From Acidobacteriota bacterium (GTDB lineage: Bacteria > Acidobacteriota > UBA890 > WLXD01), in NCBI GenBank assembly GCA_965248695.1, contig CBDFKD010000002.1, forward strand, positions 5,088,001-5,152,000: a stretch of DNA of 64,000 nucleotides, written 5' to 3'. The translations under genes and the position numbers were made by a program. Positions within the stretch are counted from its first letter, which is position 1. Every line of letters starts with the position of its first letter. The notes beneath the pieces were generated by a model. It had not been told where the DNA came from, did not search any database, and worked only from the letters and a program-made list of their open reading frames with translations. Positions 1 through 64,000 of the stretch are shown here, piece after piece.

Positions 1-42
1 GGCGTCGAAGCTCAGGTCGTCGGCGGCAGCTTCGTCGGACAT
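1..42 (-). CDS. xseB: Exodeoxyribonuclease VII small subunit, N-terminal part (runs off window)
   Basis: ATG at 42-40 gives MSDEAAADDLSFDA, resembling the XseB 'lSFEeA' N-terminus; directly downstream of xseA. Confidence 0.75.
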   Translation of the reverse strand, partial: MSDEAAADDLSFDA

Positions 43-84
43 GATCAGGACACTAACATCGGCTCAGAACGCCAACAAACATCG

Positions 85-1475
<1,391 letters not shown>

Positions 1476-1479
<4 letters not shown>

Positions 1480-2270
1480 GACGAGCTTTGCAGTGGGGGA
1501 TCGATGATCTGCCGGATGCTGATGGCGCGGCCCGTTTCGGGATCGGCCTCCACCAGGGCGCCGGCGACGCAGCGGTTGCCGCTGGCCACCTGGAACCGAA
1601 CCGGCCGTGCGTGCAACAGCCTCTCGATCGCCAAATCCGGGCGCGTGCCGATCACCGAGTCATACGGCCCCGTCATGCCGACGTCGGTGCAGAAGGCGGT
1701 GCCGCCGGGAAGCACGCGGGCATCGGCAGTCGGCACGTGCGTGTGGGTGCCCAGCACAGCCGTGACGCGTCCATCGCAGTACCAGCCCATCGCCAGCTTC
1801 TCGGACGTCGCTTCAGCGTGCATGTCGAGCAAGATGACGCGGGCACGGTCGCCGATCTCCTCCAGGATCCGATCGATCGCCCGAAAGGGACAGTCGAGCG
1901 CCGGCATGAATACTCTGCCTTGAAGGTTGATCACGGCCACCTCGACTCCCCGGCGACTGCGCCCCAGAAGCACGCCGCTGCCAGCAGCGGGATCAGGGTA
2001 GTTGTCGGGGCGCAGCAGGCGCGTTTCGGTGCGGAGGTAGCTGTCGATCGAGCCCTGCGCCCAGATGTGATTGCCGCTCGTGATCGCATCGACACCGAGG
2101 CCGAGAATCTCGTCGGCCATCGCCGGCGTGATACCCCGACCACCGGCCGAGTTCTCACCGTTGACCACGGTGAAGTCCACGTCCCACTGGCGCTGCAACG
2201 GACCCAGTCGTTCGGCCAGCACCTGGCGTCCGGGCTTGCCGACCACGTCGCCCAGGAACAACAACTTCAA
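1476..2270 (-). CDS. ymdB: YmdB-family metallophosphoesterase
   Basis: GDVVG, NGEN, SGNH, DMHAEATSEK, GTHTHV, DVGMTG motifs; conserved position after rny. Confidence 0.95.
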
Positions 2271-3838
2271 TGGGCGACCTCTACGGCTCGGGTCTCGCGG
2301 ATCACGGTGATCTTGATCTCGCCGGGATATTGCACTTCACGCTGGATGCGGTTGGCGATGTCGCGCGACAGCCAGATCGATTCGATGTCGCTGACCTTGG
2401 CGGATTCGACAATGATCCGCAGCTCACGTCCGGCCTGGATAGCGTAAGACTTGGCGACGCCGCGGAACGAATCGGCGATCTGCTCCAGCTTCTGGAGCCG
2501 TTTCACGTAGGTCTCGAGCATGTCCCGGCGAGCACCGGGACGGGCTGCGGACAGCGCATCCGCCGCCTGCACGATAACCGCCTCCACGGTGGCCGGCTCG
2601 ACGTCGAAATGGTGCGCCTCCATGGCGTGCACCACCGCCTTGGATTCACCATGCTTGCGCAGCAGGCGAATGCCGATCTGCAGATGCGTGCCCTCGACCT
2701 CCTGATCCACCGCCTTGCCGATGTCGTGCAGCAGCCCGCCGCGCCGGGCGACGGCGTCGTCGGCGCCCAGCTCGGCGGCGATAATCCCGGCGATCGTCGC
2801 CACCTCGACCGAATGGCGGAGGACGTTCTGCCCATAGGAGGTGCGGAACTTCAGCATGCCGAGCAGGCGAAGCAGCTCAGGGGCAAGATCATGCATCCCG
2901 AGCTCGGCCGTCGCGGCCGTTCCGTCGGCGACGATCTGCTCCTCGATCTCGTCGCGGACACGCTGCACGACCTCCTCGATCCGCGCCGGGTGGATTCGTC
3001 CGTCGGACACTAGCCTCTCGAGCGCCAGCTTGGCGATCTCCCGACGGAACGGGTCGAAGCTCGAGATCAGCACGGCTTCCGGGGTGTCGTCGACGATCAG
3101 GTTGACGCCCGTCATCATCTCGAAGGCGCGGATGTTACGGCCCTCACGCCCGATGACGCGCCCCTTCATGTCGTCCGACGGCAAGGCCACTACCGAGACC
3201 GTGTTCTCGGCAACGTGGTTGCTGGCGCACCGCTGAATGGCGATCGCCAGGACACGGTGCGCTTCACGATTGGCGTTGGTAGTCGACTGATCGATAATCT
3301 GAGCCGCCTGGAGTGCGCCTTCTTCCTTTGCGTCGCGCGCCATCGCCCGCACCAGCTGCGCCTTGGCATCTTCGCGGTTGTAATGCGCCGCGCGCTCGAG
3401 CTGCGTGACCGCTTCATCGCGACGTTGAGCGGCTTCCTCTCGCAAAAGGTTGACGTCGCGCTCCATACCGCGGAGCCGATCCTCGTAGTTTTTCAGCTTG
3501 CGCTCGCGCTCATCGATTCGGTTGGCTCGGCGATCGAGCGATTCCTGGCGCTCGTGCAGGCGGGTCTCCGAATCGAGCATCTGCTGACGGCGCTCGCGCG
3601 ATTCGGATTCGAGCCCCTGGCGCTCGAGCTGGAGCTGCTCACGCCCTTCTACGCGGGCCTCCTTCAGTATGGTGGTGACCTGACGTTCAGCCTCCTCGAG
3701 GATGCGGGCGGCCCCGCTCTTGGCGTCGCTGAGATCCTCGGGGCTGGCGCGGCGTCGCAGCAGAAAGGACCAGATAACGAGAGTGGCAACCGCTAATCCG
3801 GCTGCGGTGCCTGCACCTGCGATGAATCCCTGCAGCAT
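2267..3838 (-). CDS. rny: Ribonuclease Y
   Basis: N-terminal TM helix, coiled coil, KH domain (MKGRVIGREGRNIR), HD domain (LLHDIGK). Confidence 0.97.
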   Translation of the reverse strand: MLQGFIAGAGTAAGLAVATLVIWSFLLRRRASPEDLSDAKSGAARILEEAERQVTTILKEARVEGREQLQLERQGLESESRERRQQMLDSETRLHERQESLDRRANRIDERERKLKNYEDRLRGMERDVNLLREEAAQRRDEAVTQLERAAHYNREDAKAQLVRAMARDAKEEGALQAAQIIDQSTTNANREAHRVLAIAIQRCASNHVAENTVSVVALPSDDMKGRVIGREGRNIRAFEMMTGVNLIVDDTPEAVLISSFDPFRREIAKLALERLVSDGRIHPARIEEVVQRVRDEIEEQIVADGTAATAELGMHDLAPELLRLLGMLKFRTSYGQNVLRHSVEVATIAGIIAAELGADDAVARRGGLLHDIGKAVDQEVEGTHLQIGIRLLRKHGESKAVVHAMEAHHFDVEPATVEAVIVQAADALSAARPGARRDMLETYVKRLQKLEQIADSFRGVAKSYAIQAGRELRIIVESAKVSDIESIWLSRDIANRIQREVQYPGEIKITVIRETRAVEVAH

Positions 3839-4035
3839 GTCACCCTCTTCGGACTCCAGAGGTGACAGCGCGAGCTCATAAGCGGACTACAGGCGTTCGG
3901 GGCCTCGTGACAGCCGTATCGGGCGAACAGGCGAAGGGCGCGCCGTATTGGTAAGCGGAGGTTAGCCAGCGAGCGTGTGGTGCGCTTGCGCTCCTCCACA
4001 TATGCAGTCGTTATGGCGGGTTACCGTTCGTAGCC

Positions 4036-4344
4036 TCATTCGTCGAGTGGTCGTCCGAGTTCTGCGTTCACCGGTTTGAGAGCCTCGCCTAGTTCAAGCG
4101 CCAGGTCTCGCGTCCGTTCACTAACCTCGTTCTCGTGTTTCTCTAGAGCTCTGCGGGTTCGGTAGTAGTCGTCAGCGATGTTCAGCGCCGCCATGACGGC
4201 CACGCCGATGGCATCGCCGGGTCCGAGCTGCTCTTCCATCTGCCGCATGCGGCCATCGACGTAGCGAGCCAGGACCCGAATCGTGTTCGGATCGTGTTCG
4301 CCTCTTATGTTATAGCTGCGCCCGAGAATATCAACGGTGGTCAT
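4036..4344 (-). CDS. zapA: Cell division protein ZapA
   Basis: VDILGRSYNIR...AVMAALNIADD motif; pheT-zapB-zapA-rny synteny. Confidence 0.92.
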   Translation of the reverse strand: MTTVDILGRSYNIRGEHDPNTIRVLARYVDGRMRQMEEQLGPGDAIGVAVMAALNIADDYYRTRRALEKHENEVSERTRDLALELGEALKPVNAELGRPLDE

Positions 4345-4657
4345 TTTGGTGTTCCTTCGGCTCGGCGCTGCCCAGATAGCCGAGTCGCGCCTGTAGGCTC
4401 AGAAGCCGAGATCTGATCGCTTCGCGCTCGCTTTCGAGCTGATGCAGCCGCTCGGCTGATTCCGCTGGCTGCGCCACGCCAACGTCTCCCGGTGGCTCTG
4501 CAGAAGCTCCGTCGCCTCTTGGGATCTGTCCCGCGAACCGTTTTTCGAGCTGCTCGATGCGGGCTTGGAGGGTCGATCGTTGTTCCCGCAGCGAGTGGAT
4601 CTCGGCCACGGCCGCGGCGATAGCTCGTTCGAGCGACGAGTAAGGATCCTCGGTCAT
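4331..4657 (-). CDS. Coiled-coil protein, ZapB-like
   Basis: Two heptad coiled-coil segments; located between pheT and zapA. Confidence 0.65.
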   Translation of the reverse strand: MTEDPYSSLERAIAAAVAEIHSLREQRSTLQARIEQLEKRFAGQIPRGDGASAEPPGDVGVAQPAESAERLHQLESEREAIRSRLLSLQARLGYLGSAEPKEHQNDHR

Positions 4658-4696
4658 TGAGAGCTCCGTGTGCGACGGCTTCTCGCCGGTAACGGA

Positions 4697-6742
4697 TCAG
4701 CGCCGCGCTGCCCCGACGGTCCGTTCGAGATGATCGACGAGGTGCTCATGGGCAGCCTCGATCTCTTCTGCGGTGAGAGTGCGGTCGTCGGCGCGGTAGG
4801 TCAACCGCAGCGTCGTCGCCAATCTCCCGGCCGGCACATCGTCGCCGCGGTAACGGTCCAGCAAGCGCAGCCCGACCAACGGAATCTCGATCAACGTGGC
4901 GACCTCGTCCGCGATCCGCCCGAAGGCCAGCTGGTCGTCGATGAGGATGGTGACGTCACGCTCGCTTGCCGGGTAGCGGGGCAGGGGATCGATCGAGAAT
5001 CCTGCCGCCTCGTGAGTCAACAGCGTCTCTATGTCGAGCTCGGCGACCCAAACGGCGCCGTCGACACCGAGCAACGTCGCAACCTCGGGGTCGACCTTGC
5101 CGGCTATTCCGCTGGCCAGGGCACCGACGCGTATGCGAGCCGCCGAGCCGGCTTGCAATCCCGGCACGTCGTCGGCAGACCATTCGATCGACGGCCATCG
5201 CATGCGGGTGCGCACGGTCTCCAACGCCCCCTTCAGCTCGCCGAAGCCGGTAGGCTGCTCCGAGGTCATGAAGTGGGCCTCGTCGGCGCTTCCGCTCGCC
5301 ACCAGGGCCAAGGCGCGGCGTTCGCGCGGCGGCGCGCCCTTGACGGCGTGGAACGTCCGGCCGACCTCGAACAGCCGGACGCGCCGGGCACCTCGGTTGC
5401 GGTTGCGCGCCACGGCGTCCAGCAGGCCGGGCAACATGCTTGTCCGCATGACGCCCATGGCTTCGGAGATCGGATTGGTGAGTGCCAGCGGTGTCTCGCG
5501 GTCGAGGAACGGCGCCTGGTCCGCGCCGCTGGTGAACACGAAGGTCATCGCCTCCCAGTAGCCGGCGGCAGCGCAAATGTCCTTGACGCGGCGCTCGTTG
5601 CGAAGCGCGTCGCTGGGACCGCGGCTGTCACGACGTCGTAACAGCGGCAGGGTGGCAGGGAGCTGATCGTAGCCGTGAAAGCGGGCAATCTCCTCGATCA
5701 GGTCCTCCTCGCGCGCGACGTCGACCCGGCGTGCGGGCACCACGATCTCGTAGCCATCATCGAGTGCGCTCACACCGAACCCCAGCGCGCCCAGAATGGC
5801 GCTCACGCGCTCTGCTGGTACCTCGACTCCGAGGTAGCCGCGAAGGCGTCGGGCACTGAGAACCAGGCGCCGATCTTCCGGGAGCGAGCCGACGACGTCG
5901 ATGCTGTCGGTGCTCACGGTGGCGCCGCCGAGCTCAGCGATCAGGTAACAGGCCCGGTTCACCGCTGCCGCAATTCCCTGGGGTGACATATCGCGCTCGA
6001 AACGGTGACTGGCGTCGGTGTGCAGACCCAGGCGCCTGGACATCCGGCGCACCGTGACGGGGTTGAAGTAGGCGCATTCAAGCAGTACCCGCTCGGTGGA
6101 TTCCGTGACCCCGGTATCGATGCCTCCCATGACCCCGGCGAGGCCCACCGCCCGGTTCGGGTCGGCGATCACGAGGTCTTCGGGCGTGAGCTTGCGCTCG
6201 ACTTCGTCGAGTGTGACGACGTGTTCGCCGTCGCGTGCCCAGCGAACGATGAGCTGGCCTTCGGTGAGCTTGTCGAGGTCGTAGGCGTGCATCGGACGTC
6301 CGAGCTCCCACATCACGAAGTTGGTCACGTCTACGACGTTGTTGATCGGTCGCAGGCCGATCGACTCCAATCGCTTGCACATCCACTCCGGGGAGGGGCC
6401 CACGTGGACGTCGAACATCGCCCGGGCGACGAAGCGCGGACACGCGATCTGGTCGTCCACTCGTACCCCGGCCGCGGAGGTGGTCGGTTCGCCCGCAGCA
6501 GCGAACTCGTCGGCCGGCTGTCGCAGATCGGTTCGCAGCGCGATCGCCAGCTCGCGCGCCAGGCCGAAGTGGTTGAGCACGTCGGGGCGGTTGCTCGGCA
6601 GATCCAGGTCCAGGCTCAGGTCGTCGCCTTCGGCGCGGGCATCATCCACCACGAGTCCGAGCATCGAGAGCCGCTCGGACAGAGCTGCGGTGGCCTCTGG
6701 AAGGTTCGCGTAGTCAGCGATCCAATTGCGGGAAAAGCGCAT
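4697..6742 (-). CDS. pheT: Phenylalanine-tRNA ligase beta subunit (short form lacking the B2 OB-fold)
   Basis: NRPD, INNVVDVTNFV, DASHRFER, EEDLIEEIARFHGY motifs and C-terminal DRTLT anticodon-binding domain. Confidence 0.97.
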   Translation of the reverse strand: MRFSRNWIADYANLPEATAALSERLSMLGLVVDDARAEGDDLSLDLDLPSNRPDVLNHFGLARELAIALRTDLRQPADEFAAAGEPTTSAAGVRVDDQIACPRFVARAMFDVHVGPSPEWMCKRLESIGLRPINNVVDVTNFVMWELGRPMHAYDLDKLTEGQLIVRWARDGEHVVTLDEVERKLTPEDLVIADPNRAVGLAGVMGGIDTGVTESTERVLLECAYFNPVTVRRMSRRLGLHTDASHRFERDMSPQGIAAAVNRACYLIAELGGATVSTDSIDVVGSLPEDRRLVLSARRLRGYLGVEVPAERVSAILGALGFGVSALDDGYEIVVPARRVDVAREEDLIEEIARFHGYDQLPATLPLLRRRDSRGPSDALRNERRVKDICAAAGYWEAMTFVFTSGADQAPFLDRETPLALTNPISEAMGVMRTSMLPGLLDAVARNRNRGARRVRLFEVGRTFHAVKGAPPRERRALALVASGSADEAHFMTSEQPTGFGELKGALETVRTRMRWPSIEWSADDVPGLQAGSAARIRVGALASGIAGKVDPEVATLLGVDGAVWVAELDIETLLTHEAAGFSIDPLPRYPASERDVTILIDDQLAFGRIADEVATLIEIPLVGLRLLDRYRGDDVPAGRLATTLRLTYRADDRTLTAEEIEAAHEHLVDHLERTVGAARR

Positions 6743-7307
6743 CTAGTGGCCTATAACAGATGATCATTGCCTATCGCAGATGGGATTTGCGCGTGAGATC
6801 AAGGCGCGGCGACGCAGTCGATGCTAGCAGGCCGAGGTGAAAGTGTGGTGGGTCTGGTTACGGCGAGTTGGGGCCAGATGCAAGGCGGCCTGACGCACAC
6901 GATGCCCTAGCCATCGTCGAGGAAGGCCAACGCCGCAGATGGCCCCAAATCGCTGTAACCCTTCGGGCGACTGGGGGTTGCGCGCGCAGGCTGCGTCGTT
7001 TGTCGTCAACGATGGGGTAACCATCGCCTCCTCCTCTCTCCTGGCCTGCGCCTCGCAAGACCCTGTCGCCAGACCCACCACACTTTCACCACGGCCTGCT
7101 CGGACATCATCGAGGAGCCGCAACGCCGATATCGCCCGCCATTGCCCATCTGTCCAGAGGCCAATCAGAACAACAGTGGCGAAATGGGGCCGTCTGCTCC
7201 GTTGCTCCTCTCTTGAACTTGGGCGAACATTGTCTCGTCGGATCGCCTGGCTTCCGGGCCCATTTCGTCACCACGATAGGCAACGATCATCTGTTACAGG
7301 CCACTAG
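6743..7307. mobile_element. Outer MITE-like element (~290 bp net) at the pheS stop/pheT start junction
   Basis: Left end CTAGTGGCCTATAACAGATGATCATTGCCTATCG (6743) and right end CGATAGGCAACGATCATCTGTTACAGGCCACTAG (to 7307) are 34-nt inverted repeats with 2 mismatches; CTAG at both ends; no transposase ORF. Confidence 0.88.
6824..7102. mobile_element. Inner MITE-like element (~279 bp) nested in the outer element
   Basis: TIRs CTAGCAGGCCGAGGTGAAAGTGTGGTGGGTCTGG and CCAGACCCACCACACTTTCACCACGGCCTGCT(CG); closely similar inverted copy at 42691-42970. Confidence 0.9.
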
Positions 7308-8377
7308 GAAGCGAACTGGCGCAGGAAGCGCAGATCGTTCTCGTAGTAGTAGCGGATGTCCTCGACGCCGTACCGTACGGCTGCTATGCGGTCGATACCG
7401 AAGCCGAACGCGAAGCCCTGGTATCGCCCGGGCTCATACCCGACGTTTTCGAACAGGACGGGGTGGACCATTCCGGAGCCGAGCAACTCCACCCAGCCGG
7501 AGCCCTTGCAGACCCGACAGCCCGCGCCGCTACACGCCGGACAGGTGGCATCGAGCTCGGCGGAGGGTTCCGTGAAGGGGAAGTACCCCGGCCGGAACCG
7601 GGTCGCTGTCCGCGGACCGAAGAGCGCCTTGGCGAAGGTGTCGAGCGTGCCCTTCAAGTCGGCCAGCGTGATATCGGTGTCGACAACCAGACCTTCGAGC
7701 TGAACGAACATCGGTGTGTGCGTAGCGTCTGGCGTGTCGCGGCGGAAGACCCGTCCCGGAACGATAATGGCGAACGGGGGCTCGTGGGTTTCCATGTACC
7801 GGATCTGGACCGGCGACGTATGGGTGCGCAGCAGCAAGTCGCCGTCCAGGTGAAGCGTGTCCTGTGCGTCTCGCGCCGGATGGTCGGGCGGGAAGTTCAG
7901 CGCTCCGAAGTTGTACCAGTCCGTCTCGATCTCGGGCCCGTCGACCACGTCGTAGCCCATGGCCACGAAGATGCTCTCGATCTCCGCCAACGTGCGTGTG
8001 ATCGGGTGTAGTCCACCGAGCCCGTCGGGTACCGGTGGCTGGGTGACGTCGATCGCTTCGCTACGGGCGCGCTCGGCCGACGCGGCCCGCCGAAGCCGCT
8101 GCTCGAGCTCCTCCAGGGAAGCACCGATTGCCTGCCGCGCACGATTGGCCGCGGCACCAACCTGCCGCTTGGTGTCGGCATCGAGATCCCGCATGCCCTG
8201 AAAGACGGCCGTGAGGCGGCCGCGCTTGCGGCCCAGATAGCGCGCCTGAATCTCTTCTAGCGCGTCGAGCTCCTGTACCTCGGCGCACTCGCGACGGAAC
8301 TCGTCGACGATCGTCTCAACGAGTGCCAGCGGGTCGATGGCGTCGCCCTCGTCGTCGTCCAGCGGGGCGGCCGCCAT
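7304..8377 (-). CDS. pheS: Phenylalanine-tRNA ligase alpha subunit
   Basis: HPARDAQDT, LRTHTSPVQ, YFPFTEPS, GFAFGFGIDR motifs; CPAC..GCRVC insert. Confidence 0.98.
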   Translation of the reverse strand: MAAAPLDDDEGDAIDPLALVETIVDEFRRECAEVQELDALEEIQARYLGRKRGRLTAVFQGMRDLDADTKRQVGAAANRARQAIGASLEELEQRLRRAASAERARSEAIDVTQPPVPDGLGGLHPITRTLAEIESIFVAMGYDVVDGPEIETDWYNFGALNFPPDHPARDAQDTLHLDGDLLLRTHTSPVQIRYMETHEPPFAIIVPGRVFRRDTPDATHTPMFVQLEGLVVDTDITLADLKGTLDTFAKALFGPRTATRFRPGYFPFTEPSAELDATCPACSGAGCRVCKGSGWVELLGSGMVHPVLFENVGYEPGRYQGFAFGFGIDRIAAVRYGVEDIRYYYENDLRFLRQFAS

Positions 8378-8384
8378 ATCGGGC

Positions 8385-8738
8385 TCAGCTGAGAGCGTTC
8401 TTTGCGGTGGCGGCGAGAGCCTCGAAGGCGCGCGGATCCTCGACAGCCAGCTGGGCCAGCACCTTACGATCCAGGCCGACGCCGGCGATCGTCAGGCCGT
8501 TGATGAACTGGCTGTACGACATACCGTGCTCTCTGCTCGCGGCGTTGATGCGCGTGATCCACAGGCGGCGGTAGTCGCGCTTCTTGCGCTTGCGACCGTG
8601 GAAAGCGAACTGCAGGGCCCGGTCGACGGCCTCACGCGCCTCACTGTAGAGGCGACTTTTGGCGCCGAAATAGCCCTTGGCCTGCTTGAGAACGCGGCGG
8701 CGCCGCTTCGTATGCACATTGCCGCGCTTGACGCGCAT
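8385..8738 (-). CDS. rplT: 50S ribosomal protein L20
   Basis: MRVKRG...AKGYFG...RRLWITRINAA. Confidence 0.98.
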   Translation of the reverse strand: MRVKRGNVHTKRRRRVLKQAKGYFGAKSRLYSEAREAVDRALQFAFHGRKRKKRDYRRLWITRINAASREHGMSYSQFINGLTIAGVGLDRKVLAQLAVEDPRAFEALAATAKNALS

Positions 8739-8762
8739 GATGATTCCTCCGTCGCCGGCCGG

Positions 8763-8957
8763 CTAGCCGTTGAGCAGCCGATCGACGCGCTTGTAGTCGG
8801 CGCTGGTCAGCGTAGTCGGTTTGCCGAGCCGCCGCTTTCGCTTGCGTGCCTTCTTGGTCAGAATATGGGCCTTGTAGGCCTTGCGGCGCATCAGCTTCCC
8901 GGTGCCTGTGCGCTTGAAACGCTTGGCTGCGCCGCGATGTGTCTTCAACTTGGGCAT
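8763..8957 (-). CDS. rpmI: 50S ribosomal protein L35
   Basis: [21 protein letters not shown]. Confidence 0.98.
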
Positions 8958-9010
8958 GTCGTTCCTCGTTCGCCTCGGATACGCGTCACGTCCCGCTGCA
9001 CGGACCGATC

Positions 9011-9520
9011 TCAGTCGCGCTTGGGCGTCAGGATCATGATCATCTGACGTCCCATCATGCTGGGCATGCTTTCGACCCTGTAGCTACCTTCATCGAGGTC
9101 ATCTTGGACGCGTTCCAGAATCCGACGTCCGAGCTCGGGATGAACCACCTCGCGGCCGCGGAACATGATCGTTGCCTTGATCATGTGGCCTTCGCCGAGA
9201 AACCGCTTGATGTGGTTAAGCTTGAAAGCGTAGTCGTGCTCGTCGATCTTGGGACGAAATTTTACTTCCTTGAGCTGTGGTTGATGTGCCTTTTGCTTGC
9301 GATCCTTCGCCAGCCGGTAGACGTACTTGCCGTAGTCCATCAACCGGCACACGGGCGGTTGCGCCATCGGCGCCACCTCGACCAGATCCAGACCCGCCTC
9401 GCGAGCGAGATCCATAGCCTCCTCGGTGGGGACGATGCCGGCCTGTTCACCTTCTCCGTCGATGAGACGAACCTGCGGGACGCGAATGCTCTCGTTTATA
9501 CGATGGCGCTTGTCGCTAAT
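9011..9520 (-). CDS. infC: Translation initiation factor IF-3 (ATT start)
   Basis: Frame extends 35 codons upstream of the listed ORF to ATT at 9520-9518 ([21 protein letters not shown]), with GAGG upstream; [30 protein letters not shown] motifs. Confidence 0.95.
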
Positions 9521-9588
9521 TGCTTGGGTTCCTCGTATGGAAGTCGCGATTCACCGACCAGCGTGGCCGATGCTCCGTAAAGAATGCC

Positions 9589-11544
9589 TCAGTCAGCCTC
9601 TACAGGCCACTCCCGCAGACAACGGGCTTCGACGTCGGCAACCGTACGTTCGATGAATTCGGTCGACGTCATGGCGCCGAGGTTGCCGGCGACGCGGTGT
9701 CGAACGGCGACCTGCCCGCCCTCGGCCTCACGGTCGCCGACGACCAACATGAACGGGATTTTCTGCAACTGCGCGTCGCGTATCTTGGCGCCCATCTTCT
9801 CGGAGCGTCCATCGACGTCGATGCGCAACCCGCCGGCGCGCGCTTCTTCCGCGATCTGTTCCGCGTAGTCGATGTGCCGGTCGGCAATCGGGATCACCGT
9901 TGCCTGTACCGGGGCCAGCCATAGAGGAAAGGCGCCGGCGTAGTGCTCTACCAACATGCCGAAGAAGCGCTCGAACGACCCGAGCAACGCGCGGTGGATC
10001 ATGATCACCCGATGCTCGCGTGAGTCGTTGCCGATGTAGCCGATGTCGAATCGTTCCGGGAGCGTGAAGTCGAACTGCACCGTTGAGCACTGCCATTTGC
10101 GGCCGATCGCGTCGGTTACCTGGACGTCGATCTTGGGTCCGTAGAAAACGGCCTCGCCCTCCATGCGCTCGTAGTCGAACCCCTCGGCCTCGAGGGCCCG
10201 GGCGAGGGCGGCCTCGGCGCGCTCCCAGTCGGTGTCGGAGCCGGCGTACTTCTCGGTGTTCTCAGGGTCTCGAACCGAAAGCTCGACGGCGTACTCATCG
10301 AAGCCGAAAGTGGCGAGAAGGTCGCGCATGAACTGCAACGCGCCGAGAATCTCGTCGTCGATTTGGTCGGGAGTACAGAACAGGTGGGCGTCGTCCTGAG
10401 TGAAGCCGCGAACCCGCAGCATCCCGTGCAGCACTCCGGAGCGCTCGTAACGATAGACCGTACCGAACTCGGCCATGCGAATCGGCAGCTCGCGGTAGGA
10501 GCGCCCGCGGTTCTGGTACACGAGGATATGGCCAGGGCAGTTCATCGGCTTGAGGACGTACTCTTGCTCATCGATCTCGAGCGAGTACATGTTCTCCCGG
10601 TAATAGTCCCAGTGGCCGGATTTTTCCCAGAGCTTCTTGTGCGCGATGTGCGGCGTATAGACCAGGTCGTAGCCACGGCGCAGGTGCTCGGCACGCAGGT
10701 AATCCTCGATGAGGCTGCGAATCAGCGCCCCCTTCGGATGCCAGAAGACCACCCCTGGTCCTGCGGATTCGTCGATGTGATACAGGTCGAGGTCGGTGCC
10801 CAGTCGGCGATGGTCACGCCGGCGAATCTCCTCGAGCTGCTCGAGACGTTCCTGGAGCGCCTCATCCGAGAAGAACGCAGTGGCGTAGATGCGCTGCATC
10901 ATCGGCGCGTCATCACGACCGCGCCAATGGGCGGCGGCGGAGTGCAACACTTTCACGGACGGAATGCGCGCCGTCGACGGTAAGTGCGGGCCGGTGCAGA
11001 AGTCGACGAACTCACCTTGCTGGTAGCACGAGACCGAGTCGCCGCCCTTGTCGCGGATGAGCTCACACTTCAGCGGCTCGCCCTTGCCCTCGAATAGCTC
11101 CAACGCCTCCTGCTTCGGCATCTCGAGGCGTTGCATCGGCTGATCGTCGGCAATCAGCTGTTGCATGCGGGCCTCGATCTTCTCGAGGTCTTCCGGGGTG
11201 AACGGCTGCTCGCGCAAGAAGTCGTAGTAGAAGCCATCCGCGGTGGGCGGCCCGATGCCGACCTGTGTGTCTTCGAACAACTGCTGCACGGCCTGCGCCA
11301 TGACGTGAGATGCCGTGTGCCGCGTCATCTCGAGCGCCGCTGCAGGCGTGGCGTCGACGGTGATGAGCTCGAGATCACCGGAGTCGTCGAGCGCCATCTG
11401 GAAGTCCAGCGCCCGCTCGCCGAGGCGCACGCCGATACCGGCTTTGAGCCAGTCAGGCGCGACCTCTTCGAGAAGCTCGCCAACGCGAGCACCGTGATCG
11501 ACGTCATGCGTCTCGCCGCCGATCCCGATCTGTAACCGACTCAT
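9589..11544 (-). CDS. thrS: Threonine-tRNA ligase
   Basis: RHTASHVMAQA, DFCTGPH, KPMNCPGH, RVRGFTQDDAH, FYGPKID motifs; start placed at MSRLQIG (11544) because the longer ORF runs through the tRNA. Confidence 0.96.
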   Translation of the reverse strand: MSRLQIGIGGETHDVDHGARVGELLEEVAPDWLKAGIGVRLGERALDFQMALDDSGDLELITVDATPAAALEMTRHTASHVMAQAVQQLFEDTQVGIGPPTADGFYYDFLREQPFTPEDLEKIEARMQQLIADDQPMQRLEMPKQEALELFEGKGEPLKCELIRDKGGDSVSCYQQGEFVDFCTGPHLPSTARIPSVKVLHSAAAHWRGRDDAPMMQRIYATAFFSDEALQERLEQLEEIRRRDHRRLGTDLDLYHIDESAGPGVVFWHPKGALIRSLIEDYLRAEHLRRGYDLVYTPHIAHKKLWEKSGHWDYYRENMYSLEIDEQEYVLKPMNCPGHILVYQNRGRSYRELPIRMAEFGTVYRYERSGVLHGMLRVRGFTQDDAHLFCTPDQIDDEILGALQFMRDLLATFGFDEYAVELSVRDPENTEKYAGSDTDWERAEAALARALEAEGFDYERMEGEAVFYGPKIDVQVTDAIGRKWQCSTVQFDFTLPERFDIGYIGNDSREHRVIMIHRALLGSFERFFGMLVEHYAGAFPLWLAPVQATVIPIADRHIDYAEQIAEEARAGGLRIDVDGRSEKMGAKIRDAQLQKIPFMLVVGDREAEGGQVAVRHRVAGNLGAMTSTEFIERTVADVEARCLREWPVEAD

Positions 11545-11597
11545 CGATGTGCTCGCACGTGTCCTGTGACCACGAAAATGGAATGCAATAAAGGGAG

Positions 11598-11670
11598 TAG
11601 GCGCGGCCGGGCTCGAACCGACGACCTCTTCCGCGTCAGGGAAGCGCTCTCCCAACTGAGCTACGCGCCT
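11598..11670 (-). tRNA. tRNA-Val (GAC), CCA not encoded
   Basis: AGGCGCG acceptor stem, TAGCTCAGTTGGGAGAGC D arm, CTTCC-CTGACGC-GGAAG anticodon arm, GGTTCGAGCCC T arm. Confidence 0.96.
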
Positions 11671-11733
11671 GCGCTAAGACAACGCGGCTCTCGGCTTGCT
11701 ACCTCCGTGCACGAGAGCCGCGGCAAGGCCGCA

Positions 11734-11763
11734 ACTATAGCAGCGGTGCGCGAAAACGGTCAA
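11734..11763 (-). promoter_or_regulatory. Putative sigma70 promoter for the tRNA-Val/thrS operon
   Basis: Minus strand TTGACC-18 nt-TATAGT with extended TG, about 60 nt upstream of the tRNA. Confidence 0.6.
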
Positions 11764-12452
11764 CGCGACAGTCCGATGCCCAGATCGTGTTTCGGACCGG
11801 TAAGAAACGCGACGACCACCGCCATCAGAACGTCGCCCGGCAGGTGCGTCACGTAGCCGTAGAACAGCAGATCACCGGTTGCCAATGCGGCGCCGTCCGA
11901 GAACCGTTGACTTACCGCCGTCCATGCCAGCCCTATGCAGTAGTAGGGCGCCAGACAGGCGCTGAGGGCGAGGACGCGTGCCGGCTTGGCGACCAGCCGT
12001 AGGGCGTAGAAGAACGCGATCACGATTGCCAGGACCAGCACGGCGTTGAAATAGGGCTTCAGCTGCTGCCCGATCCAAGGTTCTTGCCAGGCGTTGGCGG
12101 TAGCCGCGGCCACCAGCCCCATGACGACCAGGATCGCGTTGACTATCCGGCGACCGGATCGGCCTGCGTTGTCTGCGGCCAGGCGGCCCGCCGCCACGGC
12201 GGCGGCGATCCGACCGGCCATGTAGCCCCAGTGGGCGAAACCTCCGACCAGCCCGACCAGGCTCAGCGCGACCAGCAGCGCACACGCTATTGCCTGCGAG
12301 CGCAACGCCCCCGAGGCGCCGAGCATGCATCCAGCCAGGAGCGCTGCCCCGGTGGAGAACGTGTATGCCCCCACGGTGAGCTCGTAGCCCAATGGGTAGA
12401 CGGCGACGGTGAGGAGCACCCAGGCCCAGACAGGCCAGTCGCGTGGGCTCAC
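11760..12452 (-). CDS. Membrane protein, divergent BioY-like (ECF S-component)
   Basis: Multiple TM segments; LLAGCMLG, WGYMAG, YYCIGLAW and HLPGDVL echo the BioY motifs LLAGxxLG, GGYLxG, IYxxGxxW, FLPGD. Confidence 0.55.
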   Translation of the reverse strand: MSPRDWPVWAWVLLTVAVYPLGYELTVGAYTFSTGAALLAGCMLGASGALRSQAIACALLVALSLVGLVGGFAHWGYMAGRIAAAVAAGRLAADNAGRSGRRIVNAILVVMGLVAAATANAWQEPWIGQQLKPYFNAVLVLAIVIAFFYALRLVAKPARVLALSACLAPYYCIGLAWTAVSQRFSDGAALATGDLLFYGYVTHLPGDVLMAVVVAFLTGPKHDLGIGLSR

Positions 12453-12456
12453 CGGC

Positions 12457-13308
12457 TCAGCGGCCGGCAGAAATGCTTCGTGCTTGCGGAGCGTGGTCGT
12501 CGACCACGGTCAGCCGACGACGCTCCTCGTGATGCTTGGGCAAGCCGAAATAACCGACCCGTGAGGCGGCACGCCGGATGATCTCCCGCGTCAGTGATCG
12601 GAAGTCCGCAGCCGCCCGCGTAGCGGGGGCGTACCGGGTGATCGGATCCTGCGCGTCGGTCGATTCTGCAACTTGGACGCAGTCGTTTACTATCGTGTCG
12701 AACACCAGATCGCCGTACGTCGAGCGCAGGGTATCGAGGACCTGTCGAGCCAGGCGGGTGCGGACGTCGAAAGCATTGGCGAACACCCCGATCAAGTCGA
12801 GGCTGGGGTTGGCGCCGCGGTCGCGCAGGTCGCGCACCAGATCGAGAACGCGCTGTATGCCCTGATAGGCCATTGCGCCGGACTGTACGGGGCAAAGGAT
12901 ATGCTGTGACGCGACGTAGGCGTTGAGCAGCACCACTCCGTTGCCCGGCGGGCAGTCGATGATGGCGTAGTCGCACGTTTCTGGTAGTCGCGCTAGCAGC
13001 ACGCGCTCGCCGGCCAGGTTACGCCGGTTGATCTCGTCCAGCGACGGGGACGACGCCACGCCCCAAATCCCCGGAATCCGGGTACGGACGGCAGCCGTTC
13101 CGATCGTTGCCTGACCCCGCAGCACGTCTGCCAGCGTGTGGCGCGCACCGAGGGATCGCAGATCGAGGCATTCCGTCAGGCTTCCCTGCGAGTCGCCATC
13201 GATGAGCAGCACCGTGTGGCCGAGCTCGGCCAGCACGGCAGCCAGATTGAACGTCGTCGTCGTCTTGCCGACGCCGCCTTTGATGTTGCTAACAGCGATA
13301 GTGCGCAT
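12457..13308 (-). CDS. ParA/Soj-family ATPase (no adjacent parB)
   Basis: Deviant Walker A KGGVGKTT, IDGDSQG and IIDCPP motifs. Confidence 0.9.
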   Translation of the reverse strand: MRTIAVSNIKGGVGKTTTTFNLAAVLAELGHTVLLIDGDSQGSLTECLDLRSLGARHTLADVLRGQATIGTAAVRTRIPGIWGVASSPSLDEINRRNLAGERVLLARLPETCDYAIIDCPPGNGVVLLNAYVASQHILCPVQSGAMAYQGIQRVLDLVRDLRDRGANPSLDLIGVFANAFDVRTRLARQVLDTLRSTYGDLVFDTIVNDCVQVAESTDAQDPITRYAPATRAAADFRSLTREIIRRAASRVGYFGLPKHHEERRRLTVVDDHAPQARSISAGR

Positions 13309-13546
13309 CGATTCCCGGGGTGAACAATGCTCGCCGAGGGAGCGTAGATGGGGCGAACACCGGGGTCAAGAGGGTTCTATTCGCTCGGCGCGATTGGATG
13401 GTCGGCGGCGGACTGCGTCGACGTACGGTCGCGGCTCCCTCGCTGACGAGAATCAGGTGCCCGGCCTATACTTTGCTCTTGCCGGAGCCCCGGGTCGCCG
13501 GAGATCGAGCCCGGCGTCAAGCGCGCGAGCCGCAGGAGCCGAGACA

Positions 13547-15469
13547 ATGTCCACACGAGTCCGGGCAACGGTCGTCCTCACCCTCGTCGTCGCCGCTCTC
13601 ACCCCGTCCGCGGCTGCTCAGGAGGGCAACTGGCCCGGCTGGCGAGGCGACGGAACCGGTGTCTCGCGCGAAATCGACCTTCCAATCGAATGGGATGCAG
13701 AACAGGGGATCGCGTGGAAGAAGCCGCTATCCGGAGCCGGGCACTCCTCGCCGGTTGTCTGGGACGGTCGGCTGCTGGTCACAACGGCCTACGAGCGTAC
13801 CGACTCCCTTTTCACCAAATCTCTGCTGGTCTGGGTGAGTGCGCTGATTGGGCTGGTGGTGCTCCTCGCAATGCTGATGTGCGGGTGGCGAGAAATCAGG
13901 TCCCAGGATCCGGAGGCACGGCCGGGACCGTCTTGGATGGGGTACGTGGTCCGGCTCGAGACAGCGGCGGTGTTGATGGTGGGGCTGTACTTCTTGTGGC
14001 AATTGGCCAACCTGCTACTGAGGACGAGCCTCGAGTTCAACGTCGAGAGCCCGCATCTCACTTGGATCCTCAGTGCCGAGGTTCTCGTGTGGGGGCTCAT
14101 CGCCGCTGTGGGCTTGTTGCGGGCGGGCAGCTGGTCCCGTCTCCTGGCAACGGGGCTCCTGGCCGCCGCCACGCTGGCGTTCCATTCCAATCAGCCGCGT
14201 GGCCTCGCCAATCTGGCGGTGCCGACCGAGTGGCAGATGAACGTACTGCGCCCGGCAGTGATCGCGGTGGGCTGGTTCCTGCTTTTCTGGATTTTCGTGC
14301 GTCTGGTTGGCCACGTGCGCCGCGCCGCCGCGCCGCTGGTTGTCGCCACCGCTGGCGGACTCGCCGGTCTCGCGATGCTCAGCTTCGTGTTCTTCAACTT
14401 CGTCGAAGCCAGGGTCGGGCTCTGGCGCGCGGTGACAGCGCTCGATGCGGTCACCGGCGAGGAGATCTGGAGGCAGGGGGTGCCGGCGCCTTCGGGGCGA
14501 AAGTACCCGACGAACTCCTATGCATCGCCGACACCGGCAACGGACGGCCGATACGTGGTCGTCAACTACGGCCCGGTGTTGGTAACGATGGACTTCGACG
14601 GCAACATCCTCTGGGAGCGTAGGGAGCCGTTGTATATGCAATATCTACGGCACGGCGCGTCCATATCTCCGGTGATCCACGGCGACAGTGTTCTGTTCGC
14701 GTATCTGCCGGAGACGCGCGAAGCCGGCATGGAGGAGGCCACCACCGATACCTCGTTCGAGTCCCTCTCATACGTCGTCGCCCTGGACCTGGCCACGGGG
14801 GCAGAACGCTGGCGCGTCGACGGCATGGCCGGCGGCCGCGACGCCTTCGGCACTCCCTTGCTGGTGCCGACGTCGGAGGGTACATCGGTATTGCTGAGCG
14901 TCAACGACCACATGCACGCCTACGATGCCGATTCCGGAGAACACCTCTGGTCGGTCGAGACGCCCCTGCACGTGCCCGTGCCGAGCGTGGTGGCGAACGC
15001 CGACACGGCGTTCATGTCGGGTGGTTTGTACGGCCCCGCAGTGATTGCCGCCGTGGCGTTGACTGAGGACGCTGAAGGCGATCCGGATCGCGCCGCTACC
15101 CCCAAACGCCGGAAGTTTCGCTGGAAGGTTACGCGGGGCACCCCCGACGTATCATCGCCGATCATCTACGACGGCCTTATCTACTGGGTCACGCAGAATG
15201 GCCGCATGTTCTGCGCCGACCCGGCAACCGGCGAGATCATCTGGCGGCAGCGGCTCGGTAGCCAGTACTCGGCGTCGCCGGTGGCAGGAGACGGCAAGCT
15301 CTATATCGCCGGCGCCGACGGATCCGTCGCCGTCCTCGAGGCCGGCCGCGAGTACCGGGAGATCGCCAGGAACCAGCTCGACGAGGTGATCTACGCATCG
15401 CCAGCGATCGCCAGCGGGCGCATCTATATCCGTGGCCACGAGCACCTGTTTGCCGTCGATGGCAACTGA
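13547..15469 (+). CDS. PQQ-like/BamB-type beta-propeller protein with an internal multi-TM insertion
   Basis: Signal peptide, NWPGWRG, HSSPVVW, NSYASPTP, ASPV/ASPA blade repeats; ~210-aa hydrophobic insert; AGGAG before ATG 13547. Confidence 0.85.
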   Translation: MSTRVRATVVLTLVVAALTPSAAAQEGNWPGWRGDGTGVSREIDLPIEWDAEQGIAWKKPLSGAGHSSPVVWDGRLLVTTAYERTDSLFTKSLLVWVSALIGLVVLLAMLMCGWREIRSQDPEARPGPSWMGYVVRLETAAVLMVGLYFLWQLANLLLRTSLEFNVESPHLTWILSAEVLVWGLIAAVGLLRAGSWSRLLATGLLAAATLAFHSNQPRGLANLAVPTEWQMNVLRPAVIAVGWFLLFWIFVRLVGHVRRAAAPLVVATAGGLAGLAMLSFVFFNFVEARVGLWRAVTALDAVTGEEIWRQGVPAPSGRKYPTNSYASPTPATDGRYVVVNYGPVLVTMDFDGNILWERREPLYMQYLRHGASISPVIHGDSVLFAYLPETREAGMEEATTDTSFESLSYVVALDLATGAERWRVDGMAGGRDAFGTPLLVPTSEGTSVLLSVNDHMHAYDADSGEHLWSVETPLHVPVPSVVANADTAFMSGGLYGPAVIAAVALTEDAEGDPDRAATPKRRKFRWKVTRGTPDVSSPIIYDGLIYWVTQNGRMFCADPATGEIIWRQRLGSQYSASPVAGDGKLYIAGADGSVAVLEAGREYREIARNQLDEVIYASPAIASGRIYIRGHEHLFAVDGN

Positions 15470-16127
15470 GACGCGCGCCGGCCCCTACACGCTGTTCCAC
15501 GGCAACAAGAATTATTCCTCGTGGTCGATGCGCGCCTGGTTGGCGCTGCGGCAGTCGGGATGCGACTTCGACGAGGTGGCGTTTCATCTGAGTTCCGAGG
15601 GCGTTCGAGACCGGATCGTCGAGCACTCTCCGTCCGCCAAGGTGCCCGCCCTGCGCCACGGTGACCTGACCATCTGGGACTCGCTGGCGATCACGGAGTA
15701 CCTGGCGGAGCGATTCCCGCACGCCGGGCTGTGGCCGTCGAAGGCGACCGATCGGGCGCGGGCCAGGTCAGTGGCCGCGGAGATGCACTCCGGCTTCGTC
15801 GCCTTGCGGGCTGCGATGCCGTTCAATTCCCGCCGTTCGAGCCCGGGCGTCGGCAGGCAACCGGGCGTTGCCGAGGACATCGGGCGGATCGCGGATATCT
15901 GGCGCCAGTGCCGCCAGCTGATGAAGGAAGGTGAGTTTCTTTTCGGTACCTACTCGGCGGCCGACATGAGCTTCGCGCCCGTAGTGAGCCGCTTCCGCAC
16001 CTACGCCGTCGATCTGGACGACATCTGTAGCCGATATGCGACGGCCGTTTGGGAGCATCCCCACGTCGTCGAATGGTGCGCCGCTGCAGCACGCGAAGAG
16101 TGGGTGGAGCCCGATCTCGACCTTTGA
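15459..16127 (+). CDS. Glutathione S-transferase family protein
   Basis: GNKNYSSWSMRAW, KVPAL, IWDSLAITEYLAE, AEMHSGF motifs. Confidence 0.92.
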   Translation: MATETRAGPYTLFHGNKNYSSWSMRAWLALRQSGCDFDEVAFHLSSEGVRDRIVEHSPSAKVPALRHGDLTIWDSLAITEYLAERFPHAGLWPSKATDRARARSVAAEMHSGFVALRAAMPFNSRRSSPGVGRQPGVAEDIGRIADIWRQCRQLMKEGEFLFGTYSAADMSFAPVVSRFRTYAVDLDDICSRYATAVWEHPHVVEWCAAAAREEWVEPDLDL

Positions 16128-16132
16128 GGCCA

Positions 16133-19027
16133 CTAGGGGACCGAGCCCCGATCCCAGGCACCGTGCTGCTTCTCGAGAAAAGGCACGCCCTCCACCATCC
16201 AGGCCGGTGCCGGCGAACCCGTCAGATGGTGATCGAAGAACTCCAGCATGCGGACGGCCAGGTCGCGACGGTTCGCCAGATTTGCGAGGCTGTGTCCCTC
16301 GTCGGGATACGACAGCAGGATGACGTTCTTGTTGTTAAACCGCAGGCCGTTGTAGAGCTGGATCGCCTCCATGATCCCGACCACTCCGTCGGCGGTGCCG
16401 TGCATGAGTAGCAGCGGCATGTCCATGGCGCGGACATGGTTGGTCGGGGACTCCCGCCAGTAGAGCTCTCGATCGTCATAGGGGTTGGTGCCCAAGCGCC
16501 CCTGCTGGTAGTAGTCGTAGCGATGCGCATTCTCGCCGGTGCCGTTCATGTTCGTCGGGGTCCAGCCCCACATGTGGTTGAAGTCGGCGAGCAGATCGGT
16601 CGCGGCCGCACCGGCCGCGATGGCGGCGAACAACTTCGAGGTGCCGGCGATGTAGGCGGACCCCTGGCCGCTGAAGCTGTGTCCGAGCAGACCGATCCGG
16701 TCGGGGTCCGCATATCCCATCTCGATGACCTCGCGGGTCGCCGCCTCGACACACTCGAGCATGTCGGCGTGGGTGTTGCCGGTGCGGAAATGGATGTCGG
16801 GCTGCATCACCAGGTATCCCTTGCTCACCGCCTCGATCAACGGCGCCCCGAACCCGGTGACGTATCGCGGGGGAACGTGGCGATGGAGGTTCTGGGAGTT
16901 CTTCTCGTAGAAATTCACCAGCATGGGCCGTCGCTCGCCGGCGACGTAGTCATCGGGAATGGCGAGGGTTCCCTGCAACCGGACCCCGTCTGCGTTGGTG
17001 TAGTCGAACAGGAGCCGCCGGCCCCAGCGGTACTCTGACTGCCACGGGTTGGCATCGGTGATCCTCTCCAGGTCGGCGAAGCTGCCGTCGCTGGCGTACA
17101 GATCGGGAAACTCCTGGAACGTTTCACGGGACACCAGATATATGTCAGTGCTCCGTGCTTTCAGCGGTCGGCCGAAGCGTCGGTCGTCAAACACCAGCTC
17201 CCGCAGCTCACCGTCGGAGAGTCGAAAGAAGCCCGCCTGCTTCGACCACTGCCCGTACGCGGACAGCAGGAGCGGCTTGCGGAGGTCGACGGTCAGCGCA
17301 CTGTCGTCCGTGCGGACATGGCGGAACCGGATCTCCCGAGCGTCGCCCTGGCCGCCGGTGAGGTTGACCGCCGGGGCGCCGTCGAGTGGTTGCTGCCAGA
17401 GATCGTAGCGGTGATTGAGCAGCACCGAGGAACCGTCCTCGGTCCAGCCGGCGACCCCGTACGGTGGCGGAGTGTCGGGGTAGTCGTGCTCCTGGTTGAC
17501 GAAGCTCACCGGCGCACTGACGGTGAGGTTCCGCGTTCGCCCCGAATCGAGCTCGTAGAGCCACAGATGTGCGTCGTTCCAGTACAGGAAATAACGACCG
17601 TCAGGCGACAGCCCAAGGGTCAGCTTGTGCCCCCGCAACATCAGCGTGCGATCGCCCGTTCCTGTGTCGACGCGATAGTAGTCGGCTTGCCGCTCTTTCC
17701 AGTCCGAGACGTAGGCGCGGTCGTCGACGCCTACCCCCCATCTGCCGTCACGGCTGATGGTGATGCGGCGCATGGTCTCGTCGGTGAGAGCAATGACGCG
17801 TTCGCCATCGAGGGCCACGGCGGCGCGGTAGGTGAAGTCACGATCCCGTTGCGCCTGCATCATCTGTACCGACTGGATGCGCTCGTCCTGCACGTGCCAG
17901 ACATCGACGTTGGCAACTCGATCGGGATGCTCCGGTTCCTCGACCACGTCCTCCTGCTCGTCGAGCCCGAAGAACACCCGTCCGAGGTCGGCACTCCATG
18001 CGATCGCCGCCCGCTCGCTGATCACCATTCCGTCCGGGAAAGAGTCGATGAACGTCGGATCCAGCTCCGAAACGATCGGGGAACCGCCGTGATCGGTGGA
18101 GGCTTCGAGCTGGCGTACGGCTAGCAGAATGTTGTGACGCTGGGCGTGGCCGTCGGGCTTGTTGCCCTTGAGCACTGCCAACGCGCTTCCGTCGATGTTC
18201 CAGGTGAGCCTGGCATAGGTGCGTGCATCGTTATCGAGCGGCGTCAGCACGCGGCTGTCGAGGGCGATCGCGTACAGCCCATTGCCGGCCTGATCGGCCG
18301 CGTCGACCGTATATGCGAGCCATTGAGCAGCGGCCTCCGATCGCGGCCCCTCTGCGTCGCCGGCACGCTGCCGGTTGAAGGCGAACTCGTTGACGCTCCC
18401 GATGAGCTGTTCAGTGCCGAGATCCAGGTCCCGGAGCACGAGATCCGCCCCCTGGTGGTCGGCATCACGGTCGGTCGGCACCTTCTTGACAGCCAGAAAC
18501 CCGGAGCCGACAGCAAACTGGAAGTCCCGGGCGTTCGACCAGGTGACGCGTTCGCCGGACGCGAGATTCAATAGCTGCACCTGACGGGGTCTCGTGGCCT
18601 GTCGGCGTCTCGGCTGGCTGGGTTGTTCGTGCGCCGGGTCCACGAAGTAAGCAGCCCAGCGCGAGTCGTCGGAGAACTGTGCCGACGAGCCCCGCTGTAC
18701 CTCGAACTCGGTGTCTTCGCCGAGCGCCTTCAGGTGCAAGGTCACGCCGGGGTCGAGGGTGTTCAGCTTGCGATAACCATAGGTCACCCACTTGCCATCG
18801 TCAGAGATCGCGGCGCCGGTGAGTCGACGCCAGCGCTCGTAATCATTGGAATCCAGGACTTTCTTGCCGGACCGCTCGAGGCCGGCATCCTGCGGTAGCG
18901 GTCTGGGTCCGGTAGTGGCCTCTAGCAGGGCTGTCTGCAGCGTGAGGGCGGCCACCAGAGCGAGCGTGATCGAGGCGGCGAGACCGCCGCGGAAGCTGAA
19001 GTATCGAGCGCCAGTAGCAATGTGCAT
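16133..19027 (-). CDS. Secreted S9-family (prolyl oligopeptidase-like) peptidase
   Basis: Propeller repeats plus catalytic GHSFSG, HGTAD and EGH. Confidence 0.9.
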   Translation of the reverse strand: MHIATGARYFSFRGGLAASITLALVAALTLQTALLEATTGPRPLPQDAGLERSGKKVLDSNDYERWRRLTGAAISDDGKWVTYGYRKLNTLDPGVTLHLKALGEDTEFEVQRGSSAQFSDDSRWAAYFVDPAHEQPSQPRRRQATRPRQVQLLNLASGERVTWSNARDFQFAVGSGFLAVKKVPTDRDADHQGADLVLRDLDLGTEQLIGSVNEFAFNRQRAGDAEGPRSEAAAQWLAYTVDAADQAGNGLYAIALDSRVLTPLDNDARTYARLTWNIDGSALAVLKGNKPDGHAQRHNILLAVRQLEASTDHGGSPIVSELDPTFIDSFPDGMVISERAAIAWSADLGRVFFGLDEQEDVVEEPEHPDRVANVDVWHVQDERIQSVQMMQAQRDRDFTYRAAVALDGERVIALTDETMRRITISRDGRWGVGVDDRAYVSDWKERQADYYRVDTGTGDRTLMLRGHKLTLGLSPDGRYFLYWNDAHLWLYELDSGRTRNLTVSAPVSFVNQEHDYPDTPPPYGVAGWTEDGSSVLLNHRYDLWQQPLDGAPAVNLTGGQGDAREIRFRHVRTDDSALTVDLRKPLLLSAYGQWSKQAGFFRLSDGELRELVFDDRRFGRPLKARSTDIYLVSRETFQEFPDLYASDGSFADLERITDANPWQSEYRWGRRLLFDYTNADGVRLQGTLAIPDDYVAGERRPMLVNFYEKNSQNLHRHVPPRYVTGFGAPLIEAVSKGYLVMQPDIHFRTGNTHADMLECVEAATREVIEMGYADPDRIGLLGHSFSGQGSAYIAGTSKLFAAIAAGAAATDLLADFNHMWGWTPTNMNGTGENAHRYDYYQQGRLGTNPYDDRELYWRESPTNHVRAMDMPLLLMHGTADGVVGIMEAIQLYNGLRFNNKNVILLSYPDEGHSLANLANRRDLAVRMLEFFDHHLTGSPAPAWMVEGVPFLEKQHGAWDRGSVP

Positions 19028-19253
19028 TTGACCAACATCCTCGGACGGGAGAAACGTCGACTGAACCGTCCGCAGGGTCCGTGGGCGTCAAACATCTGTC
19101 AAGAGCGCGACCCCGCCGTTTCGATGCTGTCGGCGATGGGGCGAAATGACCCGCGCCAGATTGCCTCGTATTTGGGCAGCGGGTACTCTCTGGCGCGATG
19201 CGAAGCGCTTGCCGTACCCGGCGAGCCTCCCTACAGCCCTCACCCTCTTTCGC

Positions 19254-20492
19254 ATGTCACTGAAGCTGTTCCGCGAAGCCCTGGCAGGTCGCGAGCGATT
19301 GCCGCGCATGTGGCGTCAGCACGCCCTCAAGGATAGCTACGACGCGGTCATCATCGGCGGTGGCGCCCACGGCCTCGCCTGCGCCTATTACCTCGCCAAG
19401 GACCACGGCCTGACCGACGTTGCGGTAGTGGAGAAGACCTATATCGGCTCGGGGGGCAGCGGCCGCAATACGGCCATAGTTCGCAGCAACTATCTGACCC
19501 CGGAAGGGGTGCGCTTCTACGATGCCAGCCTCAAGCTCTACGAGGGTCTGGCCCGAGACCTCGATTTCAACGTCATGCTGGGCCAGCGCGGCCATCTCAC
19601 GCTGGCGCACAGCGACTCGTCGGTGATCACCATGCGTCGCCGCGCCGAGACCAACAAACTCGTCGGGGTCGACTCGCGGCTGATCTTCCCCGGCGAGATT
19701 GCCAAGCTGTGCCCCGAGCTGGACCTGAGCGATCGGCCGCGGTACCCGATACTGGCTGCGCTCTATCACCCACCCGGCGGCATTATCCGGCACGATGCCG
19801 TGGTGTGGGGCTACGCACACCAGGCCGATGCACGGGGTGTGCACATCCACCAGAACACCGCGGCAACCGGGATCGATATCGCCGATGGCAAGGTCACAGC
19901 TGTCCAGACCACCCAGGGTCGGATCAAGACGGGTACGGTCCTCAACGCGACCGCCGGCTGGGGGGCGATCATCTCGGATATGGCGGGCGTCAAGCTGCCC
20001 ATGACGACCCGTCCGCTGCAGGCGTTCGTTACCGAGCCGTTGAAGCCGTTCCTCAACGTGGTGATCGTTTCCGGGAGCTTGCACGCCTACGTCAGCCAGT
20101 CCGACCGCGGCGAGCTGGTATGCGGCGGCAGCGTCGACCCGTACGCGTCCTATTCGATGAACTCTTCGCTCGATTTCATGGAAGGCCTGGCTGGCCATCT
20201 GCTGGCGCTGTTTCCGTGTCTGCCGAAGGTGAGTGTTCTGCGCCAGTGGGCCGGCCTATGCGACATGACGCCCGACTACAGTCCGATCATGGGCAAGACG
20301 CCGGTCGAGGGATTCCACATCGATCTCGGTTGGGGCACCTACGGGTTCAAGGCATCGCCTATCTGCGGCAAGACGCTCGCGGAGCTGCTGGCGACGGGTC
20401 GGACGCCCGACCTGATCCGGCCGTTCCGGCTATCCCGCTTTGCCGAGCACAACTTGGTCGGAGAAGGCGGCGCCGCCTCGGTCGGACACTGA
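19254..20492 (+). CDS. soxB: Heterotetrameric sarcosine oxidase / N-methylglutamate dehydrogenase beta subunit
   Basis: GGGAHG FAD motif, SGRNTAIVRSNY, RHDAVVWGYA, GWGTYGFKA. Confidence 0.9.
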   Translation: MSLKLFREALAGRERLPRMWRQHALKDSYDAVIIGGGAHGLACAYYLAKDHGLTDVAVVEKTYIGSGGSGRNTAIVRSNYLTPEGVRFYDASLKLYEGLARDLDFNVMLGQRGHLTLAHSDSSVITMRRRAETNKLVGVDSRLIFPGEIAKLCPELDLSDRPRYPILAALYHPPGGIIRHDAVVWGYAHQADARGVHIHQNTAATGIDIADGKVTAVQTTQGRIKTGTVLNATAGWGAIISDMAGVKLPMTTRPLQAFVTEPLKPFLNVVIVSGSLHAYVSQSDRGELVCGGSVDPYASYSMNSSLDFMEGLAGHLLALFPCLPKVSVLRQWAGLCDMTPDYSPIMGKTPVEGFHIDLGWGTYGFKASPICGKTLAELLATGRTPDLIRPFRLSRFAEHNLVGEGGAASVGH

Positions 20493-20514
20493 TGCGTCGG
20501 AGCTGGAGGACCCT

Positions 20515-20817
20515 GTGCTGCTGCTGACCTGCCCCAACTGCGGCCCCAGAAACGTGAGCGAGTTTCGCTTCGGCAACGAGTACAACCCGCGCCCGGCAGA
20601 CCCCGCCGCCGTAACGGAAGCCGAGTGGGTCGACTATCTCCATCTGCGCAACAACAAGGTCGGCGTGCAGAAGGAGTGGTGGCACCACGGAACCGGCTGC
20701 GGTCTGTGGCTCCTGGCGGAGCGAGACACCAAGACCGGTGTGGTGTTGCGCACCTATCTCTGGTCCGACGCCGACGCGAATACGGATACGCAGTCAGACA
20801 CCGGGGCAGAGTCGTGA
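20515..20817 (+). CDS. soxD: Sarcosine oxidase / Mgd delta subunit
   Basis: CPNCGPR..EF and W.H..GC zinc motifs, ERDT; GGAGG SD before GTG 20515. Confidence 0.9.
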   Translation: MLLLTCPNCGPRNVSEFRFGNEYNPRPADPAAVTEAEWVDYLHLRNNKVGVQKEWWHHGTGCGLWLLAERDTKTGVVLRTYLWSDADANTDTQSDTGAES

Positions 20818-23711
20818 AGCGTCTGCCCGAGGGCGGCACGTCGATCGATCGATCCTCGAGCCTGCAGTTCACCTTCGATGGCAAGAAGGTCGAAGCGCAT
20901 CCGGGCGACACCGTCGGCTCGGCGCTGGCCGCCTCGGGAGTCCGGGTTGTCAGCCGCTCGTTCAAATACCACCGTCCACGCGGCCTGCTGTGCTGTTCCG
21001 GGCATTGCCCGAACTGTCTCGTTCAGATCGGTGATGAGCCCAACGTTCGCGCCTGTATGCGGCCGGTTGAGAGTGGGCTGCAAGTCCGTTCGCAAAACGC
21101 CTGGCCGTCGCTACGATTCGACCTGCTTTCGCTGAGTCGGTTCACCTCGCGCTTCATGCCGGCCGGTTTCTATTACAAGACCTTCATCCGGCCGAAGTGG
21201 TTGTGGCCGTTCTACGAGCATGTGCTCCGCAATGCCGCCGGTCTCGGCGTTGTCGATCCCGACACACCGAGAGGCCGATACGACAAGCAGTATCGCCATG
21301 CCGATGTCGTCGTGAGCGGCGGTGGACCTGCCGGAATCAGTGCGGCACATGCCGCCGGTGCAAGCGGCGCGCGAGTGCTGTTGATCGACGACAACACCGA
21401 GCTTGGCGGGCATCTCAGGTTTGCCGGGGTATCGTCGGACCCCGACGGCGAGGTGGAGCGGCGTCGCACCGAGCTCGATGGCATGGACAACGTCGAAGTG
21501 CTGACAGACACGTCCGTGCTCGGCTGGTACCGCAGCGACTGGCTGGCCGCCAAGACCGGGAACCGGCTGCTCAAGATTCGCCTGCGTTCGCTGGTGGCGG
21601 CGACGGGCGCTTTCGAGCGTCCGCTCCAGTTCGACAACAACGACTTGCCCGGAGTGATGCTCGGCGGCGCCGTGCGCCGCCTACTCCACCAGTTCGGCGT
21701 CGTCGCCGGCCGGCGTGCCGTGGTGGTCGCGGCGAATGACGACGGTTGGGACGTTGCCGCCGATTTGCGCGCTGCAGGGGTGGAGATTGCTGCCATCGTC
21801 GAAGAGCGCGCCGCAGGGATCTGTGCCAGTCGGAATGCCGACTCCCTGATCGCGGCTGGGGTGCCCGTTCACCATCAGCACACGGTGGTCAAAGCTACCG
21901 GGTCAAACTGCGTCAGTTCGACCACCATCGCCCAGGTAGGCGACGGCGACGCAGTGAACGGAGATTCCTACAAGACGATCAACTGTGACCTGCTGGTCAT
22001 CAGCGCCGGCTGGACACCGGACACCGACCTGACTCATCTGGCAGGCGGCAAGACACGCTACGATGCGGATCGTGCCGAGATGTTGCCGACCGAGCTGCCG
22101 ACCCATCTTCAGGTCGTCGGCCGTGCCGCCGGTACCCACGATCTGCACACGCAGCTCCTGGAAGGGGAGCTTGCCGGCCAAGCGGCGGCCCACGAGCTAG
22201 GGTTCGGCTCGCCACCGGATAGCGCCGGACTGGCGGAGCTGCACCGACTCAAGAACACCGAGCCGCAGCGTAGCTCGGCTCGCGTGACGATTCCTGGAGG
22301 CGCCACCAAGAAGCGGTTCGTATGTCTGTGCGAGGACGTTACCGAGGAGGACATCCTCGCGACGATCGCCGAAGGCTACGACAGCATGCAGCTGCTCAAG
22401 CGCTACAGCACCGTATCGATGGGACCGTGTCAGGGAAAGATGTGCTCGATGGCGGCGATTCAGATCTGCGCCCGCGAGACCGGTCGTTCGATTCCGGAAA
22501 CCGGCACGACAACCTCGAGGCCGCCGGCAACGCCTGTTTCGTTGGGGGCCCTGGCGGGACAGGAGATGGACCCCGTTCAGCTCGGCGCGCTGCACGACTG
22601 GCACCTGGCCAACGGCGGCAAGTCGATGGTCGCGGGGCAGTGGATTCGCGCCGAGCACTACGGGGACGCGGTTGCGGAAGTGAGGGCGGTGCGCGAGGCC
22701 GTGGGCCTGATCGATGTCAGCTCGCTCGGGAAGCTTCGTTTGACCGGTCCGGGCGTTCCGGATCTGTTGCAGCGCGTCTACATCAACAAGTGGCGAAAGC
22801 TCGGCGTCGGCCAGTCGCGCTACGGTGTGATGTGCAACGACGAGGGCATCGTTCTGGACGATGGCGTGTGCGCCCGCGTGGGAGAGCAGGAGTGGTACAT
22901 GAGCACGACGTCCTCCGGCGCCACCGGCATGTACGACTGGATGCAGTGGTGGATTCAGTCGGGCTGGGGGGAGGGGATCCACCTGACCAACGTCACCGAG
23001 GCCTACGCGGCGATGAACCTGGCAGGTCCGCGTACGCGCGACGTCCTGTCTGCGCTCACTGACATCGACCTGAGCGATGCTGCGTTCCCCTACATGGCGG
23101 TACGCAGCGGCGATGTCGCCGGTGTCCCGTGTCGCCTCCTGCGCATCGGTTTCACCGGCGAACTGTCGTACGAGATTCACTGCCCTTCGGGCCACGCCCT
23201 GCATCTGTGGGAGGCTTTGATTGACGCCGGCCAGCCCCACGGTCTGAAGCCGTTCGGGGTCGAAGCACAGCGCGTTCTCCGACTAGAAAAGGGCCATATC
23301 ATCGTCGGCCACGATACCGACGGTCTGACCGACCCGATCATGGCGAACATGGAATGGGCCGTGAAGCTGGATAAGTCGGACTTCCTCGGCATGCGCCATC
23401 TGAGCCGGGTCGCCAAGCACGGGCCGCGGGAGCGCCTGGTGGGCTTCAAGGTTCCGCCCGGTGGCACCAAGCCTGAGGAAGGAATGCAGATCGTGGCGGC
23501 GAGCAACGGCCAGCCGCAGGTGATCGGCTGGGTTACGTCCTGTCGCCTTAGCCCGACGCTCGGTGAGGTCATCGGCCTGTGCTGGCTGCCCGCCGAGCTG
23601 GGGGATCGCAACGGCGCCGAATTCACCATCCACATCGATGGACGATCGCAGGTGGCCAGTGTTTGGCACGGCGCCTTCTACGACCCCGAGGGCAAGAGGT
23701 TGCGACCGTGA
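20814..23711 (+). CDS. soxA: Sarcosine oxidase / Mgd alpha subunit
   Basis: SRSFKYHRPRG, GFYYKTF, CLCEDVT..GPCQGKMC, C-terminal GcvT domain (RIGFTGELSYE); GTGA overlap with soxD. Confidence 0.92.
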   Translation: MKRLPEGGTSIDRSSSLQFTFDGKKVEAHPGDTVGSALAASGVRVVSRSFKYHRPRGLLCCSGHCPNCLVQIGDEPNVRACMRPVESGLQVRSQNAWPSLRFDLLSLSRFTSRFMPAGFYYKTFIRPKWLWPFYEHVLRNAAGLGVVDPDTPRGRYDKQYRHADVVVSGGGPAGISAAHAAGASGARVLLIDDNTELGGHLRFAGVSSDPDGEVERRRTELDGMDNVEVLTDTSVLGWYRSDWLAAKTGNRLLKIRLRSLVAATGAFERPLQFDNNDLPGVMLGGAVRRLLHQFGVVAGRRAVVVAANDDGWDVAADLRAAGVEIAAIVEERAAGICASRNADSLIAAGVPVHHQHTVVKATGSNCVSSTTIAQVGDGDAVNGDSYKTINCDLLVISAGWTPDTDLTHLAGGKTRYDADRAEMLPTELPTHLQVVGRAAGTHDLHTQLLEGELAGQAAAHELGFGSPPDSAGLAELHRLKNTEPQRSSARVTIPGGATKKRFVCLCEDVTEEDILATIAEGYDSMQLLKRYSTVSMGPCQGKMCSMAAIQICARETGRSIPETGTTTSRPPATPVSLGALAGQEMDPVQLGALHDWHLANGGKSMVAGQWIRAEHYGDAVAEVRAVREAVGLIDVSSLGKLRLTGPGVPDLLQRVYINKWRKLGVGQSRYGVMCNDEGIVLDDGVCARVGEQEWYMSTTSSGATGMYDWMQWWIQSGWGEGIHLTNVTEAYAAMNLAGPRTRDVLSALTDIDLSDAAFPYMAVRSGDVAGVPCRLLRIGFTGELSYEIHCPSGHALHLWEALIDAGQPHGLKPFGVEAQRVLRLEKGHIIVGHDTDGLTDPIMANMEWAVKLDKSDFLGMRHLSRVAKHGPRERLVGFKVPPGGTKPEEGMQIVAASNGQPQVIGWVTSCRLSPTLGEVIGLCWLPAELGDRNGAEFTIHIDGRSQVASVWHGAFYDPEGKRLRP

Positions 23712-24415
23712 GCGCCGCCCGTCCGCGGCTACTGACACCTCTATATGGCGTTGCCGTGCGTCTCGGGGCACAGTTCGCCGATGGCGGGGCTGGCTGGCAG
23801 ATTCCCGCGAGCTACGGCGATTCGGCGGCCGAGGCCTCCGCAGTGCGAGACCGACTCGGGATCGCCGACGTCTCGGCGGATGGCAACCTGCGAATCGAGG
23901 GGGCCGCTGCCGAGGCGGTGCTGGGAACAGCATATGGACTGCGGGTGCCGGAAATCGGCGAGAGCGCCGCGCTCGGCGAGGGGCGCTGCTATCGCGTACG
24001 CACGGACCTGTTCGTGGTCACGACCCCGCCGGGCGCCGAAGGGGCGGTGGACGATGCGATCGGCTCAGCCGCGCAGGCGGCGGATCAACGGGTCACGGTG
24101 ACCGTGATGACCCATGGACAGGCCAACATCCGTATAATCGGTGCGCGCGTGACCGAGTTGATGAGCAAGCTGTGCGGCCTGGACTTCGGCCCCGCAGCAT
24201 TCCCGAACGGAGCGGTCAGGCGGACGAGCTTTGCCAAGACGGGGCAGCTGATCATTCGTCGCGACCTGGACCGACTCCCCGCCTTTCTGGTGATCGGGGC
24301 TCGGTCAGCTGCACCCTACGTTTGGGAGACGATCATGGAGGCCGGCGAGGAATATGGCATCACGCCAATCGGGCGGGATGCGCTGGCCGCCATCGCTTCA
24401 GACAGCATCGCTTAA
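23708..24415 (+). CDS. soxG: Sarcosine oxidase / Mgd gamma subunit (GcvT-like)
   Basis: LCGLDF..AFP, RSAAPYVW motifs; GTGA overlap with soxA. Confidence 0.8.
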   Translation: MSAARPRLLTPLYGVAVRLGAQFADGGAGWQIPASYGDSAAEASAVRDRLGIADVSADGNLRIEGAAAEAVLGTAYGLRVPEIGESAALGEGRCYRVRTDLFVVTTPPGAEGAVDDAIGSAAQAADQRVTVTVMTHGQANIRIIGARVTELMSKLCGLDFGPAAFPNGAVRRTSFAKTGQLIIRRDLDRLPAFLVIGARSAAPYVWETIMEAGEEYGITPIGRDALAAIASDSIA

Positions 24416-24435
24416 GACAGTACTGAGAGGGGAAC

Positions 24436-25899
24436 ATGACTGATCTTGAAACTTATGTTCGTGCCGACGGCCGCGACGAGTTGGTCAGGGAAGTTCGCAA
24501 GCAGATCGACGCGCTGGGGATCGAGTACATCTACTACCAGTTCGTATCCGTAACCGGGCGCATCGTCGGCAAGGGCGCCCCCGCGGATCACTGGGAGAAG
24601 TTCGCCGAGGATGGCTTCCAGCTGGTCTATGGCTCGACCGCGAACCTGTTCACCGATCGGCACGGCAACTACATTGGCTACGGGCCCGAATCGTCCGAGC
24701 TGGTTGGCATCCCAGATCCGGAGACCTTCGTGCAGTTGCCCTGGGAGAAGCGTATAGCGCGCGTCTTCTGTACTTGCTTCCGCAACCGCGAGGAACCAGA
24801 GAACGCCGGGGCCTTCCTGAGCTCGGACTGCCGCGGCAACGTGCGGCGTATCCACCGGCAATTCACCGCCGACCATGGGCTCGAGATGCGCGTGGGTACC
24901 GAGCCCGAGATGATGTGGTTGAAGAAGGGCGCCGACGGGCAGCCCGATGGCGGCGTCACTCGACCATTCTGCTACCACATCGATCAGTTCGAGACCCTAC
25001 GTCCGATCGTCCTGAAGGTGGTGGAATACAGCCGCGCGATGGGACTGGATATTATCCAGGGCGACCACGAAGACGCCCCTGGCCAGCTCGAGCTCAACTT
25101 CACCTACGACGATGCGCTCCGTACTTGTGATCGACTGACCACCTATCGGCAGATCTGCGCCGAGGTGGCCAAGCAGAACAACATGATCGCCTGCTTCATG
25201 TCGAAGCCGTTCATGGGCGTCTCGGCATCAGGTTGCCACCACAACGTCTCCCTGTGGCGCGGTGGCGAGAACACGGTCAAGGCGCTTGGACACGATCCGT
25301 TGCCCGGCATGGAGGACAGCTTCGTCCATCGTAAGGGCGGCGAGAACGTCTTCTTGCCCGATGCGGGGCAGCGTGTTCCATCCGAGCTCGGACTGCAGTG
25401 CCTGGGCGGACTCAAGGAGCATTTGCCAGCGTTGACGGCGATCGGCTGCTCGACAGTGAACTCGTACCGCCGCCTCTGTGAGACTGGCTTCTGGGCACCG
25501 ATCTTTGCCGACTGGGGATTCCAGAACCGTACCTGTGGCTTGCGGGTCTCGTCGCCCGATCGGTTCGAGTATCGCGCCGTCGACTCCATGGTGAATCCGT
25601 ACTTGATGGCGGCCGGAATCCTGAAGGCGTTCGACGACGGTATTCGGACCAAGGCAGACCCCGGTCCGCCGGAGGAGCGCAACATCTACGACGCCATCGA
25701 AGAAGGCAAGGAGGTGGTGAAGCTGCCCTTGTCGCTCGGTGCCGCCCTGGATACGCTTGCCGCGGACGAGGTCGTCAAGTCGGCGATGCCCGACGAGATG
25801 TACCGGGTCTTCATGCACTACAAGACCGATGAGTGGGAGCGTTTCCTCGCTCAAACCACTGAATGGGACCTCGAAAACTACTTGGACTGCTTGCCATAG
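24436..25899 (+). CDS. Glutamine synthetase-family ligase (putative gamma-glutamyl-amine synthetase)
   Basis: GTEPE, DHEDAPGQLE, FMSKPF..SASGCHHN, NSYRRL, NRT, FEYR motifs; directly upstream of mgs-like genes. Confidence 0.88.
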   Translation: MTDLETYVRADGRDELVREVRKQIDALGIEYIYYQFVSVTGRIVGKGAPADHWEKFAEDGFQLVYGSTANLFTDRHGNYIGYGPESSELVGIPDPETFVQLPWEKRIARVFCTCFRNREEPENAGAFLSSDCRGNVRRIHRQFTADHGLEMRVGTEPEMMWLKKGADGQPDGGVTRPFCYHIDQFETLRPIVLKVVEYSRAMGLDIIQGDHEDAPGQLELNFTYDDALRTCDRLTTYRQICAEVAKQNNMIACFMSKPFMGVSASGCHHNVSLWRGGENTVKALGHDPLPGMEDSFVHRKGGENVFLPDAGQRVPSELGLQCLGGLKEHLPALTAIGCSTVNSYRRLCETGFWAPIFADWGFQNRTCGLRVSSPDRFEYRAVDSMVNPYLMAAGILKAFDDGIRTKADPGPPEERNIYDAIEEGKEVVKLPLSLGAALDTLAADEVVKSAMPDEMYRVFMHYKTDEWERFLAQTTEWDLENYLDCLP

Positions 25900-25921
25900 C
25901 TGTTGGCGGAGATAGCTAACG

Positions 25922-26869
25922 ATGTGTGGAATCGCCGGGATCATTCACCGCAACAAGACGGGCAACGTCGGCGCCGAGATGACCGGCATGCTCCAGGCCA
26001 TGAAGCATCGTGGTCCGGACTCGACCGGGTTCGCGTTTTACGGTGTTCCGAACGAAGACGAGTTGCTGCTGCGCTTCAAGGTAGCGGAGCATGAGGATCT
26101 TGAGACGGGTTTCGAGATCCACGATGCGATCAAGCGACGCCGCGCCGAGGTGGACGAGCGCATCGAATCGATGGGCGGCGATATTCAGGTGGCCGAGGCG
26201 CCGACCGAGTATGCCTTCCTCTACCGCCTCCGTTTTGATCCCAAGCTCGAGAGCCTGGCGCGTCTGGCCGACTATATCGAGGACGTCGACGGTGCCGAGG
26301 TGCTGTCGATTGGCAACGCGCTGGAGGTCGTCAAGGATCTGGGCGACGCCACCGAGGTGAGCAACCAATACGAGATGGGCAAGTTCGTTGGCACGCACGC
26401 CATCGGCCACACGCGCATGGCCACCGAGTCCGACGTCGATATCTGCTCGGCGCATCCGTACTGGGCCTACCCGGTCAGCGATGTCTCGGTGGTGCACAAC
26501 GGCCAGCTGACCAACTACTGGAGCAAGCGGCGCGAGCTGGAGCGCAGCGGCCACCGATTTCTCTCCGACTGTGATTCAGAGCTCATTGCCGTGTATGTCG
26601 CCGAGCTGACCGAGCGTGGGAAGTCGCTAGAGGAAGCGATGCGTCAGTCGGTGGACGAGCTCGACGGCGTATTCAGCTATCTGGTTGCCACCTCGGACGG
26701 GCTCGGTCTGGCCAAGGACACCATGGCCGCCAAGCCCATGGTGCTGTACGAAGGCGACGACTGCATCGTCATGGCCTCGGAGGAAGTGGCGATCCGGACC
26801 GTGTTCCAGGAGGAGATCGACACCTTTGATCCGTACGCCGGGGATGTACGTGTCTGGAGCACCAACTGA
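25922..26869 (+). CDS. mgsA: Class II glutamine amidotransferase, N-methylglutamate synthase subunit A-like (GlxB)
   Basis: MCGIAG Ntn Cys, HRGPDS, GHTRMATES, HNGQLTN, DSE. Confidence 0.78.
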   Translation: MCGIAGIIHRNKTGNVGAEMTGMLQAMKHRGPDSTGFAFYGVPNEDELLLRFKVAEHEDLETGFEIHDAIKRRRAEVDERIESMGGDIQVAEAPTEYAFLYRLRFDPKLESLARLADYIEDVDGAEVLSIGNALEVVKDLGDATEVSNQYEMGKFVGTHAIGHTRMATESDVDICSAHPYWAYPVSDVSVVHNGQLTNYWSKRRELERSGHRFLSDCDSELIAVYVAELTERGKSLEEAMRQSVDELDGVFSYLVATSDGLGLAKDTMAAKPMVLYEGDDCIVMASEEVAIRTVFQEEIDTFDPYAGDVRVWSTN

Positions 26870-27681
26870 TGACTGATGTCCACGCGGAGCCACTGAAGGG
26901 CCGTTCCTACAAGACCATGTTCCGGGCCGAGGAAGGAGAAAACCTCGTCTATCCGGACAGCGTCGAGGTCGACTTCGATAGCCGTGCTGAATTCGATGCT
27001 GCCGAGATGGACACCAGCTCGATCAACAAGCGCATCCGTGAGCTCATGGGCGAGGGCCACGGTCACATCGTGGTCCTCAATCCGGGCGCCAAGCATTCCC
27101 TCGGCGTGGGTATCCTCAATCGGCTGCAGCTGGATTTCGATGGATCACTGGGCTACTTCGGGATCGGACTCAACGATGGTCCGAACGTACGCATCCGGGG
27201 ACGAGTCGGCTGGTCATGTGGAGAGAACATGATGGCCGGTACCATCGTCATCGAAAAGAACGCCGGCTCGTGTTTCGGCGCCGCGATCCGCGGCGGCGAT
27301 CTCGTCTGCAGGGGAGACGTCGGAGCGCGAACCGGGATCAACCAGAAGGGTGGAACCATCATCGTAGGTGGCCGAACCGGAATGCTCTCGGGGTTCATGA
27401 TGCAGCGCGGCCGCATGATCTTTCTCGGCGACGCTGGCGAGAGCCTCGGTGACTCGATGTATGACGGCACCATCTTCGTCGGCGGCGAGATCGCGTCGTT
27501 GGGAATCGATGCGGTACCCGGAGAGATGACCGATGTCGAGGCGCATTGGTTGCAGCGCAAGCTCGATCTCTACGGCCTCAAAGCACCCAACGGCGTCGAG
27601 AAGCTGCAGAAGATCGTTGCCGGCAAACAGCTTTGGAACTACGACAACCTCGAACCTACTGAAAAGAAGATCGTCCTGTGA
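26869..27681 (+). CDS. mgsB: GXGXG beta-helix protein, NMG synthase subunit B-like (GlxC)
   Basis: ENMMAG, GARTGI..KGG, GFMMQRG, LGDSMYDG. Confidence 0.78.
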   Translation: MTDVHAEPLKGRSYKTMFRAEEGENLVYPDSVEVDFDSRAEFDAAEMDTSSINKRIRELMGEGHGHIVVLNPGAKHSLGVGILNRLQLDFDGSLGYFGIGLNDGPNVRIRGRVGWSCGENMMAGTIVIEKNAGSCFGAAIRGGDLVCRGDVGARTGINQKGGTIIVGGRTGMLSGFMMQRGRMIFLGDAGESLGDSMYDGTIFVGGEIASLGIDAVPGEMTDVEAHWLQRKLDLYGLKAPNGVEKLQKIVAGKQLWNYDNLEPTEKKIVL

Positions 27682-29021
27682 CTGATAACGGCAAGCGCAA
27701 CAAGGACGTCCTGGGTGAGAACTTTCTGTTCAAGCCCAGCGTTATCGACGACATCCACATCAAAGCGGATCTCGGCCGCTACCGCATGCGCGGCATGGCG
27801 CTGTTCAAGACCATCCCTACCTGGGATGACCTGACGTTCCTGCCCGGCACGCTGACGCGCTTCGTGATCGAAGGCTATCGCGAGAAGTGTCTGACGAAGA
27901 CGGTTCTCGGCCCGAAGGCCAAGCGCCCGCTGGAGCTCGATATCCCGATCTACATCACCGGCATGAGCTTCGGGGCGCTTTCGTACGAGGCCAAGGTAGC
28001 GCTGGCACGCGGTGCGACGATGGCTGGAACCGCCACTTGCTCGGGGGAGGGCGGCATGCTGCCGGACGAGCGCCGTTACTCGTCGAAGTGGCTCTACCAG
28101 TGCATCCAGTCGCGCTACGGGTTCAACCCGCATCATCTTCGACTCGCTGACGGCTGCGAGTTCTTCATCGGACAGGGCTGCAAGGTGGGGCTTGGCGGGC
28201 ACCTCATGGGGCAGAAGGTCACCGATCAGGTGGCCGAGATGCGCAATCTGCCGGCCGGAATCGACCAGCGCTCACCGGCGAGACATCCGGACTGGCTGGG
28301 ACCGGACGATCTGGCTCTGAAGATCGACGAGATCCGCGAGGCGACCAACGGGGAGATCCCCATCCAGCTCAAGCTCGGATCGGCGCGTGTCTACGACGAT
28401 GTTCGCATGGCCGCCAAGACGGGTCCGGATAGCATCTACCTCGACGGTATGGAGGGCTCGACGGGAGCCGGTCCGCATCTCGCCACCGAAGAGACGGGAG
28501 TGCCGGGAATCGCTGCCATCCGGCAGGCGCGCCACGCGCTCGATGACGTGGGCAAGACCGGGGAGATATCGCTCGTCTACGCCGGCGGTATCCGCAACGG
28601 CGCCGACGTCGCCAAGGCCCTGGCGCTGGGTGCCGACGCCATCGCGATTGGCACAGCCGCTATGGTGGCGCTCAACTGCAACCGCGACATTCCAGAGGCC
28701 GACTTTGAGGGAACCATCGGCGTGCCGGCGGGTTACTGCTATCACTGCCACACCGGTCTGTGCCCGGTCGGTGTCGCCACTCAGGATCCGGAGCTGCGCA
28801 AGCGGCTGGATCCCGACGAGGCGGCGATCCGTGTCTACAACTTCCTGCATACGCTGGCCATCGAGTGCCAGATGATGGCGCGCGCCTGCGGCAAGACGAA
28901 CGTGCACTCGCTGGAGCCCGAAGACCTGGCGGCGTTGACCTCCGAGGCGTCGGCCATGGCCGAGGTGCCGCTCGCCGGCACCCGATACACCGTCGGCCAT
29001 CCGGAAATGACCCGGTTCTGA
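27678..29021 (+). CDS. mgsC: FMN-binding glutamate synthase-family protein, NMG synthase subunit C-like (GlxD)
   Basis: GMSFGALS, RSPARHPDWLGPDDL, GGIRNGADVAKALALGAD, CYHCHTGLCPVGVATQDP. Confidence 0.85.
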   Translation: MTDNGKRNKDVLGENFLFKPSVIDDIHIKADLGRYRMRGMALFKTIPTWDDLTFLPGTLTRFVIEGYREKCLTKTVLGPKAKRPLELDIPIYITGMSFGALSYEAKVALARGATMAGTATCSGEGGMLPDERRYSSKWLYQCIQSRYGFNPHHLRLADGCEFFIGQGCKVGLGGHLMGQKVTDQVAEMRNLPAGIDQRSPARHPDWLGPDDLALKIDEIREATNGEIPIQLKLGSARVYDDVRMAAKTGPDSIYLDGMEGSTGAGPHLATEETGVPGIAAIRQARHALDDVGKTGEISLVYAGGIRNGADVAKALALGADAIAIGTAAMVALNCNRDIPEADFEGTIGVPAGYCYHCHTGLCPVGVATQDPELRKRLDPDEAAIRVYNFLHTLAIECQMMARACGKTNVHSLEPEDLAALTSEASAMAEVPLAGTRYTVGHPEMTRF

Positions 29022-29059
29022 CAGACCCGATCCTGAGCGACCTGATTCCGAGAGACGCT

Positions 29060-29470
29060 GTGAACGACGAAGCCTCGAAGCCAGACGAAGAGCAGGACGT
29101 CGACTACTACCTCAAGTCGAGCGGGCTGGATACCGACCGCGAGGTCGAGATCGGCCAGCACATCGGCTACCGGTACGACGTCAACCTCGTTCCCGACTAC
29201 TCGCTGCTCACTCCGTTGCTGAAGAAGTACATCGAGCTGATGGGCTGGGACGATCTCAACTGGATGGAGGACGTCCATATGGGCTACGAGGAAGGCCGTT
29301 CGGCGGTCTTCGATCGCAACATCAACGGTTGGGTTGTCGTGCCAGACGACATGGAACTGCCTGACTCGCAACAAGAGCGAGATATGGTAGCGCGCGAGTT
29401 ACTGTTGAAGTTCCAGATGTCGCCGCAGCATCCGCTCTACGACCTGGGCGAGAGACACAAGAAGTTCTGA
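29060..29470 (+). CDS. Uncharacterised acidic 136-aa protein
   Basis: Host-like codon usage; fills the gap between mgsC and the ACAD-fold gene; no family recognised; start GTG 29060 is tentative. Confidence 0.75.
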   Translation: MNDEASKPDEEQDVDYYLKSSGLDTDREVEIGQHIGYRYDVNLVPDYSLLTPLLKKYIELMGWDDLNWMEDVHMGYEEGRSAVFDRNINGWVVVPDDMELPDSQQERDMVARELLLKFQMSPQHPLYDLGERHKKF

Positions 29471-29529
29471 CGTCCAGGGTGGTCGCGCGGCGGCCAGCAT
29501 CGGTCGACGTTAACGAATGCGAGGCTGAC

Positions 29530-30927
29530 TTGAGCGACACCAAGAAGTGGGGCACAGAAGAGTTCTGGGGGCTGGCATATGATTGGGATCCGCAGTGGAT
29601 CCTGACGCCGGAACAGCAAGGGCTCCAGGCGGCCTTGATCGACCTGTGCCAGACCTCCATGCGTGACAACGCCGTGGAAAGCGATCGCGAGCTGATCTTC
29701 CCGCGCAAGAACTTCGAAGCGCTTGCCTCGCTCGGCCTGCTGGGCCTTATGGTGCCGAAGGACCTCGGCGGCCGCGGTGAGAACCACACGTGCTTGGCGA
29801 TGGTGGTCGAGACGATCGCGCGGTACGGCTGCCCGAGCACGGCGATGTGCTACACGATGCACATCGGCGCGATGGCGGCGGCGATGCTCCGGGCTCACGG
29901 CAGCGAGACCATCCAGAACCTGATGCGGCGGCTCGATGACGAGGTGCTGGTCGGCACGCTGTCGTATTCCGATCCCGAGACCGGTTCTCACTTCTGGTAT
30001 CCGTTCTCGTCCAGCGCCGAGCGTGTTGACGGCGGCTGGAAGGTCAACAAGAAGGCATCCTGGACGACCTCGGGCGGGTTCGCTGACTGGTACATCATCC
30101 AGACCACCAGCCCGGACTTCGATGGCGACTACTCGGATCTGTCCTGCTTCCTGATCATGGCCGACGAGATCAAAGCAGATCCGTCCACTTGGGACGGCCT
30201 CGGTTTGCGCGGCAACCAATCAGGACCCCTGTACGTGGAGGACAAGACGATCCCCGAGGACCGCCTCATCGGGCCGATCGGCGATGGTGCGAGCTCGAAC
30301 GACGAGGCGGTCGACCCCTTCTTCCTGCTGTGCTCCTCCTCGTGCTGGAACGGCATCTCGATGGGTCTGATCGATATCACCAAGGGGCACACGACCAAGA
30401 AGAAGCATGTCGACGTGGGAATGCGAGTGTGCGATTACCCGACGATTCAGGACTACGTCGGCGAAGCAGTGATCGACACGAACACGTCGCGCGCCTTCGT
30501 CTATCAGCTGGCCTCGGCGATGGACAAGAAGACCGATGACTGCGACTGGTCTCTGCACGAGGATCTCTCGGTATTGCCGCGGTCGACCGTCTTGCACTGG
30601 ATGTGGCAGGTGAAGTTCACCGCTGCCAAGAACGTTGCCCACGTGGCCGACAAGATGCTCCACGCCTGTGGTGGCACGGGTTACAAGCCGGCGCTCGGTA
30701 TCGAGCGATACCTTCGCGACGGCAAGGCGGGTTGGGTCATGGGGCCGACCAACGAGGTGTTGCGCCAGTTTGTCGGCAAGGCGGTGCTCCTGGGCTTCGA
30801 CTCGCTGGACTACTGGAACCAGTCGATCAACGAGCGGGCGCTCCACAACGAGATCAAGAAGATGGACGCCGCGGCCAAGAGCGCGCTCGCCAAGCAGCTG
30901 CTCGCGGAGGCCGAGGAATCGCAGTGA
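29530..30927 (+). CDS. Acyl-CoA dehydrogenase-fold flavoprotein (atypical)
   Basis: GLLGLMVPKDLGG, SDPETGS, K.W.TSG, GLGLRGNQSG, GGTGY..IERYLRD motifs; TTG start after GAGG. Confidence 0.88.
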   Translation: MSDTKKWGTEEFWGLAYDWDPQWILTPEQQGLQAALIDLCQTSMRDNAVESDRELIFPRKNFEALASLGLLGLMVPKDLGGRGENHTCLAMVVETIARYGCPSTAMCYTMHIGAMAAAMLRAHGSETIQNLMRRLDDEVLVGTLSYSDPETGSHFWYPFSSSAERVDGGWKVNKKASWTTSGGFADWYIIQTTSPDFDGDYSDLSCFLIMADEIKADPSTWDGLGLRGNQSGPLYVEDKTIPEDRLIGPIGDGASSNDEAVDPFFLLCSSSCWNGISMGLIDITKGHTTKKKHVDVGMRVCDYPTIQDYVGEAVIDTNTSRAFVYQLASAMDKKTDDCDWSLHEDLSVLPRSTVLHWMWQVKFTAAKNVAHVADKMLHACGGTGYKPALGIERYLRDGKAGWVMGPTNEVLRQFVGKAVLLGFDSLDYWNQSINERALHNEIKKMDAAAKSALAKQLLAEAEESQ

Positions 30928-33269
30928 TCCAGTCGCAGCTCGATGGGCCGCGATGGGCCGCGGGGGGCCTACTTCACCAGATCCCCGGTAGGGAGCGCTA
31001 TCGAGTCGCCGGCGGCGGCGCCACGGTCGTGGCACTGGCGGCCGGCGATCGCATCGACATCACCGACGTCGAGGGCGGCCAGCGCTGTGAGCTGGCGGTG
31101 TTCTCTCCGACCGGCGGCGAGGACAGCGCAGCACTCAACGCGGCTCCCGACAGCCAGCTGGGCGTGCTGGGTATCGCTCAGGCAAGCCGCGAGGGCGATG
31201 CGGGCGCCGCGGTGGCGTCGCTGCTGGCGCACGGTATCGATCCGCGCGGAGCTCCGGCGCTACAGCTGTTTCGGGGCGACGGGCCCGCTGGCGCACAGGA
31301 GTCGTTCACCGCCGAGCGCGACGTCGTCTGTATCGTCGGCGCCCCCGGCGGTCCCATGCGTGTCGATGCGCAGGATCCACCCACCGATCTCGAGATGATC
31401 ATCCAACGTGCCCGGGTGACCGAGACCCCGGAGACCCCACTACCCGCCCCACTCGGCGATATGCGGATCGACCTGCGGGTGGAGCGTGCCGGGGCGCGCG
31501 CCTACGAGGTGAAGGCCGGCGAGTACATTCAGGTGATCGACGTTGCTGGTCAACAGTGCTCGGATTTCCTCGCATTCCGGTCCGATGCCCTCCAAGACGG
31601 GGTGGAGAAAGGGCTGGACCCCACTGCCACCCGCACTTTCATGGGTGCGGCGTATCCCGGGCCCGGCCTGTACTCGAAATTCTTCGACCCGGATCTACAG
31701 GCGCTTGTCGAAGTCGTTCGCGATACGGTCGGCCGCCACGACACCTTCGGCCTGGCATGTACGGCGAAATACTACGAGGACATGGGGTACTTCGGTCACG
31801 CCAACTGTTCCGACAACTTCAACGCCGAGCTGGATCCGTTCACCATCGCGCCGCGCAAGGGTTGGCCGGCGATCAACTTCTTCTACAATACGCGCATCGA
31901 CGACGACAACGTCCTTTACCTCGATGAGCCGTGGTCGCGACCCGGCGACTACGTCTTGCTTCGCGCCCTGACCGATCTTGTTTGTTTGACTTCGGCCTGT
32001 CCCGACGACATCGACGCTGCCAATGCCTGGAATCCCACCGAGGTTCACGTTCGTGTGTATCCGGCCACGAGCTCGTTCTCGATGGGGATGGCACATCGCA
32101 TGACCGCTGACTCCGAGCCGAAGCTGACGCGCGAGACCGGGTTCCACCCTCGAACTTCGGCGCTGACTCGTAAGTTCACCGACTACAGCGGCTACTGGCT
32201 GGCGACCGAGTTCACCGAGCACGGCCCGGTCCAGGAGTACTACGCCTGCCGCGAGCGCGCCGTGGTGATGGATCTGTCGGCGCTGCGCAAGTTCGAGGTC
32301 CTGGGTCCGGATGCCGAGGCGCTGATGCAGGCGACCCTGACACGTAACGTGCGTCGCGTCGCTGTTGGCCAGGTGTCGTATACCTCGATGTGCAACGAGA
32401 CCGGTGGCCTGCTGGATGACGGTACGCTGTTCCGGCTAGGCGCGGACAACTTCCGCTGGATCGGAGGTAATGCTACGGATGGCCTCTGGTTGCGTGAGCA
32501 GGCGGAGCAACGTCGGCTCAACGTACGGGTGAAGTCGTCGTCCGATCAGCTGCACAACATCGCGCTTCAGGGCCCGCGCAGCCGTGACATCCTGCGCGAT
32601 GTCGTCTGGACATCTCCGACACAGCCCAGCATCGACGAGCTCAAATGGTTCCGCTTCACCATTGGACGCGTGGCGGCCGCTGACGGCACGCCGCTGCTGG
32701 TATCGCGGACCGGCTACACGGGCGAGCTGGGGTACGAGATCTGGTGCCATCCGGAGGATGCGGTCGCAGTCTGGGATGCGATCTGGGAAGCCGGTGAGCA
32801 GCACGAGCTCACCCCGCTTGGCCTGGACGCGCTCGATATCCTGCGTATCGAGTCGGGACTGATCTTCCCGGGCTACGAGTACGACGACCAGGTGGATCCG
32901 TTCGAGGCGGGAATCGGATTTACCGTCGACCTCGACAACACAGACGACGATTTCGTCGGGCGCTCCGCCCTCGCCGAGCGCAAGGCCCATCCGCAGAGGC
33001 AGCTGGTGGGGCTGGAGCTCGACGGCAACGAAACGGGGGGGCACGGCGATGGTGTCTACGCCGGCCGCAGTCAGATCGGGGTGGTCACCAGCGGTACACG
33101 GTCACCCATCCTGAGGAAGAACATCGCCCTTTGCCGATTGGCCAAAGAACATGGCGCCATCGGCACGAAGTTGGAAGTCGGCAAGCTCGACGGGCATCAG
33201 AAGCGCATCGCAGCAACCGTCGTGAGGTTTCCGTTCTATGACCCTGAGAAAGAACGCCCTCGCAGTTGA
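30924..33269 (+). CDS. tdm: Trimethylamine N-oxide demethylase (DUF1989 + GcvT fusion)
   Basis: G.QCSDF, RHDTFGLAC-x15-C with His at +13 and a third Cys 64 residues later (TSAC), matching my recollection of Tdm metal-ligand spacing; C-terminal aminomethyltransferase domain. Confidence 0.88.
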   Translation: MIQSQLDGPRWAAGGLLHQIPGRERYRVAGGGATVVALAAGDRIDITDVEGGQRCELAVFSPTGGEDSAALNAAPDSQLGVLGIAQASREGDAGAAVASLLAHGIDPRGAPALQLFRGDGPAGAQESFTAERDVVCIVGAPGGPMRVDAQDPPTDLEMIIQRARVTETPETPLPAPLGDMRIDLRVERAGARAYEVKAGEYIQVIDVAGQQCSDFLAFRSDALQDGVEKGLDPTATRTFMGAAYPGPGLYSKFFDPDLQALVEVVRDTVGRHDTFGLACTAKYYEDMGYFGHANCSDNFNAELDPFTIAPRKGWPAINFFYNTRIDDDNVLYLDEPWSRPGDYVLLRALTDLVCLTSACPDDIDAANAWNPTEVHVRVYPATSSFSMGMAHRMTADSEPKLTRETGFHPRTSALTRKFTDYSGYWLATEFTEHGPVQEYYACRERAVVMDLSALRKFEVLGPDAEALMQATLTRNVRRVAVGQVSYTSMCNETGGLLDDGTLFRLGADNFRWIGGNATDGLWLREQAEQRRLNVRVKSSSDQLHNIALQGPRSRDILRDVVWTSPTQPSIDELKWFRFTIGRVAAADGTPLLVSRTGYTGELGYEIWCHPEDAVAVWDAIWEAGEQHELTPLGLDALDILRIESGLIFPGYEYDDQVDPFEAGIGFTVDLDNTDDDFVGRSALAERKAHPQRQLVGLELDGNETGGHGDGVYAGRSQIGVVTSGTRSPILRKNIALCRLAKEHGAIGTKLEVGKLDGHQKRIAATVVRFPFYDPEKERPRS

Positions 33270-33277
33270 GGAAATCG

Positions 33278-34618
33278 ATGAGCTCCGTTCCTGAAGCAAG
33301 CAAGTACGTCGTCATCGGTGCCGGCATCCATGGTCTGAGCACCGCCTACCACCTAGCGCTCGAGCTCGAGGCCCGAGGGCACGGGAGCGGCGCCGACATC
33401 ATCGTCATCGACAAGGAAGGCGTTGGTGCGGGTGCGTCCGGGATTGCTTGCGGCGTGATCCGCAACAACTATTTCCAGCCTGCCATGCGCGAGCTCATGG
33501 CGCACAGCGTCGAGGTGTGGGATAGCGACCCGGAGGCATACAGCTACCACCCGGTCGGCTACATGCAGATCAGCCCGGCAGCGATGGAGTCCGACGTCGG
33601 CCAGATCTATGAGCAGCAGAAGGCGATCGGCTACGAGTCAGAGTTCGTCGTCGGCGCGGCTGAAGCCGACAGGTATATGAAGGGGCTGTTCCACGACTGG
33701 AAGGCGGCCGGGATCACATCAGTATTGCACGAGAAGAAGGGCGGCTACGCCAACAACATGGCGTCGATGCGCGGCCTCGCCACCAAGGCCGAAGGGGCTG
33801 GCGTCACGATCCACGCCGGCGTGACGGTGACCGGGTTCCAGTACACGGATACCGGAATCAGCGCCGTGGAAACCGACCAGGGGACGATCCGCACCGACTA
33901 CGTCGTGGTGGGTGTGGGCCCCTGGGTGAAGCACATCTGGGAGATGCTCGACCTGCCGAAGACCATTACGGTGAACGACAACGGCACTCTGCACGAAGAC
34001 GTCCGGATGTGGCGCTACTGGTGTCTGCAAGAGGGCACGCTGGGGGTCGACCCGGAACTGCAACGGACGAACGCCGGCGAGATGCCTCCGGTTGTGCATC
34101 TGGATACCGACGCGCCGTTGTACTCGGATGCCGACGGGTCGCTGATCACCGAAGAGATGTGGGGTATCTACTACAAGCCCGACTTCTCGTTCGGCGGTGT
34201 GCAGGGAGGCGCCATGCCCTACAAGGTCGACAAGGACCCCGACGACGTGGCGGTCGATCCGTACGGACCGAAGTCGCCGGATTTCATCGTCGGCGAGGAC
34301 TTCGCCAACATGTGGTGCTCGGCGCTTGCCTTTTGCCAGGAGCGCTTTGTCGGCAAATCGGGACTGTTCCGTGGCGAGGAGCCCTCCGGCGGGATCGGCT
34401 CGTTCACCGCCGATAGCTTCCCGGTTTTCGACGTGTTCCGGGGGAACTGCTATTTCGTTGCCGACTCCAACCACGGCTACAAGATGCTCGGGGTGGGTAA
34501 GCTGGTGGCTGCCGAGATTGCCGGCGATCGGAGCGGGCTGCTGGAGCCGTTTCGCTTCTCGCGTTATGCCGAGGGAAAGCTGCATCCGGTGTCCAACAGC
34601 CCGTATCCCTGGAGCTAG
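33278..34618 (+). CDS. FAD-dependent oxidoreductase, DAO/sarcosine-oxidase family
   Basis: VVIGAGIHGLSTAYHL, GASGIACGVIRNNY, DSNHGYKM. Confidence 0.85.
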   Translation: MSSVPEASKYVVIGAGIHGLSTAYHLALELEARGHGSGADIIVIDKEGVGAGASGIACGVIRNNYFQPAMRELMAHSVEVWDSDPEAYSYHPVGYMQISPAAMESDVGQIYEQQKAIGYESEFVVGAAEADRYMKGLFHDWKAAGITSVLHEKKGGYANNMASMRGLATKAEGAGVTIHAGVTVTGFQYTDTGISAVETDQGTIRTDYVVVGVGPWVKHIWEMLDLPKTITVNDNGTLHEDVRMWRYWCLQEGTLGVDPELQRTNAGEMPPVVHLDTDAPLYSDADGSLITEEMWGIYYKPDFSFGGVQGGAMPYKVDKDPDDVAVDPYGPKSPDFIVGEDFANMWCSALAFCQERFVGKSGLFRGEEPSGGIGSFTADSFPVFDVFRGNCYFVADSNHGYKMLGVGKLVAAEIAGDRSGLLEPFRFSRYAEGKLHPVSNSPYPWS

Positions 34619-34713
34619 CGGCGGGAGCGGATTGCGCGGTATCGGAGCCAGTGCAGGGGCGGTGACGGCTTCGGCGAAGACAACGACCGTTTGACTCAGG
34701 CTATCGAGGAACC

Positions 34714-36105
34714 ATGGAAAACGAGCTCAGCGCGCTGACCGTCATCTTCACGGAGTTCTACTACTGGGTCTGCATCGTGCTCATGTTCCTCATCCACGTC
34801 GGCTTCTGCCTGTACGAGGTCGGCGTGTCGCGTCGCAAGAACATGATGCACACGCTGATGAAGAACGCGATGGTGATTCCGCTGATCACGGTGGCGTTCT
34901 TCTTTGTCGGCTGGTGGATCTACTTCGCCTTTCAGAATGGCCCCGGTATTGCCGGCGGGCTCATCCCGGCGCCGTTCGCGCTGCCGTGGAGCGAGCTCAT
35001 GGGCACCCACATGGGCGGCCAGCCGGCGCAGGCGGCGTTGACCGCCGGCGACACAGCGACCTGGGCGCGTCTGAACGGGGTGTTCTTTGGGGCGTTTCTG
35101 CTGTTTTCCTGGACCTGCGCCTCGATCCTGTCCGGGGCGGTCATCGAGCGCATTCGCTCGAGTGCCTTCTGGCTGTTCGCCATCATGCTGGGCTCGATCA
35201 CCTGGGTCATCGACGCCTCCTGGGGCTGGTCGGGCGAGGGCTGGATGGTGCGCCTGCTGGGCTACCACGACGCCTACGCATCGGGCGTGATCCACGCGAT
35301 CAGCGGCGGATCGGCACTCGCTGTTCTGTATCACCTGGGGCCGCGCATCGGTCGGTTCCGGTCTGACGGCTCGGCGCGAGCGTTCCCGCCACAGAACACC
35401 TGGCTGGTGATCATCGGCCTGTTCATGATCTACACCGGCTTCTGGGGCTTCTACGCTGCCTGCAATATCCCGATTATCGACATCGATCCGGACTCCGCCC
35501 GCACGTTCTTTGCGGCGACGACGATCTACCTCACGCCGACCACGCTGAGCGCCATCACCTTCAACTTCCTGCTGTCGCTCGCGGGCGGTCTCATGGCCGG
35601 CTACTACGTCTCCAAGGGCGATCCTTACTGGACATTCTCCGGTGGCCTCGCCGGCATCATCACTGCTTCCGCCGGCAACGACCTCTATCATCCGTTGCAG
35701 GCCATGTTGATCGGGGCTTTCGGGGTGGTGTGCCTGTACCGGTTGCACCACTGGGTGGAGAAGAAGTTCAAGATCGACGATGCGGTCGGCGCGGTGGCGG
35801 TACATGGTTACGCAGGTGTCCTCGGCGTGGTGATCGCCGGGTTCGTGCTCTGGGGTTATCCGAGCTCGCCGAACCCGGAGTTCGCCAGCATCACCCCCTG
35901 GGGCCAGATCGCCGGCGCCTTCATCATGTTCTTCGTGCTGGGGTTCGCGCCGTGCTTCGTGCTCGGGGCGGTGCTGAAGAAACTGGACATGCTACGTATC
36001 CCGCACGCCATCGAGCTCGCGGGTCTGGATCATCAGATGCTGGCTGACGAGACGGCGGCGTCCTTCGACCTGGTGGTCGAAGAGCTCCGCGTCGCCGGGA
36101 GTTGA
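34714..36105 (+). CDS. amt: Ammonium/methylammonium transporter (Amt family)
   Basis: About 11 TM; GF.LYE.G, SGAVIER, HDAYASGVIH and DDAVGAVAVHG twin-His segments. Confidence 0.9.
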   Translation: MENELSALTVIFTEFYYWVCIVLMFLIHVGFCLYEVGVSRRKNMMHTLMKNAMVIPLITVAFFFVGWWIYFAFQNGPGIAGGLIPAPFALPWSELMGTHMGGQPAQAALTAGDTATWARLNGVFFGAFLLFSWTCASILSGAVIERIRSSAFWLFAIMLGSITWVIDASWGWSGEGWMVRLLGYHDAYASGVIHAISGGSALAVLYHLGPRIGRFRSDGSARAFPPQNTWLVIIGLFMIYTGFWGFYAACNIPIIDIDPDSARTFFAATTIYLTPTTLSAITFNFLLSLAGGLMAGYYVSKGDPYWTFSGGLAGIITASAGNDLYHPLQAMLIGAFGVVCLYRLHHWVEKKFKIDDAVGAVAVHGYAGVLGVVIAGFVLWGYPSSPNPEFASITPWGQIAGAFIMFFVLGFAPCFVLGAVLKKLDMLRIPHAIELAGLDHQMLADETAASFDLVVEELRVAGS

Positions 36106-36109
36106 GACA

Positions 36110-36379
36110 ATGCAGACAGGACTGATCGAGAACTGGACCGGGAACCCGCTGGATATCGGTCCGATGTACCCGTTTGTTGGCATGGAGATGGCCCTTTTTG
36201 TGGTGTGCGCTGCGCTTGCCATCGTCTACACGGTCTGGCAGCTGAAGTTCGAGTCGCGCACTTACGACGAGGAAGCGGCCGCGCTGGCGGCACCGTCCGA
36301 TCTGCAGGACGCCATCGTTGCCGGCGCACCGCCGTGCTACGAGCACGATGAAGCGAGGGTGCTCGACGACGAGGGCTAG
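36110..36379 (+). CDS. Small single-TM protein downstream of amt
   Basis: IENWTGNPLDIGPMYPFVG followed by one TM helix; starts 4 nt after the amt stop. Confidence 0.75.
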   Translation: MQTGLIENWTGNPLDIGPMYPFVGMEMALFVVCAALAIVYTVWQLKFESRTYDEEAAALAAPSDLQDAIVAGAPPCYEHDEARVLDDEG

Positions 36380-36918
36380 CGGTCCTGCCGCCACGCCTTA
36401 CCCCAGACGGGGCTGAAGGCGAGCACCTTGATCTCGGGCGGTGGACAGGCGTTGAACAGGTGGTTGTGCCAGTAGGCCGCCTGATGGTTCGCGTCTACGT
36501 GTGGCAGCTCCTCGACAGCGCACGGTAGACCGTAGGCGCGGGCTCCCTGGGCGAAGGCCAGGGTGCACTCAGCGTGCTCGAGAACCTCCGATGCGATCGC
36601 CGAATCGCTGGCGAACTGCGCCGTCAGCATTCCCGAGAAGCGCTCCGGGTGGTTGTAGTACTCCGACGACAGCAGCTTGATGCCGCTGTCGTAGCGTTTC
36701 TTCGGGTCCGGCGTTTGACGGATGATGTGGCGAAACAAGCCGGTATGTTCCTCGGGCTCGATTTCGGTCAGCAGCACGGTGATCTCGCAAATCAGGCTGC
36801 CGTCGGGCCGTGCGACGCCGGGGCGCATCCCCGGGCTCGGGGCACCGCCGCGCAGCCGCACGACCTCCTTGCGGACCCGACACTGCCAGGCGACGAACTC
36901 TTCTTGCAGGCTTGTCAT
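36376..36918 (-). CDS. Hypothetical protein (FVAWQCRVR motif)
   Basis: Protein-like sequence from MTSLQEEF (36918); stop shares CTAG with the convergent gene; divergent from gmaS. Confidence 0.7.
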   Translation of the reverse strand: MTSLQEEFVAWQCRVRKEVVRLRGGAPSPGMRPGVARPDGSLICEITVLLTEIEPEEHTGLFRHIIRQTPDPKKRYDSGIKLLSSEYYNHPERFSGMLTAQFASDSAIASEVLEHAECTLAFAQGARAYGLPCAVEELPHVDANHQAAYWHNHLFNACPPPEIKVLAFSPVWGKAWRQDR

Positions 36919-37048
36919 TGCATTGACGGCTGCTGCTGCTCCAGGACGTTGATTAATGTCGACGACACGGTATTGTCGCTCAACGCCAGTGCGGTTGCGA
37001 TCGGGTGGAGGCCCGCTAGGTACCAAGAGACTTTGATCGGTGGAGACC

Positions 37049-38383
37049 ATGACAGGCAAAGACGCGGCAGGCTTCTTCGAGAAGAACGGGGTGAAGTTCG
37101 TCCTCGCGCAGTTCGTCGACATCCACGGCGTGGCTAAGACGAAGGCGGTTCCGGCAGCGCACTATGAGGACATTCTCAGCGACGGGGCCGGGTTCGCCGG
37201 CTTCGCCGTATGGGGCCTCGGGCAGGAGCCGCACGATCCGGATTTCATGGCGGTTGGTGATCCAGACACCCTGAGCCTGGTGCCGTGGCAAGAGGGCTAC
37301 GCGCGGGTCGTGTGCGTCGGCAACGTGAACGGCGCGCCGTGGCCGCTGGATACGCGTCACATCGCCGGGCAGCAACTGGCCCGCATGGCCGAGCGGGGTT
37401 GGACGTTCAACACCGGCATCGAGCCGGAGTTCATGCTCCTGCAGCGCGACGACAGCGGCTCCCTCTCGCCGGCCGATCCCACCGATCGACTCGACAAGCC
37501 CTGCTACGACTACAAGGGCCTGTCGCGCAGCCGGATCTTCATCGAGAAGCTCGTGGGCGCACTGATGTCGGTGGGTTTCGACGTCTACCAGATCGACCAC
37601 GAGGACGGCAACGGTCAGTTCGAGATCAACTACACCTACACCGACGCGATGACCTCTGCGGATCGGTACGTATTCTTCCGCATGGCCGCCGGCGAGATCG
37701 CCCGCGAGCTCGGCGTTATCTGCTCTTTCATGCCCAAGCCGGCTACGCGGCGCACCGGTAGCGGCACCCACTTCCACATGTCGATCGACGATGCCGATGG
37801 CACGCCGCTGTTCGGTGACGAGTCGGATGGGCGCGGCCTCGGACTGTCAAAGCTCGCCTACCATTTCCTGGCCGGCCTGTTGGAGCACGCCCCGGCGCTA
37901 GCGGCGCTCTGTGCGCCCTCGGTCAACTCCTACAAGCGCCTGGTTGTCGGCAACACTCGGTCGGGAGCGACCTGGGCGCCGGCCTACATCTCATACGGCG
38001 ACAACAATCGCTCCAGTATGGTGCGCGTACCGCACGGGCGGCTCGAGCTACGGCTTCCCGACGGTAGCTGCAACCCATATGTGGCGACCGCTGCCATCGT
38101 TGCCGCTGGGCTGGACGGAGTCGATCGCCAGCTCGATCCCGGCGAGCCGCAGAATATCAACCACTACACGACCCCGATCGACGAGCTCAAGAAGCTCGGG
38201 GTCGGCATCCTGCCGCAGAGCCTGGGCGCCGCACTGGACGCCCTGGAGGCCGACGCGATGTTTCGCGAGCAGCTAGGCGAGAGGTTCATCGCCGAGTTCC
38301 TCGAGGTCAAGGAGACGGAGTGGATCGAGTATCAGCGCCACGTCTCCGACTGGGAGGTGGATCGCTACCTCGAGTACTACTAG
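37049..38383 (+). CDS. gmaS: Type III glutamate-ammonia ligase / gamma-glutamylmethylamide synthetase
   Basis: [55 protein letters not shown]. Confidence 0.85.
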
Positions 38384-38419
38384 TGGGTTGTAGAGCCTCC
38401 ACGACAGGGGGCTAGTCGA

Positions 38420-39682
38420 ATGGAGCTGACGCCTGCCGACCGACGACTGCTCGACGGCGGCGGTGGCGGCGGTGCTCAACTCGCCATGCAGCTCATCGTC
38501 CGGGTGGCGGAGGCGATTCGCGCTCCACGATTGATCGATATCTCCTGGGCCCACGTTGGCAGCGCCTACTACAACGGACAGGCCAACATCGACTTCGCCG
38601 AGAAGCTGATCCGGCTCGGTACTCGCGTCGCCATCCCGACGACGCTGACCACCTGCTCGCTGAACCTGCAACGGCTCGACGACTCCGACCCAGACGATCG
38701 CAACACCAGCCTGCACCTGATCGACCTGTACGAGAGCATGGGCTGCCGCCCGACCATGACGTGCGCTCCATACCACGTGCGAGCGGAGCCTGAGCTTGGC
38801 GAGCACGTTGCGTGGACCGAATCGAGCGCGGTGGTCTATGCCAACTCGATTCTGGGTGCGCGTACGAACGCCTATGTGGAGTTTCTCGACATGTGCGCGG
38901 CGATTACCGGCCGTGCACCGGATGCCGGCCTGCATCGCACCGAGAACCGCCGTGCCAGCGTCGTTGTGGAACTGCACGACCTGCCGTCGAGATGGCTCGA
39001 CGACGATCGCTTCTTCCACGTGCTCGGATTCCTGATCGGCCGCACCGTCGGGGATGACATTCCAGCGATCGTCGGCCTGCCCGACACCGCACGTACGGAG
39101 CAGCTGCGGGCGATCGGTTCCGCCGGGGCGGCATCCGGTGCGTTGAAGCTCTTCCACGCCGTCGGCATTACACCGGAAGGCGCAACGCTGGAAGAGGCCA
39201 GCCAGGGAGCTCCGCCGAGTCGCCGGATCCGCGTTGGCCCTGCCGATCTTCGTGCCGCTGCGGAGCAACTCGGCGCTGCCGGGGGCGACGACGTTGTCGG
39301 GGCGGTGTGCCTGGGGACGCCGCACTTCTCGCTCGCCGAGTTCGAGCAGCTCGTGCCGTTGATCCGGGGAGTGCGAGTCCACAAGGGCGTACGCTTCTAC
39401 GTATCGACCAGCGAACATGTGCTCAGCGAGGTCGAAGAACACGGCTGGCTCGCAACGCTGCATGCCGCCGGCGTGACCCCGGTCACGGGCCGATGCACCT
39501 ACTACGCGCCCTTGGTCGCCGGCTGCGACGGTCGTGTGGTGACCAACTCGGCCAAGTGGGCCTACTACGCGGCCGGGAGTCTGGGGTCTCGGCCCACGTT
39601 CGCGAGCTTGGAAGATTGCGTGCGCGCCGCCGCGAGCGGCCGCGTTCGTTCCGATGCGGAGTTCTGGTCCGATGGCAGCTGA
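38420..39682 (+). CDS. Aconitase X catalytic (large) subunit, DUF521
   Basis: TMTCAPY, WTESSAVVYANSILGARTN, LGTPHFS, TNSAKWAYY. Confidence 0.9.
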   Translation: MELTPADRRLLDGGGGGGAQLAMQLIVRVAEAIRAPRLIDISWAHVGSAYYNGQANIDFAEKLIRLGTRVAIPTTLTTCSLNLQRLDDSDPDDRNTSLHLIDLYESMGCRPTMTCAPYHVRAEPELGEHVAWTESSAVVYANSILGARTNAYVEFLDMCAAITGRAPDAGLHRTENRRASVVVELHDLPSRWLDDDRFFHVLGFLIGRTVGDDIPAIVGLPDTARTEQLRAIGSAGAASGALKLFHAVGITPEGATLEEASQGAPPSRRIRVGPADLRAAAEQLGAAGGDDVVGAVCLGTPHFSLAEFEQLVPLIRGVRVHKGVRFYVSTSEHVLSEVEEHGWLATLHAAGVTPVTGRCTYYAPLVAGCDGRVVTNSAKWAYYAAGSLGSRPTFASLEDCVRAAASGRVRSDAEFWSDGS

Positions 39683-40100
39683 GGTGATACGGGCTACCGA
39701 GATCCTTCTCGACGGCGAGTGCCGCGGCGAGACGCTGGTCCTGGAAGAGCCCTTGAGCTTCTGGGGCGGCCTCGATCCGAAGTCCGGCCGCATCGTCGAT
39801 GAGCATCACCCGCAAACCGGCACCTGTATTGCCGGGCGAATTCTCGTCATGCCGGGCACGCGCGGTAGCACCAGTTCGCCAGGCGCGCTGGCCGACGCAC
39901 TCCAGCGCGGCAAGGGGCCGGCCGCGGTGCTCCTGCCGGCGGGGAACGTCACGATTCTGGTGGCGGCGATGATCGCTCGAGAGCTCTACGGCACGGAATT
40001 ACCGGTGCTGGTCGTCGATCGAGGCGACTATCTCGGTCTGCGAACCGGGCAGCTCCTGACGATTGCCAACGGCAGCATCATGGAGGTCGACGAGCTCTGA
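39672..40100 (+). CDS. Aconitase X swivel (small) subunit, DUF126
   Basis: PLSFWGGLDP.SG.I.D.HHP, RGSTS. Confidence 0.9.
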   Translation: MAAEVIRATEILLDGECRGETLVLEEPLSFWGGLDPKSGRIVDEHHPQTGTCIAGRILVMPGTRGSTSSPGALADALQRGKGPAAVLLPAGNVTILVAAMIARELYGTELPVLVVDRGDYLGLRTGQLLTIANGSIMEVDEL

Positions 40101-40155
40101 CTACGGGTCGCAGCTCGATCCAGCAGATTGCCGAGGGAGTCTCCGCGGCGTCTGG

Positions 40156-41235
40156 CTATCGCTCGTAGATCTCGGTGTCGCGGTTGAACGCCGCCCACGC
40201 AAACCAGAACGCGTTGAAGGCTTCGGCTATACGGGGCAACCCACCGTTCTCAACCCGTCCGACGAGCTTCCCGCGGACGGGCACACCCTGGAGATTCCAC
40301 GTCGACCCGGTTTGACGATCCTTCAAGCGAAAGGGGAACCCGCCGGAACCGACGATGTCGAAGTCGAACTTCTTCCACTTCAGCTTCCCCTTCTTGTTGA
40401 GGATGCGCACCCGCCGGTCGAATGAGATTGCCAGCCGACGAGCGCCATCGACAACGAGCAGGACAGCGCGGCCGCCGACGTGATCGTTGATTGCGTCGCG
40501 AAGGGTCAGATCGTCGAGCGGATACGCTCGCGCGGTGCCCTTATGGGCGATGCCGTGTACCAGCATCTTGGGCGCGAGACGGTCATCGATGAAGCTGTGT
40601 GGAAAGAGGAGCCGGGTGCTCTCCACGGTGTCGTAGTCGCCGTACGGATACCGGCTGTAATCGCGGTTGTAACCGGTGTTGAAGGCGACCACCGTGCTGT
40701 CGGGATGCATCGCCTTCCAGGCGGCCCATGTCGTTTCGACCACCGGGTAGAGCGCCGGCCGGTGCGAGATGTACGCGCCACAGATGCCGCGAACCATCAT
40801 CTGTGACCACAGGCTCTCGGAAGCCCGGTCGTACATGACGAGGTTGTTGTCGAACAGCAGTCCCGATGTGCCAAAGGTCACACGCTCACCTTCGAGCACC
40901 GAGTCGTACACCAGGCCGCTGCCGGTCAGCGGACAGTAGGTGATCGTCATGGCGACGCCGCCGACCACGTCGTTGACGATCTCGTGCCACCACAGAATGC
41001 GCAGCGGATAGGCGCGCGCCTCTCCGTTCTGCACCACGCCAAGCACCATGTCAGCGGGTCCGAGACTCGTCTTGTCGGCCGATACCGTCAGCGGATCAGT
41101 CAGCGCAGGGATGGAATCGCGCGCCGCGCCGGCGATCAGATCGGCTTCGGAGATCAGGCATTGAGCCGCCGCTTCGACAGGCGCCAGCGCCACGGTTACC
41201 AGAGCGGCGATCCCTAGCGACAGCTGGGACTTCAC
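40156..41235 (-). CDS. Secreted DUF3179-domain protein
   Basis: DSIPAL, ARAYP..IL.WHEIVND, TYCPLTGS, FGTSGLL..NNLVMYDR, AFWFAW. Confidence 0.88.
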   Translation of the reverse strand: MKSQLSLGIAALVTVALAPVEAAAQCLISEADLIAGAARDSIPALTDPLTVSADKTSLGPADMVLGVVQNGEARAYPLRILWWHEIVNDVVGGVAMTITYCPLTGSGLVYDSVLEGERVTFGTSGLLFDNNLVMYDRASESLWSQMMVRGICGAYISHRPALYPVVETTWAAWKAMHPDSTVVAFNTGYNRDYSRYPYGDYDTVESTRLLFPHSFIDDRLAPKMLVHGIAHKGTARAYPLDDLTLRDAINDHVGGRAVLLVVDGARRLAISFDRRVRILNKKGKLKWKKFDFDIVGSGGFPFRLKDRQTGSTWNLQGVPVRGKLVGRVENGGLPRIAEAFNAFWFAWAAFNRDTEIYER

Positions 41236-41344
41236 GACGACTCTCCTTTGGCGACCGGGCCGGAGCGCCAGCCCGAAGCTCCCAAAGTTAGTGCGGGGCG
41301 CACAGCACCGCCAAGGTCCCGCACCACGATTCCTGTCAGCGTCG

Positions 41345-41560
41345 CTACACGCCGCTATCAGGCCCGAGACGGGCCAGGGCCTGATCAGACCGACCCCGGA
41401 TCATCCCGCGTTGAATGCCCATGTACCAGCGCATGAAGCCGCCAGGTCCGAACGCGGGGGCCTCATGGACCGAATAACGTCCAGCGCCGTAGGCTCCGGA
41501 CTTCACGCCGGCATGGTTGTTCTCGACGATCCAGATGTCTTCTACCTCGTCGTCTGACGG
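41345..41560 (-). pseudogene. C-terminal remnant of a Rieske oxygenase alpha subunit (GbcA/Stc2-like)
   Basis: Manual translation EVEDIWIVENNHAGVKSGAYGAGRYSVHE..GFMRWYM; in-frame stop shortly upstream and no start codon. Confidence 0.65.
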
Positions 41561-41651
41561 CCGGTACCGCGCCGCGGTTGCTCGCGTTTTCCGAAACGTT
41601 CAAACTCTTGGGTCCGCACCAGAAACGAACGTACCACGGGAGATTGTCACG

Positions 41652-42005
41652 ATGGACGGCGTCCTAGGGCAAGTGGTCGATTTCGAGCGCTACCCGCTCG
41701 ACGAACCTGACACCCCGGAGCTCCGTGCCCTGGTGACCGCATGCCGTACGAAGCTTGATGATCCGGCGCTCTATTTGCTGCCGGGCGAGGCTGACTCTGG
41801 GGGTGATTTCGGGTACGTTCCGTACGTCCGCGCCGGCACGTTGACGTTGTTTCGGGGGGATGAGTCGATCCACCAGGTCACCGAGATCGGAGCCGGATCG
41901 AAACGACGGATGATCGCGGTCTTCAGATACGACCAGGCGCCGAACATGGTCTTTCCGCAGCAGTACATCGAACAGGTGCGAAGCCTGGGGCAGGGGATTG
42001 CATGA
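41652..42005 (+). pseudogene. Internally deleted HalD/BesD/ArpA-like Fe(II)/2OG oxygenase
   Basis: Family-like N-terminus (VDFERYPLDEP..LV..CR..L) joined to GGDFGYVPYVR and GTLTLFRG.ESIHQVT; central HxD segment absent. Confidence 0.6.
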
Positions 42006-42694
42006 CCGACCAAGACAGCCAGCTGAACGAGTACTCGGGACCGACGGCGTTCATCGATAGCGACCATCCCGACGTGGTCGAGTTCGCGCACGAGAGCGTC
42101 AGCGCGGAGGACTCCGAGATCGACAAGTCGATCGCGCTCTACGATCGCGTCCGAGACGGGTACCGGTACGATCCGTACAGGATCGACTTGACCGTCGAGG
42201 GAATGCGCGCCAGCACCGTGCTCGAGAAGGGGTTCGGTTTCTGCATCTCCAAGGCGACGCTGCTCGCTGCTGCGGCACGGGTGCATGGCATCCCGAGTCG
42301 GCTGGGGTTCGGCGATGTCGTGAACCACCTGGTCACGGAGCGCCTGAAGCGCGAGATGCAAACCGATCTGTTCGTGTTCCATGGCTACACGGAGCTGTAT
42401 CTCGACGGTAAATGGGTCAAGGCGACGCCAGCGTTCAACGCTTCGTTGTGTGAGCGCTTCAACGTCGAGCCGATGGGATTCGATGGCCGCACCGACGCGC
42501 TGTTCCAGCAGTTCGATCGCGACGGCAATCACTACATGGAATACGTCCATGACCGCGGTCGCTACGCCGACGTGCCGCTGGACGAGATCATCGCAGTCTG
42601 GGCAGAGCACTACCCGGCGGAGGTGCTTGCCTCGCAGGACAGCGCCGGCAGTGACGCGACCGCCGGCGAGCGCGACCAGTTCGTCGAGGCCTAG
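42002..42694 (+). CDS. Transglutaminase-like family protein
   Basis: VRDGYRYDPY, GFCISKA.LL.A..R..GIPSR, FHGY.E.YL.G.WVKATP. Confidence 0.9.
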   Translation: MTDQDSQLNEYSGPTAFIDSDHPDVVEFAHESVSAEDSEIDKSIALYDRVRDGYRYDPYRIDLTVEGMRASTVLEKGFGFCISKATLLAAAARVHGIPSRLGFGDVVNHLVTERLKREMQTDLFVFHGYTELYLDGKWVKATPAFNASLCERFNVEPMGFDGRTDALFQQFDRDGNHYMEYVHDRGRYADVPLDEIIAVWAEHYPAEVLASQDSAGSDATAGERDQFVEA

Positions 42695-42970
42695 CAGGCG
42701 GTGGTGGAAGTGTGGCGGGCCTGGCGACAGGGTCTTGCGAGGTGGAGGCAAGGAGAGAGGAGGAGGCGATGGTTACCCCATCGTTGACGACGAACGACGC
42801 AGCATTACGCGCGCAACCCCCTGTCGCCCGAAGGGTTGCGGCGATTTGGGGCCATCTGCGGCGTTGGCCCTCCTCGACGATGGCTAGGGCATCGGCTGCG
42901 TCAGGCCGCCTTGCATCTGGCCCCAACTCGTCGCAACCAGGCCCGCCACACTTCCACCACGGCCTGCTAG
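42691..42970. mobile_element. MITE-like element, inverted second copy of 6824-7102
   Basis: CTAG at both ends (left one includes the TAG stop of the transglutaminase gene); ~33-nt TIRs; colinear with the reverse complement of 6824-7102. Confidence 0.92.
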
Positions 42971-43012
42971 CGCCGTGGTGCTGAAGGTGCGATCCCTGAG
43001 AGGTGTGCAGCC

Positions 43013-44473
43013 GTGACGATTGCCGATCAGCAGCTGTATGTCGGCGGCAGGTATCTGGATGCCACCGGCGGCGAAACATTCGACACCGTCAATCCGGCCA
43101 CCGGCGAAGTGTTGTGCAGCGTGCAGCAGGCCGGCGCCGAGGATGTCGATCGGGCCGTGGACTCGGCGCGGGCTGGGTTCCGCGAGTGGTCGACGACGAG
43201 CGGGGCCGAGCGCGGCCGTGTACTCAACCGCGCGGTGGCGCTGCTGCGGCAACGCAACGACGAGCTGGCGCACCTGGAGGTCCTGGACACCGGTAAGCCG
43301 ATCCAGGAGGCCTCGGTTGTCGACGTGCTGTCTGGCGCCGACTGCATCGAGTACTACGCCGGTCTTGCCGCCAGCCTGCACGGTGAGCATTTCGACCTCG
43401 GCTCGTCGTTCGCCTACACCCGCCGCGAGCCGCTCGGCGTGTGCGCCGGAATCGGTGCCTGGAACTACCCGTTGCAAATCGCCTGCTGGAAGTCCGGCCC
43501 GGCGCTGGCGTGCGGCAACGCGATGATCTTCAAGCCCGCCGAGCTCACCCCGCTGACGGCGCCGAAACTGGCAGAGATCTTCACCGAGGCAGGCGTACCG
43601 GATGGAGTGTTCAACGTCGTCCACGGGGATGGCCGAACAGGACAGTTGCTGACGCGCCATCCGGGAATCGACAAGGTCTCGCTGACCGGCGAGGTGGGTA
43701 CCGGAAAGCTCGTCATGGCTGACGCCGCCAGCACGCTCAAGCATGTGACGATGGAGCTCGGCGGCAAGTCGCCCCTGGTGATCTTCGCCGACTGTGACCT
43801 CGAGAACGCGGTGTCGGCGGCGCTGATGGCGAATTTCTACACCCAGGGCGAGGTCTGTTCCAACGGAACGCGGGTGTTCGTCGAAAGCAGCATCCACGAT
43901 CGATTCATCGCCCGTCTCCTGGAGCGTGTCAGACAGATGCGGATCGGCGACCCGCTCGATCCAGAGACCCATGTCGGGGCCCTGATCTCCGCGGAGCACC
44001 GGGACCGTGTGCTCGGCTATATCGAGTCCGGAAAGGCGGCCGGCGCCAAAATTCTATGCGGCGGCGCCGCTCCGCCCGAACCAGAGCTTGCCGCCGGCTT
44101 TTTCGTCGAGCCGACGGTGTTTGATGGCTGCAGTGACGACATGCAGATCGTCAAGGAAGAGATCTTCGGCCCGGTGATGGCAGTGCTCGGCTTCGAAACC
44201 GAGGACGAGGTGGTCGCGCGCGCCAACGACACCACCTACGGGCTCGCTGCTGGCGTCTTCACGAGGGATATCCAACGCGCGCATCGAGTGGTGGCACAGC
44301 TGGAGGCGGGCACATGCTGGATCAACAACTACAACATCACGCCGATCGAGATGCCGTTTGGCGGCACCAAACAGTCCGGCATCGGGCGCGAGAACAGCCT
44401 CACCACCTTGAACCACTACACGCAGCTCAAGAGCGTCTATGTGGAGATGGGCGACGTGGAGGCACCGTACTGA
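43013..44473 (+). CDS. betB: Betaine aldehyde dehydrogenase
   Basis: [50 protein letters not shown]. Confidence 0.9.
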
Positions 44474-45831
44474 TGCAGCGCCTCATCGCTTGCCTCGCCG
44501 TGGTGCTGGCGACCGGCGCGCTAGCTGCGACGAACGGAGGCGACCAGGACTTCGCCCATGCCGTACCCGAAGAGGTCGGCATGTCGACCGAGCGCCTGGA
44601 ACGCATCCGACCGCTGATGCAAGGGTACGTCGACGAAGGCAAGCTCCCGGGCGTGCTGACGGTAGTGGCTCGCCGCGGCAAGCTGGTGCATTTCGAGACC
44701 GTCGGCCAGATGGATATCGAAGCCGGGGCCCCGATGCGCGCGGACACCATCTTTCGCATCTACTCGATGAGCAAGGTGGTCAACGCCGTCGCCGTGATGA
44801 TGCTGCTGGAGCAGGGTGAGCTTCTGCTCACCGATCCCGTAGCCGACTACCTCCCGGTGCTAACGGACATGCGCGTCTATCTGGACGGCGCAGGTGACGC
44901 GCTTCGCACCGAGGCAGCGCGGCCGATCACGGTGTTGCATCTGTTGACCCATACCTCCGGGTTCACCTACGGCGGCGAAGGCACGATAGGTGACCTGTAC
45001 CGTCAGGAAGGCGTCTTCGGATCTCCATCACGGAGCGACACGGCGCCACCGACGCTAACGGCTTTCGTTGAGCGGCTAGCCACCGTGCCGTTGGCGGCAC
45101 AACCGGGGAGCGCCTTTCACTACGGGGTTTCCAATGACGTCTTGGGGCGCCTCGTCGAGGTGGTCTCCGGCAGTCCCTACGATCAGTTCCTTTCCAAGAA
45201 CATCTTCGTGCCACTGCGTATGGTCGATACGGGCTTCTACGTCCCGGATTCGAAGATCGATCGGTTCGCCGCCAACTACGCCCCCGTGGGCGGAAGTGTA
45301 GCGGAGGCGCTGCGCTCAGACGATTCCTCGCCCGCCAGGGCACCAACACCGCTGTTGCGGCTTGTCGACTCACCCCGCCAGAGCGTTTGGCGCGACCTGA
45401 ACCCGGTGCCCTACGGTGGCGCCGGGCTGGTCTCGACGGCCACGGATTACCTGCGGTTCGCGCAAATGTTGCTGAACGGTGGCGAGCTCGACGGGGCACG
45501 CTTGCTAGGCCGCAAGACCGTCGAGTTGATGCGGCAAGACCACACTACGCCGATGACCGGTCCGGATCCGTTGAGCGTCTTCGCCGACTACTACGAAGGC
45601 TGCTCCGCCGGCTTCGGCTTTGGCCTCACCGGCTCGGTAGTGATCGATGCCGCCCGTACCTGTACGCCGGGGTCGGTGGGTTCCTTCTCGTGGGGCGGTG
45701 CGGCGAGCACGGAATGGTGGATGGATCCCGAGGAGGAGCTCATCGGCATGCTGTTCACCCAACAGCTGGGCTCCCCGTATCCACTGCGCGCCCAGATGAA
45801 AGTCCTGACCTACCAGGCGCTGGTCGATTAG
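44473..45831 (+). CDS. Secreted serine hydrolase (beta-lactamase class C/esterase family)
   Basis: FRIYSMSK (SxxK), LLTHTSG, FHYG, WGGAAST. Confidence 0.9.
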   Translation: MQRLIACLAVVLATGALAATNGGDQDFAHAVPEEVGMSTERLERIRPLMQGYVDEGKLPGVLTVVARRGKLVHFETVGQMDIEAGAPMRADTIFRIYSMSKVVNAVAVMMLLEQGELLLTDPVADYLPVLTDMRVYLDGAGDALRTEAARPITVLHLLTHTSGFTYGGEGTIGDLYRQEGVFGSPSRSDTAPPTLTAFVERLATVPLAAQPGSAFHYGVSNDVLGRLVEVVSGSPYDQFLSKNIFVPLRMVDTGFYVPDSKIDRFAANYAPVGGSVAEALRSDDSSPARAPTPLLRLVDSPRQSVWRDLNPVPYGGAGLVSTATDYLRFAQMLLNGGELDGARLLGRKTVELMRQDHTTPMTGPDPLSVFADYYEGCSAGFGFGLTGSVVIDAARTCTPGSVGSFSWGGAASTEWWMDPEEELIGMLFTQQLGSPYPLRAQMKVLTYQALVD

Positions 45832-45837
45832 GAGGTG

Positions 45838-47805
45838 ATGGAAGTGTCCGCCGACCTGCCGCATCTGTTCTCACCGCTCACGATCCGCAACGTCACCCTG
45901 AAGAACCGCATCGTATCCACCGGTCATGACACGATGATGGCCGAGGACGGTCTGCCGAGCGCCACAACGGCGGCGTATCATCGCGCTCGCGCCGTCGGCG
46001 GTGTCGGCCTGATCATCACCGAGGTGGCTGGAATCCACCCCAGCTCGCGGTACACGCCGCACATGGCTGTGGCGACGCACGACGACTGCATCCCGGGATT
46101 TCGTGGCATCGCCGAGGCGTGTCACGAGCATGGATGCACCGTGTTCGGCCAGCTGTTCCACCCCGGTCGAGAGCTGTTCCCGAAGAGCGAGGACGGTACG
46201 GCGATGGTCGCCTATTCGGCGTCGGCGGTGCCCAACGAGCGCTTCCACGTCATGCCGCGGGCGATGCCCAAACGGATTATCGACGAGATCGTCACCGGCT
46301 TTGCGGACGGCGCCGCTCGCCTGCAGCAGGCAGGCTTCGATGGGGTGGAGATCGTCGGCAGTCACGGCTATTTGATCGCTCAGTTTCTCAACCCGCGGGT
46401 GAACCGGCGCGACGACGAGTACGGTGGCTCCTTGGACGCCCGCCTGAGGCTGGTGCGTGAGGTGGCCGCAGCCATCCGGCAACGCACCGGCGACATGGTC
46501 GTCGGGCTGCGTATCTCGGCCGACGAGCAGAACCCGGACGGTCTGCAACCTGATGCCGTGACGGAGGTCTGTAGAACGCTCGACGTCGATGGCGAGATCG
46601 ACTACTTCAGCGTCGTTGCCGGTGCCTCCACGACGCTCGGAAGCGCCCTCCACATCGTGCCGCCCATGGAGCTGGGCCGCACCTACGTGGCGCCACATGC
46701 GGCCGCCGTGCGCGCCGCGGTGAGCAAGCCGGTCATCGTCACGGGCCGTACGGTCAACCCGATAGACGCCGAGCGAGTGCTCACCGACGGTCACGCCGAT
46801 CTGTGCGGCATGACGCGCGCCTTGATCAGCGACCCCGAGATGCCCAACAAGGCGCGTGCTGGCCGGCTCGACGACATCCGCACCTGCATCGGCTGCAACC
46901 AGGCGTGCATCGGCCACATGCACATGGGCGTGCCGATCTCCTGTATCCAATACCCGGAGAGCGGGCGAGAGCTGCGTTACGGCGAGCGGGGGCGGGCGAC
47001 GGCCGCCCGGCGCGTGCTGGTAGTCGGCGGGGGTCCGGCAGGCATGAAGGCGGCAGCGGTCGCTGCCGAGCGAGGTCACGAAGTGGTGCTCTACGAACGC
47101 ACCGCGGCCCTCGGCGGGCAGGTACTCATCGCAGCGGCACTCCCCGGACGCGCCGAGTTCGGGGGCCTGGTGCCCAACCTGCAGCGCGAGGTCGAGGCAG
47201 CCGGCGTGGAAGTGAAAACCAACGTCGAAGTGACCCGCGAGCTCGTTGCCGAGCGAGCGCCGGACGTGGTGATCCTGGCGACCGGAGCACGGCCGTACGT
47301 CCCGACGATCCCGGGAACTGACGGTGCCCACGTCGTTACCGCCTGGCAAGTGCTGCAGGACGAGGTCGAAACCCGAGGCTCAGTGGTGGTGGCAGATTGG
47401 CGCTGCGATTGGATCGGGCTCGGCGTGGCCCAGAAGTTGGCGATCGCCGGCCACTCGGTGCATCTGTGCGTCAACGGCAGGATGCCCGGTGAGACGATCC
47501 AGCAGTATGTCCGCGACCAGATGGTGGGTGCCCTGCACCGGCTGGGCGCAGAGGTCACTCCGCTCGCTCGCCTCCATCGTATCGACGGGAACGCGGCGCA
47601 CTTCGTGCACACCACCAGCGGTGAGCCGATGGTCGTAGCAGGAGTCGACACGGTCGTCCTGGCCCTGGGACACGCTGCACGGAACGAGCTAGAGTCCGAT
47701 CTGGCCGATTTCAGCGGTGAGCTGTGCATCATTGGCGATTGCCTTTGTCCGCGAACCGTCGAAGAGGCGGTGTTCGAGGGGCTCAAGGCAGGGATCGCCG
47801 TATAG
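45838..47805 (+). CDS. NADH:flavin oxidoreductase (OYE fold + FAD/NAD domain), N-methylproline demethylase StcD-like
   Basis: LKNRIVSTGH, SHGYLIAQFL, CIGCNQACIGH Fe-S motif, GGGPAGMKAA. Confidence 0.82.
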   Translation: MEVSADLPHLFSPLTIRNVTLKNRIVSTGHDTMMAEDGLPSATTAAYHRARAVGGVGLIITEVAGIHPSSRYTPHMAVATHDDCIPGFRGIAEACHEHGCTVFGQLFHPGRELFPKSEDGTAMVAYSASAVPNERFHVMPRAMPKRIIDEIVTGFADGAARLQQAGFDGVEIVGSHGYLIAQFLNPRVNRRDDEYGGSLDARLRLVREVAAAIRQRTGDMVVGLRISADEQNPDGLQPDAVTEVCRTLDVDGEIDYFSVVAGASTTLGSALHIVPPMELGRTYVAPHAAAVRAAVSKPVIVTGRTVNPIDAERVLTDGHADLCGMTRALISDPEMPNKARAGRLDDIRTCIGCNQACIGHMHMGVPISCIQYPESGRELRYGERGRATAARRVLVVGGGPAGMKAAAVAAERGHEVVLYERTAALGGQVLIAAALPGRAEFGGLVPNLQREVEAAGVEVKTNVEVTRELVAERAPDVVILATGARPYVPTIPGTDGAHVVTAWQVLQDEVETRGSVVVADWRCDWIGLGVAQKLAIAGHSVHLCVNGRMPGETIQQYVRDQMVGALHRLGAEVTPLARLHRIDGNAAHFVHTTSGEPMVVAGVDTVVLALGHAARNELESDLADFSGELCIIGDCLCPRTVEEAVFEGLKAGIAV

Positions 47806-47846
47806 AGTCGGCAACCTCGCGGCGAATTGCCCAAGGAGCAAGACGG

Positions 47847-49266
47847 ATGACTCGAAACAAGGTTCTAGTGGCCACCGCAACGCTGACCTGTGCTATCGCG
47901 GCACTCGCGCCGACCGGACGCGGATGGGCGCAGATGGACGGCGGCCACAGCCGCACCGCGATGTACACCGTACGCTCCCAACAGGGCGTCCAGGTGCCGA
48001 TGCGTGATGGCGTCAGTCTGTCGACCGATCTGTACTTTCCGGAAGGCGCGACCGGGCCGTTACCGACGATTCTCGTCCGGACTCCCTACAACAAGGAGAA
48101 CCCGGCAAGCAATCGGGTCAACGTCGAGACGTTCGTTGGCCAAGGCTACGTCGTCGCCGTTCAGGATATTCGGGGCCGGTTCGAATCTCAGGGCCGATAC
48201 ACGGTGCGCGTCGGTGAGCGCACCGACGGCTACGATGCGGTGGAGTGGTTAAGCAGCCAGGCGTGGTCCTCAGGCAAGGTGGGCTCCTTCGGTTGCTCGT
48301 ATCGCGGTGAGACACAATTGACCCTCGCCGCAGCCCGTCACCCGAATCACGTCGCCGGGATACCGATGGCCCCCTCCGGCGGCTACTACTCGCCCGGGCG
48401 GCCGTGGGGCTCATTCGACGGCGGTGCGTTCGAGCTGGCGCAAACTGCCGGCTGGTTCATCGGCAACCCCGCCAAGATTCACTACGGCCCGCCAGCTTGG
48501 GTCGACCGCGAGGAGTGGCTCGCCTCCGAGCAGGCGCGGCTGTTTCGCACCGGCCCGGAAGACCTGCAGGTCGACCGACTCGCGCTGTACTGGACGTTGC
48601 CGGTAGTGGATGTGCTCAACAAGGCCGGCGCACCCCCGAACGACTACGTCGACTATGCCAGCAATTCTCCGGAGGCCGAATACTTCCAGGAGTTGGGCTA
48701 CGTTCGCAGCGACGATCGATTCGATATGCCGATGCTCTACGTCGACACCTGGTACGACTTCGCGCAGGCCGACACACTGATGATGTTCAACCAGATGCGC
48801 GCCAACGCGGTGAGTGAACGGGCACGCGACAACCAGTTCATCATCATCTCACCGACCCGGCACTGCAGTCACAGCGCGGCCACCGAGCAAACCACCGCCG
48901 GTGAGCGCGACCTCGGCGACGCCCGCAAGGGCTTCGTAGATCTCTACCTCGACTGGTACGACCACTGGCTCAAGGGCATCGACAACGGCGTCACCGGCAT
49001 GCCCCGCGTGCAGTACTACCTGATGGGAGCCAACGAGTGGCGCGCCGCCGACAGCTGGCCACCTGCCGGCACGTCGTACAAGAAGCTGTTCCTGCACAGC
49101 GACGGCCGCGCCAACAGCCGGCTCGGTGACGGGGCGCTGTCGGCGACACCTCCCACACAGGAGCCGGCGGATCGCTTCACCTATGACCCTGGTACACCGG
49201 TGATGTCGCTGGGCGGCCAGGGCTGCTGCTCGGGAATGAGCACCGGCCAGGGTGGCTACGACCAGT
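47847..49266 (+). pseudogene. CocE/NonD-family hydrolase, 3'-truncated by IS insertion
   Basis: MRDGV.L.TD, RTPY, GCSYRG nucleophile, YDP..PV; ends at GGYDQ exactly where the IS inverted repeat begins. Confidence 0.85.
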
Positions 49267-50357
49267 TGACCTGACCCCGCGGTTAGTACCATGTCTTATC
49301 TCAGTAACTCGGTGCTGACAAGAGGTTGTTGAGGCCGGCGAAGCGGAGCGCAGCCGGCTTCAACAACGTCGCTTCGGGTGCGGGCGGCCGATAGCTCAGC
49401 GAGCTGTGCGGTCGCATGCGGTTGTAGTGCTGACGCCATCTCTCGATCAGAACCTTTGCCTCCTTGAGCGTGTAGAAGATCTCTCCATCCAGCAGCTCGT
49501 CGCGTAGCTTGCCGTTGAAGCTCTCCACGTAACCGTTCTCCCACGGCGAGCCCGGCTCGATGAACAGCGTCCCCACGCCCAACCGGCCCAGCCAGTCGCG
49601 AACCGCCTCGGCGGTGAACTCTGGTCCGTTATCCGACCGGATGTGCTCAGGTATGCCCCGGTGTACGAACAACCTCCCGAGCTGCTCCAGCACGTCCTCA
49701 GAGTTGAGCTTCCGTGCTACATGGATCGCCAGGCTTTCTCGTGTGTACTCATCGACGATCGTCAGCAGCCTCATAGCCCGACCGTCGTGCGTCCGGTGGT
49801 GCAGGAAGTCATACGCCCAGACATGATCCCGGTGCTGTGGGCGCAGCCGGATGCAGGAGCCATCGCTCAGCCACAGCCGTGCTCGTTTGGGCTGTTTTCT
49901 CGGTACTTTCAGCCCTTCGCGCCGCCAGATACGCTGCACTCGTTTGTGGTTCACGGACCAGCCCTCCATGCGCAGCAACGCTGTCACCCTCCGATATCCG
50001 TAGCGCCCGTACTGTCGGGCTAAATCCACGATCCGCTCCGTCAAAATCTGCTCCTGTTGCGGCTCTCTTGGCACGTACCGGTGTGTCGTGCGTGGTTGTT
50101 TCAGTACCCGACACGCCCGCCTCTCCGAGACGCCCAGCCGCCCCCGTACATGTGCCACCGCCTCTCGCCGCCGAGCTGGGCTCAGAAGTTTCCCTCCGCC
50201 ACTTCCTTCAGGATCGACAGGTCGAGTTCCTTTTCCGCCACCAGCCTCTTGAGCCGGGCATTCTCCTTCTCCAGTTGCTTGAGCTTTCTGGCCTGGTTGA
50301 GCTTCAGTCCGCCGTACTCTCGCCGCCACCGGTAGTAGGTGTGCTCGGTGATTGCTA
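49267..50357 (-). mobile_element. IS3-family element copy A (left end and 5' orfA lost)
   Basis: IR TGACCTGACCCC at 49267; intact orfB; orfA cut at 50357 by copy B; GGGAAAC slippery site 50188-50194. Confidence 0.9.
49301..50194 (-). CDS. IS3-family transposase OrfB (copy A)
   Basis: RYGYRR, WAYDF, SDNGPEF, NGYVESFNGKLRDE (DDE). Confidence 0.9.
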   Translation of the reverse strand, partial: GKLLSPARRREAVAHVRGRLGVSERRACRVLKQPRTTHRYVPREPQQEQILTERIVDLARQYGRYGYRRVTALLRMEGWSVNHKRVQRIWRREGLKVPRKQPKRARLWLSDGSCIRLRPQHRDHVWAYDFLHHRTHDGRAMRLLTIVDEYTRESLAIHVARKLNSEDVLEQLGRLFVHRGIPEHIRSDNGPEFTAEAVRDWLGRLGVGTLFIEPGSPWENGYVESFNGKLRDELLDGEIFYTLKEAKVLIERWRQHYNRMRPHSSLSYRPPAPEATLLKPAALRFAGLNNLLSAPSY

Positions 50358-50434
50358 TGACCTGCCCCCCAATAATCGGGCCAGTCTGAGAGTTAGGATT
50401 TGAGGCTCTCAGGATGGCTCGGGAAGGGGGAAGA

Positions 50435-50713
50435 ATGGCGCGGAAGCGGTACACTGTAGAGCAGATCATCGCCAAGCTCAGGGAGGCAGAGATCGAGCTA
50501 GCGAAAGGGGCCAAGACACCGGAGGCATGCCGCAAGCTGGGAATCAGCGAGAACACGTATTACCGGTGGCGCAAGGAGTACGGTGGACTGAGGGTGGATC
50601 AGGCACGGCGACTCAAGGAGCTGGAGCGGGAAAACGGCCGGCTCAAGAAGTTGCTGGCGGAGACGATGCTCGACAACGCCATCCTCAAAGAGGTTTCGTC
50701 GGGAAACTTCTGA
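50435..50713 (+). CDS. IS3-family OrfA (copy B)
   Basis: YTVEQIIAKLREAE, GISENTYYRWRKEYGG HTH, leucine zipper. Confidence 0.92.
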   Translation: MARKRYTVEQIIAKLREAEIELAKGAKTPEACRKLGISENTYYRWRKEYGGLRVDQARRLKELERENGRLKKLLAETMLDNAILKEVSSGNF

Positions 50714-51594
50714 GCCCGGCACGACGGAGCCGGGCAGTGCACCACGCACAGCAGTCGTTGGGTGTGTCCGAGAGGCGAGCCTGCAGAGTACTGGGCCAGG
50801 TGCGCTCGACGCAGCAGTATCGGCCCAAGGTGCCGCAGGAGGAGAAGGCACTGGTGGAGCGGATGACCCAGCTGGCGACGCAGTACGGGCGCTATGGGTA
50901 CCGGCGGATCACGGCGCTGTTGGTACGTGAGGGGTGGCGAGTGAATCACAAGAGGGTCGAACGGTTATGGCGTCGTGAGGGGCTGAAGGTACCGAAAAAG
51001 CAGCCCAAGCGCGGACGCTGGTGGCGCAATGATGGATCGTGCGTGCGGCTGCGGCCGGAGAGGAAAGATCACGTCTGGGCCTATGACTTCGTGCACGAAC
51101 GAACTCACGACGGGCGAGCGTTTCGTCTACTGACGATCGTGGATGAGTACACGAGAGAGTGCTTGGCAATCGATGTAGCACGCAGGCTCAACTCCGAGAA
51201 CGTGCTGGAGCGACTCGCTGAGCTGTTCGTGAACCGGGGTGTTGCCGATCACATCCGCTCCGACAACGGACCGGAGTTCACTTCTCGGGCAGTGCGTGAA
51301 TGGCTCGAGCGAATCGGTGTGAAGACGCTGTTCATTGAGCCCGGATCGCCATGGGAGAACGGCTACGTGGAGAGCTTCAACGGCAAGCTCCGCGACGAGC
51401 TGCTGAACGGCGAGATCTTCTACACGCTCAAGGAGGCGCAGTGCTTGGTGCACCGCTGGCGCCGCCAGTACAACCAGGTGCGGCCCCATAGCTCGTTGGG
51501 CTATCGACCGCCTGCACCCGAAGCGACGTTGTTGCAGCCGGCTACGCTCCGCTTCGCCAGCTCCAACAATCTCTTGCCAGTACCGATTCTATGA
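50701..51594 (+). CDS. IS3-family OrfB (copy B), expressed by -1 frameshift
   Basis: WAYDF, SDNGPEF, NGYVESFNGKLRDE. Confidence 0.92.
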   Translation, partial: GKLLSPARRSRAVHHAQQSLGVSERRACRVLGQVRSTQQYRPKVPQEEKALVERMTQLATQYGRYGYRRITALLVREGWRVNHKRVERLWRREGLKVPKKQPKRGRWWRNDGSCVRLRPERKDHVWAYDFVHERTHDGRAFRLLTIVDEYTRECLAIDVARRLNSENVLERLAELFVNRGVADHIRSDNGPEFTSRAVREWLERIGVKTLFIEPGSPWENGYVESFNGKLRDELLNGEIFYTLKEAQCLVHRWRRQYNQVRPHSSLGYRPPAPEATLLQPATLRFASSNNLLPVPIL

Positions 51595-51628
51595 GTTACG
51601 AAGTGGCCCAAACACTTGGGGCAGGTCA

Positions 51629-51889
51629 CTGGTGGCTCTTGGTGGCCTTGCCCTGGGGACGGTCGCCATCGGCGGCCTCTCAATGGGCGGCGTGGCGGCC
51701 CAAGGCGCCTTGTCGGGCAGCATCTTGACCCTCTCCGAGGGCGATTCCGAGCGTGTTCTCTTGATCGGCTGGTTCGTCCTCATCGTCGCCATCGCCGCCG
51801 CCGTTGTTGCGGCAATCGTAGCGTTCATGAAGACGACCGCGAGGGACAGCGGCGAGGCAGGTCCGGAAGGACGAAACGATCCGAGCTAG
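51629..51889 (+). pseudogene. 3' fragment of a membrane-protein gene cut by the IS right end
   Basis: Frame LVALGGLALGTVAIGG...TM helix begins directly at the IS end without SD/start. Confidence 0.55.
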
Positions 51890-52180
51890 CGCGACCGTGG
51901 AGACGCGCGAGAGCCAGAATCTCCTCGACGATTACTTCATCCTGATCCGTCCCGGCCTTTCGCCTGACCGCGACCGGCTGGCCCATCCCTGGGACGAGTC
52001 CGACTCGAACCAGGGTACGTGCGGCCCTAGGCCGACCTCGAAGGGGGCGAGTTGCAGAACCTCCTCGCCTCGATCGCAGAAACCCTCTCAGCCGGCTGTA
52101 ACACCGAGCTACCGATCGCATAGAAGAGGGTGACGGCGAGATTCTGAGATCGAGAGTAGCGGACTGAGGAGGATCGAAGC

Positions 52181-52312
52181 ATGCAGAACGCGATCAAATG
52201 CCGGGGCGTCAGCAAGGGGTACCCGCGCTTCACCCTGAACGACATCGATCTCCAAGTGCCGGAGGGCTCGGTCATGGGCTTGGTGGGGCCATGGCGCCGG
52301 CAAGCCAACCAA
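52181..52312 (+). pseudogene. N-terminal remnant of an ABC transporter ATP-binding gene
   Basis: GAGGAGG SD then MQNAIKCRGVSKGYPRFTLNDIDLQVPEGSVMGLVGP, frameshift, GAGK (broken Walker A). Confidence 0.7.
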
Positions 52313-52346
52313 ACGCATCATGAACTCCAAGGGCGGGAACTGCCGC

Positions 52347-53597
52347 ATGAGTGAGTCGGCGGTAGCAGCCACCCCCGTCGCCCGCGGTGAGCGCATCGTC
52401 GCCATCGATGTGCTGCGGGGCTTCGCGATCCTGGGCATCCTGATCATCAACATCCAGAGCTTCGCGATGGTCGATGCGTCGTACCTGAACCCGGCGGCCA
52501 CCTGGCCGGCCGGCGAGCTGACGGGCGCCAACCTGTGGTTATGGGCCGTCAGCTACCTGTTCGGCGACCAGAAGTTCATGACGATCTTCTCGATGCTCTT
52601 CGGCGCGGGCATCGTGCTCATGAGCGGGCGCGCCGAGGCCAAGGGCATCCGGGCCGTCGGCCTGCACTACCGGCGGCAGTTCTGGCTGCTGCTCATCGGC
52701 ATGGGGCACGCCTACCTGCTCTGGTCGGGCGACATCCTGGTGACCTACGCGCTGTGCGCGCTCCTTCTCTATTGGCTCCGCAACCTCTCGCCGCGGACGC
52801 TGATCGCGCTCGGCGTCGTCGTCGTCAGCGTCTCATCGATGCTCTCGTTCAGCGCCCAGTTCTCGATGCCGTATTGGGGCGAGGAGCAGATCGAGGATGG
52901 CCGGCTCGGTTGGGCGCCACCGCCCGAGGAGCTTCAGGCCGGCGTCGACGCCTATCGCGGCGGCTGGTGGGAGCAGATGCCGCAGCGCGCCGCCACCGCG
53001 CTAGCGATCCAGACCTTCATCTTCTTGGTCTGGTTCGGCTGGCGCGCCGGCGGGCTGATGCTCATCGGCATGGCGCTGTTCAAGCTCGGGGTGCTGACCG
53101 CGGCCCGTGAGGACGCGTTCTATAAGAGGATGCTCCTGTGCCTGCCGGTGGGCCTGGGGATCGTCGCTTACGGGATCTCGCGCAACCTCCAAGAAGGGTT
53201 CGCATTCGAGTACTCGATGTTTCTCGGCGCCCAGTTCAACTACTGGGGGAGCATGCTGGTCAGCCTCGGCTACGTGGCGATCGTGATGCTGGTCTGTCGG
53301 CGCGGCCTGATGACGGGGCTGACCGATCGCCTGGCGGCGTGCGGCCGCATGGCCCTGACCAACTACCTTACCCAGACGATCATCTGTACGCTCATCTTCT
53401 ACGGCCACGGGCTGGGCCTCTACGAGCGCATCCAGCGCCCGGGACAGGTGCTGATCGTCCTCGGCGTCTGGGCGGCGCAGCTCCTGTGGTCGCCCTGGTG
53501 GCTGGCCCGCTACAGCTTCGGCCCGTTCGAATGGGCGTGGCGCTCGCTGACTTACGTACTGCAGCCGCTCCGCCGCGCTGCCGAGCTGCGCGGTTAG
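52347..53597 (+). CDS. DUF418/YeiB-family membrane protein
   Basis: RI.AIDVLRGFAILGIL, KFMTIFSMLFGAG, GRMALTNYL.QT, GPFEWAWR. Confidence 0.92.
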   Translation: MSESAVAATPVARGERIVAIDVLRGFAILGILIINIQSFAMVDASYLNPAATWPAGELTGANLWLWAVSYLFGDQKFMTIFSMLFGAGIVLMSGRAEAKGIRAVGLHYRRQFWLLLIGMGHAYLLWSGDILVTYALCALLLYWLRNLSPRTLIALGVVVVSVSSMLSFSAQFSMPYWGEEQIEDGRLGWAPPPEELQAGVDAYRGGWWEQMPQRAATALAIQTFIFLVWFGWRAGGLMLIGMALFKLGVLTAAREDAFYKRMLLCLPVGLGIVAYGISRNLQEGFAFEYSMFLGAQFNYWGSMLVSLGYVAIVMLVCRRGLMTGLTDRLAACGRMALTNYLTQTIICTLIFYGHGLGLYERIQRPGQVLIVLGVWAAQLLWSPWWLARYSFGPFEWAWRSLTYVLQPLRRAAELRG

Positions 53598-53725
53598 CTT
53601 GGCTGCTGTCCTGTTCGCCGTACCGCTCCGAGATGGGGCCATCGGCCTCTAGAAACCGCCTTGGAGCCCCCCCGGCCTCCAGCAATTTCATTGGCCTTAC
53701 CTCTGGAACCCTGCCTATCGCGGGT

Positions 53726-54344
53726 TCACAACGGTTTCGTCATTCGATAGAACTTCAATCCCGGTATGGGCAAGCGCTTTGGCCACTGCGAGTCGACGGT
53801 CATCCCGCGGCGCTCGTAAAATCGGCGAGCTCCCTCATTCTTGGCTGAGACGTCGAGGGATATTCGAGTCGATCCACTTGCACGAGCTCGCTCTTCAAAG
53901 GAGTCCATCAAAACGGAGCCAACGCCATCGCCGCGAAGTTCCTTGTCAACGGCGATGAACTGGAGGTAGAAATCGCCATCGGCGATTGAGTCGGTAATTC
54001 GGATGAGTGGAGCCAACAGTATTAGCACAACCCTCATCCGTAGATTGCGCCTGCCCGCAGCCTGCTTCAGGGGTTGGGGCGAGGAACGGCGATGCTGCTC
54101 GGCGGTGTGGCCCGAGACCATTCCCACAATAGCGTTGTCACATTCTGAGAAGGTTACGTTTTGGTACGAGAGGTTGTGGTCGGGCTGGGCGAACGCTGTG
54201 GCGATTATGTGCGCGACGCGGGGACCGAGCATGAAGCGGACGCGGGGAGAAACCCTCAGCTGCTTCATCGACGTAGTGGGCAAATGCCAGACCCTCTTCG
54301 AACGTGGGGTTGGCGGCCCGAAGGGTTACCGAATGCTGATCCAT
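53726..54344 (-). pseudogene. GNAT acetyltransferase with a frameshift near 54240-54250
   Basis: N-terminus MDQHSVTLRAA..DEAAEGF in one frame and RFMLG...RGDGVGS..N.GARRFYER in another. Confidence 0.75.
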
Positions 54345-54612
54345 GATGATCATTAGCACCTTAGTGTGCGCCCGGGCATTGTCAACTTAGCGGAGATCCT
54401 GGCAGAGTGCGGCCACTGCGACCTTCGGTTGTGAGCCCGACGAGCCACCCAACTGCCGAGCGATCGTGGCGCGGATCAGGGCTAGCTCCGCCTCCTAGCG
54501 AGAAGTGGGGTCAAATCCTGCCCCGCTATTCCAGAAAGCCCCGGTGGCGCAGCGTTCTCCACGATGACCGTCGAGATCGAGTACAAGCCGAAGGGGACGG
54601 ACGGAGCGAACG

Positions 54613-55815
54613 TCAGCGCGCCGAGGCCACCTGGAGCGCGGGTTCGACAGTCGGTGGAACCGAGAAGATGAATAGGCCGCGGGATTGATCGGAAAGCAGG
54701 ATCTGGCCGGGGCCTAGCAGCGAATAGATTCCCCAGGCGCCCCTGAACCGCCTGCCACCACCGCCGTAGGTGTCGTAGTCGCCGGCGAAGCTGAGCTTGC
54801 CGGTGACAGGATTGATGTCATAGACGCGGAGACCCGCCTCGTACCAGGAGTTGTAAAGCCGGTATCCGACAATCATCTGATTGTGCACGCTGCTTGTACG
54901 ACGCACTTTGAGGGAATCCGTCCGCGTCAGCGACACCGAGTCGCCGGTGTCCGTGATCCTGTAGACGGTGATTCCGCCGCCGCGGCGCTCCTCGCCGGTA
55001 ACAACGTACTTGCCATCGGCCGTTGGCCAGGCCGAATGAGTGTTGTTGCCCGGTGTCGATCCCAGGAAGGAAGGCGGAGCGTTGGCCACGTCGCTGACGT
55101 CGTAGATCCATAGTCCACCGTCCCAAGCCGAAGCGTATAGGCGGCCGTCCTGGACCGTGATGTCGTGTACGTTGTCACCGCCGACGTCGGTTATGGTCCA
55201 CTTGTCAGAGCTGATTGTCGCGGGCGCATTGTTGGGATCGAACGCGGTGAGATCGACAATGCTGATGCGATCGCGGTCGGTGTCGCACTGGTACAGGAAG
55301 CCGGCGTCATAGAAGACGTTGTGAACTCCCAGCTCATCGAGCGTCGTTACCCTGGTCAGCAGCTCGGGATTGCTCGGATCACGAACGTCGACGATGAGGG
55401 TTCCGGGCGTGTTTCCGTCGGTGAACTCCTCGACCCCGACGAACATCAGGCCGTTGGCGGCCTTGACGTCCTGGGGGGAGTCTCTGTGGGCCCCCTCATC
55501 CCTGGACTGTGTGCCGGAACGGAGCTTCGACAACCGAGCAGTCGCTTTTCTCCGCGGGGGCCCGAAGCGGAACTCGGACAAGAGCTCGGGGGCTGTAGGA
55601 TCCGAAATATCGACGAGGCTTACCGCCTCATCGCCGTAGTGCCCGACGAAAGCCACGGTACCCTCCGCCCAGACGTCGGCGTACTTCCCGTCAAAACCGT
55701 CCCATCGTCCGACCAGCGCTACCGCCGGATCGTTGCCCGCCGCGGCCGGGGCCGCCGCGATCACCGTGATCGCCGCAATGGCGGCGAGTGGCATGCCACG
55801 TCGCTCTGCTGTCAT
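54613..55815 (-). CDS. Secreted LVIVD-repeat (choice-of-anchor B-like) beta-propeller protein
   Basis: Repeats LVDISDP, IVDVRDP, IYDVSD, VYDIN; VHN/THS motifs; signal peptide. Confidence 0.8.
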   Translation of the reverse strand: MTAERRGMPLAAIAAITVIAAAPAAAGNDPAVALVGRWDGFDGKYADVWAEGTVAFVGHYGDEAVSLVDISDPTAPELLSEFRFGPPRRKATARLSKLRSGTQSRDEGAHRDSPQDVKAANGLMFVGVEEFTDGNTPGTLIVDVRDPSNPELLTRVTTLDELGVHNVFYDAGFLYQCDTDRDRISIVDLTAFDPNNAPATISSDKWTITDVGGDNVHDITVQDGRLYASAWDGGLWIYDVSDVANAPPSFLGSTPGNNTHSAWPTADGKYVVTGEERRGGGITVYRITDTGDSVSLTRTDSLKVRRTSSVHNQMIVGYRLYNSWYEAGLRVYDINPVTGKLSFAGDYDTYGGGGRRFRGAWGIYSLLGPGQILLSDQSRGLFIFSVPPTVEPALQVASAR

Positions 55816-56025
55816 CTCACGCCTCTCTCAGGGGTATCGATCCGAGCAAACTCGATCTTCGGCCGAGCGACCGCGACCGACCGTCGCTATTACAAGCGTG
55901 AGATGTCGTCGATTAGGCTCACCGGGAGCGACGGCGTTGGCGAGCGATCTTGCGGTGGTTTCGTGAGAAGGTCACGCTGGACGCTGGCCTGCTCCGTGAA
56001 CCAGAAGAGCTAAGAACACCACGAG

Positions 56026-57459
56026 ATGAACAGATCCCGCAGAGCATGCCTGAAGCTCACCGCCGTAGGAGCCGTGGGCCTGCCGCCAACTGCACGATCC
56101 TCCAGCGCATTTGCCCAAACTACTCCGGCCGATACAACGATGCGGTTCCTTGCCGCTGCGGGGCGGGGAGACCTAGACACGGTCAAGCGGTTGCTGGCGT
56201 TCCACCCCCTTCTACTAGGAGCCAGGGACGGTGAGGGACGCAGTGTGTACGCCCTAGCTCTACTTGGCGGCCATCAGAGTGTGGGCAACTATCTGCATGC
56301 TCAGGGCTATCTCGCCGATGTGCACGAGGCAGCTCTCGCCCAGGATTGGGAGCGATTCGACGCGCTGACGACGGATGACGTCTCGGCGGTCAATCGCGAT
56401 CATCCCATCGGGGGTACCGCAATGTACGCCGCGGCCACGAGCGGCGCAGGCCTCGACATGTGGCGGGTCTATGCGGTAACCGGTGATCCTAGTGCCGTTC
56501 CCAGTGGCACACACGGCGCTTCACCACTGCAAGCAGCACTGCGCTACCGAGACCTGCCCGCGGCGGAGATGACGGCAGCTACCCTTCTGGGGAACGACGC
56601 CGATCCCAACCCGCCGAGCAACGCCGATGACCCCCCTCTTCACATCGCGGCCGCTCGCGGCTCGGAGGTGATGGTCGAGATGTTGATCCGTCGAGGCGCG
56701 GCACTGGGCGCGAAGAATCGGAAGGGTCAGACTCTTGGTCAGGTTGCAGAGCTAGCCGGGAACGCGCAAGTCGCTGCGTTGCTCGCCCGACACGCCGAGA
56801 TCCCCCGCACGCACTCGACTTCACGAAGCGCTTTTGATGCGATGGGCCGCGCCTACAGGCCACCTGACATCAGCAACATCCCGCTGGTCGAGCGGCGGCG
56901 TTTCGTGGGTCAGTCTCACGGCAACCTGGAGTACGTCAAGAAGGCCGTCGCAGCGGAACCGCGAATGGTGCACTCGGTGGCTACTACAAGCGAGATTTGT
57001 GTCGAAGCGTGCGCCCATACGGGGCGCAAGGCCGTAGCAGACTTCTTGCTGGAGCACGGCTCTGCGTATTCTCTACCCACCGCCGTGATGAGGGACGACA
57101 AGCCGCGAGTCGAACGACTGCTCGACGAAGATCCGCTGCGTATCTACGAGCGCGGCGCACATGACTTCGCGTTGCTTTGGTACCCGATCATCGGCAAATG
57201 CGATCTGGAAATGATGGAGCTGCTGCTGGAGCGCGGAGCTGACGTGGAGCAACAGCACTTCCTTGGGACAACGGCGCTGCACTGGGCCAGCATTCGGGGT
57301 CCTATCGAGCTGGTCGACTTGCTCATTGCGAACGGAGGCGATGTGAATCGGAAAGGGCGAAAGTTCGATGCGGCGGGAGAGACACCGCTTGAGGCCGCAA
57401 TGGCCCACGACAATCAGGAGATCGCCCAACTGTTGAGACAGCGAGGCGCTAGGGCTTGA
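56026..57459 (+). CDS. Ankyrin-repeat protein with a Tat-like signal
   Basis: SRRACLK N-terminus; GTAMYAAA, PPLHIAAARG, GTTALHWAS, GETPLEAA ankyrin repeats. Confidence 0.88.
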   Translation: MNRSRRACLKLTAVGAVGLPPTARSSSAFAQTTPADTTMRFLAAAGRGDLDTVKRLLAFHPLLLGARDGEGRSVYALALLGGHQSVGNYLHAQGYLADVHEAALAQDWERFDALTTDDVSAVNRDHPIGGTAMYAAATSGAGLDMWRVYAVTGDPSAVPSGTHGASPLQAALRYRDLPAAEMTAATLLGNDADPNPPSNADDPPLHIAAARGSEVMVEMLIRRGAALGAKNRKGQTLGQVAELAGNAQVAALLARHAEIPRTHSTSRSAFDAMGRAYRPPDISNIPLVERRRFVGQSHGNLEYVKKAVAAEPRMVHSVATTSEICVEACAHTGRKAVADFLLEHGSAYSLPTAVMRDDKPRVERLLDEDPLRIYERGAHDFALLWYPIIGKCDLEMMELLLERGADVEQQHFLGTTALHWASIRGPIELVDLLIANGGDVNRKGRKFDAAGETPLEAAMAHDNQEIAQLLRQRGARA

Positions 57460-57621
57460 GGAGCTGCTGGCGTACTTGGGGCGAACCTCATCTCGGTGAC
57501 CATCTGGCCCTGAAGGCGTCATCGACGGTCGACTGGGCCGGCCATCAGAAGAAGATGGCGTCAAGGGACCGCAGCGATCCATAGCGATCTTGACTCCGGT
57601 CGCATACGCCGCCGCGTTCCG

Positions 57622-58923
57622 TCAGCCCATCTGTCGCGGCAACCAGAGCGCCAGCTCCGGGAAGGCGATCAACAGGGCCAGGACCACCAGGACGCCGGCC
57701 ACGAAGGGGGCGACGCCGAGGAAGATCTCGCCCATCGGGACCTCGGGCGCCACGCGTCGCATGACGAAGACGTTGGCGCCGATCGGCGGTGTCACCAGGG
57801 CGAGCTCCGCCATGATCACCGCGAAGACGCCGAACCAAATGAGGTCGATCCCGAGCTCCTCGATCACCGGCACCACGAACGGGATGGTCAGCACCAGCAT
57901 GCCGAAAACGTCGAGCATAGCGCCAAGGATCAGGAACAACACGACCAGCAAGAGCAGGAACGAGACACGCCCGAGCTCCATGCTGACAAGGAAATTGACA
58001 ATGTCCTGGGTCAGTCCGGTGACGGCCAGGAAGCGCGCCATCAGGTAGCCGCCCATGATGATGGCGAAGATCATCGAGGCGATGAGGGCGGTACTGCGGA
58101 GGCCGCGCGAAATCGCTTCGACGTTTAGCTTGCGGAGCAATCCGGCGGCGACGATCACCCCGGTGCAGCCGATGCCGGCGGCCTCGGTCGGCGTGAAGAT
58201 TCCGGCGTAGATTCCGCCGATGACCAGAAAGAAGAGGCTGCCGATAGGCGCCAGGCGGCTGACGGCGCCTAGCCGCTCGGACCAGGTCGAGGGTGGGCCC
58301 TTGGGTCCGAGCTCGGGCCGCAGCAGGCAGCGGACCAGAATGATCGCCGAGAAGGTCAGCGCGGTGAGGATTCCTGGAACGATGCCGGCGACGAACAGGC
58401 CGCCGATCGAGGTCTCGGTCATCACCCCGTAGAAGATGAAGATGACGCTCGGAGGAATGAGGATTCCGAGCGTCCCTGATGCAGCCAGTGCGCCGGTCGC
58501 CAGGCGGGCGTTGTAGCCGTGGCGCCTCATCTCAGGCATGACGATCGACCCCATGGTAGCGACCGTGGCGATGCTCGAACCGGTTACCGCGCCGAAGCCG
58601 GCGCAGGCGAGAACGGAGGTAATCGCCAGGCCGCCAGGCACCCGGCCAATCCACTTCTGCACGCCGTCGTAGAGATCGGCGGCGAGGCCGGTATGGAACA
58701 CCAGCTGCCCCATGAGCACGAACAGCGGGATCGTCACGATCACGAAGCTGCGGCCCTCGTCCCACGGGATCAAAGCGACGTGCGCGATGGTGGCGGAGGC
58801 GCCCTCGAGCACCCAGAGCCCGACGACCCCGGTCACCGCCATGGCCAGCGCAATCGGTACTCCTACGATTAGCAGCACCAGCAGAAGCGCGACCCCGAGT
58901 AGACCGACGATCGTTACATCCAA
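57622..58923 (-). CDS. dctM: TRAP transporter large permease
   Basis: IPLFVLMG, GSSIAT, GTLGILIPPS, FTPTEAA, TPPIG. Confidence 0.95.
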   Translation of the reverse strand: MDVTIVGLLGVALLLVLLIVGVPIALAMAVTGVVGLWVLEGASATIAHVALIPWDEGRSFVIVTIPLFVLMGQLVFHTGLAADLYDGVQKWIGRVPGGLAITSVLACAGFGAVTGSSIATVATMGSIVMPEMRRHGYNARLATGALAASGTLGILIPPSVIFIFYGVMTETSIGGLFVAGIVPGILTALTFSAIILVRCLLRPELGPKGPPSTWSERLGAVSRLAPIGSLFFLVIGGIYAGIFTPTEAAGIGCTGVIVAAGLLRKLNVEAISRGLRSTALIASMIFAIIMGGYLMARFLAVTGLTQDIVNFLVSMELGRVSFLLLLVVLFLILGAMLDVFGMLVLTIPFVVPVIEELGIDLIWFGVFAVIMAELALVTPPIGANVFVMRRVAPEVPMGEIFLGVAPFVAGVLVVLALLIAFPELALWLPRQMG

Positions 58924-59420
58924 TCGCTCTCGGCCTCCCCGTCCGCCGGTTCGCCCTCAGGGTTGGACAGCAGCCGCGCCACGAACACGAGGCTGGAGAC
59001 GCCCATGAACGCCATGAAGGGCCACAAAGGCAACATCAGGTCTTCACCGGTTTCCCAGGTGATTGCCATGTAGGGCACGAAGCGAATGCTCTGTGCGGTC
59101 AGCGCCCCGAATACGATGATCCCGGAGAGGGCAGACAGCAGATCGGCCAGCTGTCTCCGGCGTCCCGTGAGCCGTGCGTGAACCAGCTCCATGCGGATGT
59201 GGAAGCCGCGGTCCCAGGCGTGTGGCAGCGCTCCGAACAGCGAGATCAGCAGCAGGATCCCGTTGGCGTCGCGGCTCCAACGCAGTGGGGCGTTGAACAG
59301 GTAGCGCAGCATCACGTCGACGGTGACCAGGACAACCAACGCCGGCAGGCCGCCGTAGACACCGATCCGGTAGAGCCAGATCGAGGCGAGGGCCGACCAG
59401 CGGTCCGTCAGCGCCAGCAT
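58914..59420 (-). CDS. dctQ: TRAP transporter small permease
   Basis: DVMLRYLFNAPLRW, HIRMEL; 4 TM. Confidence 0.9.
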   Translation of the reverse strand: MLALTDRWSALASIWLYRIGVYGGLPALVVLVTVDVMLRYLFNAPLRWSRDANGILLLISLFGALPHAWDRGFHIRMELVHARLTGRRRQLADLLSALSGIIVFGALTAQSIRFVPYMAITWETGEDLMLPLWPFMAFMGVSSLVFVARLLSNPEGEPADGEAESDWM

Positions 59421-59441
59421 GAGCAACCTCCGTCGCCGCGA

Positions 59442-60599
59442 TCAGAAGTCAATGATCCCCTCGACGGGATGGTCGGTGACCCGCTGCAGAATCTCGGCGT
59501 CGGTCAGGTGAGCGTACTGCGCCGCCACCTGCTCCAGATCGTCAACGACCGCGCGTGCCGGCAATCCCAGTGCCTCGTTCTCGGCGATGAAGCGCTCCTT
59601 GAGTGGCACCAGGCGCTGTCGCCAGCGCTGCGTCTCCTCTTCGCCCAGATCGATCAATTCCACCCCGGCGTCGAGGATCGTCGCCATCGCACGGTCGGCG
59701 CGCGGCCCCGAGTAGTAGTTCTGCGAGGCCATCTGACTGCGGATTCGCAGCAGGCGGTAGAAGTCGCCTTTGACGTCGTCCGGAAGGGCGTCAAAGGTGG
59801 TGCGGTTGAGGCAGTACTGCAGCGCCAGCATGTTGACGTCGACGCGGGTGAAGGCGTTGCCGATCTCGTAGAGGCGATAGGTCGCCATGTCGGGAGCACC
59901 GAGGGCGACAGCATCCAGGATGCCGCGCTGGAATGCAGTGTAGGTTTCGCCGGCGGCCATCACGACAGGCACCACTCCGAGCTCCTCGAAGATCTGTGCC
60001 GTCAGGCCGCCGGTGACGCGCATCTTGATGCCCTGCATGTCCTCGAGGCGGCGGATCGGTCGTCTGGAGATGATGTTGTAGGGGCTGGTGGTGTCGTAGT
60101 GCGCCAGATACACCCCCATGCGCTCGTACTCGGCCTTGAAGTGCTTCGGGTAGAGCTCTTCGGACACCAGCGATCCGACCGGGGGACTGCTGAACAGGAA
60201 CGGCAGCTGTAAGGCGTGCAGCAGCTGGAAGCTGCCGGGCTGATACCCGGCGTAGCCGTGGGTGTAGTCGGAGATGCCGGTCACCGCGGCCTTGAAGCCA
60301 TCGAGCGGACCGTGGAGAAGCTTGTCCATGTACTCCTGCAGGCGGAGCCGATCGCCCATCTCGTCCGCAACCAGCTTCTGGAAGGGGATGAAGCCCTCCG
60401 TGTACAAGCCGTGCGAGCGTGGAACATGCGACGTGTAGCGGATCGTGAACGGCGCTTCCGCGCTGCTTCGCTGGCCACGCAGGAATGGCGCGGCGACCGC
60501 TACGCCGGCGGCTGACATCAGGAGCTTTCGGCGCGTCCAATCCGAATCTACGGACGGCTCCTCAGCCGTCTGCGCCTGGCTCGTCGGGTCATCGTGCAT
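59442..60599 (-). CDS. dctP: TRAP substrate-binding protein with a Tat-like signal
   Basis: TRRKLL signal; LPFLF, DMQGIKMR, ETYTAFQRGILD. Confidence 0.9.
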   Translation of the reverse strand: MHDDPTSQAQTAEEPSVDSDWTRRKLLMSAAGVAVAAPFLRGQRSSAEAPFTIRYTSHVPRSHGLYTEGFIPFQKLVADEMGDRLRLQEYMDKLLHGPLDGFKAAVTGISDYTHGYAGYQPGSFQLLHALQLPFLFSSPPVGSLVSEELYPKHFKAEYERMGVYLAHYDTTSPYNIISRRPIRRLEDMQGIKMRVTGGLTAQIFEELGVVPVVMAAGETYTAFQRGILDAVALGAPDMATYRLYEIGNAFTRVDVNMLALQYCLNRTTFDALPDDVKGDFYRLLRIRSQMASQNYYSGPRADRAMATILDAGVELIDLGEEETQRWRQRLVPLKERFIAENEALGLPARAVVDDLEQVAAQYAHLTDAEILQRVTDHPVEGIIDF

Positions 60600-60663
60600 G
60601 GCGGGCAACGTTCGCACCGATCGGGCGGCGCTGTCAAAGGGCTGGATACCAGCGCTGAGTCCT

Positions 60664-61428
60664 CTACTCGTGTTTCCACTGACTGCAGAAGCCACCGGTA
60701 GTCTCTGCACCGTCCATCACGTAAACGTGGCCGGTGGCGAACGCGGCATCGTCGGAGGCGAGGAAAGCGAACAGCGCCGCGATCTCCTCGGGCTTCGCGT
60801 GCCGGCCTAGGGGAATCTTGCGGTTCACCGCGTCGAGCATGGCGTCGCTGTACTCTGCGCGCTGCATCGGCGTCAGCACGTAGCCCGGCGATATGGCGCT
60901 GACGCGAACGGTCGGCGCGAGCTCGAGCGCCATCGACTGAGTCAGCGCGATCACCCCGCCCTTGCTGGCGTTGTAGTCGGCGTAGTGGGGGTAGCCGGTG
61001 CTACCACCGGTGGAAGCCGTGTTGACGATCACGCCTGCGCCGCGCTCCATCATGTGACGGGCAGCCGTTTGCGCCACCAAGAACACGCCCTTCAGGTTCA
61101 CGCCCAGTACCTCGTCCCACTCCTCGGGGGTGATGTCGAGGAAATCGTGCCGGATGCTGATGCCGGCGTTGTTGATCAGGACGTCCACCGACCCCATACG
61201 CTCGATCGCCTGCTCGAACGCCGCCTCCACCTGCTCCAGCTTGGAGACGTCAGCGTCTATCACCCCCGAGAGCGCAGGTAGCTCCGTGGCGACGCGATCC
61301 CGTGCCTCGGCGCTTCGATCGAGCACGCAAACGTTGCAACCCTCTTCCAGAAACCGGGTGGCGGTGGCCTGGCCGATGCCGCTCGCCCCACCGGTCACCA
61401 CAATGTTCTTGCCCTTCAACCCTCTCAT
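60664..61428 (-). CDS. Short-chain dehydrogenase/reductase
   Basis: TGGASGIG, NNAG, YNASK. Confidence 0.93.
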   Translation of the reverse strand: MRGLKGKNIVVTGGASGIGQATATRFLEEGCNVCVLDRSAEARDRVATELPALSGVIDADVSKLEQVEAAFEQAIERMGSVDVLINNAGISIRHDFLDITPEEWDEVLGVNLKGVFLVAQTAARHMMERGAGVIVNTASTGGSTGYPHYADYNASKGGVIALTQSMALELAPTVRVSAISPGYVLTPMQRAEYSDAMLDAVNRKIPLGRHAKPEEIAALFAFLASDDAAFATGHVYVMDGAETTGGFCSQWKHE

Positions 61429-61450
61429 CGAGCGCTCTCCTGTCGACGGT

Positions 61451-63649
61451 TCAATCGGTGGGCTCGAAGAATGACACGGCGATCTCGTCGGCGAGGGCGC
61501 TCGGATCTCGTCCCGCCAGGTTGGTCAACACGATGACCGTCAGGCGGATCTCCGGATAGCGAAGGATGACGGTGCGGAAGCCCACCCAGGATCCTCCGTG
61601 CGAGATGCGCCGATGCCCACGGTGGGAATCGACGCCCCATCCGAACCCATAGCCGAACGTACTGCCGTCGTTCAGGACTCCCGAGGTAAACGCCTCGTCC
61701 AGTGACGTTTGACTGACCAGCTGATCGGTGTACAGAGCCTGATCCCAGCGAAGCAGATCTTCAACGGTTGAGAAGACGCCGCCGGCGCCGACGATGGAGT
61801 TCAGCATGTGATCGTCGTTGATCTCGAACTCGTCGCCGGCGCGGGAGTGGCCGAGGGCGCGGTTGTCGATCTGCGGCACCGTGTCGCCCGGTTGCGGTGG
61901 CCAGCTGCCGGCGTAGTCAGGAACGAACGATCGGGTCATTCCGAGCGGCGAGAAGATGCGCGCGTCGACGAACTCGCGGAACGATTGGCCCGAAACCCGC
62001 GCCACCAGGGCCGCGAGGGTGTCGTATCCCGGATTGCTGTATTGGTATCGGTCTCCCGGCGCAAACTGCGCTTCTCCCCAGTCGACGAACAACGAAACGG
62101 CTTCTTCATTGCCGGGTCGCTTTCCGGCGAAGCGCTGCTCGAGCTCGTCGTAGTACTCCGGGAGTCCGCCCGTGTGGACCAGGAGGTGACGGATGGTGAT
62201 GTCCGGGAATCGGCGCAGTGCGGGCAGATGCTCGGCCACTGCGTCGTCCAGGCCGATCTCGCCGTCCTCGGCCAGCATCATGACCGCCATCGAGACGAAC
62301 TGTTTCGACACGGAGCCGAGCCGGAAGTTCGTGTCGGCGTCGATCGGCGCGCCTGTTGCCACGTCAGCGAGCCCGTAGCCACCGCTGTAAAGAACCTCAC
62401 CGTTGCGCGCCACGAGGACGGACGCTCCAGGTTGGTCGCCCCGGTCCATGAAGCCCAGGACGTTGTCGACCCGCTCCTCCGCAAAAAGCGGATCGAGGTA
62501 AATGTCCGTGATCGGATCGATGAACTCACCGCTGTCGAAATCGGCGCGGTTGGACAGCAGAACGATGCTGAACTGGGCGTCCGGATGGCGGGCTATGGCG
62601 GTGCGGAAGCCGACCCAGCTGCCGCCGTGAGAGATGCGGCGGTGGCCCTGATACGCATCGATCCGCCAGCCGAACCCGTATCCGATGTCTTCGAAGCGGT
62701 TGTTGTGGGCCGGCGTAAACGCCGCCTTCAGCGTCGCGTGGCTCACCAGTTGCTCGGTGTAGAGCGCCTGATCCCACCGGTACATGTCCTGCAAGCTGGC
62801 GTAGATACCGCCCGCGCCCATCATGTAGTTCATGAGGTGGTCGTCGTTGAGCTCGAAGTCGTCGCCGGCGGGTGAGTACCCGAATGCCCGGTTCGGGATT
62901 ACCTTGCCCGGATCGTCCCAGGCGATCGCGCCGTGCATCTCGAGGGGATCGAAGATGTTGCTTGCCACGAAGTCGGCGAATGGCTCGGCTGCCACTCGCT
63001 GCACGATGAGGGCCAGCACCTCGTAGCCCGTATTGCTGTACTCGTAGCGCTCTCCCGGCTCGAAAACCGGCTTTCCCCAGTCTGGCCAGACCTCGGCACC
63101 GTCCTCGTTGTTCGGCGGCCGACCGACGACGTGTTCCTCGAGCGCCGGATAGTAGTTCGGTAGTCCACCGGTGTGGTTCATGAGGTTGCGGACGGTGATC
63201 TCATCGCCATACCGCGCCGAAATCTCCGGCACGTACTTGGAAACCGGATCGTCGTAGTCGAGCAACCCACGCTCCGCCAGCAGCATGGCGGTCATACAGA
63301 CGAATTGCTTGGTGACGGAACCCAGCCGTACGGAGGTGTCGGGCGCCAGGGCGACCTGATCGGCGACATCGGCATAGCCGTATCCCGCCTCGTGCACCAC
63401 CTCGCCATTGTGAATCACCATGGCCGCCACGCCGGGCTGGACACCGTCCGTGAATCGAGCGAACAACGCGTCGACGCGCGCCGATCGATCGGCATCCGTT
63501 TCGGCCACCGGCACGTTGGCAACACAGCCGGTTGCCAGGACGACCGCCGCGGCTACGGAAAGGGCGCTGTACAGCGCCCGCCCGGCCGCATCAGGCGCGG
63601 AGGCGGCGGCGGCGAAGCGCCGCGTACTCGTGTTCTCGGCGTTGGTCAT
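61451..63649 (-). CDS. Lipoprotein with two tandem serine-hydrolase (beta-lactamase class C-like) domains
   Basis: LATGC lipobox; SVTK/YSN/HGGS followed by SVSK/YSN/HGGS. Confidence 0.88.
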   Translation of the reverse strand: MTNAENTSTRRFAAAASAPDAAGRALYSALSVAAAVVLATGCVANVPVAETDADRSARVDALFARFTDGVQPGVAAMVIHNGEVVHEAGYGYADVADQVALAPDTSVRLGSVTKQFVCMTAMLLAERGLLDYDDPVSKYVPEISARYGDEITVRNLMNHTGGLPNYYPALEEHVVGRPPNNEDGAEVWPDWGKPVFEPGERYEYSNTGYEVLALIVQRVAAEPFADFVASNIFDPLEMHGAIAWDDPGKVIPNRAFGYSPAGDDFELNDDHLMNYMMGAGGIYASLQDMYRWDQALYTEQLVSHATLKAAFTPAHNNRFEDIGYGFGWRIDAYQGHRRISHGGSWVGFRTAIARHPDAQFSIVLLSNRADFDSGEFIDPITDIYLDPLFAEERVDNVLGFMDRGDQPGASVLVARNGEVLYSGGYGLADVATGAPIDADTNFRLGSVSKQFVSMAVMMLAEDGEIGLDDAVAEHLPALRRFPDITIRHLLVHTGGLPEYYDELEQRFAGKRPGNEEAVSLFVDWGEAQFAPGDRYQYSNPGYDTLAALVARVSGQSFREFVDARIFSPLGMTRSFVPDYAGSWPPQPGDTVPQIDNRALGHSRAGDEFEINDDHMLNSIVGAGGVFSTVEDLLRWDQALYTDQLVSQTSLDEAFTSGVLNDGSTFGYGFGWGVDSHRGHRRISHGGSWVGFRTVILRYPEIRLTVIVLTNLAGRDPSALADEIAVSFFEPTD

Positions 63650-63666
63650 GGCACTGCTCCTGGTCG

Positions 63667-64000
63667 TCAGATGTCCTTCGCCAGACACACGCTGAGTGCC
63701 GACGTAGAGTATTCGCCGAACCGGGCGACGCGTCGGAAGCCGACGCGCTCATACAGCGCCAGGGCGGCATCTTGGCGTTCGCCGGTCTCCAGCAGGATCC
63801 GACCGACGGCCAGATCGTGCGCTTTTGCCTCGAGCGCACGCAGCAGCTGGCGACCGATCCCACGGCCGCGCGCGTCGTCCGACACGTACATTCGCTTGAT
63901 CTCGGCCGTACCGGCGTCGAGTCTGCGAATGGAGCCACAGCCGACCGGCCGCTCCGCGGCGTATGCCACGAACAGCGCGCCGCGGCCTGCTGCGATCTCT
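63667..64000 (-). CDS. GNAT N-acetyltransferase (5' end outside window)
   Basis: EIKRMYV..ARGRGIG, LETG.RQ..ALALYE. Confidence 0.88.
   Translation of the reverse strand, partial: EIAAGRGALFVAYAAERPVGCGSIRRLDAGTAEIKRMYVSDDARGRGIGRQLLRALEAKAHDLAVGRILLETGERQDAALALYERVGFRRVARFGEYSTSALSVCLAKDI

Follow-up and report, generated by a model that had tools for sequence, protein, structure and literature searches.

The 64-kb stretch of DNA analyzed here (the window) carries two ligases of the glutamine synthetase (GS) family, and one of them, GS488, is neither a glutamine synthetase nor an ortholog of GmaS, the gamma-glutamylmethylamide synthetase of the N-methylglutamate (NMG) pathway. It is a different GS-family ligase, and it belongs to a conserved, self-standing, and widely transferred cassette (a GntR regulator and DAO2 - GS488 - MgsA'B'C' - small protein) that appears to be uncharacterized and parallel in build to the canonical GmaS/MgsABC route; a literature search found no characterization of it. 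We tentatively prefer a reading in which the cassette is a route for capturing dimethylamine (DMA) through GS488, by way of dimethylated intermediates, which we consider plausible but short of probable.

GS488 lies in a 17-kb, same-strand, tightly packed block with the order mgdABCD-like - GS488 - mgsA'B'C' - orf - ACAD - tdm - DAO2 - amt. The features of the island, by position in the window, are as follows.

19146..20492, + strand: MgdA-like SoxB-family FAD subunit (Pfam DAO, 7e-69; 44% identity to Paracoccus aminophilus MgdA)
20440..20817, + strand: MgdB-like SoxD-family delta subunit (Pfam SoxD, 6.5e-28, residues 28-107)
20625..23711, + strand: MgdC-like SoxA-family alpha subunit with a GCV_T folate domain (Pfam GCV_T, Fer2_4, SO_alpha_A3)
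23708..24415, + strand: MgdD-like SoxG-family gamma subunit (Pfam SoxG, 1.5e-9; GCV_T, 2.3e-22)
24436..25899, + strand: GS488, GS-family ligase of 487 aa (Pfam Gln-synt_C, 2.9e-81)
25922..26869, + strand: MgsA', class II (Ntn) glutamine-amidotransferase-like subunit (Pfam GATase_6/7)
26869..27681, + strand: MgsB', GXGXG-domain subunit (Pfam GXGXG, 5.4e-13)
27678..29021, + strand: MgsC', FMN-binding glutamate-synthase-domain subunit (Pfam Glu_synthase, 3.4e-90)
29060..29470, + strand: small conserved protein of 136 aa, family-less, directly 3' of MgsC'
29479..30927, + strand: ACAD-fold flavoprotein (Pfam Acyl-CoA_dh_N, _M, and _1)
30924..33269, + strand: Tdm, trimethylamine N-oxide (TMAO) demethylase, DUF1989 plus GCV_T (NF053776, 1218 bits, cutoff 1100)
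33278..34618, + strand: DAO2, DAO-family FAD oxidoreductase (Pfam DAO, residues 14-229 only)
34714..36105, + strand: Amt-family (methyl)ammonium transporter (Pfam Ammonium_transp, 2.1e-54)
36376..36918, - strand: conserved protein of about 180 aa, family-less, between the block and GmaS
37049..38383, + strand: canonical GmaS of the GlnT/type III family (TIGR03105, 645 bits, cutoff 469.6)

The profile matches bear out a first-pass annotation of this DNA, which had placed both ligase genes at these positions, put the divergent one at the head of an mgsABC-like block, and noted Tdm together with ACAD-fold and DAO-family genes between the two. The mgsABC-like block consists of GATase, GXGXG, and FMN Glu_synthase genes. 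From their families, the first four genes probably encode a four-subunit NMG-dehydrogenase-like enzyme (mgdABCD-like). The MgdA-like product scores 486 bits against the soxB family TIGR01373, below the cutoff of 529, and its translation may begin at an ATG at 19254 rather than at the open reading frame (ORF) start at 19146; the true start of the MgdB-like gene likely lies downstream of the ORF start at 20440. The MgdC-like product is below the TIGR01372 cutoff (922 versus 1164 bits), with the family match running from ORF residue 69, and its stop is overlapped by the GTG start of the MgdD-like gene. A longer ORF (23563-24426) considered for MgdD is in the wrong frame and matches no family. Tdm (Pfam DUF1989, GCV_T, and GCV_T_C) is 54% identical to P. 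aminophilus Tdm, and its start overlaps the ACAD stop. A betaine-aldehyde dehydrogenase gene lies in the window 7 kb downstream of the block.

Across 80 kept genome loci representing eight or more phyla, with neighbors counted within 10 kb of GS488, the ligase is present in every case (80/80, 69-75% identity). MgsA' lies directly 3' of it in 47 loci, MgsC' occurs in 39 (81-91% identity), and DAO2 occurs in 37 and is directly 5' of GS488 in 31, while homologs of the small protein directly follow MgsC' in at least 21. Recurrent neighbors also include Amt homologs (18/80), Mgd-like genes (11/80), and THF C1 genes; homologs of the minus-strand protein at 36376..36918, which matched no Pfam or NCBIfam profile, were found at 9 of the 80 loci. 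Named sources of GS488 homologs include Gammaproteobacteria and SAR324. Of the non-cyanobacterial loci, 32 extend 8 kb or more to each side of GS488 (full loci); 29 of these have Mgs', 23 DAO2, 9 Mgd, and 8 Tdm. Most cassette loci lack both Tdm and Mgd in the 10-kb range, and 12 of the full loci have Mgs' and DAO2 only. Cyanobacterial GS488 genes stand without Mgs', beside copper amine oxidase, PhyH dioxygenase, and an SBP_bac_3 protein. The divergent ligase of the earlier annotation is, then, one member of a conserved cassette that has its own Mgs-like genes and DAO-family enzyme.

The identity of the other ligase is clear. Its ORF spans 37040-38383, a GGAG precedes the ATG at 37049, which is the likely start, and the product equals the 444-aa database protein P0124. 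It matches the PDB entry 9qur, "Glutamate--methylamine ligase" (E, 8.8e-200), and RhGmaS (7cql; E, 2.5e-102), shares a clade with P. aminophilus GmaS, and is a canonical gamma-glutamylmethylamide synthetase. GS488 is only 31% identical to it (146 of 470 aligned positions) and falls under every NCBIfam cutoff, its best match being TIGR03105 (298.5 bits versus a cutoff of 469.6), and its Gln-synt_C match is split into two stretches by an insertion. In the phylogeny that the first-pass annotation had called for, the two ligases occupy separate, well-supported clades. The sister group of the GS488 clade (support, 98) consists of GS-family genes from clusters encoding P450, type-1 GATase, and aldehyde dehydrogenase (ALDH), the resulting superclade (100) is sister (92) to the GmaS clade (97), and PuuA is an outgroup; the nearest relatives of GS488 outside the cassette are 54-56% identical.

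GS488 shares with GmaS the GS fold and the ATP-dependent gamma-glutamyl ligase core, and its metal, ATP, and glutamate residues are retained (E156, E158, E212, E219, H268, E378, R365, R370, and R380). As in GmaS, a Trp (Trp353) occupies the Glu-flap Glu position and the ammonia-binding Asp50' is missing, here in favor of Tyr65; the loss of both residues indicates that GS488 ligates a small alkylamine, not ammonia. Sources label its homologs "glutamine synthetase," and its catalytic domain scores equally against archaeal and Bacillus GS structures and against GmaS. However, these two replacements, a score of 245 bits against a GlnA cutoff of 429, and the amidotransferase-type Mgs' set that accompanies GS488 outside the cyanobacteria (29 of the 32 full loci) make it very improbable that GS488 is an extra glutamine synthetase assimilating ammonia from methylamine breakdown. 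Most probably, GS488 uses ATP to couple a small methylated amine to the glutamate gamma-carboxyl.

Whether that amine is DMA or monomethylamine (MMA) is about evenly balanced. Nearly as plausible to us as DMA capture is that GS488 duplicates the GmaS reaction and that the cassette is a second, nonorthologous NMG pathway in which GS488 makes gamma-glutamylmethylamide, MgsA'B'C' converts it to NMG, and DAO2 is either a single-subunit NMG oxidase replacing or backing Mgd or an oxidase that first turns DMA into MMA; if DAO2 only oxidizes NMG, the DMA made by Tdm would be excreted or left to genes located elsewhere. GS488 retains the full set of seven amine-pocket residues known from crystallized RhGmaS (Tyr147, Gln175, Asp177, Glu179, Glu186, Asn188, and Lys30'), along with the equivalents of the catalytic Asp177, Glu186, and Arg312, and RhGmaS has a Km of 27 uM for MMA versus 16 mM for DMA, an approximately 600-fold preference. 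However, the same seven residues recur in the P450-linked sister clade and a Rhodococcus relative, which have other gene contexts, so the pocket does not discriminate among substrates and does not fix MMA. Moreover, the Asp50' loop reads V64-Y65-G66 invariantly in the GS488 rows of the alignment but A-G-F in GmaS. GS488 has approximately 25 additional residues between H268 and R345.

The partners of GS488 can be read in both ways. The canonical NMG pathway, as in P. aminophilus (pAMI6), Methylocella silvestris, and Ruegeria pomeroyi, likewise combines a ligase with a split glutamate-synthase-like enzyme (GATase, GXGXG, and FMN subunits), whose three-gene block is headed by GmaS as that of the cassette is by GS488, and with an N-methyl amino acid dehydrogenase, and it too is linked to Tdm and Amt. 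With its ligase, three Mgs subunits, and N-methyl-amino-acid-type oxidase, the cassette matches this pathway in architecture, and the 12 full loci with neither Tdm nor Mgd, where the cassette looks self-sufficient, are consistent with a cassette that handles MMA unaided, DAO2 being the NMG oxidase. Unlike the canonical pathway, the cassette includes the DAO-family enzyme and the small protein as constant members, and its Mgs' subunits are paralogs rather than canonical MgsABC: MgsA', MgsB', and MgsC' are 32%, 37%, and 55% identical to their P. aminophilus counterparts, and the MgsC' sequences form a tight clade separated by long branches from the experimentally studied P. aminophilus MgsC. MgsA' begins MCGIAG and keeps the nucleophile Cys1. 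The small protein matched no Pfam or NCBIfam profile; an alignment of 18 sequences has 39 invariant columns.

Either the ACAD-fold or the DAO-family neighbor had been put forward as a demethylating partner of the second ligase, and of the two, DAO2 (37/80 loci) is a constant partner of GS488 and the ACAD-fold gene (8/80) is not. The latter scores 211 bits against its best NCBIfam match, the Rv1679/FadE16 family (cutoff, 600). It has a Gly where solved ACADs have the Glu of their YEGT motif, and so is without the C-terminal catalytic Glu typical of the fold. DAO2 has an unusual C-terminal half, outside the Pfam DAO match; the closest PDB chains, which align over the N-terminal half only, come from sarcosine oxidase beta and dimethylglycine dehydrogenase/oxidase, enzymes that take methyl groups off N-methyl amino acids.

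No canonical MgsABC accompanies the canonical GmaS anywhere in the 64-kb window, so MgsA'B'C' may have to process gamma-glutamylmethylamide as an ordinary NMG synthase, which, with the shared pocket, favors MMA; an apparent operon of DAO2 with canonical GmaS and Amt at locus L074, with no Mgs' within 10 kb, points the same way. Three loci (the window, L019, and L074), however, carry canonical GmaS together with GS488, and an MMA-specific GS488 would imply two MMA ligases in this island and two in one operon-like array at L019, where GS488 heads a canonical MgsABC-GmaS operon. It would also imply two Mgs sets for one substrate at L001 and redundancy of DAO2 with Mgd wherever both occur (the window, L001, L017, L037, L046, L048, and L052). 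The cassette alongside canonical GmaS or Mgs (the window, L001, L019, and L074) argues against simple redundancy, and two ligases side by side, together with two Mgs sets in one locus, favor different substrates.

Tagging an amine with glutamate ahead of an oxidase has precedents outside methylamine metabolism. A GS-like ligase does so in the Puu route of Escherichia coli (PuuA/PuuB/PuuC/PuuD), in which PuuB is also a DAO-family enzyme, and in the Ipu isopropylamine route of Pseudomonas. The nearest outside relatives of GS488 belong to isopropylamine- or putrescine-like gamma-glutamylation clusters (P450, type-1 GATase hydrolases, ferredoxin, and ALDH), and these relatives, the cyanobacterial gene contexts, and the betaine-aldehyde dehydrogenase gene would suit a ligase for another small amine (ethylamine, ethanolamine, a hydroxylamine-type compound, or another alkylamine), with Tdm nearby because the island serves organic nitrogen generally. 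We consider this unlikely: the recurrent neighbors (Tdm, Tmm, Amt, Mgd-like, and THF C1 genes) are specific to methylated amines, an Mgs-type partner is known from methylamine metabolism only, and the cassette, in contrast to the Puu and Ipu routes, has no type-1 GATase hydrolase or ALDH. PuuB had no detectable match in the related loci.

The cassette is also linked to DMA production. Tdm lies within 10 kb of GS488 in 17 of the 80 loci and Tmm in 6, and at L021 and L056 the cassette, with DAO2, is accompanied by both Tmm and Tdm. In agreement with the suggested bypass of Dmm, DmmA, DmmB, and DmmC gave no hit anywhere in the window, nor in the 10 kb around GS488 at the related loci (0/80), whereas on pAMI6 tdm, dmmDABC, and tmm1 occur together. 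The only flavoprotein in the window with the domain layout of a trimethylamine/dimethylamine dehydrogenase (45835-47805) is closer to FadH. Lidbury 2017 (PMC5520151) describes dmmDABC as missing from abundant marine Gamma- and Deltaproteobacteria, and SAR11 as having tmm, tdm, and gmaS with no dmm. Because of this SAR11 precedent, the missing Dmm is weak evidence, and Tdm with an MMA route but no Dmm would suit an MMA-specific cassette as well.

The DMA-capturing route would proceed as follows. Tdm would cleave TMAO to DMA and formaldehyde, and GS488 would capture the DMA as gamma-glutamyl-dimethylamide. MgsA', as an Ntn-Cys amidotransferase, would free the amine towards the FMN subunit MgsC', yielding N,N-dimethylglutamate, from which DAO2 may oxidatively remove one methyl group to give NMG. 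The Mgd-like four-subunit dehydrogenase would take the second methyl off NMG, returning glutamate, while GmaS, transcribed separately, would serve imported MMA. Neither gamma-glutamyl-dimethylamide nor N,N-dimethylglutamate was found as a bacterial metabolite in our literature search. The cassette would take the place in the pathway of DmmDABC (heme/PAS DUF3445, PDR/VanB reductase, and GcvT subunits), using up the DMA that Tdm releases, but it has no homology to that enzyme and would spend ATP and a glutamate carrier in place of O2 and NADPH. If this route is real, the cassette may be the missing way in which some bacteria use DMA.

The methylamine block of the window, in which G+C content is about 64% over the 64 kb, is co-directional and densely packed on the plus strand, with adjacent genes overlapping by up to 4 bases or standing up to 95 bases apart. 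Both glutamine synthetase (GS)-family ligases that the first-pass annotation had reported were confirmed: GS488, a divergent 487-aa protein, and GmaS, whose ATG at 37049 gives a 444-aa database protein (P0124). The genes are listed below, where NMG is N-methylglutamate, Tdm is the TMAO demethylase, and MgsA', MgsB', and MgsC' form the Mgs-like trio that follows GS488.

Genes of the methylamine block
19146-20492, plus strand: SoxB-like subunit of an NMG-dehydrogenase-like set
within 20440-20817, plus strand: SoxD-like subunit of the same set
within 20625-23711, plus strand: SoxA-like subunit of the same set
23708-24415, plus strand: SoxG-like (gamma) subunit, with a GTG start overlapping the preceding stop
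24436-25899, plus strand: GS488, the divergent GS-family gene
25922-26869, plus strand: class II GATase (MgsA')
26869-27681, plus strand: GXGXG protein (MgsB')
27678-29021, plus strand: FMN Glu_synthase protein (MgsC')
29060-29470, plus strand: small ORF of about 130 aa (a 136-aa product in the window)
29479-30927, plus strand: ACAD-fold gene, its stop overlapping the Tdm start
30924-33269, plus strand: Tdm, with DUF1989 plus GCV_T architecture and 1218 bits to NF053776, above the equivalog cutoff of 1100
33278-34618, plus strand: DAO2, a DAO-family gene
34714-36105, plus strand: Amt transporter
36376-36918, minus strand: conserved protein of about 180-190 aa without a known family, between the block and GmaS
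37049-38383, plus strand: GmaS, the second ligase

SoxB, SoxD, SoxA, and SoxG family subunits, scoring below the sarcosine-oxidase cutoffs, stand together in one operon, the composition of an NMG dehydrogenase (Mgd); its identities to the Paracoccus aminophilus proteins, 44% for MgdA and 36% for MgdC, do not settle orthology to the characterized enzyme. Downstream of the SoxA-like gene, the longest ORF (23563-24426, +) lies in the wrong frame, the gamma subunit lying in the overlapping frame at 23708-24415. Beyond the block, large- and small-subunit AcnX genes (38420-39682 and 39654-40100, both +) begin 36 bases past GmaS; the pair resembles cis-3-hydroxy-L-proline dehydratase at sub-cutoff scores, and GmaS and the two AcnX genes appear to form a single operon, an uncommon combination. 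A betaine-aldehyde dehydrogenase at 43013-44473 (+) passes both equivalog cutoffs, and choline or betaine catabolism therefore appears to adjoin the methylamine island. Farther downstream, some 13 kb from the island, are two diverged copies in inverted orientation (49267-50014 and 50881-51628) of an IS3-type transposase gene (rve, HTH_21), with 748-nt arms that are 76% complementary. The window also encodes an LVIVD-repeat protein (54613-55815, -), an ankyrin-repeat protein (56026-57459, +), and, close to its start, RNase Y and YmdB, the last two of which suggest a nonproteobacterial organism.

The gene at 37049-38383 is a canonical GmaS: it scored 645.2 bits to TIGR03105 (curated cutoff, 469.6) and matched PDB entry 9qur, “Glutamate--methylamine ligase,” at an E value of 8.8e-200 and the crystallized Rhodovulum GmaS (RhGmaS, 7cql) at 2.5e-102. 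GS488 is 31% identical to it and fell under every NCBIfam cutoff, with 298.5 bits in two stretches to TIGR03105 against the 469.6 needed, 245 bits to the GlnA model TIGR00653 against a cutoff of 429, and a sub-cutoff 221 bits to the gamma-glutamylputrescine synthetase model. Among its structure matches, archaeal and Bacillus glutamine synthetases were about as distant as the GmaS structures.

RhGmaS residues named in the available text of PMC7948447 were transferred to both proteins through HMMER alignments and a MAFFT alignment. By this mapping, GS488 retains the metal, ATP, and glutamate core, the catalytic Asp177, Glu186, and Arg312 (D210, E219, and R365), and the pocket residues Tyr147, Gln175, Glu179, Asn188, and Lys30' (Y180, Q208, E212, N221, and K46), all of which are also present in the window GmaS; altogether, 7 of the 7 residues that the text names as lining the methylamine pocket are kept. 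At the Glu-flap glutamate position of glutamine synthetase GS488 has Trp353, as GmaS also has tryptophan there, and at the ammonium-binding Asp50' position it has Tyr65. None of the GlnA hallmarks sought in GS488 (Asp50', the Glu-flap Glu, or a TIGR00653 score above cutoff) was found. Retention of the core and pocket, with Trp353 and Tyr65 replacing the Glu-flap Glu and Asp50', argues that GS488 is probably an alkylamine ligase and not an ammonia ligase. The pocket and catalytic residues are not a specific test for GmaS, since they are also retained in relatives that are not GmaS, and because relatives from very different gene contexts share the same seven, the pocket cannot fix the substrate of GS488 and was uninformative as a discriminator between monomethylamine (MMA) and dimethylamine (DMA). 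RhGmaS itself has a Km of 27 uM for MMA versus 16 mM for DMA (available text of PMC7948447). GS488 carries about 25 additional residues between H268 and R345, common only to its sister clade, and a V64-Y65-G66 motif in the Asp50' loop that was invariant across 12 GS488 rows of the MAFFT alignment, Y65 and G66 also being invariant in a 20-sequence alignment. Two fused forms, one of DUF72 with half a GS domain and one of 1457 aa that matches GS and PhyH only in part, were considered as hints to function and set aside; each is a lone sequence with partial domains and probably a gene-model artifact.

Trees of the ligases (30 rows) and of MgsC (45 rows) were built by a quick method, with SH-aLRT support alone and some long branches flagged. 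In the ligase tree, the distinctness of the two window ligases was borne out: the GmaS clade (support, 97) holds the window GmaS and P. aminophilus GmaS, GS488 does not group with the biochemically characterized GmaS, and PuuA and GlnA fall outside both clades. The GS488 clade (98) is sister to GS-family genes on a Ruegeria and a Paracoccus plasmid, with a Rhodococcus gene of similar cluster context as the next branch out, and this superclade (100) is in turn sister (92) to the GmaS clade. MgsA'B'C' comprise an adjacent class II GATase (Cys1; N terminus, MCGIAG), GXGXG protein, and FMN Glu_synthase protein, the composition of MgsABC, and are 32%, 37%, and 55% identical, respectively, to P. aminophilus MgsA, MgsB, and MgsC. 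They were not found to be orthologous to the experimentally studied MgsABC of plasmid pAMI6, the source of our reference set, whose mgsABC-gmaS, mgdABCD, tdm, dmmDABC, and tmm genes have been mutated or assigned (available text of PMC4543880). The MgsC' sequences group in a single, very compact clade; branches of 0.95 and 0.79 changes per column part it from P. aminophilus MgsC and the copy at L019, a gammaproteobacterial locus, and a second Mgs set at L001, another related locus, forms a third lineage. We therefore regard GS488 and its Mgs' partners as likely paralogues, not orthologues, of the known-pathway genes.

The closest relatives of GS488 outside its usual gene neighborhood, at 54-56% identity, lie on the Ruegeria plasmid (L081, 9425-18465) and on a plasmid of Paracoccus sp. 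TOH (L082, 10523-16690). Each has another GS gene as its neighbor, accompanied in one cluster by a P450, an ABC transporter, a type-1 GATase, and a ferredoxin and in the other by an ALDH and two hydrolases; both look like uncharacterized alkylamine gamma-glutamylation clusters. The sister-clade genes sit in clusters that include a P450, an additional GS, type-1 GATases, a ferredoxin, or an ALDH. In Puu/Ipu-type pathways a type-1 GATase hydrolase and an aldehyde dehydrogenase adjoin the ligase, and sister-clade ligases do have such a hydrolase or ALDH beside them, whereas neither is among the recurrent neighbors of GS488. Four GS-family genes occur in the L019 locus (1-21461), where GS488 and a canonical GmaS are joined by a PuuA-like form and one of 531 aa; the locus also encodes a luciferase-like monooxygenase, an N-formylglutamate amidohydrolase, and a PhyH dioxygenase.

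Database proteins 72-75% identical to GS488 are named from Cyanobacteria, Chloroflexota, Acidobacteria, SAR324, and Gammaproteobacteria. When one genome per species was scanned, at least 590 stretches matched GS488, at least 572 of them encoding a relative, and neighbors were counted by tblastn with the window proteins in the best 80 of these loci, many of which are on short contigs.

Neighbors of GS488 in the best 80 of at least 572 loci
MgsA', directly 3' of GS488: 47
MgsB': 43
MgsC', 81-91% identical: 39
DAO2: 37, on the same strand immediately upstream in 31
Amt: 18
Tdm: 17
MgdA-like: 11
ACAD-fold gene: 8, together with Tdm in 6
GmaS-like gene (at least 38% identity): 4

Twenty-three of the 80 were classed as cyanobacterial by their record titles. 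Among the 32 noncyanobacterial loci with at least 8 kb on each side, Mgs' was present in 29, DAO2 in 23, Amt in 11, Mgd in 9, Tdm in 8, the ACAD-fold gene in 3, and a GmaS-like gene in 2. ORF clustering added a GntR/FCD regulator upstream (at least 32 of the best 80 loci), a familyless protein of about 130 aa directly 3' of MgsC' (at least 21), and the familyless protein of about 180-190 aa (at least 9, plus the window). These are lower bounds, because longest-first picking took antisense ORFs over real genes in GC-rich loci; clusters 7, 8, 16, 20, and 23 were so affected, all overlying real genes, and the counts relied on are those from tblastn. Tetrahydrofolate C1 genes (FTHFS and FolD) and GcvT proteins also recur nearby. 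The locus most similar to the window among the best 80 is L001, from a Latescibacterota genome, and carriers in culture include Virgifigura deserti SYSU D60014 (L037) and Taklimakanibacter lacteus SYSU D60012 (L069). Against a plasmid collection GS488 matched solely relatives of less than 60% identity, DAO2 gave no tblastn match at E <= 1e-20 in 72,556 plasmids, and a search of the ESM Atlas with DAO2 returned generic DAO-family clusters alone. The cassette of GntR regulator, DAO2, GS488, MgsA'B'C', and small protein is conserved and widely transferred, and it is apparently an uncharacterized variant of the glutamate-mediated methylated-amine pathway with GS488 as its entry enzyme.

The small protein after MgsC' (29060-29470 [+] in the window, 13155-13586 in L001, and 14703-15152 in L013) is invariant at 39 columns when 18 sequences are aligned, and with these AlphaFold2 gave a mean pLDDT of 66.7, too low to support a search by fold. 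It matched no Pfam or NCBIfam family, the ESM Atlas gave nothing usable, and the canonical mgsABC of pAMI6 has no counterpart; the Mgs' enzyme may include the protein as a fourth subunit. The longer familyless protein, found beside the cassette (window 36376-36918 [-], L013 6037-6603, and L021 15278-15838), is marked by the motif W-Q-C-R-x-R-Q ... G-R-P-S. The ACAD-fold protein, earlier proposed as a demethylase, lacks the C-terminal catalytic Glu, the YEGT of acyl-CoA dehydrogenases aligning to MGPT, and with 8 occurrences among the best 80 loci (L016, L045, L055, L060, and L061 included) its gene is not a constant partner of GS488. Four of these eight loci are cyanobacterial and differ in layout, without Mgs': the ACAD-fold gene, in some cases with a Tdm-like gene, a copper amine oxidase, and a PhyH dioxygenase, lies on one strand, and an SBP_bac_3 protein and GS488 face it.

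In the window and the best 80 loci, tblastn with DmmA, DmmB, and DmmC of the pAMI6 DMA monooxygenase (Dmm) gave no match (E <= 1e-8, at least 50% query coverage). Tmm was present in 6 of the 80 (L021, L030, L049, L053, L056, and L073), and L021 and L056 each combine Tmm, Tdm, GS488, MgsA'B'C', and DAO2, so that on paper they would encode a full trimethylamine route except for the step past DMA. In the pAMI6 plasmid record, tdm, dmmDABC, and tmm1 are adjacent. Across the window and best 80 loci, the cassette shows linkage to Tdm and none to Dmm. The available text of Lidbury et al. (PMC5520151) describes many Tdm-bearing bacteria without Dmm and reports dmmDABC missing from SAR11 and abundant marine Gamma- and Deltaproteobacteria, a gap termed a bottleneck; that of a June 2026 paper (PMC13390433) still gives the route as Tdm followed by Dmm. 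A literature search covering few subscription journals returned no gamma-glutamyl-dimethylamide, bacterial N,N-dimethylglutamate, Dmm-independent aerobic DMA route, or description of the cassette. The idea that DmmABC is Mgs-like, under which GS488 and MgsA'B'C' would be Dmm itself, was ruled out: DmmD is a GcvT protein in the available text of PMC5520151, and of the pAMI6 proteins DmmC belongs to DUF3445, DmmB is a PDR/VanB reductase, and DmmA represents a separate family. The 656-aa product of 45835-47805 (+) has the Oxidored_FMN plus Pyr_redox_2 layout of trimethylamine dehydrogenase (TMADH), and its best NCBIfam match is mycofactocin OYE-2 (605 bits, sub-cutoff); it was rejected as a trimethylamine or DMA dehydrogenase because it is nearer the 2,4-dienoyl-CoA reductase FadH (1ps9, 5e-75) than TMADH (8e-56).

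Which amine the cassette handles can be argued in two directions. Genes of the canonical and GS488 types occur next to each other, which suggests a distinct substrate for GS488, most simply DMA: the window has both ligases, L074 carries gmaS and GS488 back to back, L019 has the order GS488-mgdABCD-mgsABC-gmaS with Mgs and GmaS 50-79% identical to the P. aminophilus proteins, and a single array at L001, syntenic with the window in other respects, contains a pair of Mgs sets. DAO2 and an Mgd-like set occur together in the window and six loci, which fits two successive demethylations, and the nearest solved relatives of DAO2 demethylate N-methyl amino acids, a point we count toward DMA. DMA would then be carried through gamma-glutamyl-dimethylamide, N,N-dimethylglutamate, and N-methylglutamate to glutamate. 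We consider it plausible, at somewhat short of even chances, that DMA is the substrate. The cassette could instead be a self-contained route for MMA, with DAO2 as the NMG oxidase, as is suggested by the lack of nearby Tdm and Mgd at most of the best 80 loci and by the pairing of DAO2 with canonical GmaS in L074. Since the window has GmaS and no canonical Mgs, MgsA'B'C' probably must accept gamma-glutamylmethylamide, and SAR11 offers a precedent for Tdm without any DMA-consuming step. The amine pocket of GS488, identical to that of GmaS, also points to MMA, an argument blunted by the occurrence of the seven residues in relatives with different contexts. We give the MMA route a similar, slightly smaller chance, and by informal weighting the two readings are about equal; in a third version GS488 acts on MMA and DAO2 is a DMA oxidase, and Dmm is still bypassed. 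The first-pass interpretation is supported in part. GS488 acts as entry enzyme to a conserved, Tdm-linked and apparently uncharacterized pathway variant, and glutamylation of DMA is retained as a viable hypothesis. That the cassette is a Dmm-independent, ATP-driven DMA route using glutamate as carrier and spread horizontally through at least eight phyla is, as a whole, a more tentative proposition, at roughly one chance in three.

Methylated amines are a major organic nitrogen pool and aerosol precursors, and the accepted aerobic pathway requires Dmm for the conversion of DMA to MMA. Since its neighbors in the window and best 80 loci include Tdm and Tmm and in no instance Dmm, the cassette is a concrete, cloneable candidate for the missing DMA step. 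Even as a second MMA route, it would bring with it an enzyme of the DAO family and a small familyless protein, and it would have been missed by gmaS-based gene surveys, because GS488 scores under the family cutoff. If the DMA route is true, its carriers include marine Gammaproteobacteria and SAR324, groups reported to be tdm positive and dmm negative, and it would contribute two novel metabolites, give the split glutamate-synthase family a new activity, and remove much of the proposed marine “dimethylamine bottleneck.”

What the first reader, a model, noticed from the sequence alone, without database searches (positions are those of the whole stretch)
29060..30927. Unknown small protein plus atypical ACAD-fold flavoprotein, translationally coupled to tdm: candidate new TMA/DMA-oxidising module
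Seen: a 136-aa acidic protein with no recognisable family and an acyl-CoA-dehydrogenase-fold gene lie between mgsC and tdm, and the ACAD stop overlaps the tdm start (GTGA). The segment that carries the catalytic Glu in MCAD-type enzymes (IYEGT) reads WVMGPT here, and the N-terminus is unusually Trp-rich. Established: Tdm consumes TMAO, normally made by the flavin monooxygenase Tmm, and releases DMA, normally removed by DmmABC(D); group D flavin monooxygenases use the ACAD fold. Neither tmm nor dmm is in this window. Inference: this pair may be an undescribed TMA N-oxygenase or an amine/N-methyl dehydrogenase filling one of those gaps, with the small protein as partner subunit.
Basis: partly seen in the sequence, partly recalled or inferred. 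Interest (0 to 1): 0.82.

Follow-up and report, generated by a model that had tools for sequence, protein, structure and literature searches.

The report
Two-component trimethylamine oxygenase replacing Tmm
The acyl-CoA-dehydrogenase-like gene in front of the TMAO demethylase gene is most likely the oxygenase half of an undescribed, widespread flavin enzyme that turns trimethylamine into TMAO where the usual enzyme (Tmm) is missing, while the small acidic protein belongs to the neighbouring methylamine-assimilation genes rather than to it.

Summary
A 136-aa acidic protein with no family match (29060-29470) and an ACAD-fold gene (true start probably 29530, end 30927) lie between mgsC and tdm. 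The ACAD stop overlaps the tdm GTG, and the catalytic Glu is absent.

The ACAD-fold protein belongs to a tight family (71-97% identical across at least 6 phyla). It sits beside tdm in 56 of 80 loci and beside a flavin-reductase gene in 48 of 80. Its nearest divergent relatives are fused to an NAD(P)H reductase module. This is the pattern of a two-component (group D) flavin monooxygenase.

Canonical Tmm is present in 1 of 27 genomes carrying this gene, against 10 of 16 tdm-positive genomes lacking it. In four Xanthobacter/Aquabacter loci, ACAD plus reductase sit beside tdm and dmmDABC (three also have a tmoP-like permease). No tmm is in any of the four loci, and none in the two genomes searched.

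My best reading is a non-orthologous TMA N-oxygenase (about 0.6).

The small protein is not its partner. It follows mgsC, occurs in genomes without the ACAD, and appears fused to the mgsC domain. Its module is mutually exclusive with DmmA, which hints at a Dmm-independent DMA route.

Nothing is tested biochemically, and I found no paper describing it.

The parts
29530..30927 (+). ACAD-fold protein, 465 aa. The longest ORF starts at GTG 29479. Proposed oxygenase component of a two-component (group D) flavin monooxygenase, probably a TMA N-oxygenase.
   Evidence: Pfam ACAD domains. Catalytic Glu absent. AF2 model pLDDT 90.7 with ACAD fold, TM about 0.75 to solved ACADs and to 5z8t 'flavin-containing monooxygenase'. 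tdm in 56/80 and a flavin reductase in 48/80 related loci. Reductase-fused relatives. Anticorrelation with Tmm.
29060..29470 (+). 136-aa acidic protein with no known family. Proposed accessory protein of the variant N-methylglutamate-synthase module (goes with mgsC), not of the ACAD.
   Evidence: No Pfam/NCBIfam match. 67 invariant columns in 20 diverse homologues. All 25 loci with it have mgsC, within 200 nt in 21. Present in ACAD-negative genomes. 16 of 33 longer homologues carry PF01645 and none an ACAD domain. No fold match.
30924..33269 (+). tdm, TMAO demethylase (DUF1989 + GcvT). Its start GTG overlaps the ACAD stop (GTGA).
   Evidence: NF053776 1218.7 bits, cut-off 1100. Pfam DUF1989, GCV_T, GCV_T_C. 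Sequence at 30924-30927.
27678..29021 (+). mgsC-like FMN glutamate-synthase-domain protein, variant type (81-99% identical across phyla).
   Evidence: NCBIfam glutamate synthase large subunit region. Loci comparison. Alignment A3, mean column identity 88%.
24436..27681 (+). GS-like protein of 487 aa (24436-25899), mgsA-like amidotransferase (25922-26869) and mgsB-like GXGXG protein (26869-27681). With mgsC and the small protein they form a conserved five-gene unit.
   Evidence: TIGR03105 only 298.5 bits in two stretches, cut-off 469.6. The same gene order is seen in loci and in ACAD-negative alphaproteobacteria.
33266..34618 (+). DAO-family FAD oxidoreductase, 450 aa. It travels with the GS-like/mgsABC/small unit. 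Function open: N-methylglutamate or another N-methyl oxidase/dehydrogenase.
   Evidence: PF01266 116 bits. Weak soxB-like match. Co-location.
34714..36105 (+). Amt-family transporter, 76-79% identical in relatives from Acidobacteriota, Latescibacterota and Gemmatimonadota beside tdm (97% in L001, 41-44% in cyanobacterial loci). Candidate importer of methylated amines.
   Evidence: TIGR00836 175 bits, below cut-off. Loci.
37040..38383 (+). Type III glutamine-synthetase family protein, canonical GmaS type.
   Evidence: TIGR03105 645.2 bits, cut-off 469.6.
19146..24415 (+). Sarcosine-oxidase-like beta, alpha and gamma subunit genes (N-methylglutamate dehydrogenase-like, mgd).
   Evidence: TIGR01373 486 bits, TIGR01372 922 bits, TIGR01375 57.6 bits, all below their cut-offs.

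Best explanation
The ACAD-fold gene (29530-30927) most likely encodes the oxygenase component of a two-component, group D flavin-dependent monooxygenase.

Proposed mechanism:
- A separate NAD(P)H:flavin reductase supplies reduced flavin.
- The ACAD-fold protein forms a flavin C4a-hydroperoxide.
- That intermediate transfers oxygen to the nitrogen of trimethylamine, giving TMAO.
- TMAO is the substrate of Tdm, whose gene is translationally coupled downstream.

The enzyme would be a non-orthologous replacement of the class B enzyme Tmm. In this genome the reductase is not in the operon. The only homologue is an orphan Flavin_Reduct gene at G000:C2:1560081-1560584.

The 136-aa acidic protein is not part of this enzyme. 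It belongs to the conserved unit GS-like(487 aa)-mgsA-mgsB-mgsC-small(-DAO oxidoreductase), a variant of the gamma-glutamylmethylamide/N-methylglutamate module, probably as an MgsC-binding accessory subunit.

Shown here: the fold, the loss of the catalytic base, the gene linkages, the fusions and the co-occurrence statistics. Inferred: the flavin chemistry, TMA as substrate, and physical binding of the small protein to MgsC.
For: (1) Linkage to tdm.
- 56 of 80 related loci from at least 6 phyla have tdm within the fetched flanks, and 40 of the 46 loci with full 10-kb flanks.
- tdm lies directly downstream on the same strand in 21 loci.
- In an even sample of 301 alphaproteobacterial genomes, 7 of 8 genomes with the gene are among the 23 tdm-positive ones (Fisher p=4.5e-8).

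(2) Reductase partner.
- A Flavin_Reduct gene (PF01613, 137 bits) is present in 48 of 80 loci. It is most similar to the reductase components of the HpaH, HsaAB, StyAB and FerA systems.
- Positions: 21 directly upstream, 5 directly downstream and 14 directly after tdm, all on the same strand; 8 elsewhere.

(3) Fusions. The nearest divergent relatives carry a C-terminal FAD_binding_6 + NAD_binding_1 reductase module: P0278 (53% identical, 770 aa), P0285, and P0288 (37%, 882 aa).

(4) No catalytic Glu at either ACAD position. The solved ACAD-type 'flavin-containing monooxygenase' 5z8t/5gj7 is among the best sequence and fold matches and also lacks it.

(5) Substitution for Tmm.
- Tmm (NF058570 over cut-off) is in 1 of 27 genomes with the gene. 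These are the own genome, G001-G005, six of the sample, and G306-G320.
- Tmm is in 10 of 16 tdm-positive genomes without it (Fisher p=3.8e-5).
- L065, L069, L076 and L077 (Aquabacter, Xanthobacter) read dmmD | ACAD-reductase-tdm-(tmoP-like)-dmmA-dmmC-dmmB, with no tmm in any of these four loci and none in G002 or G003, the genomes of L069 and L065.
- In L059 the ACAD/reductase pair sits between tmoP and tdm, where tmm sits in G296, G033 and G185.

(6) Independence from Dmm. DmmA is in 2 of 12 genomes with the gene and in 3 of 16 tdm-positive genomes without it.

(7) Chemical precedent. Group D ACAD-fold two-component enzymes oxidise DMS to DMSO, a reaction Tmm also performs (PMC13352529, passages read).

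(8) The small protein goes with mgsC.
- All 25 loci with it have mgsC and vice versa, and it is within 200 nt of mgsC in 21 of 25.
- In L038 and L059 it is 5-9 kb from the ACAD on the other strand.
- It follows mgsC in 5 of 5 inspected ACAD-negative islands.
- It occurs in 28 of 301 sampled genomes against 8 with the ACAD.
- 16 of 33 longer homologues carry the mgsC domain PF01645 and none an ACAD domain.
Against: - No biochemical or genetic test exists, and I found no RNA data.
- By sequence the protein is closer to true ACADs and to the uncharacterised Rv1679/FadE16 family (210.8 bits) than to known group D oxygenases: SfnB 64, HsaA 62, DszC 48 bits.
- 32 of 80 loci, including the window's nearest relatives L001-L003, have no reductase gene in the flanks, and the window has none either.
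- G001 (Virgifigura) has the ACAD, a reductase and two Tmm genes, one of them next to tdm, so the two are not strictly exclusive.
- Lack of Tmm could also mean these organisms use imported TMAO only. Five loci carry a TMAO-permease-like gene. Because most tdm-positive genomes lack Dmm (20 of the 23 in the sample have no DmmA match over cut-off), a DMA-oxidising role cannot be excluded outside Xanthobacter and Aquabacter.
- The statistics are not corrected for shared ancestry, genome completeness was not reported for the sampled genomes, and the comparison group is alphaproteobacterial only.
- In 14 of 25 loci the small gene is also within 200 nt of the ACAD. In L018 and L045 it is next to the ACAD and separated from mgsC by an amt gene.
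- The mgsC-small fusions are single-member clusters and may be gene-calling read-throughs.
Confidence: 0.6

Rival explanations
1. The ACAD-fold protein with its reductase is a dimethylamine monooxygenase or N-demethylase. It would remove the DMA made by Tdm and so replace DmmDABC rather than Tmm.
For: The own genome and most tdm-positive genomes lack DmmA: 0 in G000, G004 and G005, and only 3 of 23 tdm-positive sampled genomes have it, so a DMA step is missing. Tight linkage to tdm fits an enzyme acting on the Tdm product as well as one acting on its substrate. Lidbury et al. 2017 (PMC5520151, abstract and passages read) describe the missing Dmm as a bottleneck.
Against: In 4 of 80 loci the gene sits in one operon with a complete dmmDABC, and no tmm is in those loci or in the two genomes searched. 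That would make it redundant there. DmmA frequency is the same with and without the gene (2/12 against 3/16), whereas Tmm is depleted (1/27 against 10/16). C-H hydroxylation of an N-methyl group is, as far as I recall, not typical of ACAD-fold flavin hydroperoxide enzymes, while heteroatom oxygenation is (for DMS).
Confidence: 0.13
2. It is a two-component flavin oxygenase tied to Tdm but acting on another small substrate. Examples would be DMS or another sulfur or nitrogen compound, N-hydroxylation of methylamines, or oxidation of a larger tertiary amine that yields TMAO-like N-oxides.
For: The same fold, reductase and fusion evidence applies. Group D relatives act on DMS/DMSO. A 61%-identical paralogue occurs in G045 without tdm and as a second copy in G294. 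This shows the family can serve other contexts.
Against: The anticorrelation with Tmm and the positional replacement of tmm are not predicted by this reading. 40 of 46 full-flank loci have tdm.
Confidence: 0.15
3. It is a genuine acyl-CoA or acyl-carrier dehydrogenase (or desulfinase-like CoA enzyme) that happens to lie next to tdm.
For: The best solved-structure and NCBIfam matches are ACADs and CoA-dependent relatives.
Against: It has no catalytic Glu at either known position. Among the neighbour families present in 8 or more loci that I annotated, none was a CoA ligase, hydratase or ETF. Not every neighbour family was annotated. The tdm and reductase linkage and the reductase fusions also argue against it.
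Confidence: 0.03
4. One reading: the small acidic protein is a subunit of the ACAD-fold enzyme.
For: The two genes are adjacent in this window (59-nt gap to the TTG start) and within 200 nt on the same strand in 14 of 25 loci. In L018 and L045 the small gene stays with the ACAD while an amt gene separates it from mgsC.
Against: 55 of 80 ACAD loci have no small gene in the flanks. Xanthobacter and Aquabacter genomes (G002, G003) have the ACAD but gave no match to the small protein. 10 of 16 tdm-positive genomes without the ACAD have the small protein. Fusions are to the mgsC domain only.
Confidence: 0.08

Closest known systems
Group D two-component flavin monooxygenases with ACAD fold (DszC, SfnB, HsaA, nitrososynthases such as DnmZ/KijD3, and Dms1-3 of Acinetobacter baylyi)
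   Same: ACAD fold without the catalytic base. A separate small NAD(P)H:flavin reductase gene lies beside it in most loci. Heteroatom oxygenation of small substrates is established for the group (DMS to DMSO). PDB chains of DnmZ and KijD3-like proteins are hit at E about 1e-10 to 1e-12.
   Different: NCBIfam scores to these families are only 40-64 bits, lower than to true ACADs. The protein is about 80 aa longer, with a Trp-rich N-terminal extension, an insertion around residues 330-350 and a C-terminal helical tail. It forms an isolated clade: at 50% clustering the next full-length relatives are 53, 48, 45 and 37% identical, then 36% or less. No member has a TMA substrate on record in the searches I ran.
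Tmm, bacterial trimethylamine monooxygenase (class B flavin-containing monooxygenase, NF058570)
   Same: The proposed reaction (TMA + O2 + reduced flavin to TMAO), the position next to tdm and tmoP, and the role in the pathway.
   Different: There is no homology. Tmm is a single-component FAD/NADPH Rossmann-type enzyme. This one is an ACAD-fold oxygenase needing a separate reductase. They are nearly mutually exclusive in genomes (1 of 27).
Rv1679/FadE16 family (NF049984)
   Same: It is the best-scoring NCBIfam model for the window protein (210.8 bits over residues 60-436). Separately, the 25-36%-identical relatives in alignment A1, whose family I did not determine, share the '(V/I)M(G/A)P' segment in place of 'YEG'.
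   Different: The score is far below the 600-bit cut-off. Relatives are about 380-420 aa without the extensions. The family's function is, as far as I know, uncharacterised.
DmmDABC dimethylamine monooxygenase
   Same: It is part of the same pathway and sometimes the same operon.
   Different: No subunit is homologous. DmmA, the DUF3445 protein and the PDR/VanB reductase are absent from this genome.
Canonical GmaS-MgsABC module (for example Rhizobium johnstonii pRL11)
   Same: The small protein's neighbours are homologues of mgsA, mgsB and mgsC plus a GS-like ligase.
   Different: The canonical cluster has a type III GS (TIGR03105, 693.6 bits) and no annotated ORF in the 80 nt between mgsC and glnT. 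The variant has a 487-aa GS-like protein (298.5 bits), the small protein after mgsC and often a DAO oxidoreductase.

Membership tests
Acyl-CoA dehydrogenase (functional alpha,beta-dehydrogenase) | Three-domain ACAD fold | tested here: met
   Pfam N 62.2 bits, C 41.2 bits, M 30.9 bits (cut-off 33.3). AF2 pLDDT 90.7. Foldseek TM 0.71-0.76 to solved ACADs.
Acyl-CoA dehydrogenase (functional alpha,beta-dehydrogenase) | Catalytic glutamate at the MCAD-type (YEG) or IVD/LCAD-type (helix G) position | tested here: not met
   'IYEGT' aligns with 'VMGPT'. The helix G position is Phe. This holds in all 13 close family members aligned. The numbering of the two sites is from recall.
Acyl-CoA dehydrogenase (functional alpha,beta-dehydrogenase) | CoA-thioester metabolism or ETF genes in the neighbourhood | tested here: inconclusive
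   None was seen among the recurrent neighbour families that I annotated, but not all neighbour families were annotated.
Group D two-component flavin monooxygenase | ACAD-fold oxygenase lacking the dehydrogenase base | tested here: met
Group D two-component flavin monooxygenase | Dedicated NAD(P)H:flavin reductase encoded with it | tested here: met
   A PF01613 gene is in 48 of 80 loci, 40 of them in operon-like position. Relatives are fused to an FNR-type reductase. It is not met in this window itself; an orphan homologue lies elsewhere in the genome.
Group D two-component flavin monooxygenase | O2- and reduced-flavin-dependent oxygenation | not testable with these tools
   Needs an enzyme assay.
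Tmm (NF058570, class B FMO) | Homology to the FMO family | tested here: not met
   There is no FMO domain in the protein. It is proposed to work like Tmm, not to be one.
Rv1679/FadE16 family (NF049984) | Score over the curated cut-off of 600 bits | tested here: not met
   210.8 bits.
TMAO demethylase Tdm (neighbour gene) | NF053776 over cut-off; DUF1989 + GcvT architecture | tested here: met
   1218.7 bits against 1100; Pfam domains.
Small protein: any described family | Match to Pfam, NCBIfam, a PDB fold or an ESM Atlas cluster | tested here: not met
   No hits. The model has only pLDDT 68.8.

The most novel reading that the evidence does not exclude
The window carries a complete TMA-to-methylamine route built from two undescribed parts.

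(a) An ACAD-fold/flavin-reductase TMA N-oxygenase that replaces Tmm.

(b) The variant GS-like/MgsABC/small-protein/DAO-oxidoreductase module, which replaces DmmDABC by taking DMA, not only methylamine, into the glutamyl route. One conceivable path runs through gamma-glutamyl-dimethylamide and N,N-dimethylglutamate, with the DAO enzyme removing one methyl group.

Part (b) would explain why most tdm-positive bacteria, including small SAR11-like genomes in the sample, lack Dmm. That is the 'DMA bottleneck' of Lidbury et al. 2017.

Basis for (b): among tdm-positive genomes, the small protein and DmmA never co-occur. None of the 5 DmmA-positive genomes has it, against 18 of 21 DmmA-negative ones. 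Three remaining genomes have neither.
Probability: 0.15. Interest if true: 0.92.

Novelty: new variant of a known kind. Interest (0 to 1): 0.78.

Why it matters
TMA, TMAO and DMA are major nitrogen and carbon currencies in soil and sea and are precursors of climate-active aerosols. Surveys of who oxidises TMA count tmm.

If this ACAD-fold/reductase pair is a second TMA monooxygenase, tmm-based surveys miss a whole guild. The gene is present in Acidobacteriota, Latescibacterota, Gemmatimonadota, Verrucomicrobiota, Cyanobacteriota and many Alphaproteobacteria. In the sample it accounts for 6 of the 12 tdm-positive alphaproteobacterial genomes without tmm.

It would also add a new substrate class and a new clade to the group D flavin monooxygenases. 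A two-component TMA-to-TMAO catalyst could be useful for odour removal.

The side observation that the small-protein module excludes Dmm makes the long-standing question of how Dmm-less bacteria deal with DMA directly testable.

Tried and rejected
- **Wrong Dmm marker.** I first used DUF3483 (PF11982) as a marker for DmmA, from memory. The annotated Rhizobium pRL11 region showed that Dmm consists of a DmmA-family protein (NF041259), a DUF3445 protein, a PDR/VanB reductase and a GcvT-like protein. The DUF3483 results say nothing about Dmm and were replaced.
- **Wrong family guess.** Guessing NF053775 as a Dmm model was wrong; it is an unrelated family.
- **Accession from memory.** An accession recalled for Paracoccus pAMI6 was not in the collection.
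- **Complex prediction.** Complex prediction of MgsC with the small protein gave no verdict (score 0.05). I do not count it for or against binding.
- **Small protein fold.** The model has pLDDT 68.8. The most conserved stretch, residues 30-43, is below 50, and there is no Foldseek match at E<=0.001. The ESM Atlas gave no usable hit.
- **Expression.** No RNA holder was listed for the stretch, and read laying was not used.
- **Literature.** Searches for an ACAD-type or two-component TMA monooxygenase found nothing relevant. A search for PDB codes 5Z8T/5GJ7 found no describing paper. The library lacks most subscription journals, and supplements were closed.
- **Other candidates set aside.** An OYE + Pyr_redox_2 protein at 45835-47805 was considered as a TMA/DMA dehydrogenase, but its best match is a mycofactocin-type FadH/OYE family, below cut-off. 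I did not follow it up.
Full report
**What is in the window**

The + strand carries one long cluster:
- sarcosine-oxidase-like beta, alpha and gamma genes (19146-24415, N-methylglutamate-dehydrogenase-like);
- a 487-aa glutamine-synthetase-like gene (24436-25899);
- mgsA-, mgsB- and mgsC-like genes (25922-29021);
- the 136-aa gene (29060-29470);
- the ACAD-fold gene (to 30927);
- tdm (30924-33269);
- a DAO-family FAD oxidoreductase (33266-34618);
- an Amt-family transporter (34714-36105);
- after one gene on the other strand, a type III glutamine synthetase of the GmaS type (37040-38383).

Tdm is secure: NF053776 scores 1218.7 bits against a cut-off of 1100.

**The observation**

- The small protein has pI 4.41 and no Pfam or NCBIfam match at E<=1.
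- The ACAD-fold ORF matches the three ACAD domains.
- Homologues and the database gene call for this genome are about 465 aa. I therefore place the start at TTG 29530, which has GAGG upstream, not at GTG 29479.
- The bases at 30924-30927 read GTGA, so the ACAD stop overlaps an in-frame GTG of tdm. That this GTG is the real tdm start is inferred from the family-model alignment.
- In alignments to solved ACADs, 'IYEGT' corresponds to 'VMGPT', and the helix G position used by IVD-type enzymes is Phe. The same holds in all 13 close family members aligned.
- Four of the first 30 residues are Trp.

**The ACAD-fold protein is a tight, widespread family tied to tdm**
- The 120 best database relatives are 75-100% identical and 457-511 aa. 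Sources label them as Acidobacteria, Latescibacteria, Gammaproteobacteria, Alphaproteobacteria and Udaeobacter.
- A scan of one genome per species found 263 encoding stretches. The best 80 loci (71-97% identical) come from Acidobacteriota, Latescibacterota, Gemmatimonadota, Alphaproteobacteria, Verrucomicrobiota and Cyanobacteriota, including Obscuribacterales.
- At 50% clustering the family collapses to one representative. The next full-length relatives are 53, 48, 45 and 37% identical, and everything else is 36% or less.
- tdm lies within the fetched flanks in 56 of 80 loci (40 of the 46 with full flanks), within 3 kb in 45, and directly downstream on the same strand in 21.
- In an evenly drawn sample of 301 alphaproteobacterial genomes, 23 have tdm and 8 have the ACAD family. 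Seven of the 8 are tdm-positive (p=4.5e-8). The exception, G045, carries a 61%-identical paralogue.

**It looks like the oxygenase of a two-component flavin monooxygenase**

Unbiased clustering of all ORFs in the 80 loci found a recurrent 170-aa neighbour. It is a Flavin_Reduct protein (PF01613, 137 bits), most similar to the reductase components of the HpaH, HsaAB, StyAB and FerA systems.

It is present in 48 of 80 loci (31 of the 46 with full flanks). Positions:
- 21 directly upstream of the ACAD gene, same strand;
- 5 directly downstream, same strand;
- 14 directly after tdm, same strand;
- 8 elsewhere.

Independently, three divergent relatives carry a C-terminal FAD_binding_6 + NAD_binding_1 reductase module: P0278 (53%, 770 aa), P0285 and P0288 (37%, 882 aa).

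With the missing catalytic base, this points to a reductase-fed oxygenase and away from an ETF-coupled dehydrogenase.
- The AF2 model is confident (pLDDT 90.7) and has the ACAD fold.
- Its neighbours in the PDB are ACADs. They also include 5z8t, deposited as a flavin-containing monooxygenase, which lacks the Glu as well.
- By sequence the protein is nearer to ACADs and to the uncharacterised Rv1679/FadE16 family (210.8 bits, cut-off 600) than to known group D oxygenases (40-64 bits). It is therefore a separate lineage.

**Which substrate: TMA or DMA?**

Three results favour TMA.

1. Tmm is nearly absent from genomes with this gene.
- The own genome has none.
- Of G001-G005, only G001 has it.
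- None of the six other ACAD-positive, tdm-positive genomes of the sample has it.
- None of 15 further genomes from six phyla reaches the cut-off; the best is 91 bits against 675.
- That makes 1 of 27, against 10 of 16 tdm-positive genomes without the gene (p=3.8e-5).

2. The gene coexists with Dmm in one operon.
- After I corrected my marker for Dmm using the annotated Rhizobium johnstonii pRL11 region, the loci L065, L069, L076 and L077 read dmmD | ACAD-reductase-tdm-(tmoP-like)-dmmA-dmmC-dmmB.
- No tmm is in those four loci, and none in G002 or G003, the genomes of L069 and L065.
- Every canonical gene of the pathway is there except tmm, and the ACAD/reductase pair stands in its place.
- In L059 the pair sits between tmoP and tdm, where tmm sits in G296, G033 and G185.

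3. DmmA is equally rare with and without the gene: 2 of 12 against 3 of 16.

Chemistry agrees. Heteroatom oxygenation by a flavin hydroperoxide is what ACAD-fold group D enzymes do. A 2026 study shows such enzymes oxidising DMS to DMSO, a reaction Tmm also performs (PMC13352529, passages read).

Against this reading:
- G001 has both enzymes, with tmm next to tdm.
- Tmm-less organisms might live on imported TMAO.
- Most tdm-positive genomes lack Dmm, so a DMA role cannot be excluded outside the Xanthobacter group.
- The counts are not corrected for shared ancestry.

**The reductase in this genome**

No reductase gene is in the window. The genome has one Flavin_Reduct homologue (47% identical to the Xanthobacter one, PF01613 138 bits) at C2:1560081-1560584. 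Its neighbours are unrelated. That it serves the ACAD-fold protein is inference.

**The small protein**

It is extraordinarily conserved: 67 invariant columns in 20 homologues of 68-88% identity. At least 7997 database relatives exist; none of the 120 listed has a Pfam domain or an informative name.

Its constant neighbour is mgsC, not the ACAD.
- All 25 loci with it have mgsC and vice versa, and it is within 200 nt of mgsC in 21.
- In L038 and L059 it stays with mgsC while the ACAD is 5-9 kb away on the other strand.
- 55 of 80 ACAD loci have no copy in the flanks.
- In five tdm-positive, ACAD-negative alphaproteobacteria, the unit GS-like-mgsA-mgsB-mgsC-small is intact next to tdm. Four of them also have the DAO gene in the unit and tmm within the fetched flanks.
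- In the 301-genome sample it occurs in 28 genomes: 17 of the 23 tdm-positive ones and 11 others.
- Xanthobacter and Aquabacter have the ACAD but gave no match to the small protein.
- Of 33 longer homologues, 16 carry the mgsC domain PF01645, one carries a DAO domain, and none an ACAD domain. These are mostly single-member clusters and could be read-through gene calls.

Two loci, L018 and L045, are exceptions. There the small gene abuts the ACAD and an amt gene separates it from mgsC.

The canonical Rhizobium mgsABC-glnT cluster has no annotated ORF in the 80 nt between mgsC and glnT. The small protein therefore marks a variant module. Its fold is unresolved (pLDDT 68.8, no PDB match).

**A side result worth following**

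Among tdm-positive genomes, the small protein and DmmA never co-occur.
- In the sample, 17 have the small protein only, 3 have DmmA only, 3 have neither, and 0 have both.
- Adding the own genome, G002 and G003, none of the 5 DmmA-positive genomes has the small protein, against 18 of 21 DmmA-negative ones (p=8.5e-4).

Two explanations are open. Either two lineages of the N-methylglutamate module simply travel with or without Dmm, or the variant module handles DMA itself. The second would bear on the 'DMA bottleneck' described for SAR11 and others (PMC5520151, abstract and passages read). I rate it low but testable.

**Novelty**

Six searches of the held library found nothing that links an ACAD-fold or two-component enzyme to TMA oxidation or to tdm. 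Subscription journals and supplements were not searchable.

I file the ACAD-fold protein as a new variant of a known kind: group D flavin monooxygenases, with a new clade and a new proposed substrate. It works like Tmm without being one. The small protein has no known kind.

**Verdict**
- Observation confirmed.
- Interpretation partly supported: the TMA N-oxygenase idea yes, the small protein as partner no.
- Confidence that the ACAD-fold protein is a reductase-dependent oxygenase functionally tied to Tdm: about 0.8.
- Confidence that its substrate is TMA and that the small protein belongs to the MgsC module: about 0.6.

Noticed in passing
window 24436-29470 and 33266-34618; loci L084-L093; genomes of the class sample: The unit GS-like(487 aa)-mgsA-mgsB-mgsC-small, often with the DAO oxidoreductase, is mutually exclusive with DmmA among tdm-positive genomes. 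None of the 5 DmmA-positive genomes has the small protein, against 18 of 21 DmmA-negative ones. It may be an alternative way of dealing with DMA.
   Followed up: partly
window 34714-36105: The Amt-family transporter next to tdm is 76-79% identical in relatives from Acidobacteriota, Latescibacterota and Gemmatimonadota (97% in L001, 41-44% in cyanobacterial loci), in 20 of 80 loci. It scores below the ammonium-transporter cut-offs. It may be a methylated-amine importer. No TMAO-permease homologue was found in the own genome by tblastn.
   Followed up: partly
window 36376-37122 (-): A 248-aa ORF without any Pfam or NCBIfam match. It has 33-51% identical (80% in the near-identical L001) counterparts next to the small gene or tmoP in 9 of the 80 loci and in G060, G296, G033, G142 and G185. 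It may be a regulator of the island.
   Followed up: no
L095:1382-1846 (G075): In G075, a flavin reductase 45% identical to the ACAD-linked one lies divergently next to tdm. No ACAD-family gene was found in that genome at E<=1e-60, and tmm is present.
   Followed up: no
P0278, P0285, P0288 (database proteins): Single-polypeptide versions exist, with the ACAD-fold domain fused to an FNR-type FAD/NAD reductase. They would be convenient for expression tests.
   Followed up: partly
G045 and G294 (class sample): A 61%-identical paralogue of the ACAD family occurs without tdm (G045) and as a second copy (G294). Its context was not examined.
   Followed up: no
L008, L013, L016-L027 (Latescibacterota, Gemmatimonadota): Here mgsC-small-ACAD-tdm-reductase-amt-FTHFS-gmaS form one string. 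The variant mgsA lies elsewhere in the genome, for example G005 at C1:4856153. Upstream are a conserved methyltransferase and a 284-aa protein with no Pfam match.
   Followed up: partly
window 43013-44473 and 45835-47805: A betaine-aldehyde dehydrogenase (NF009725, 828.6 bits, over cut-off) and an OYE + Pyr_redox_2 flavoprotein of the FadH/TMADH-like architecture (TIGR03997, 604.9 bits, below cut-off) lie 10-15 kb downstream. This suggests wider quaternary-amine metabolism in the region.
   Followed up: no
window 38420-40100: Aconitase X large and swivel-domain genes follow the type III GS gene. Counterparts at 79-83% identity are in the closest locus, L001.
   Followed up: no
L030, L034, L040, L049: A serine hydroxymethyltransferase-like gene lies near the ACAD gene in 4 loci, between it and tdm in L030 and L034. 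Formate-tetrahydrofolate ligase follows amt in 14 loci. This fits folate-bound C1 release by Tdm.
   Followed up: no
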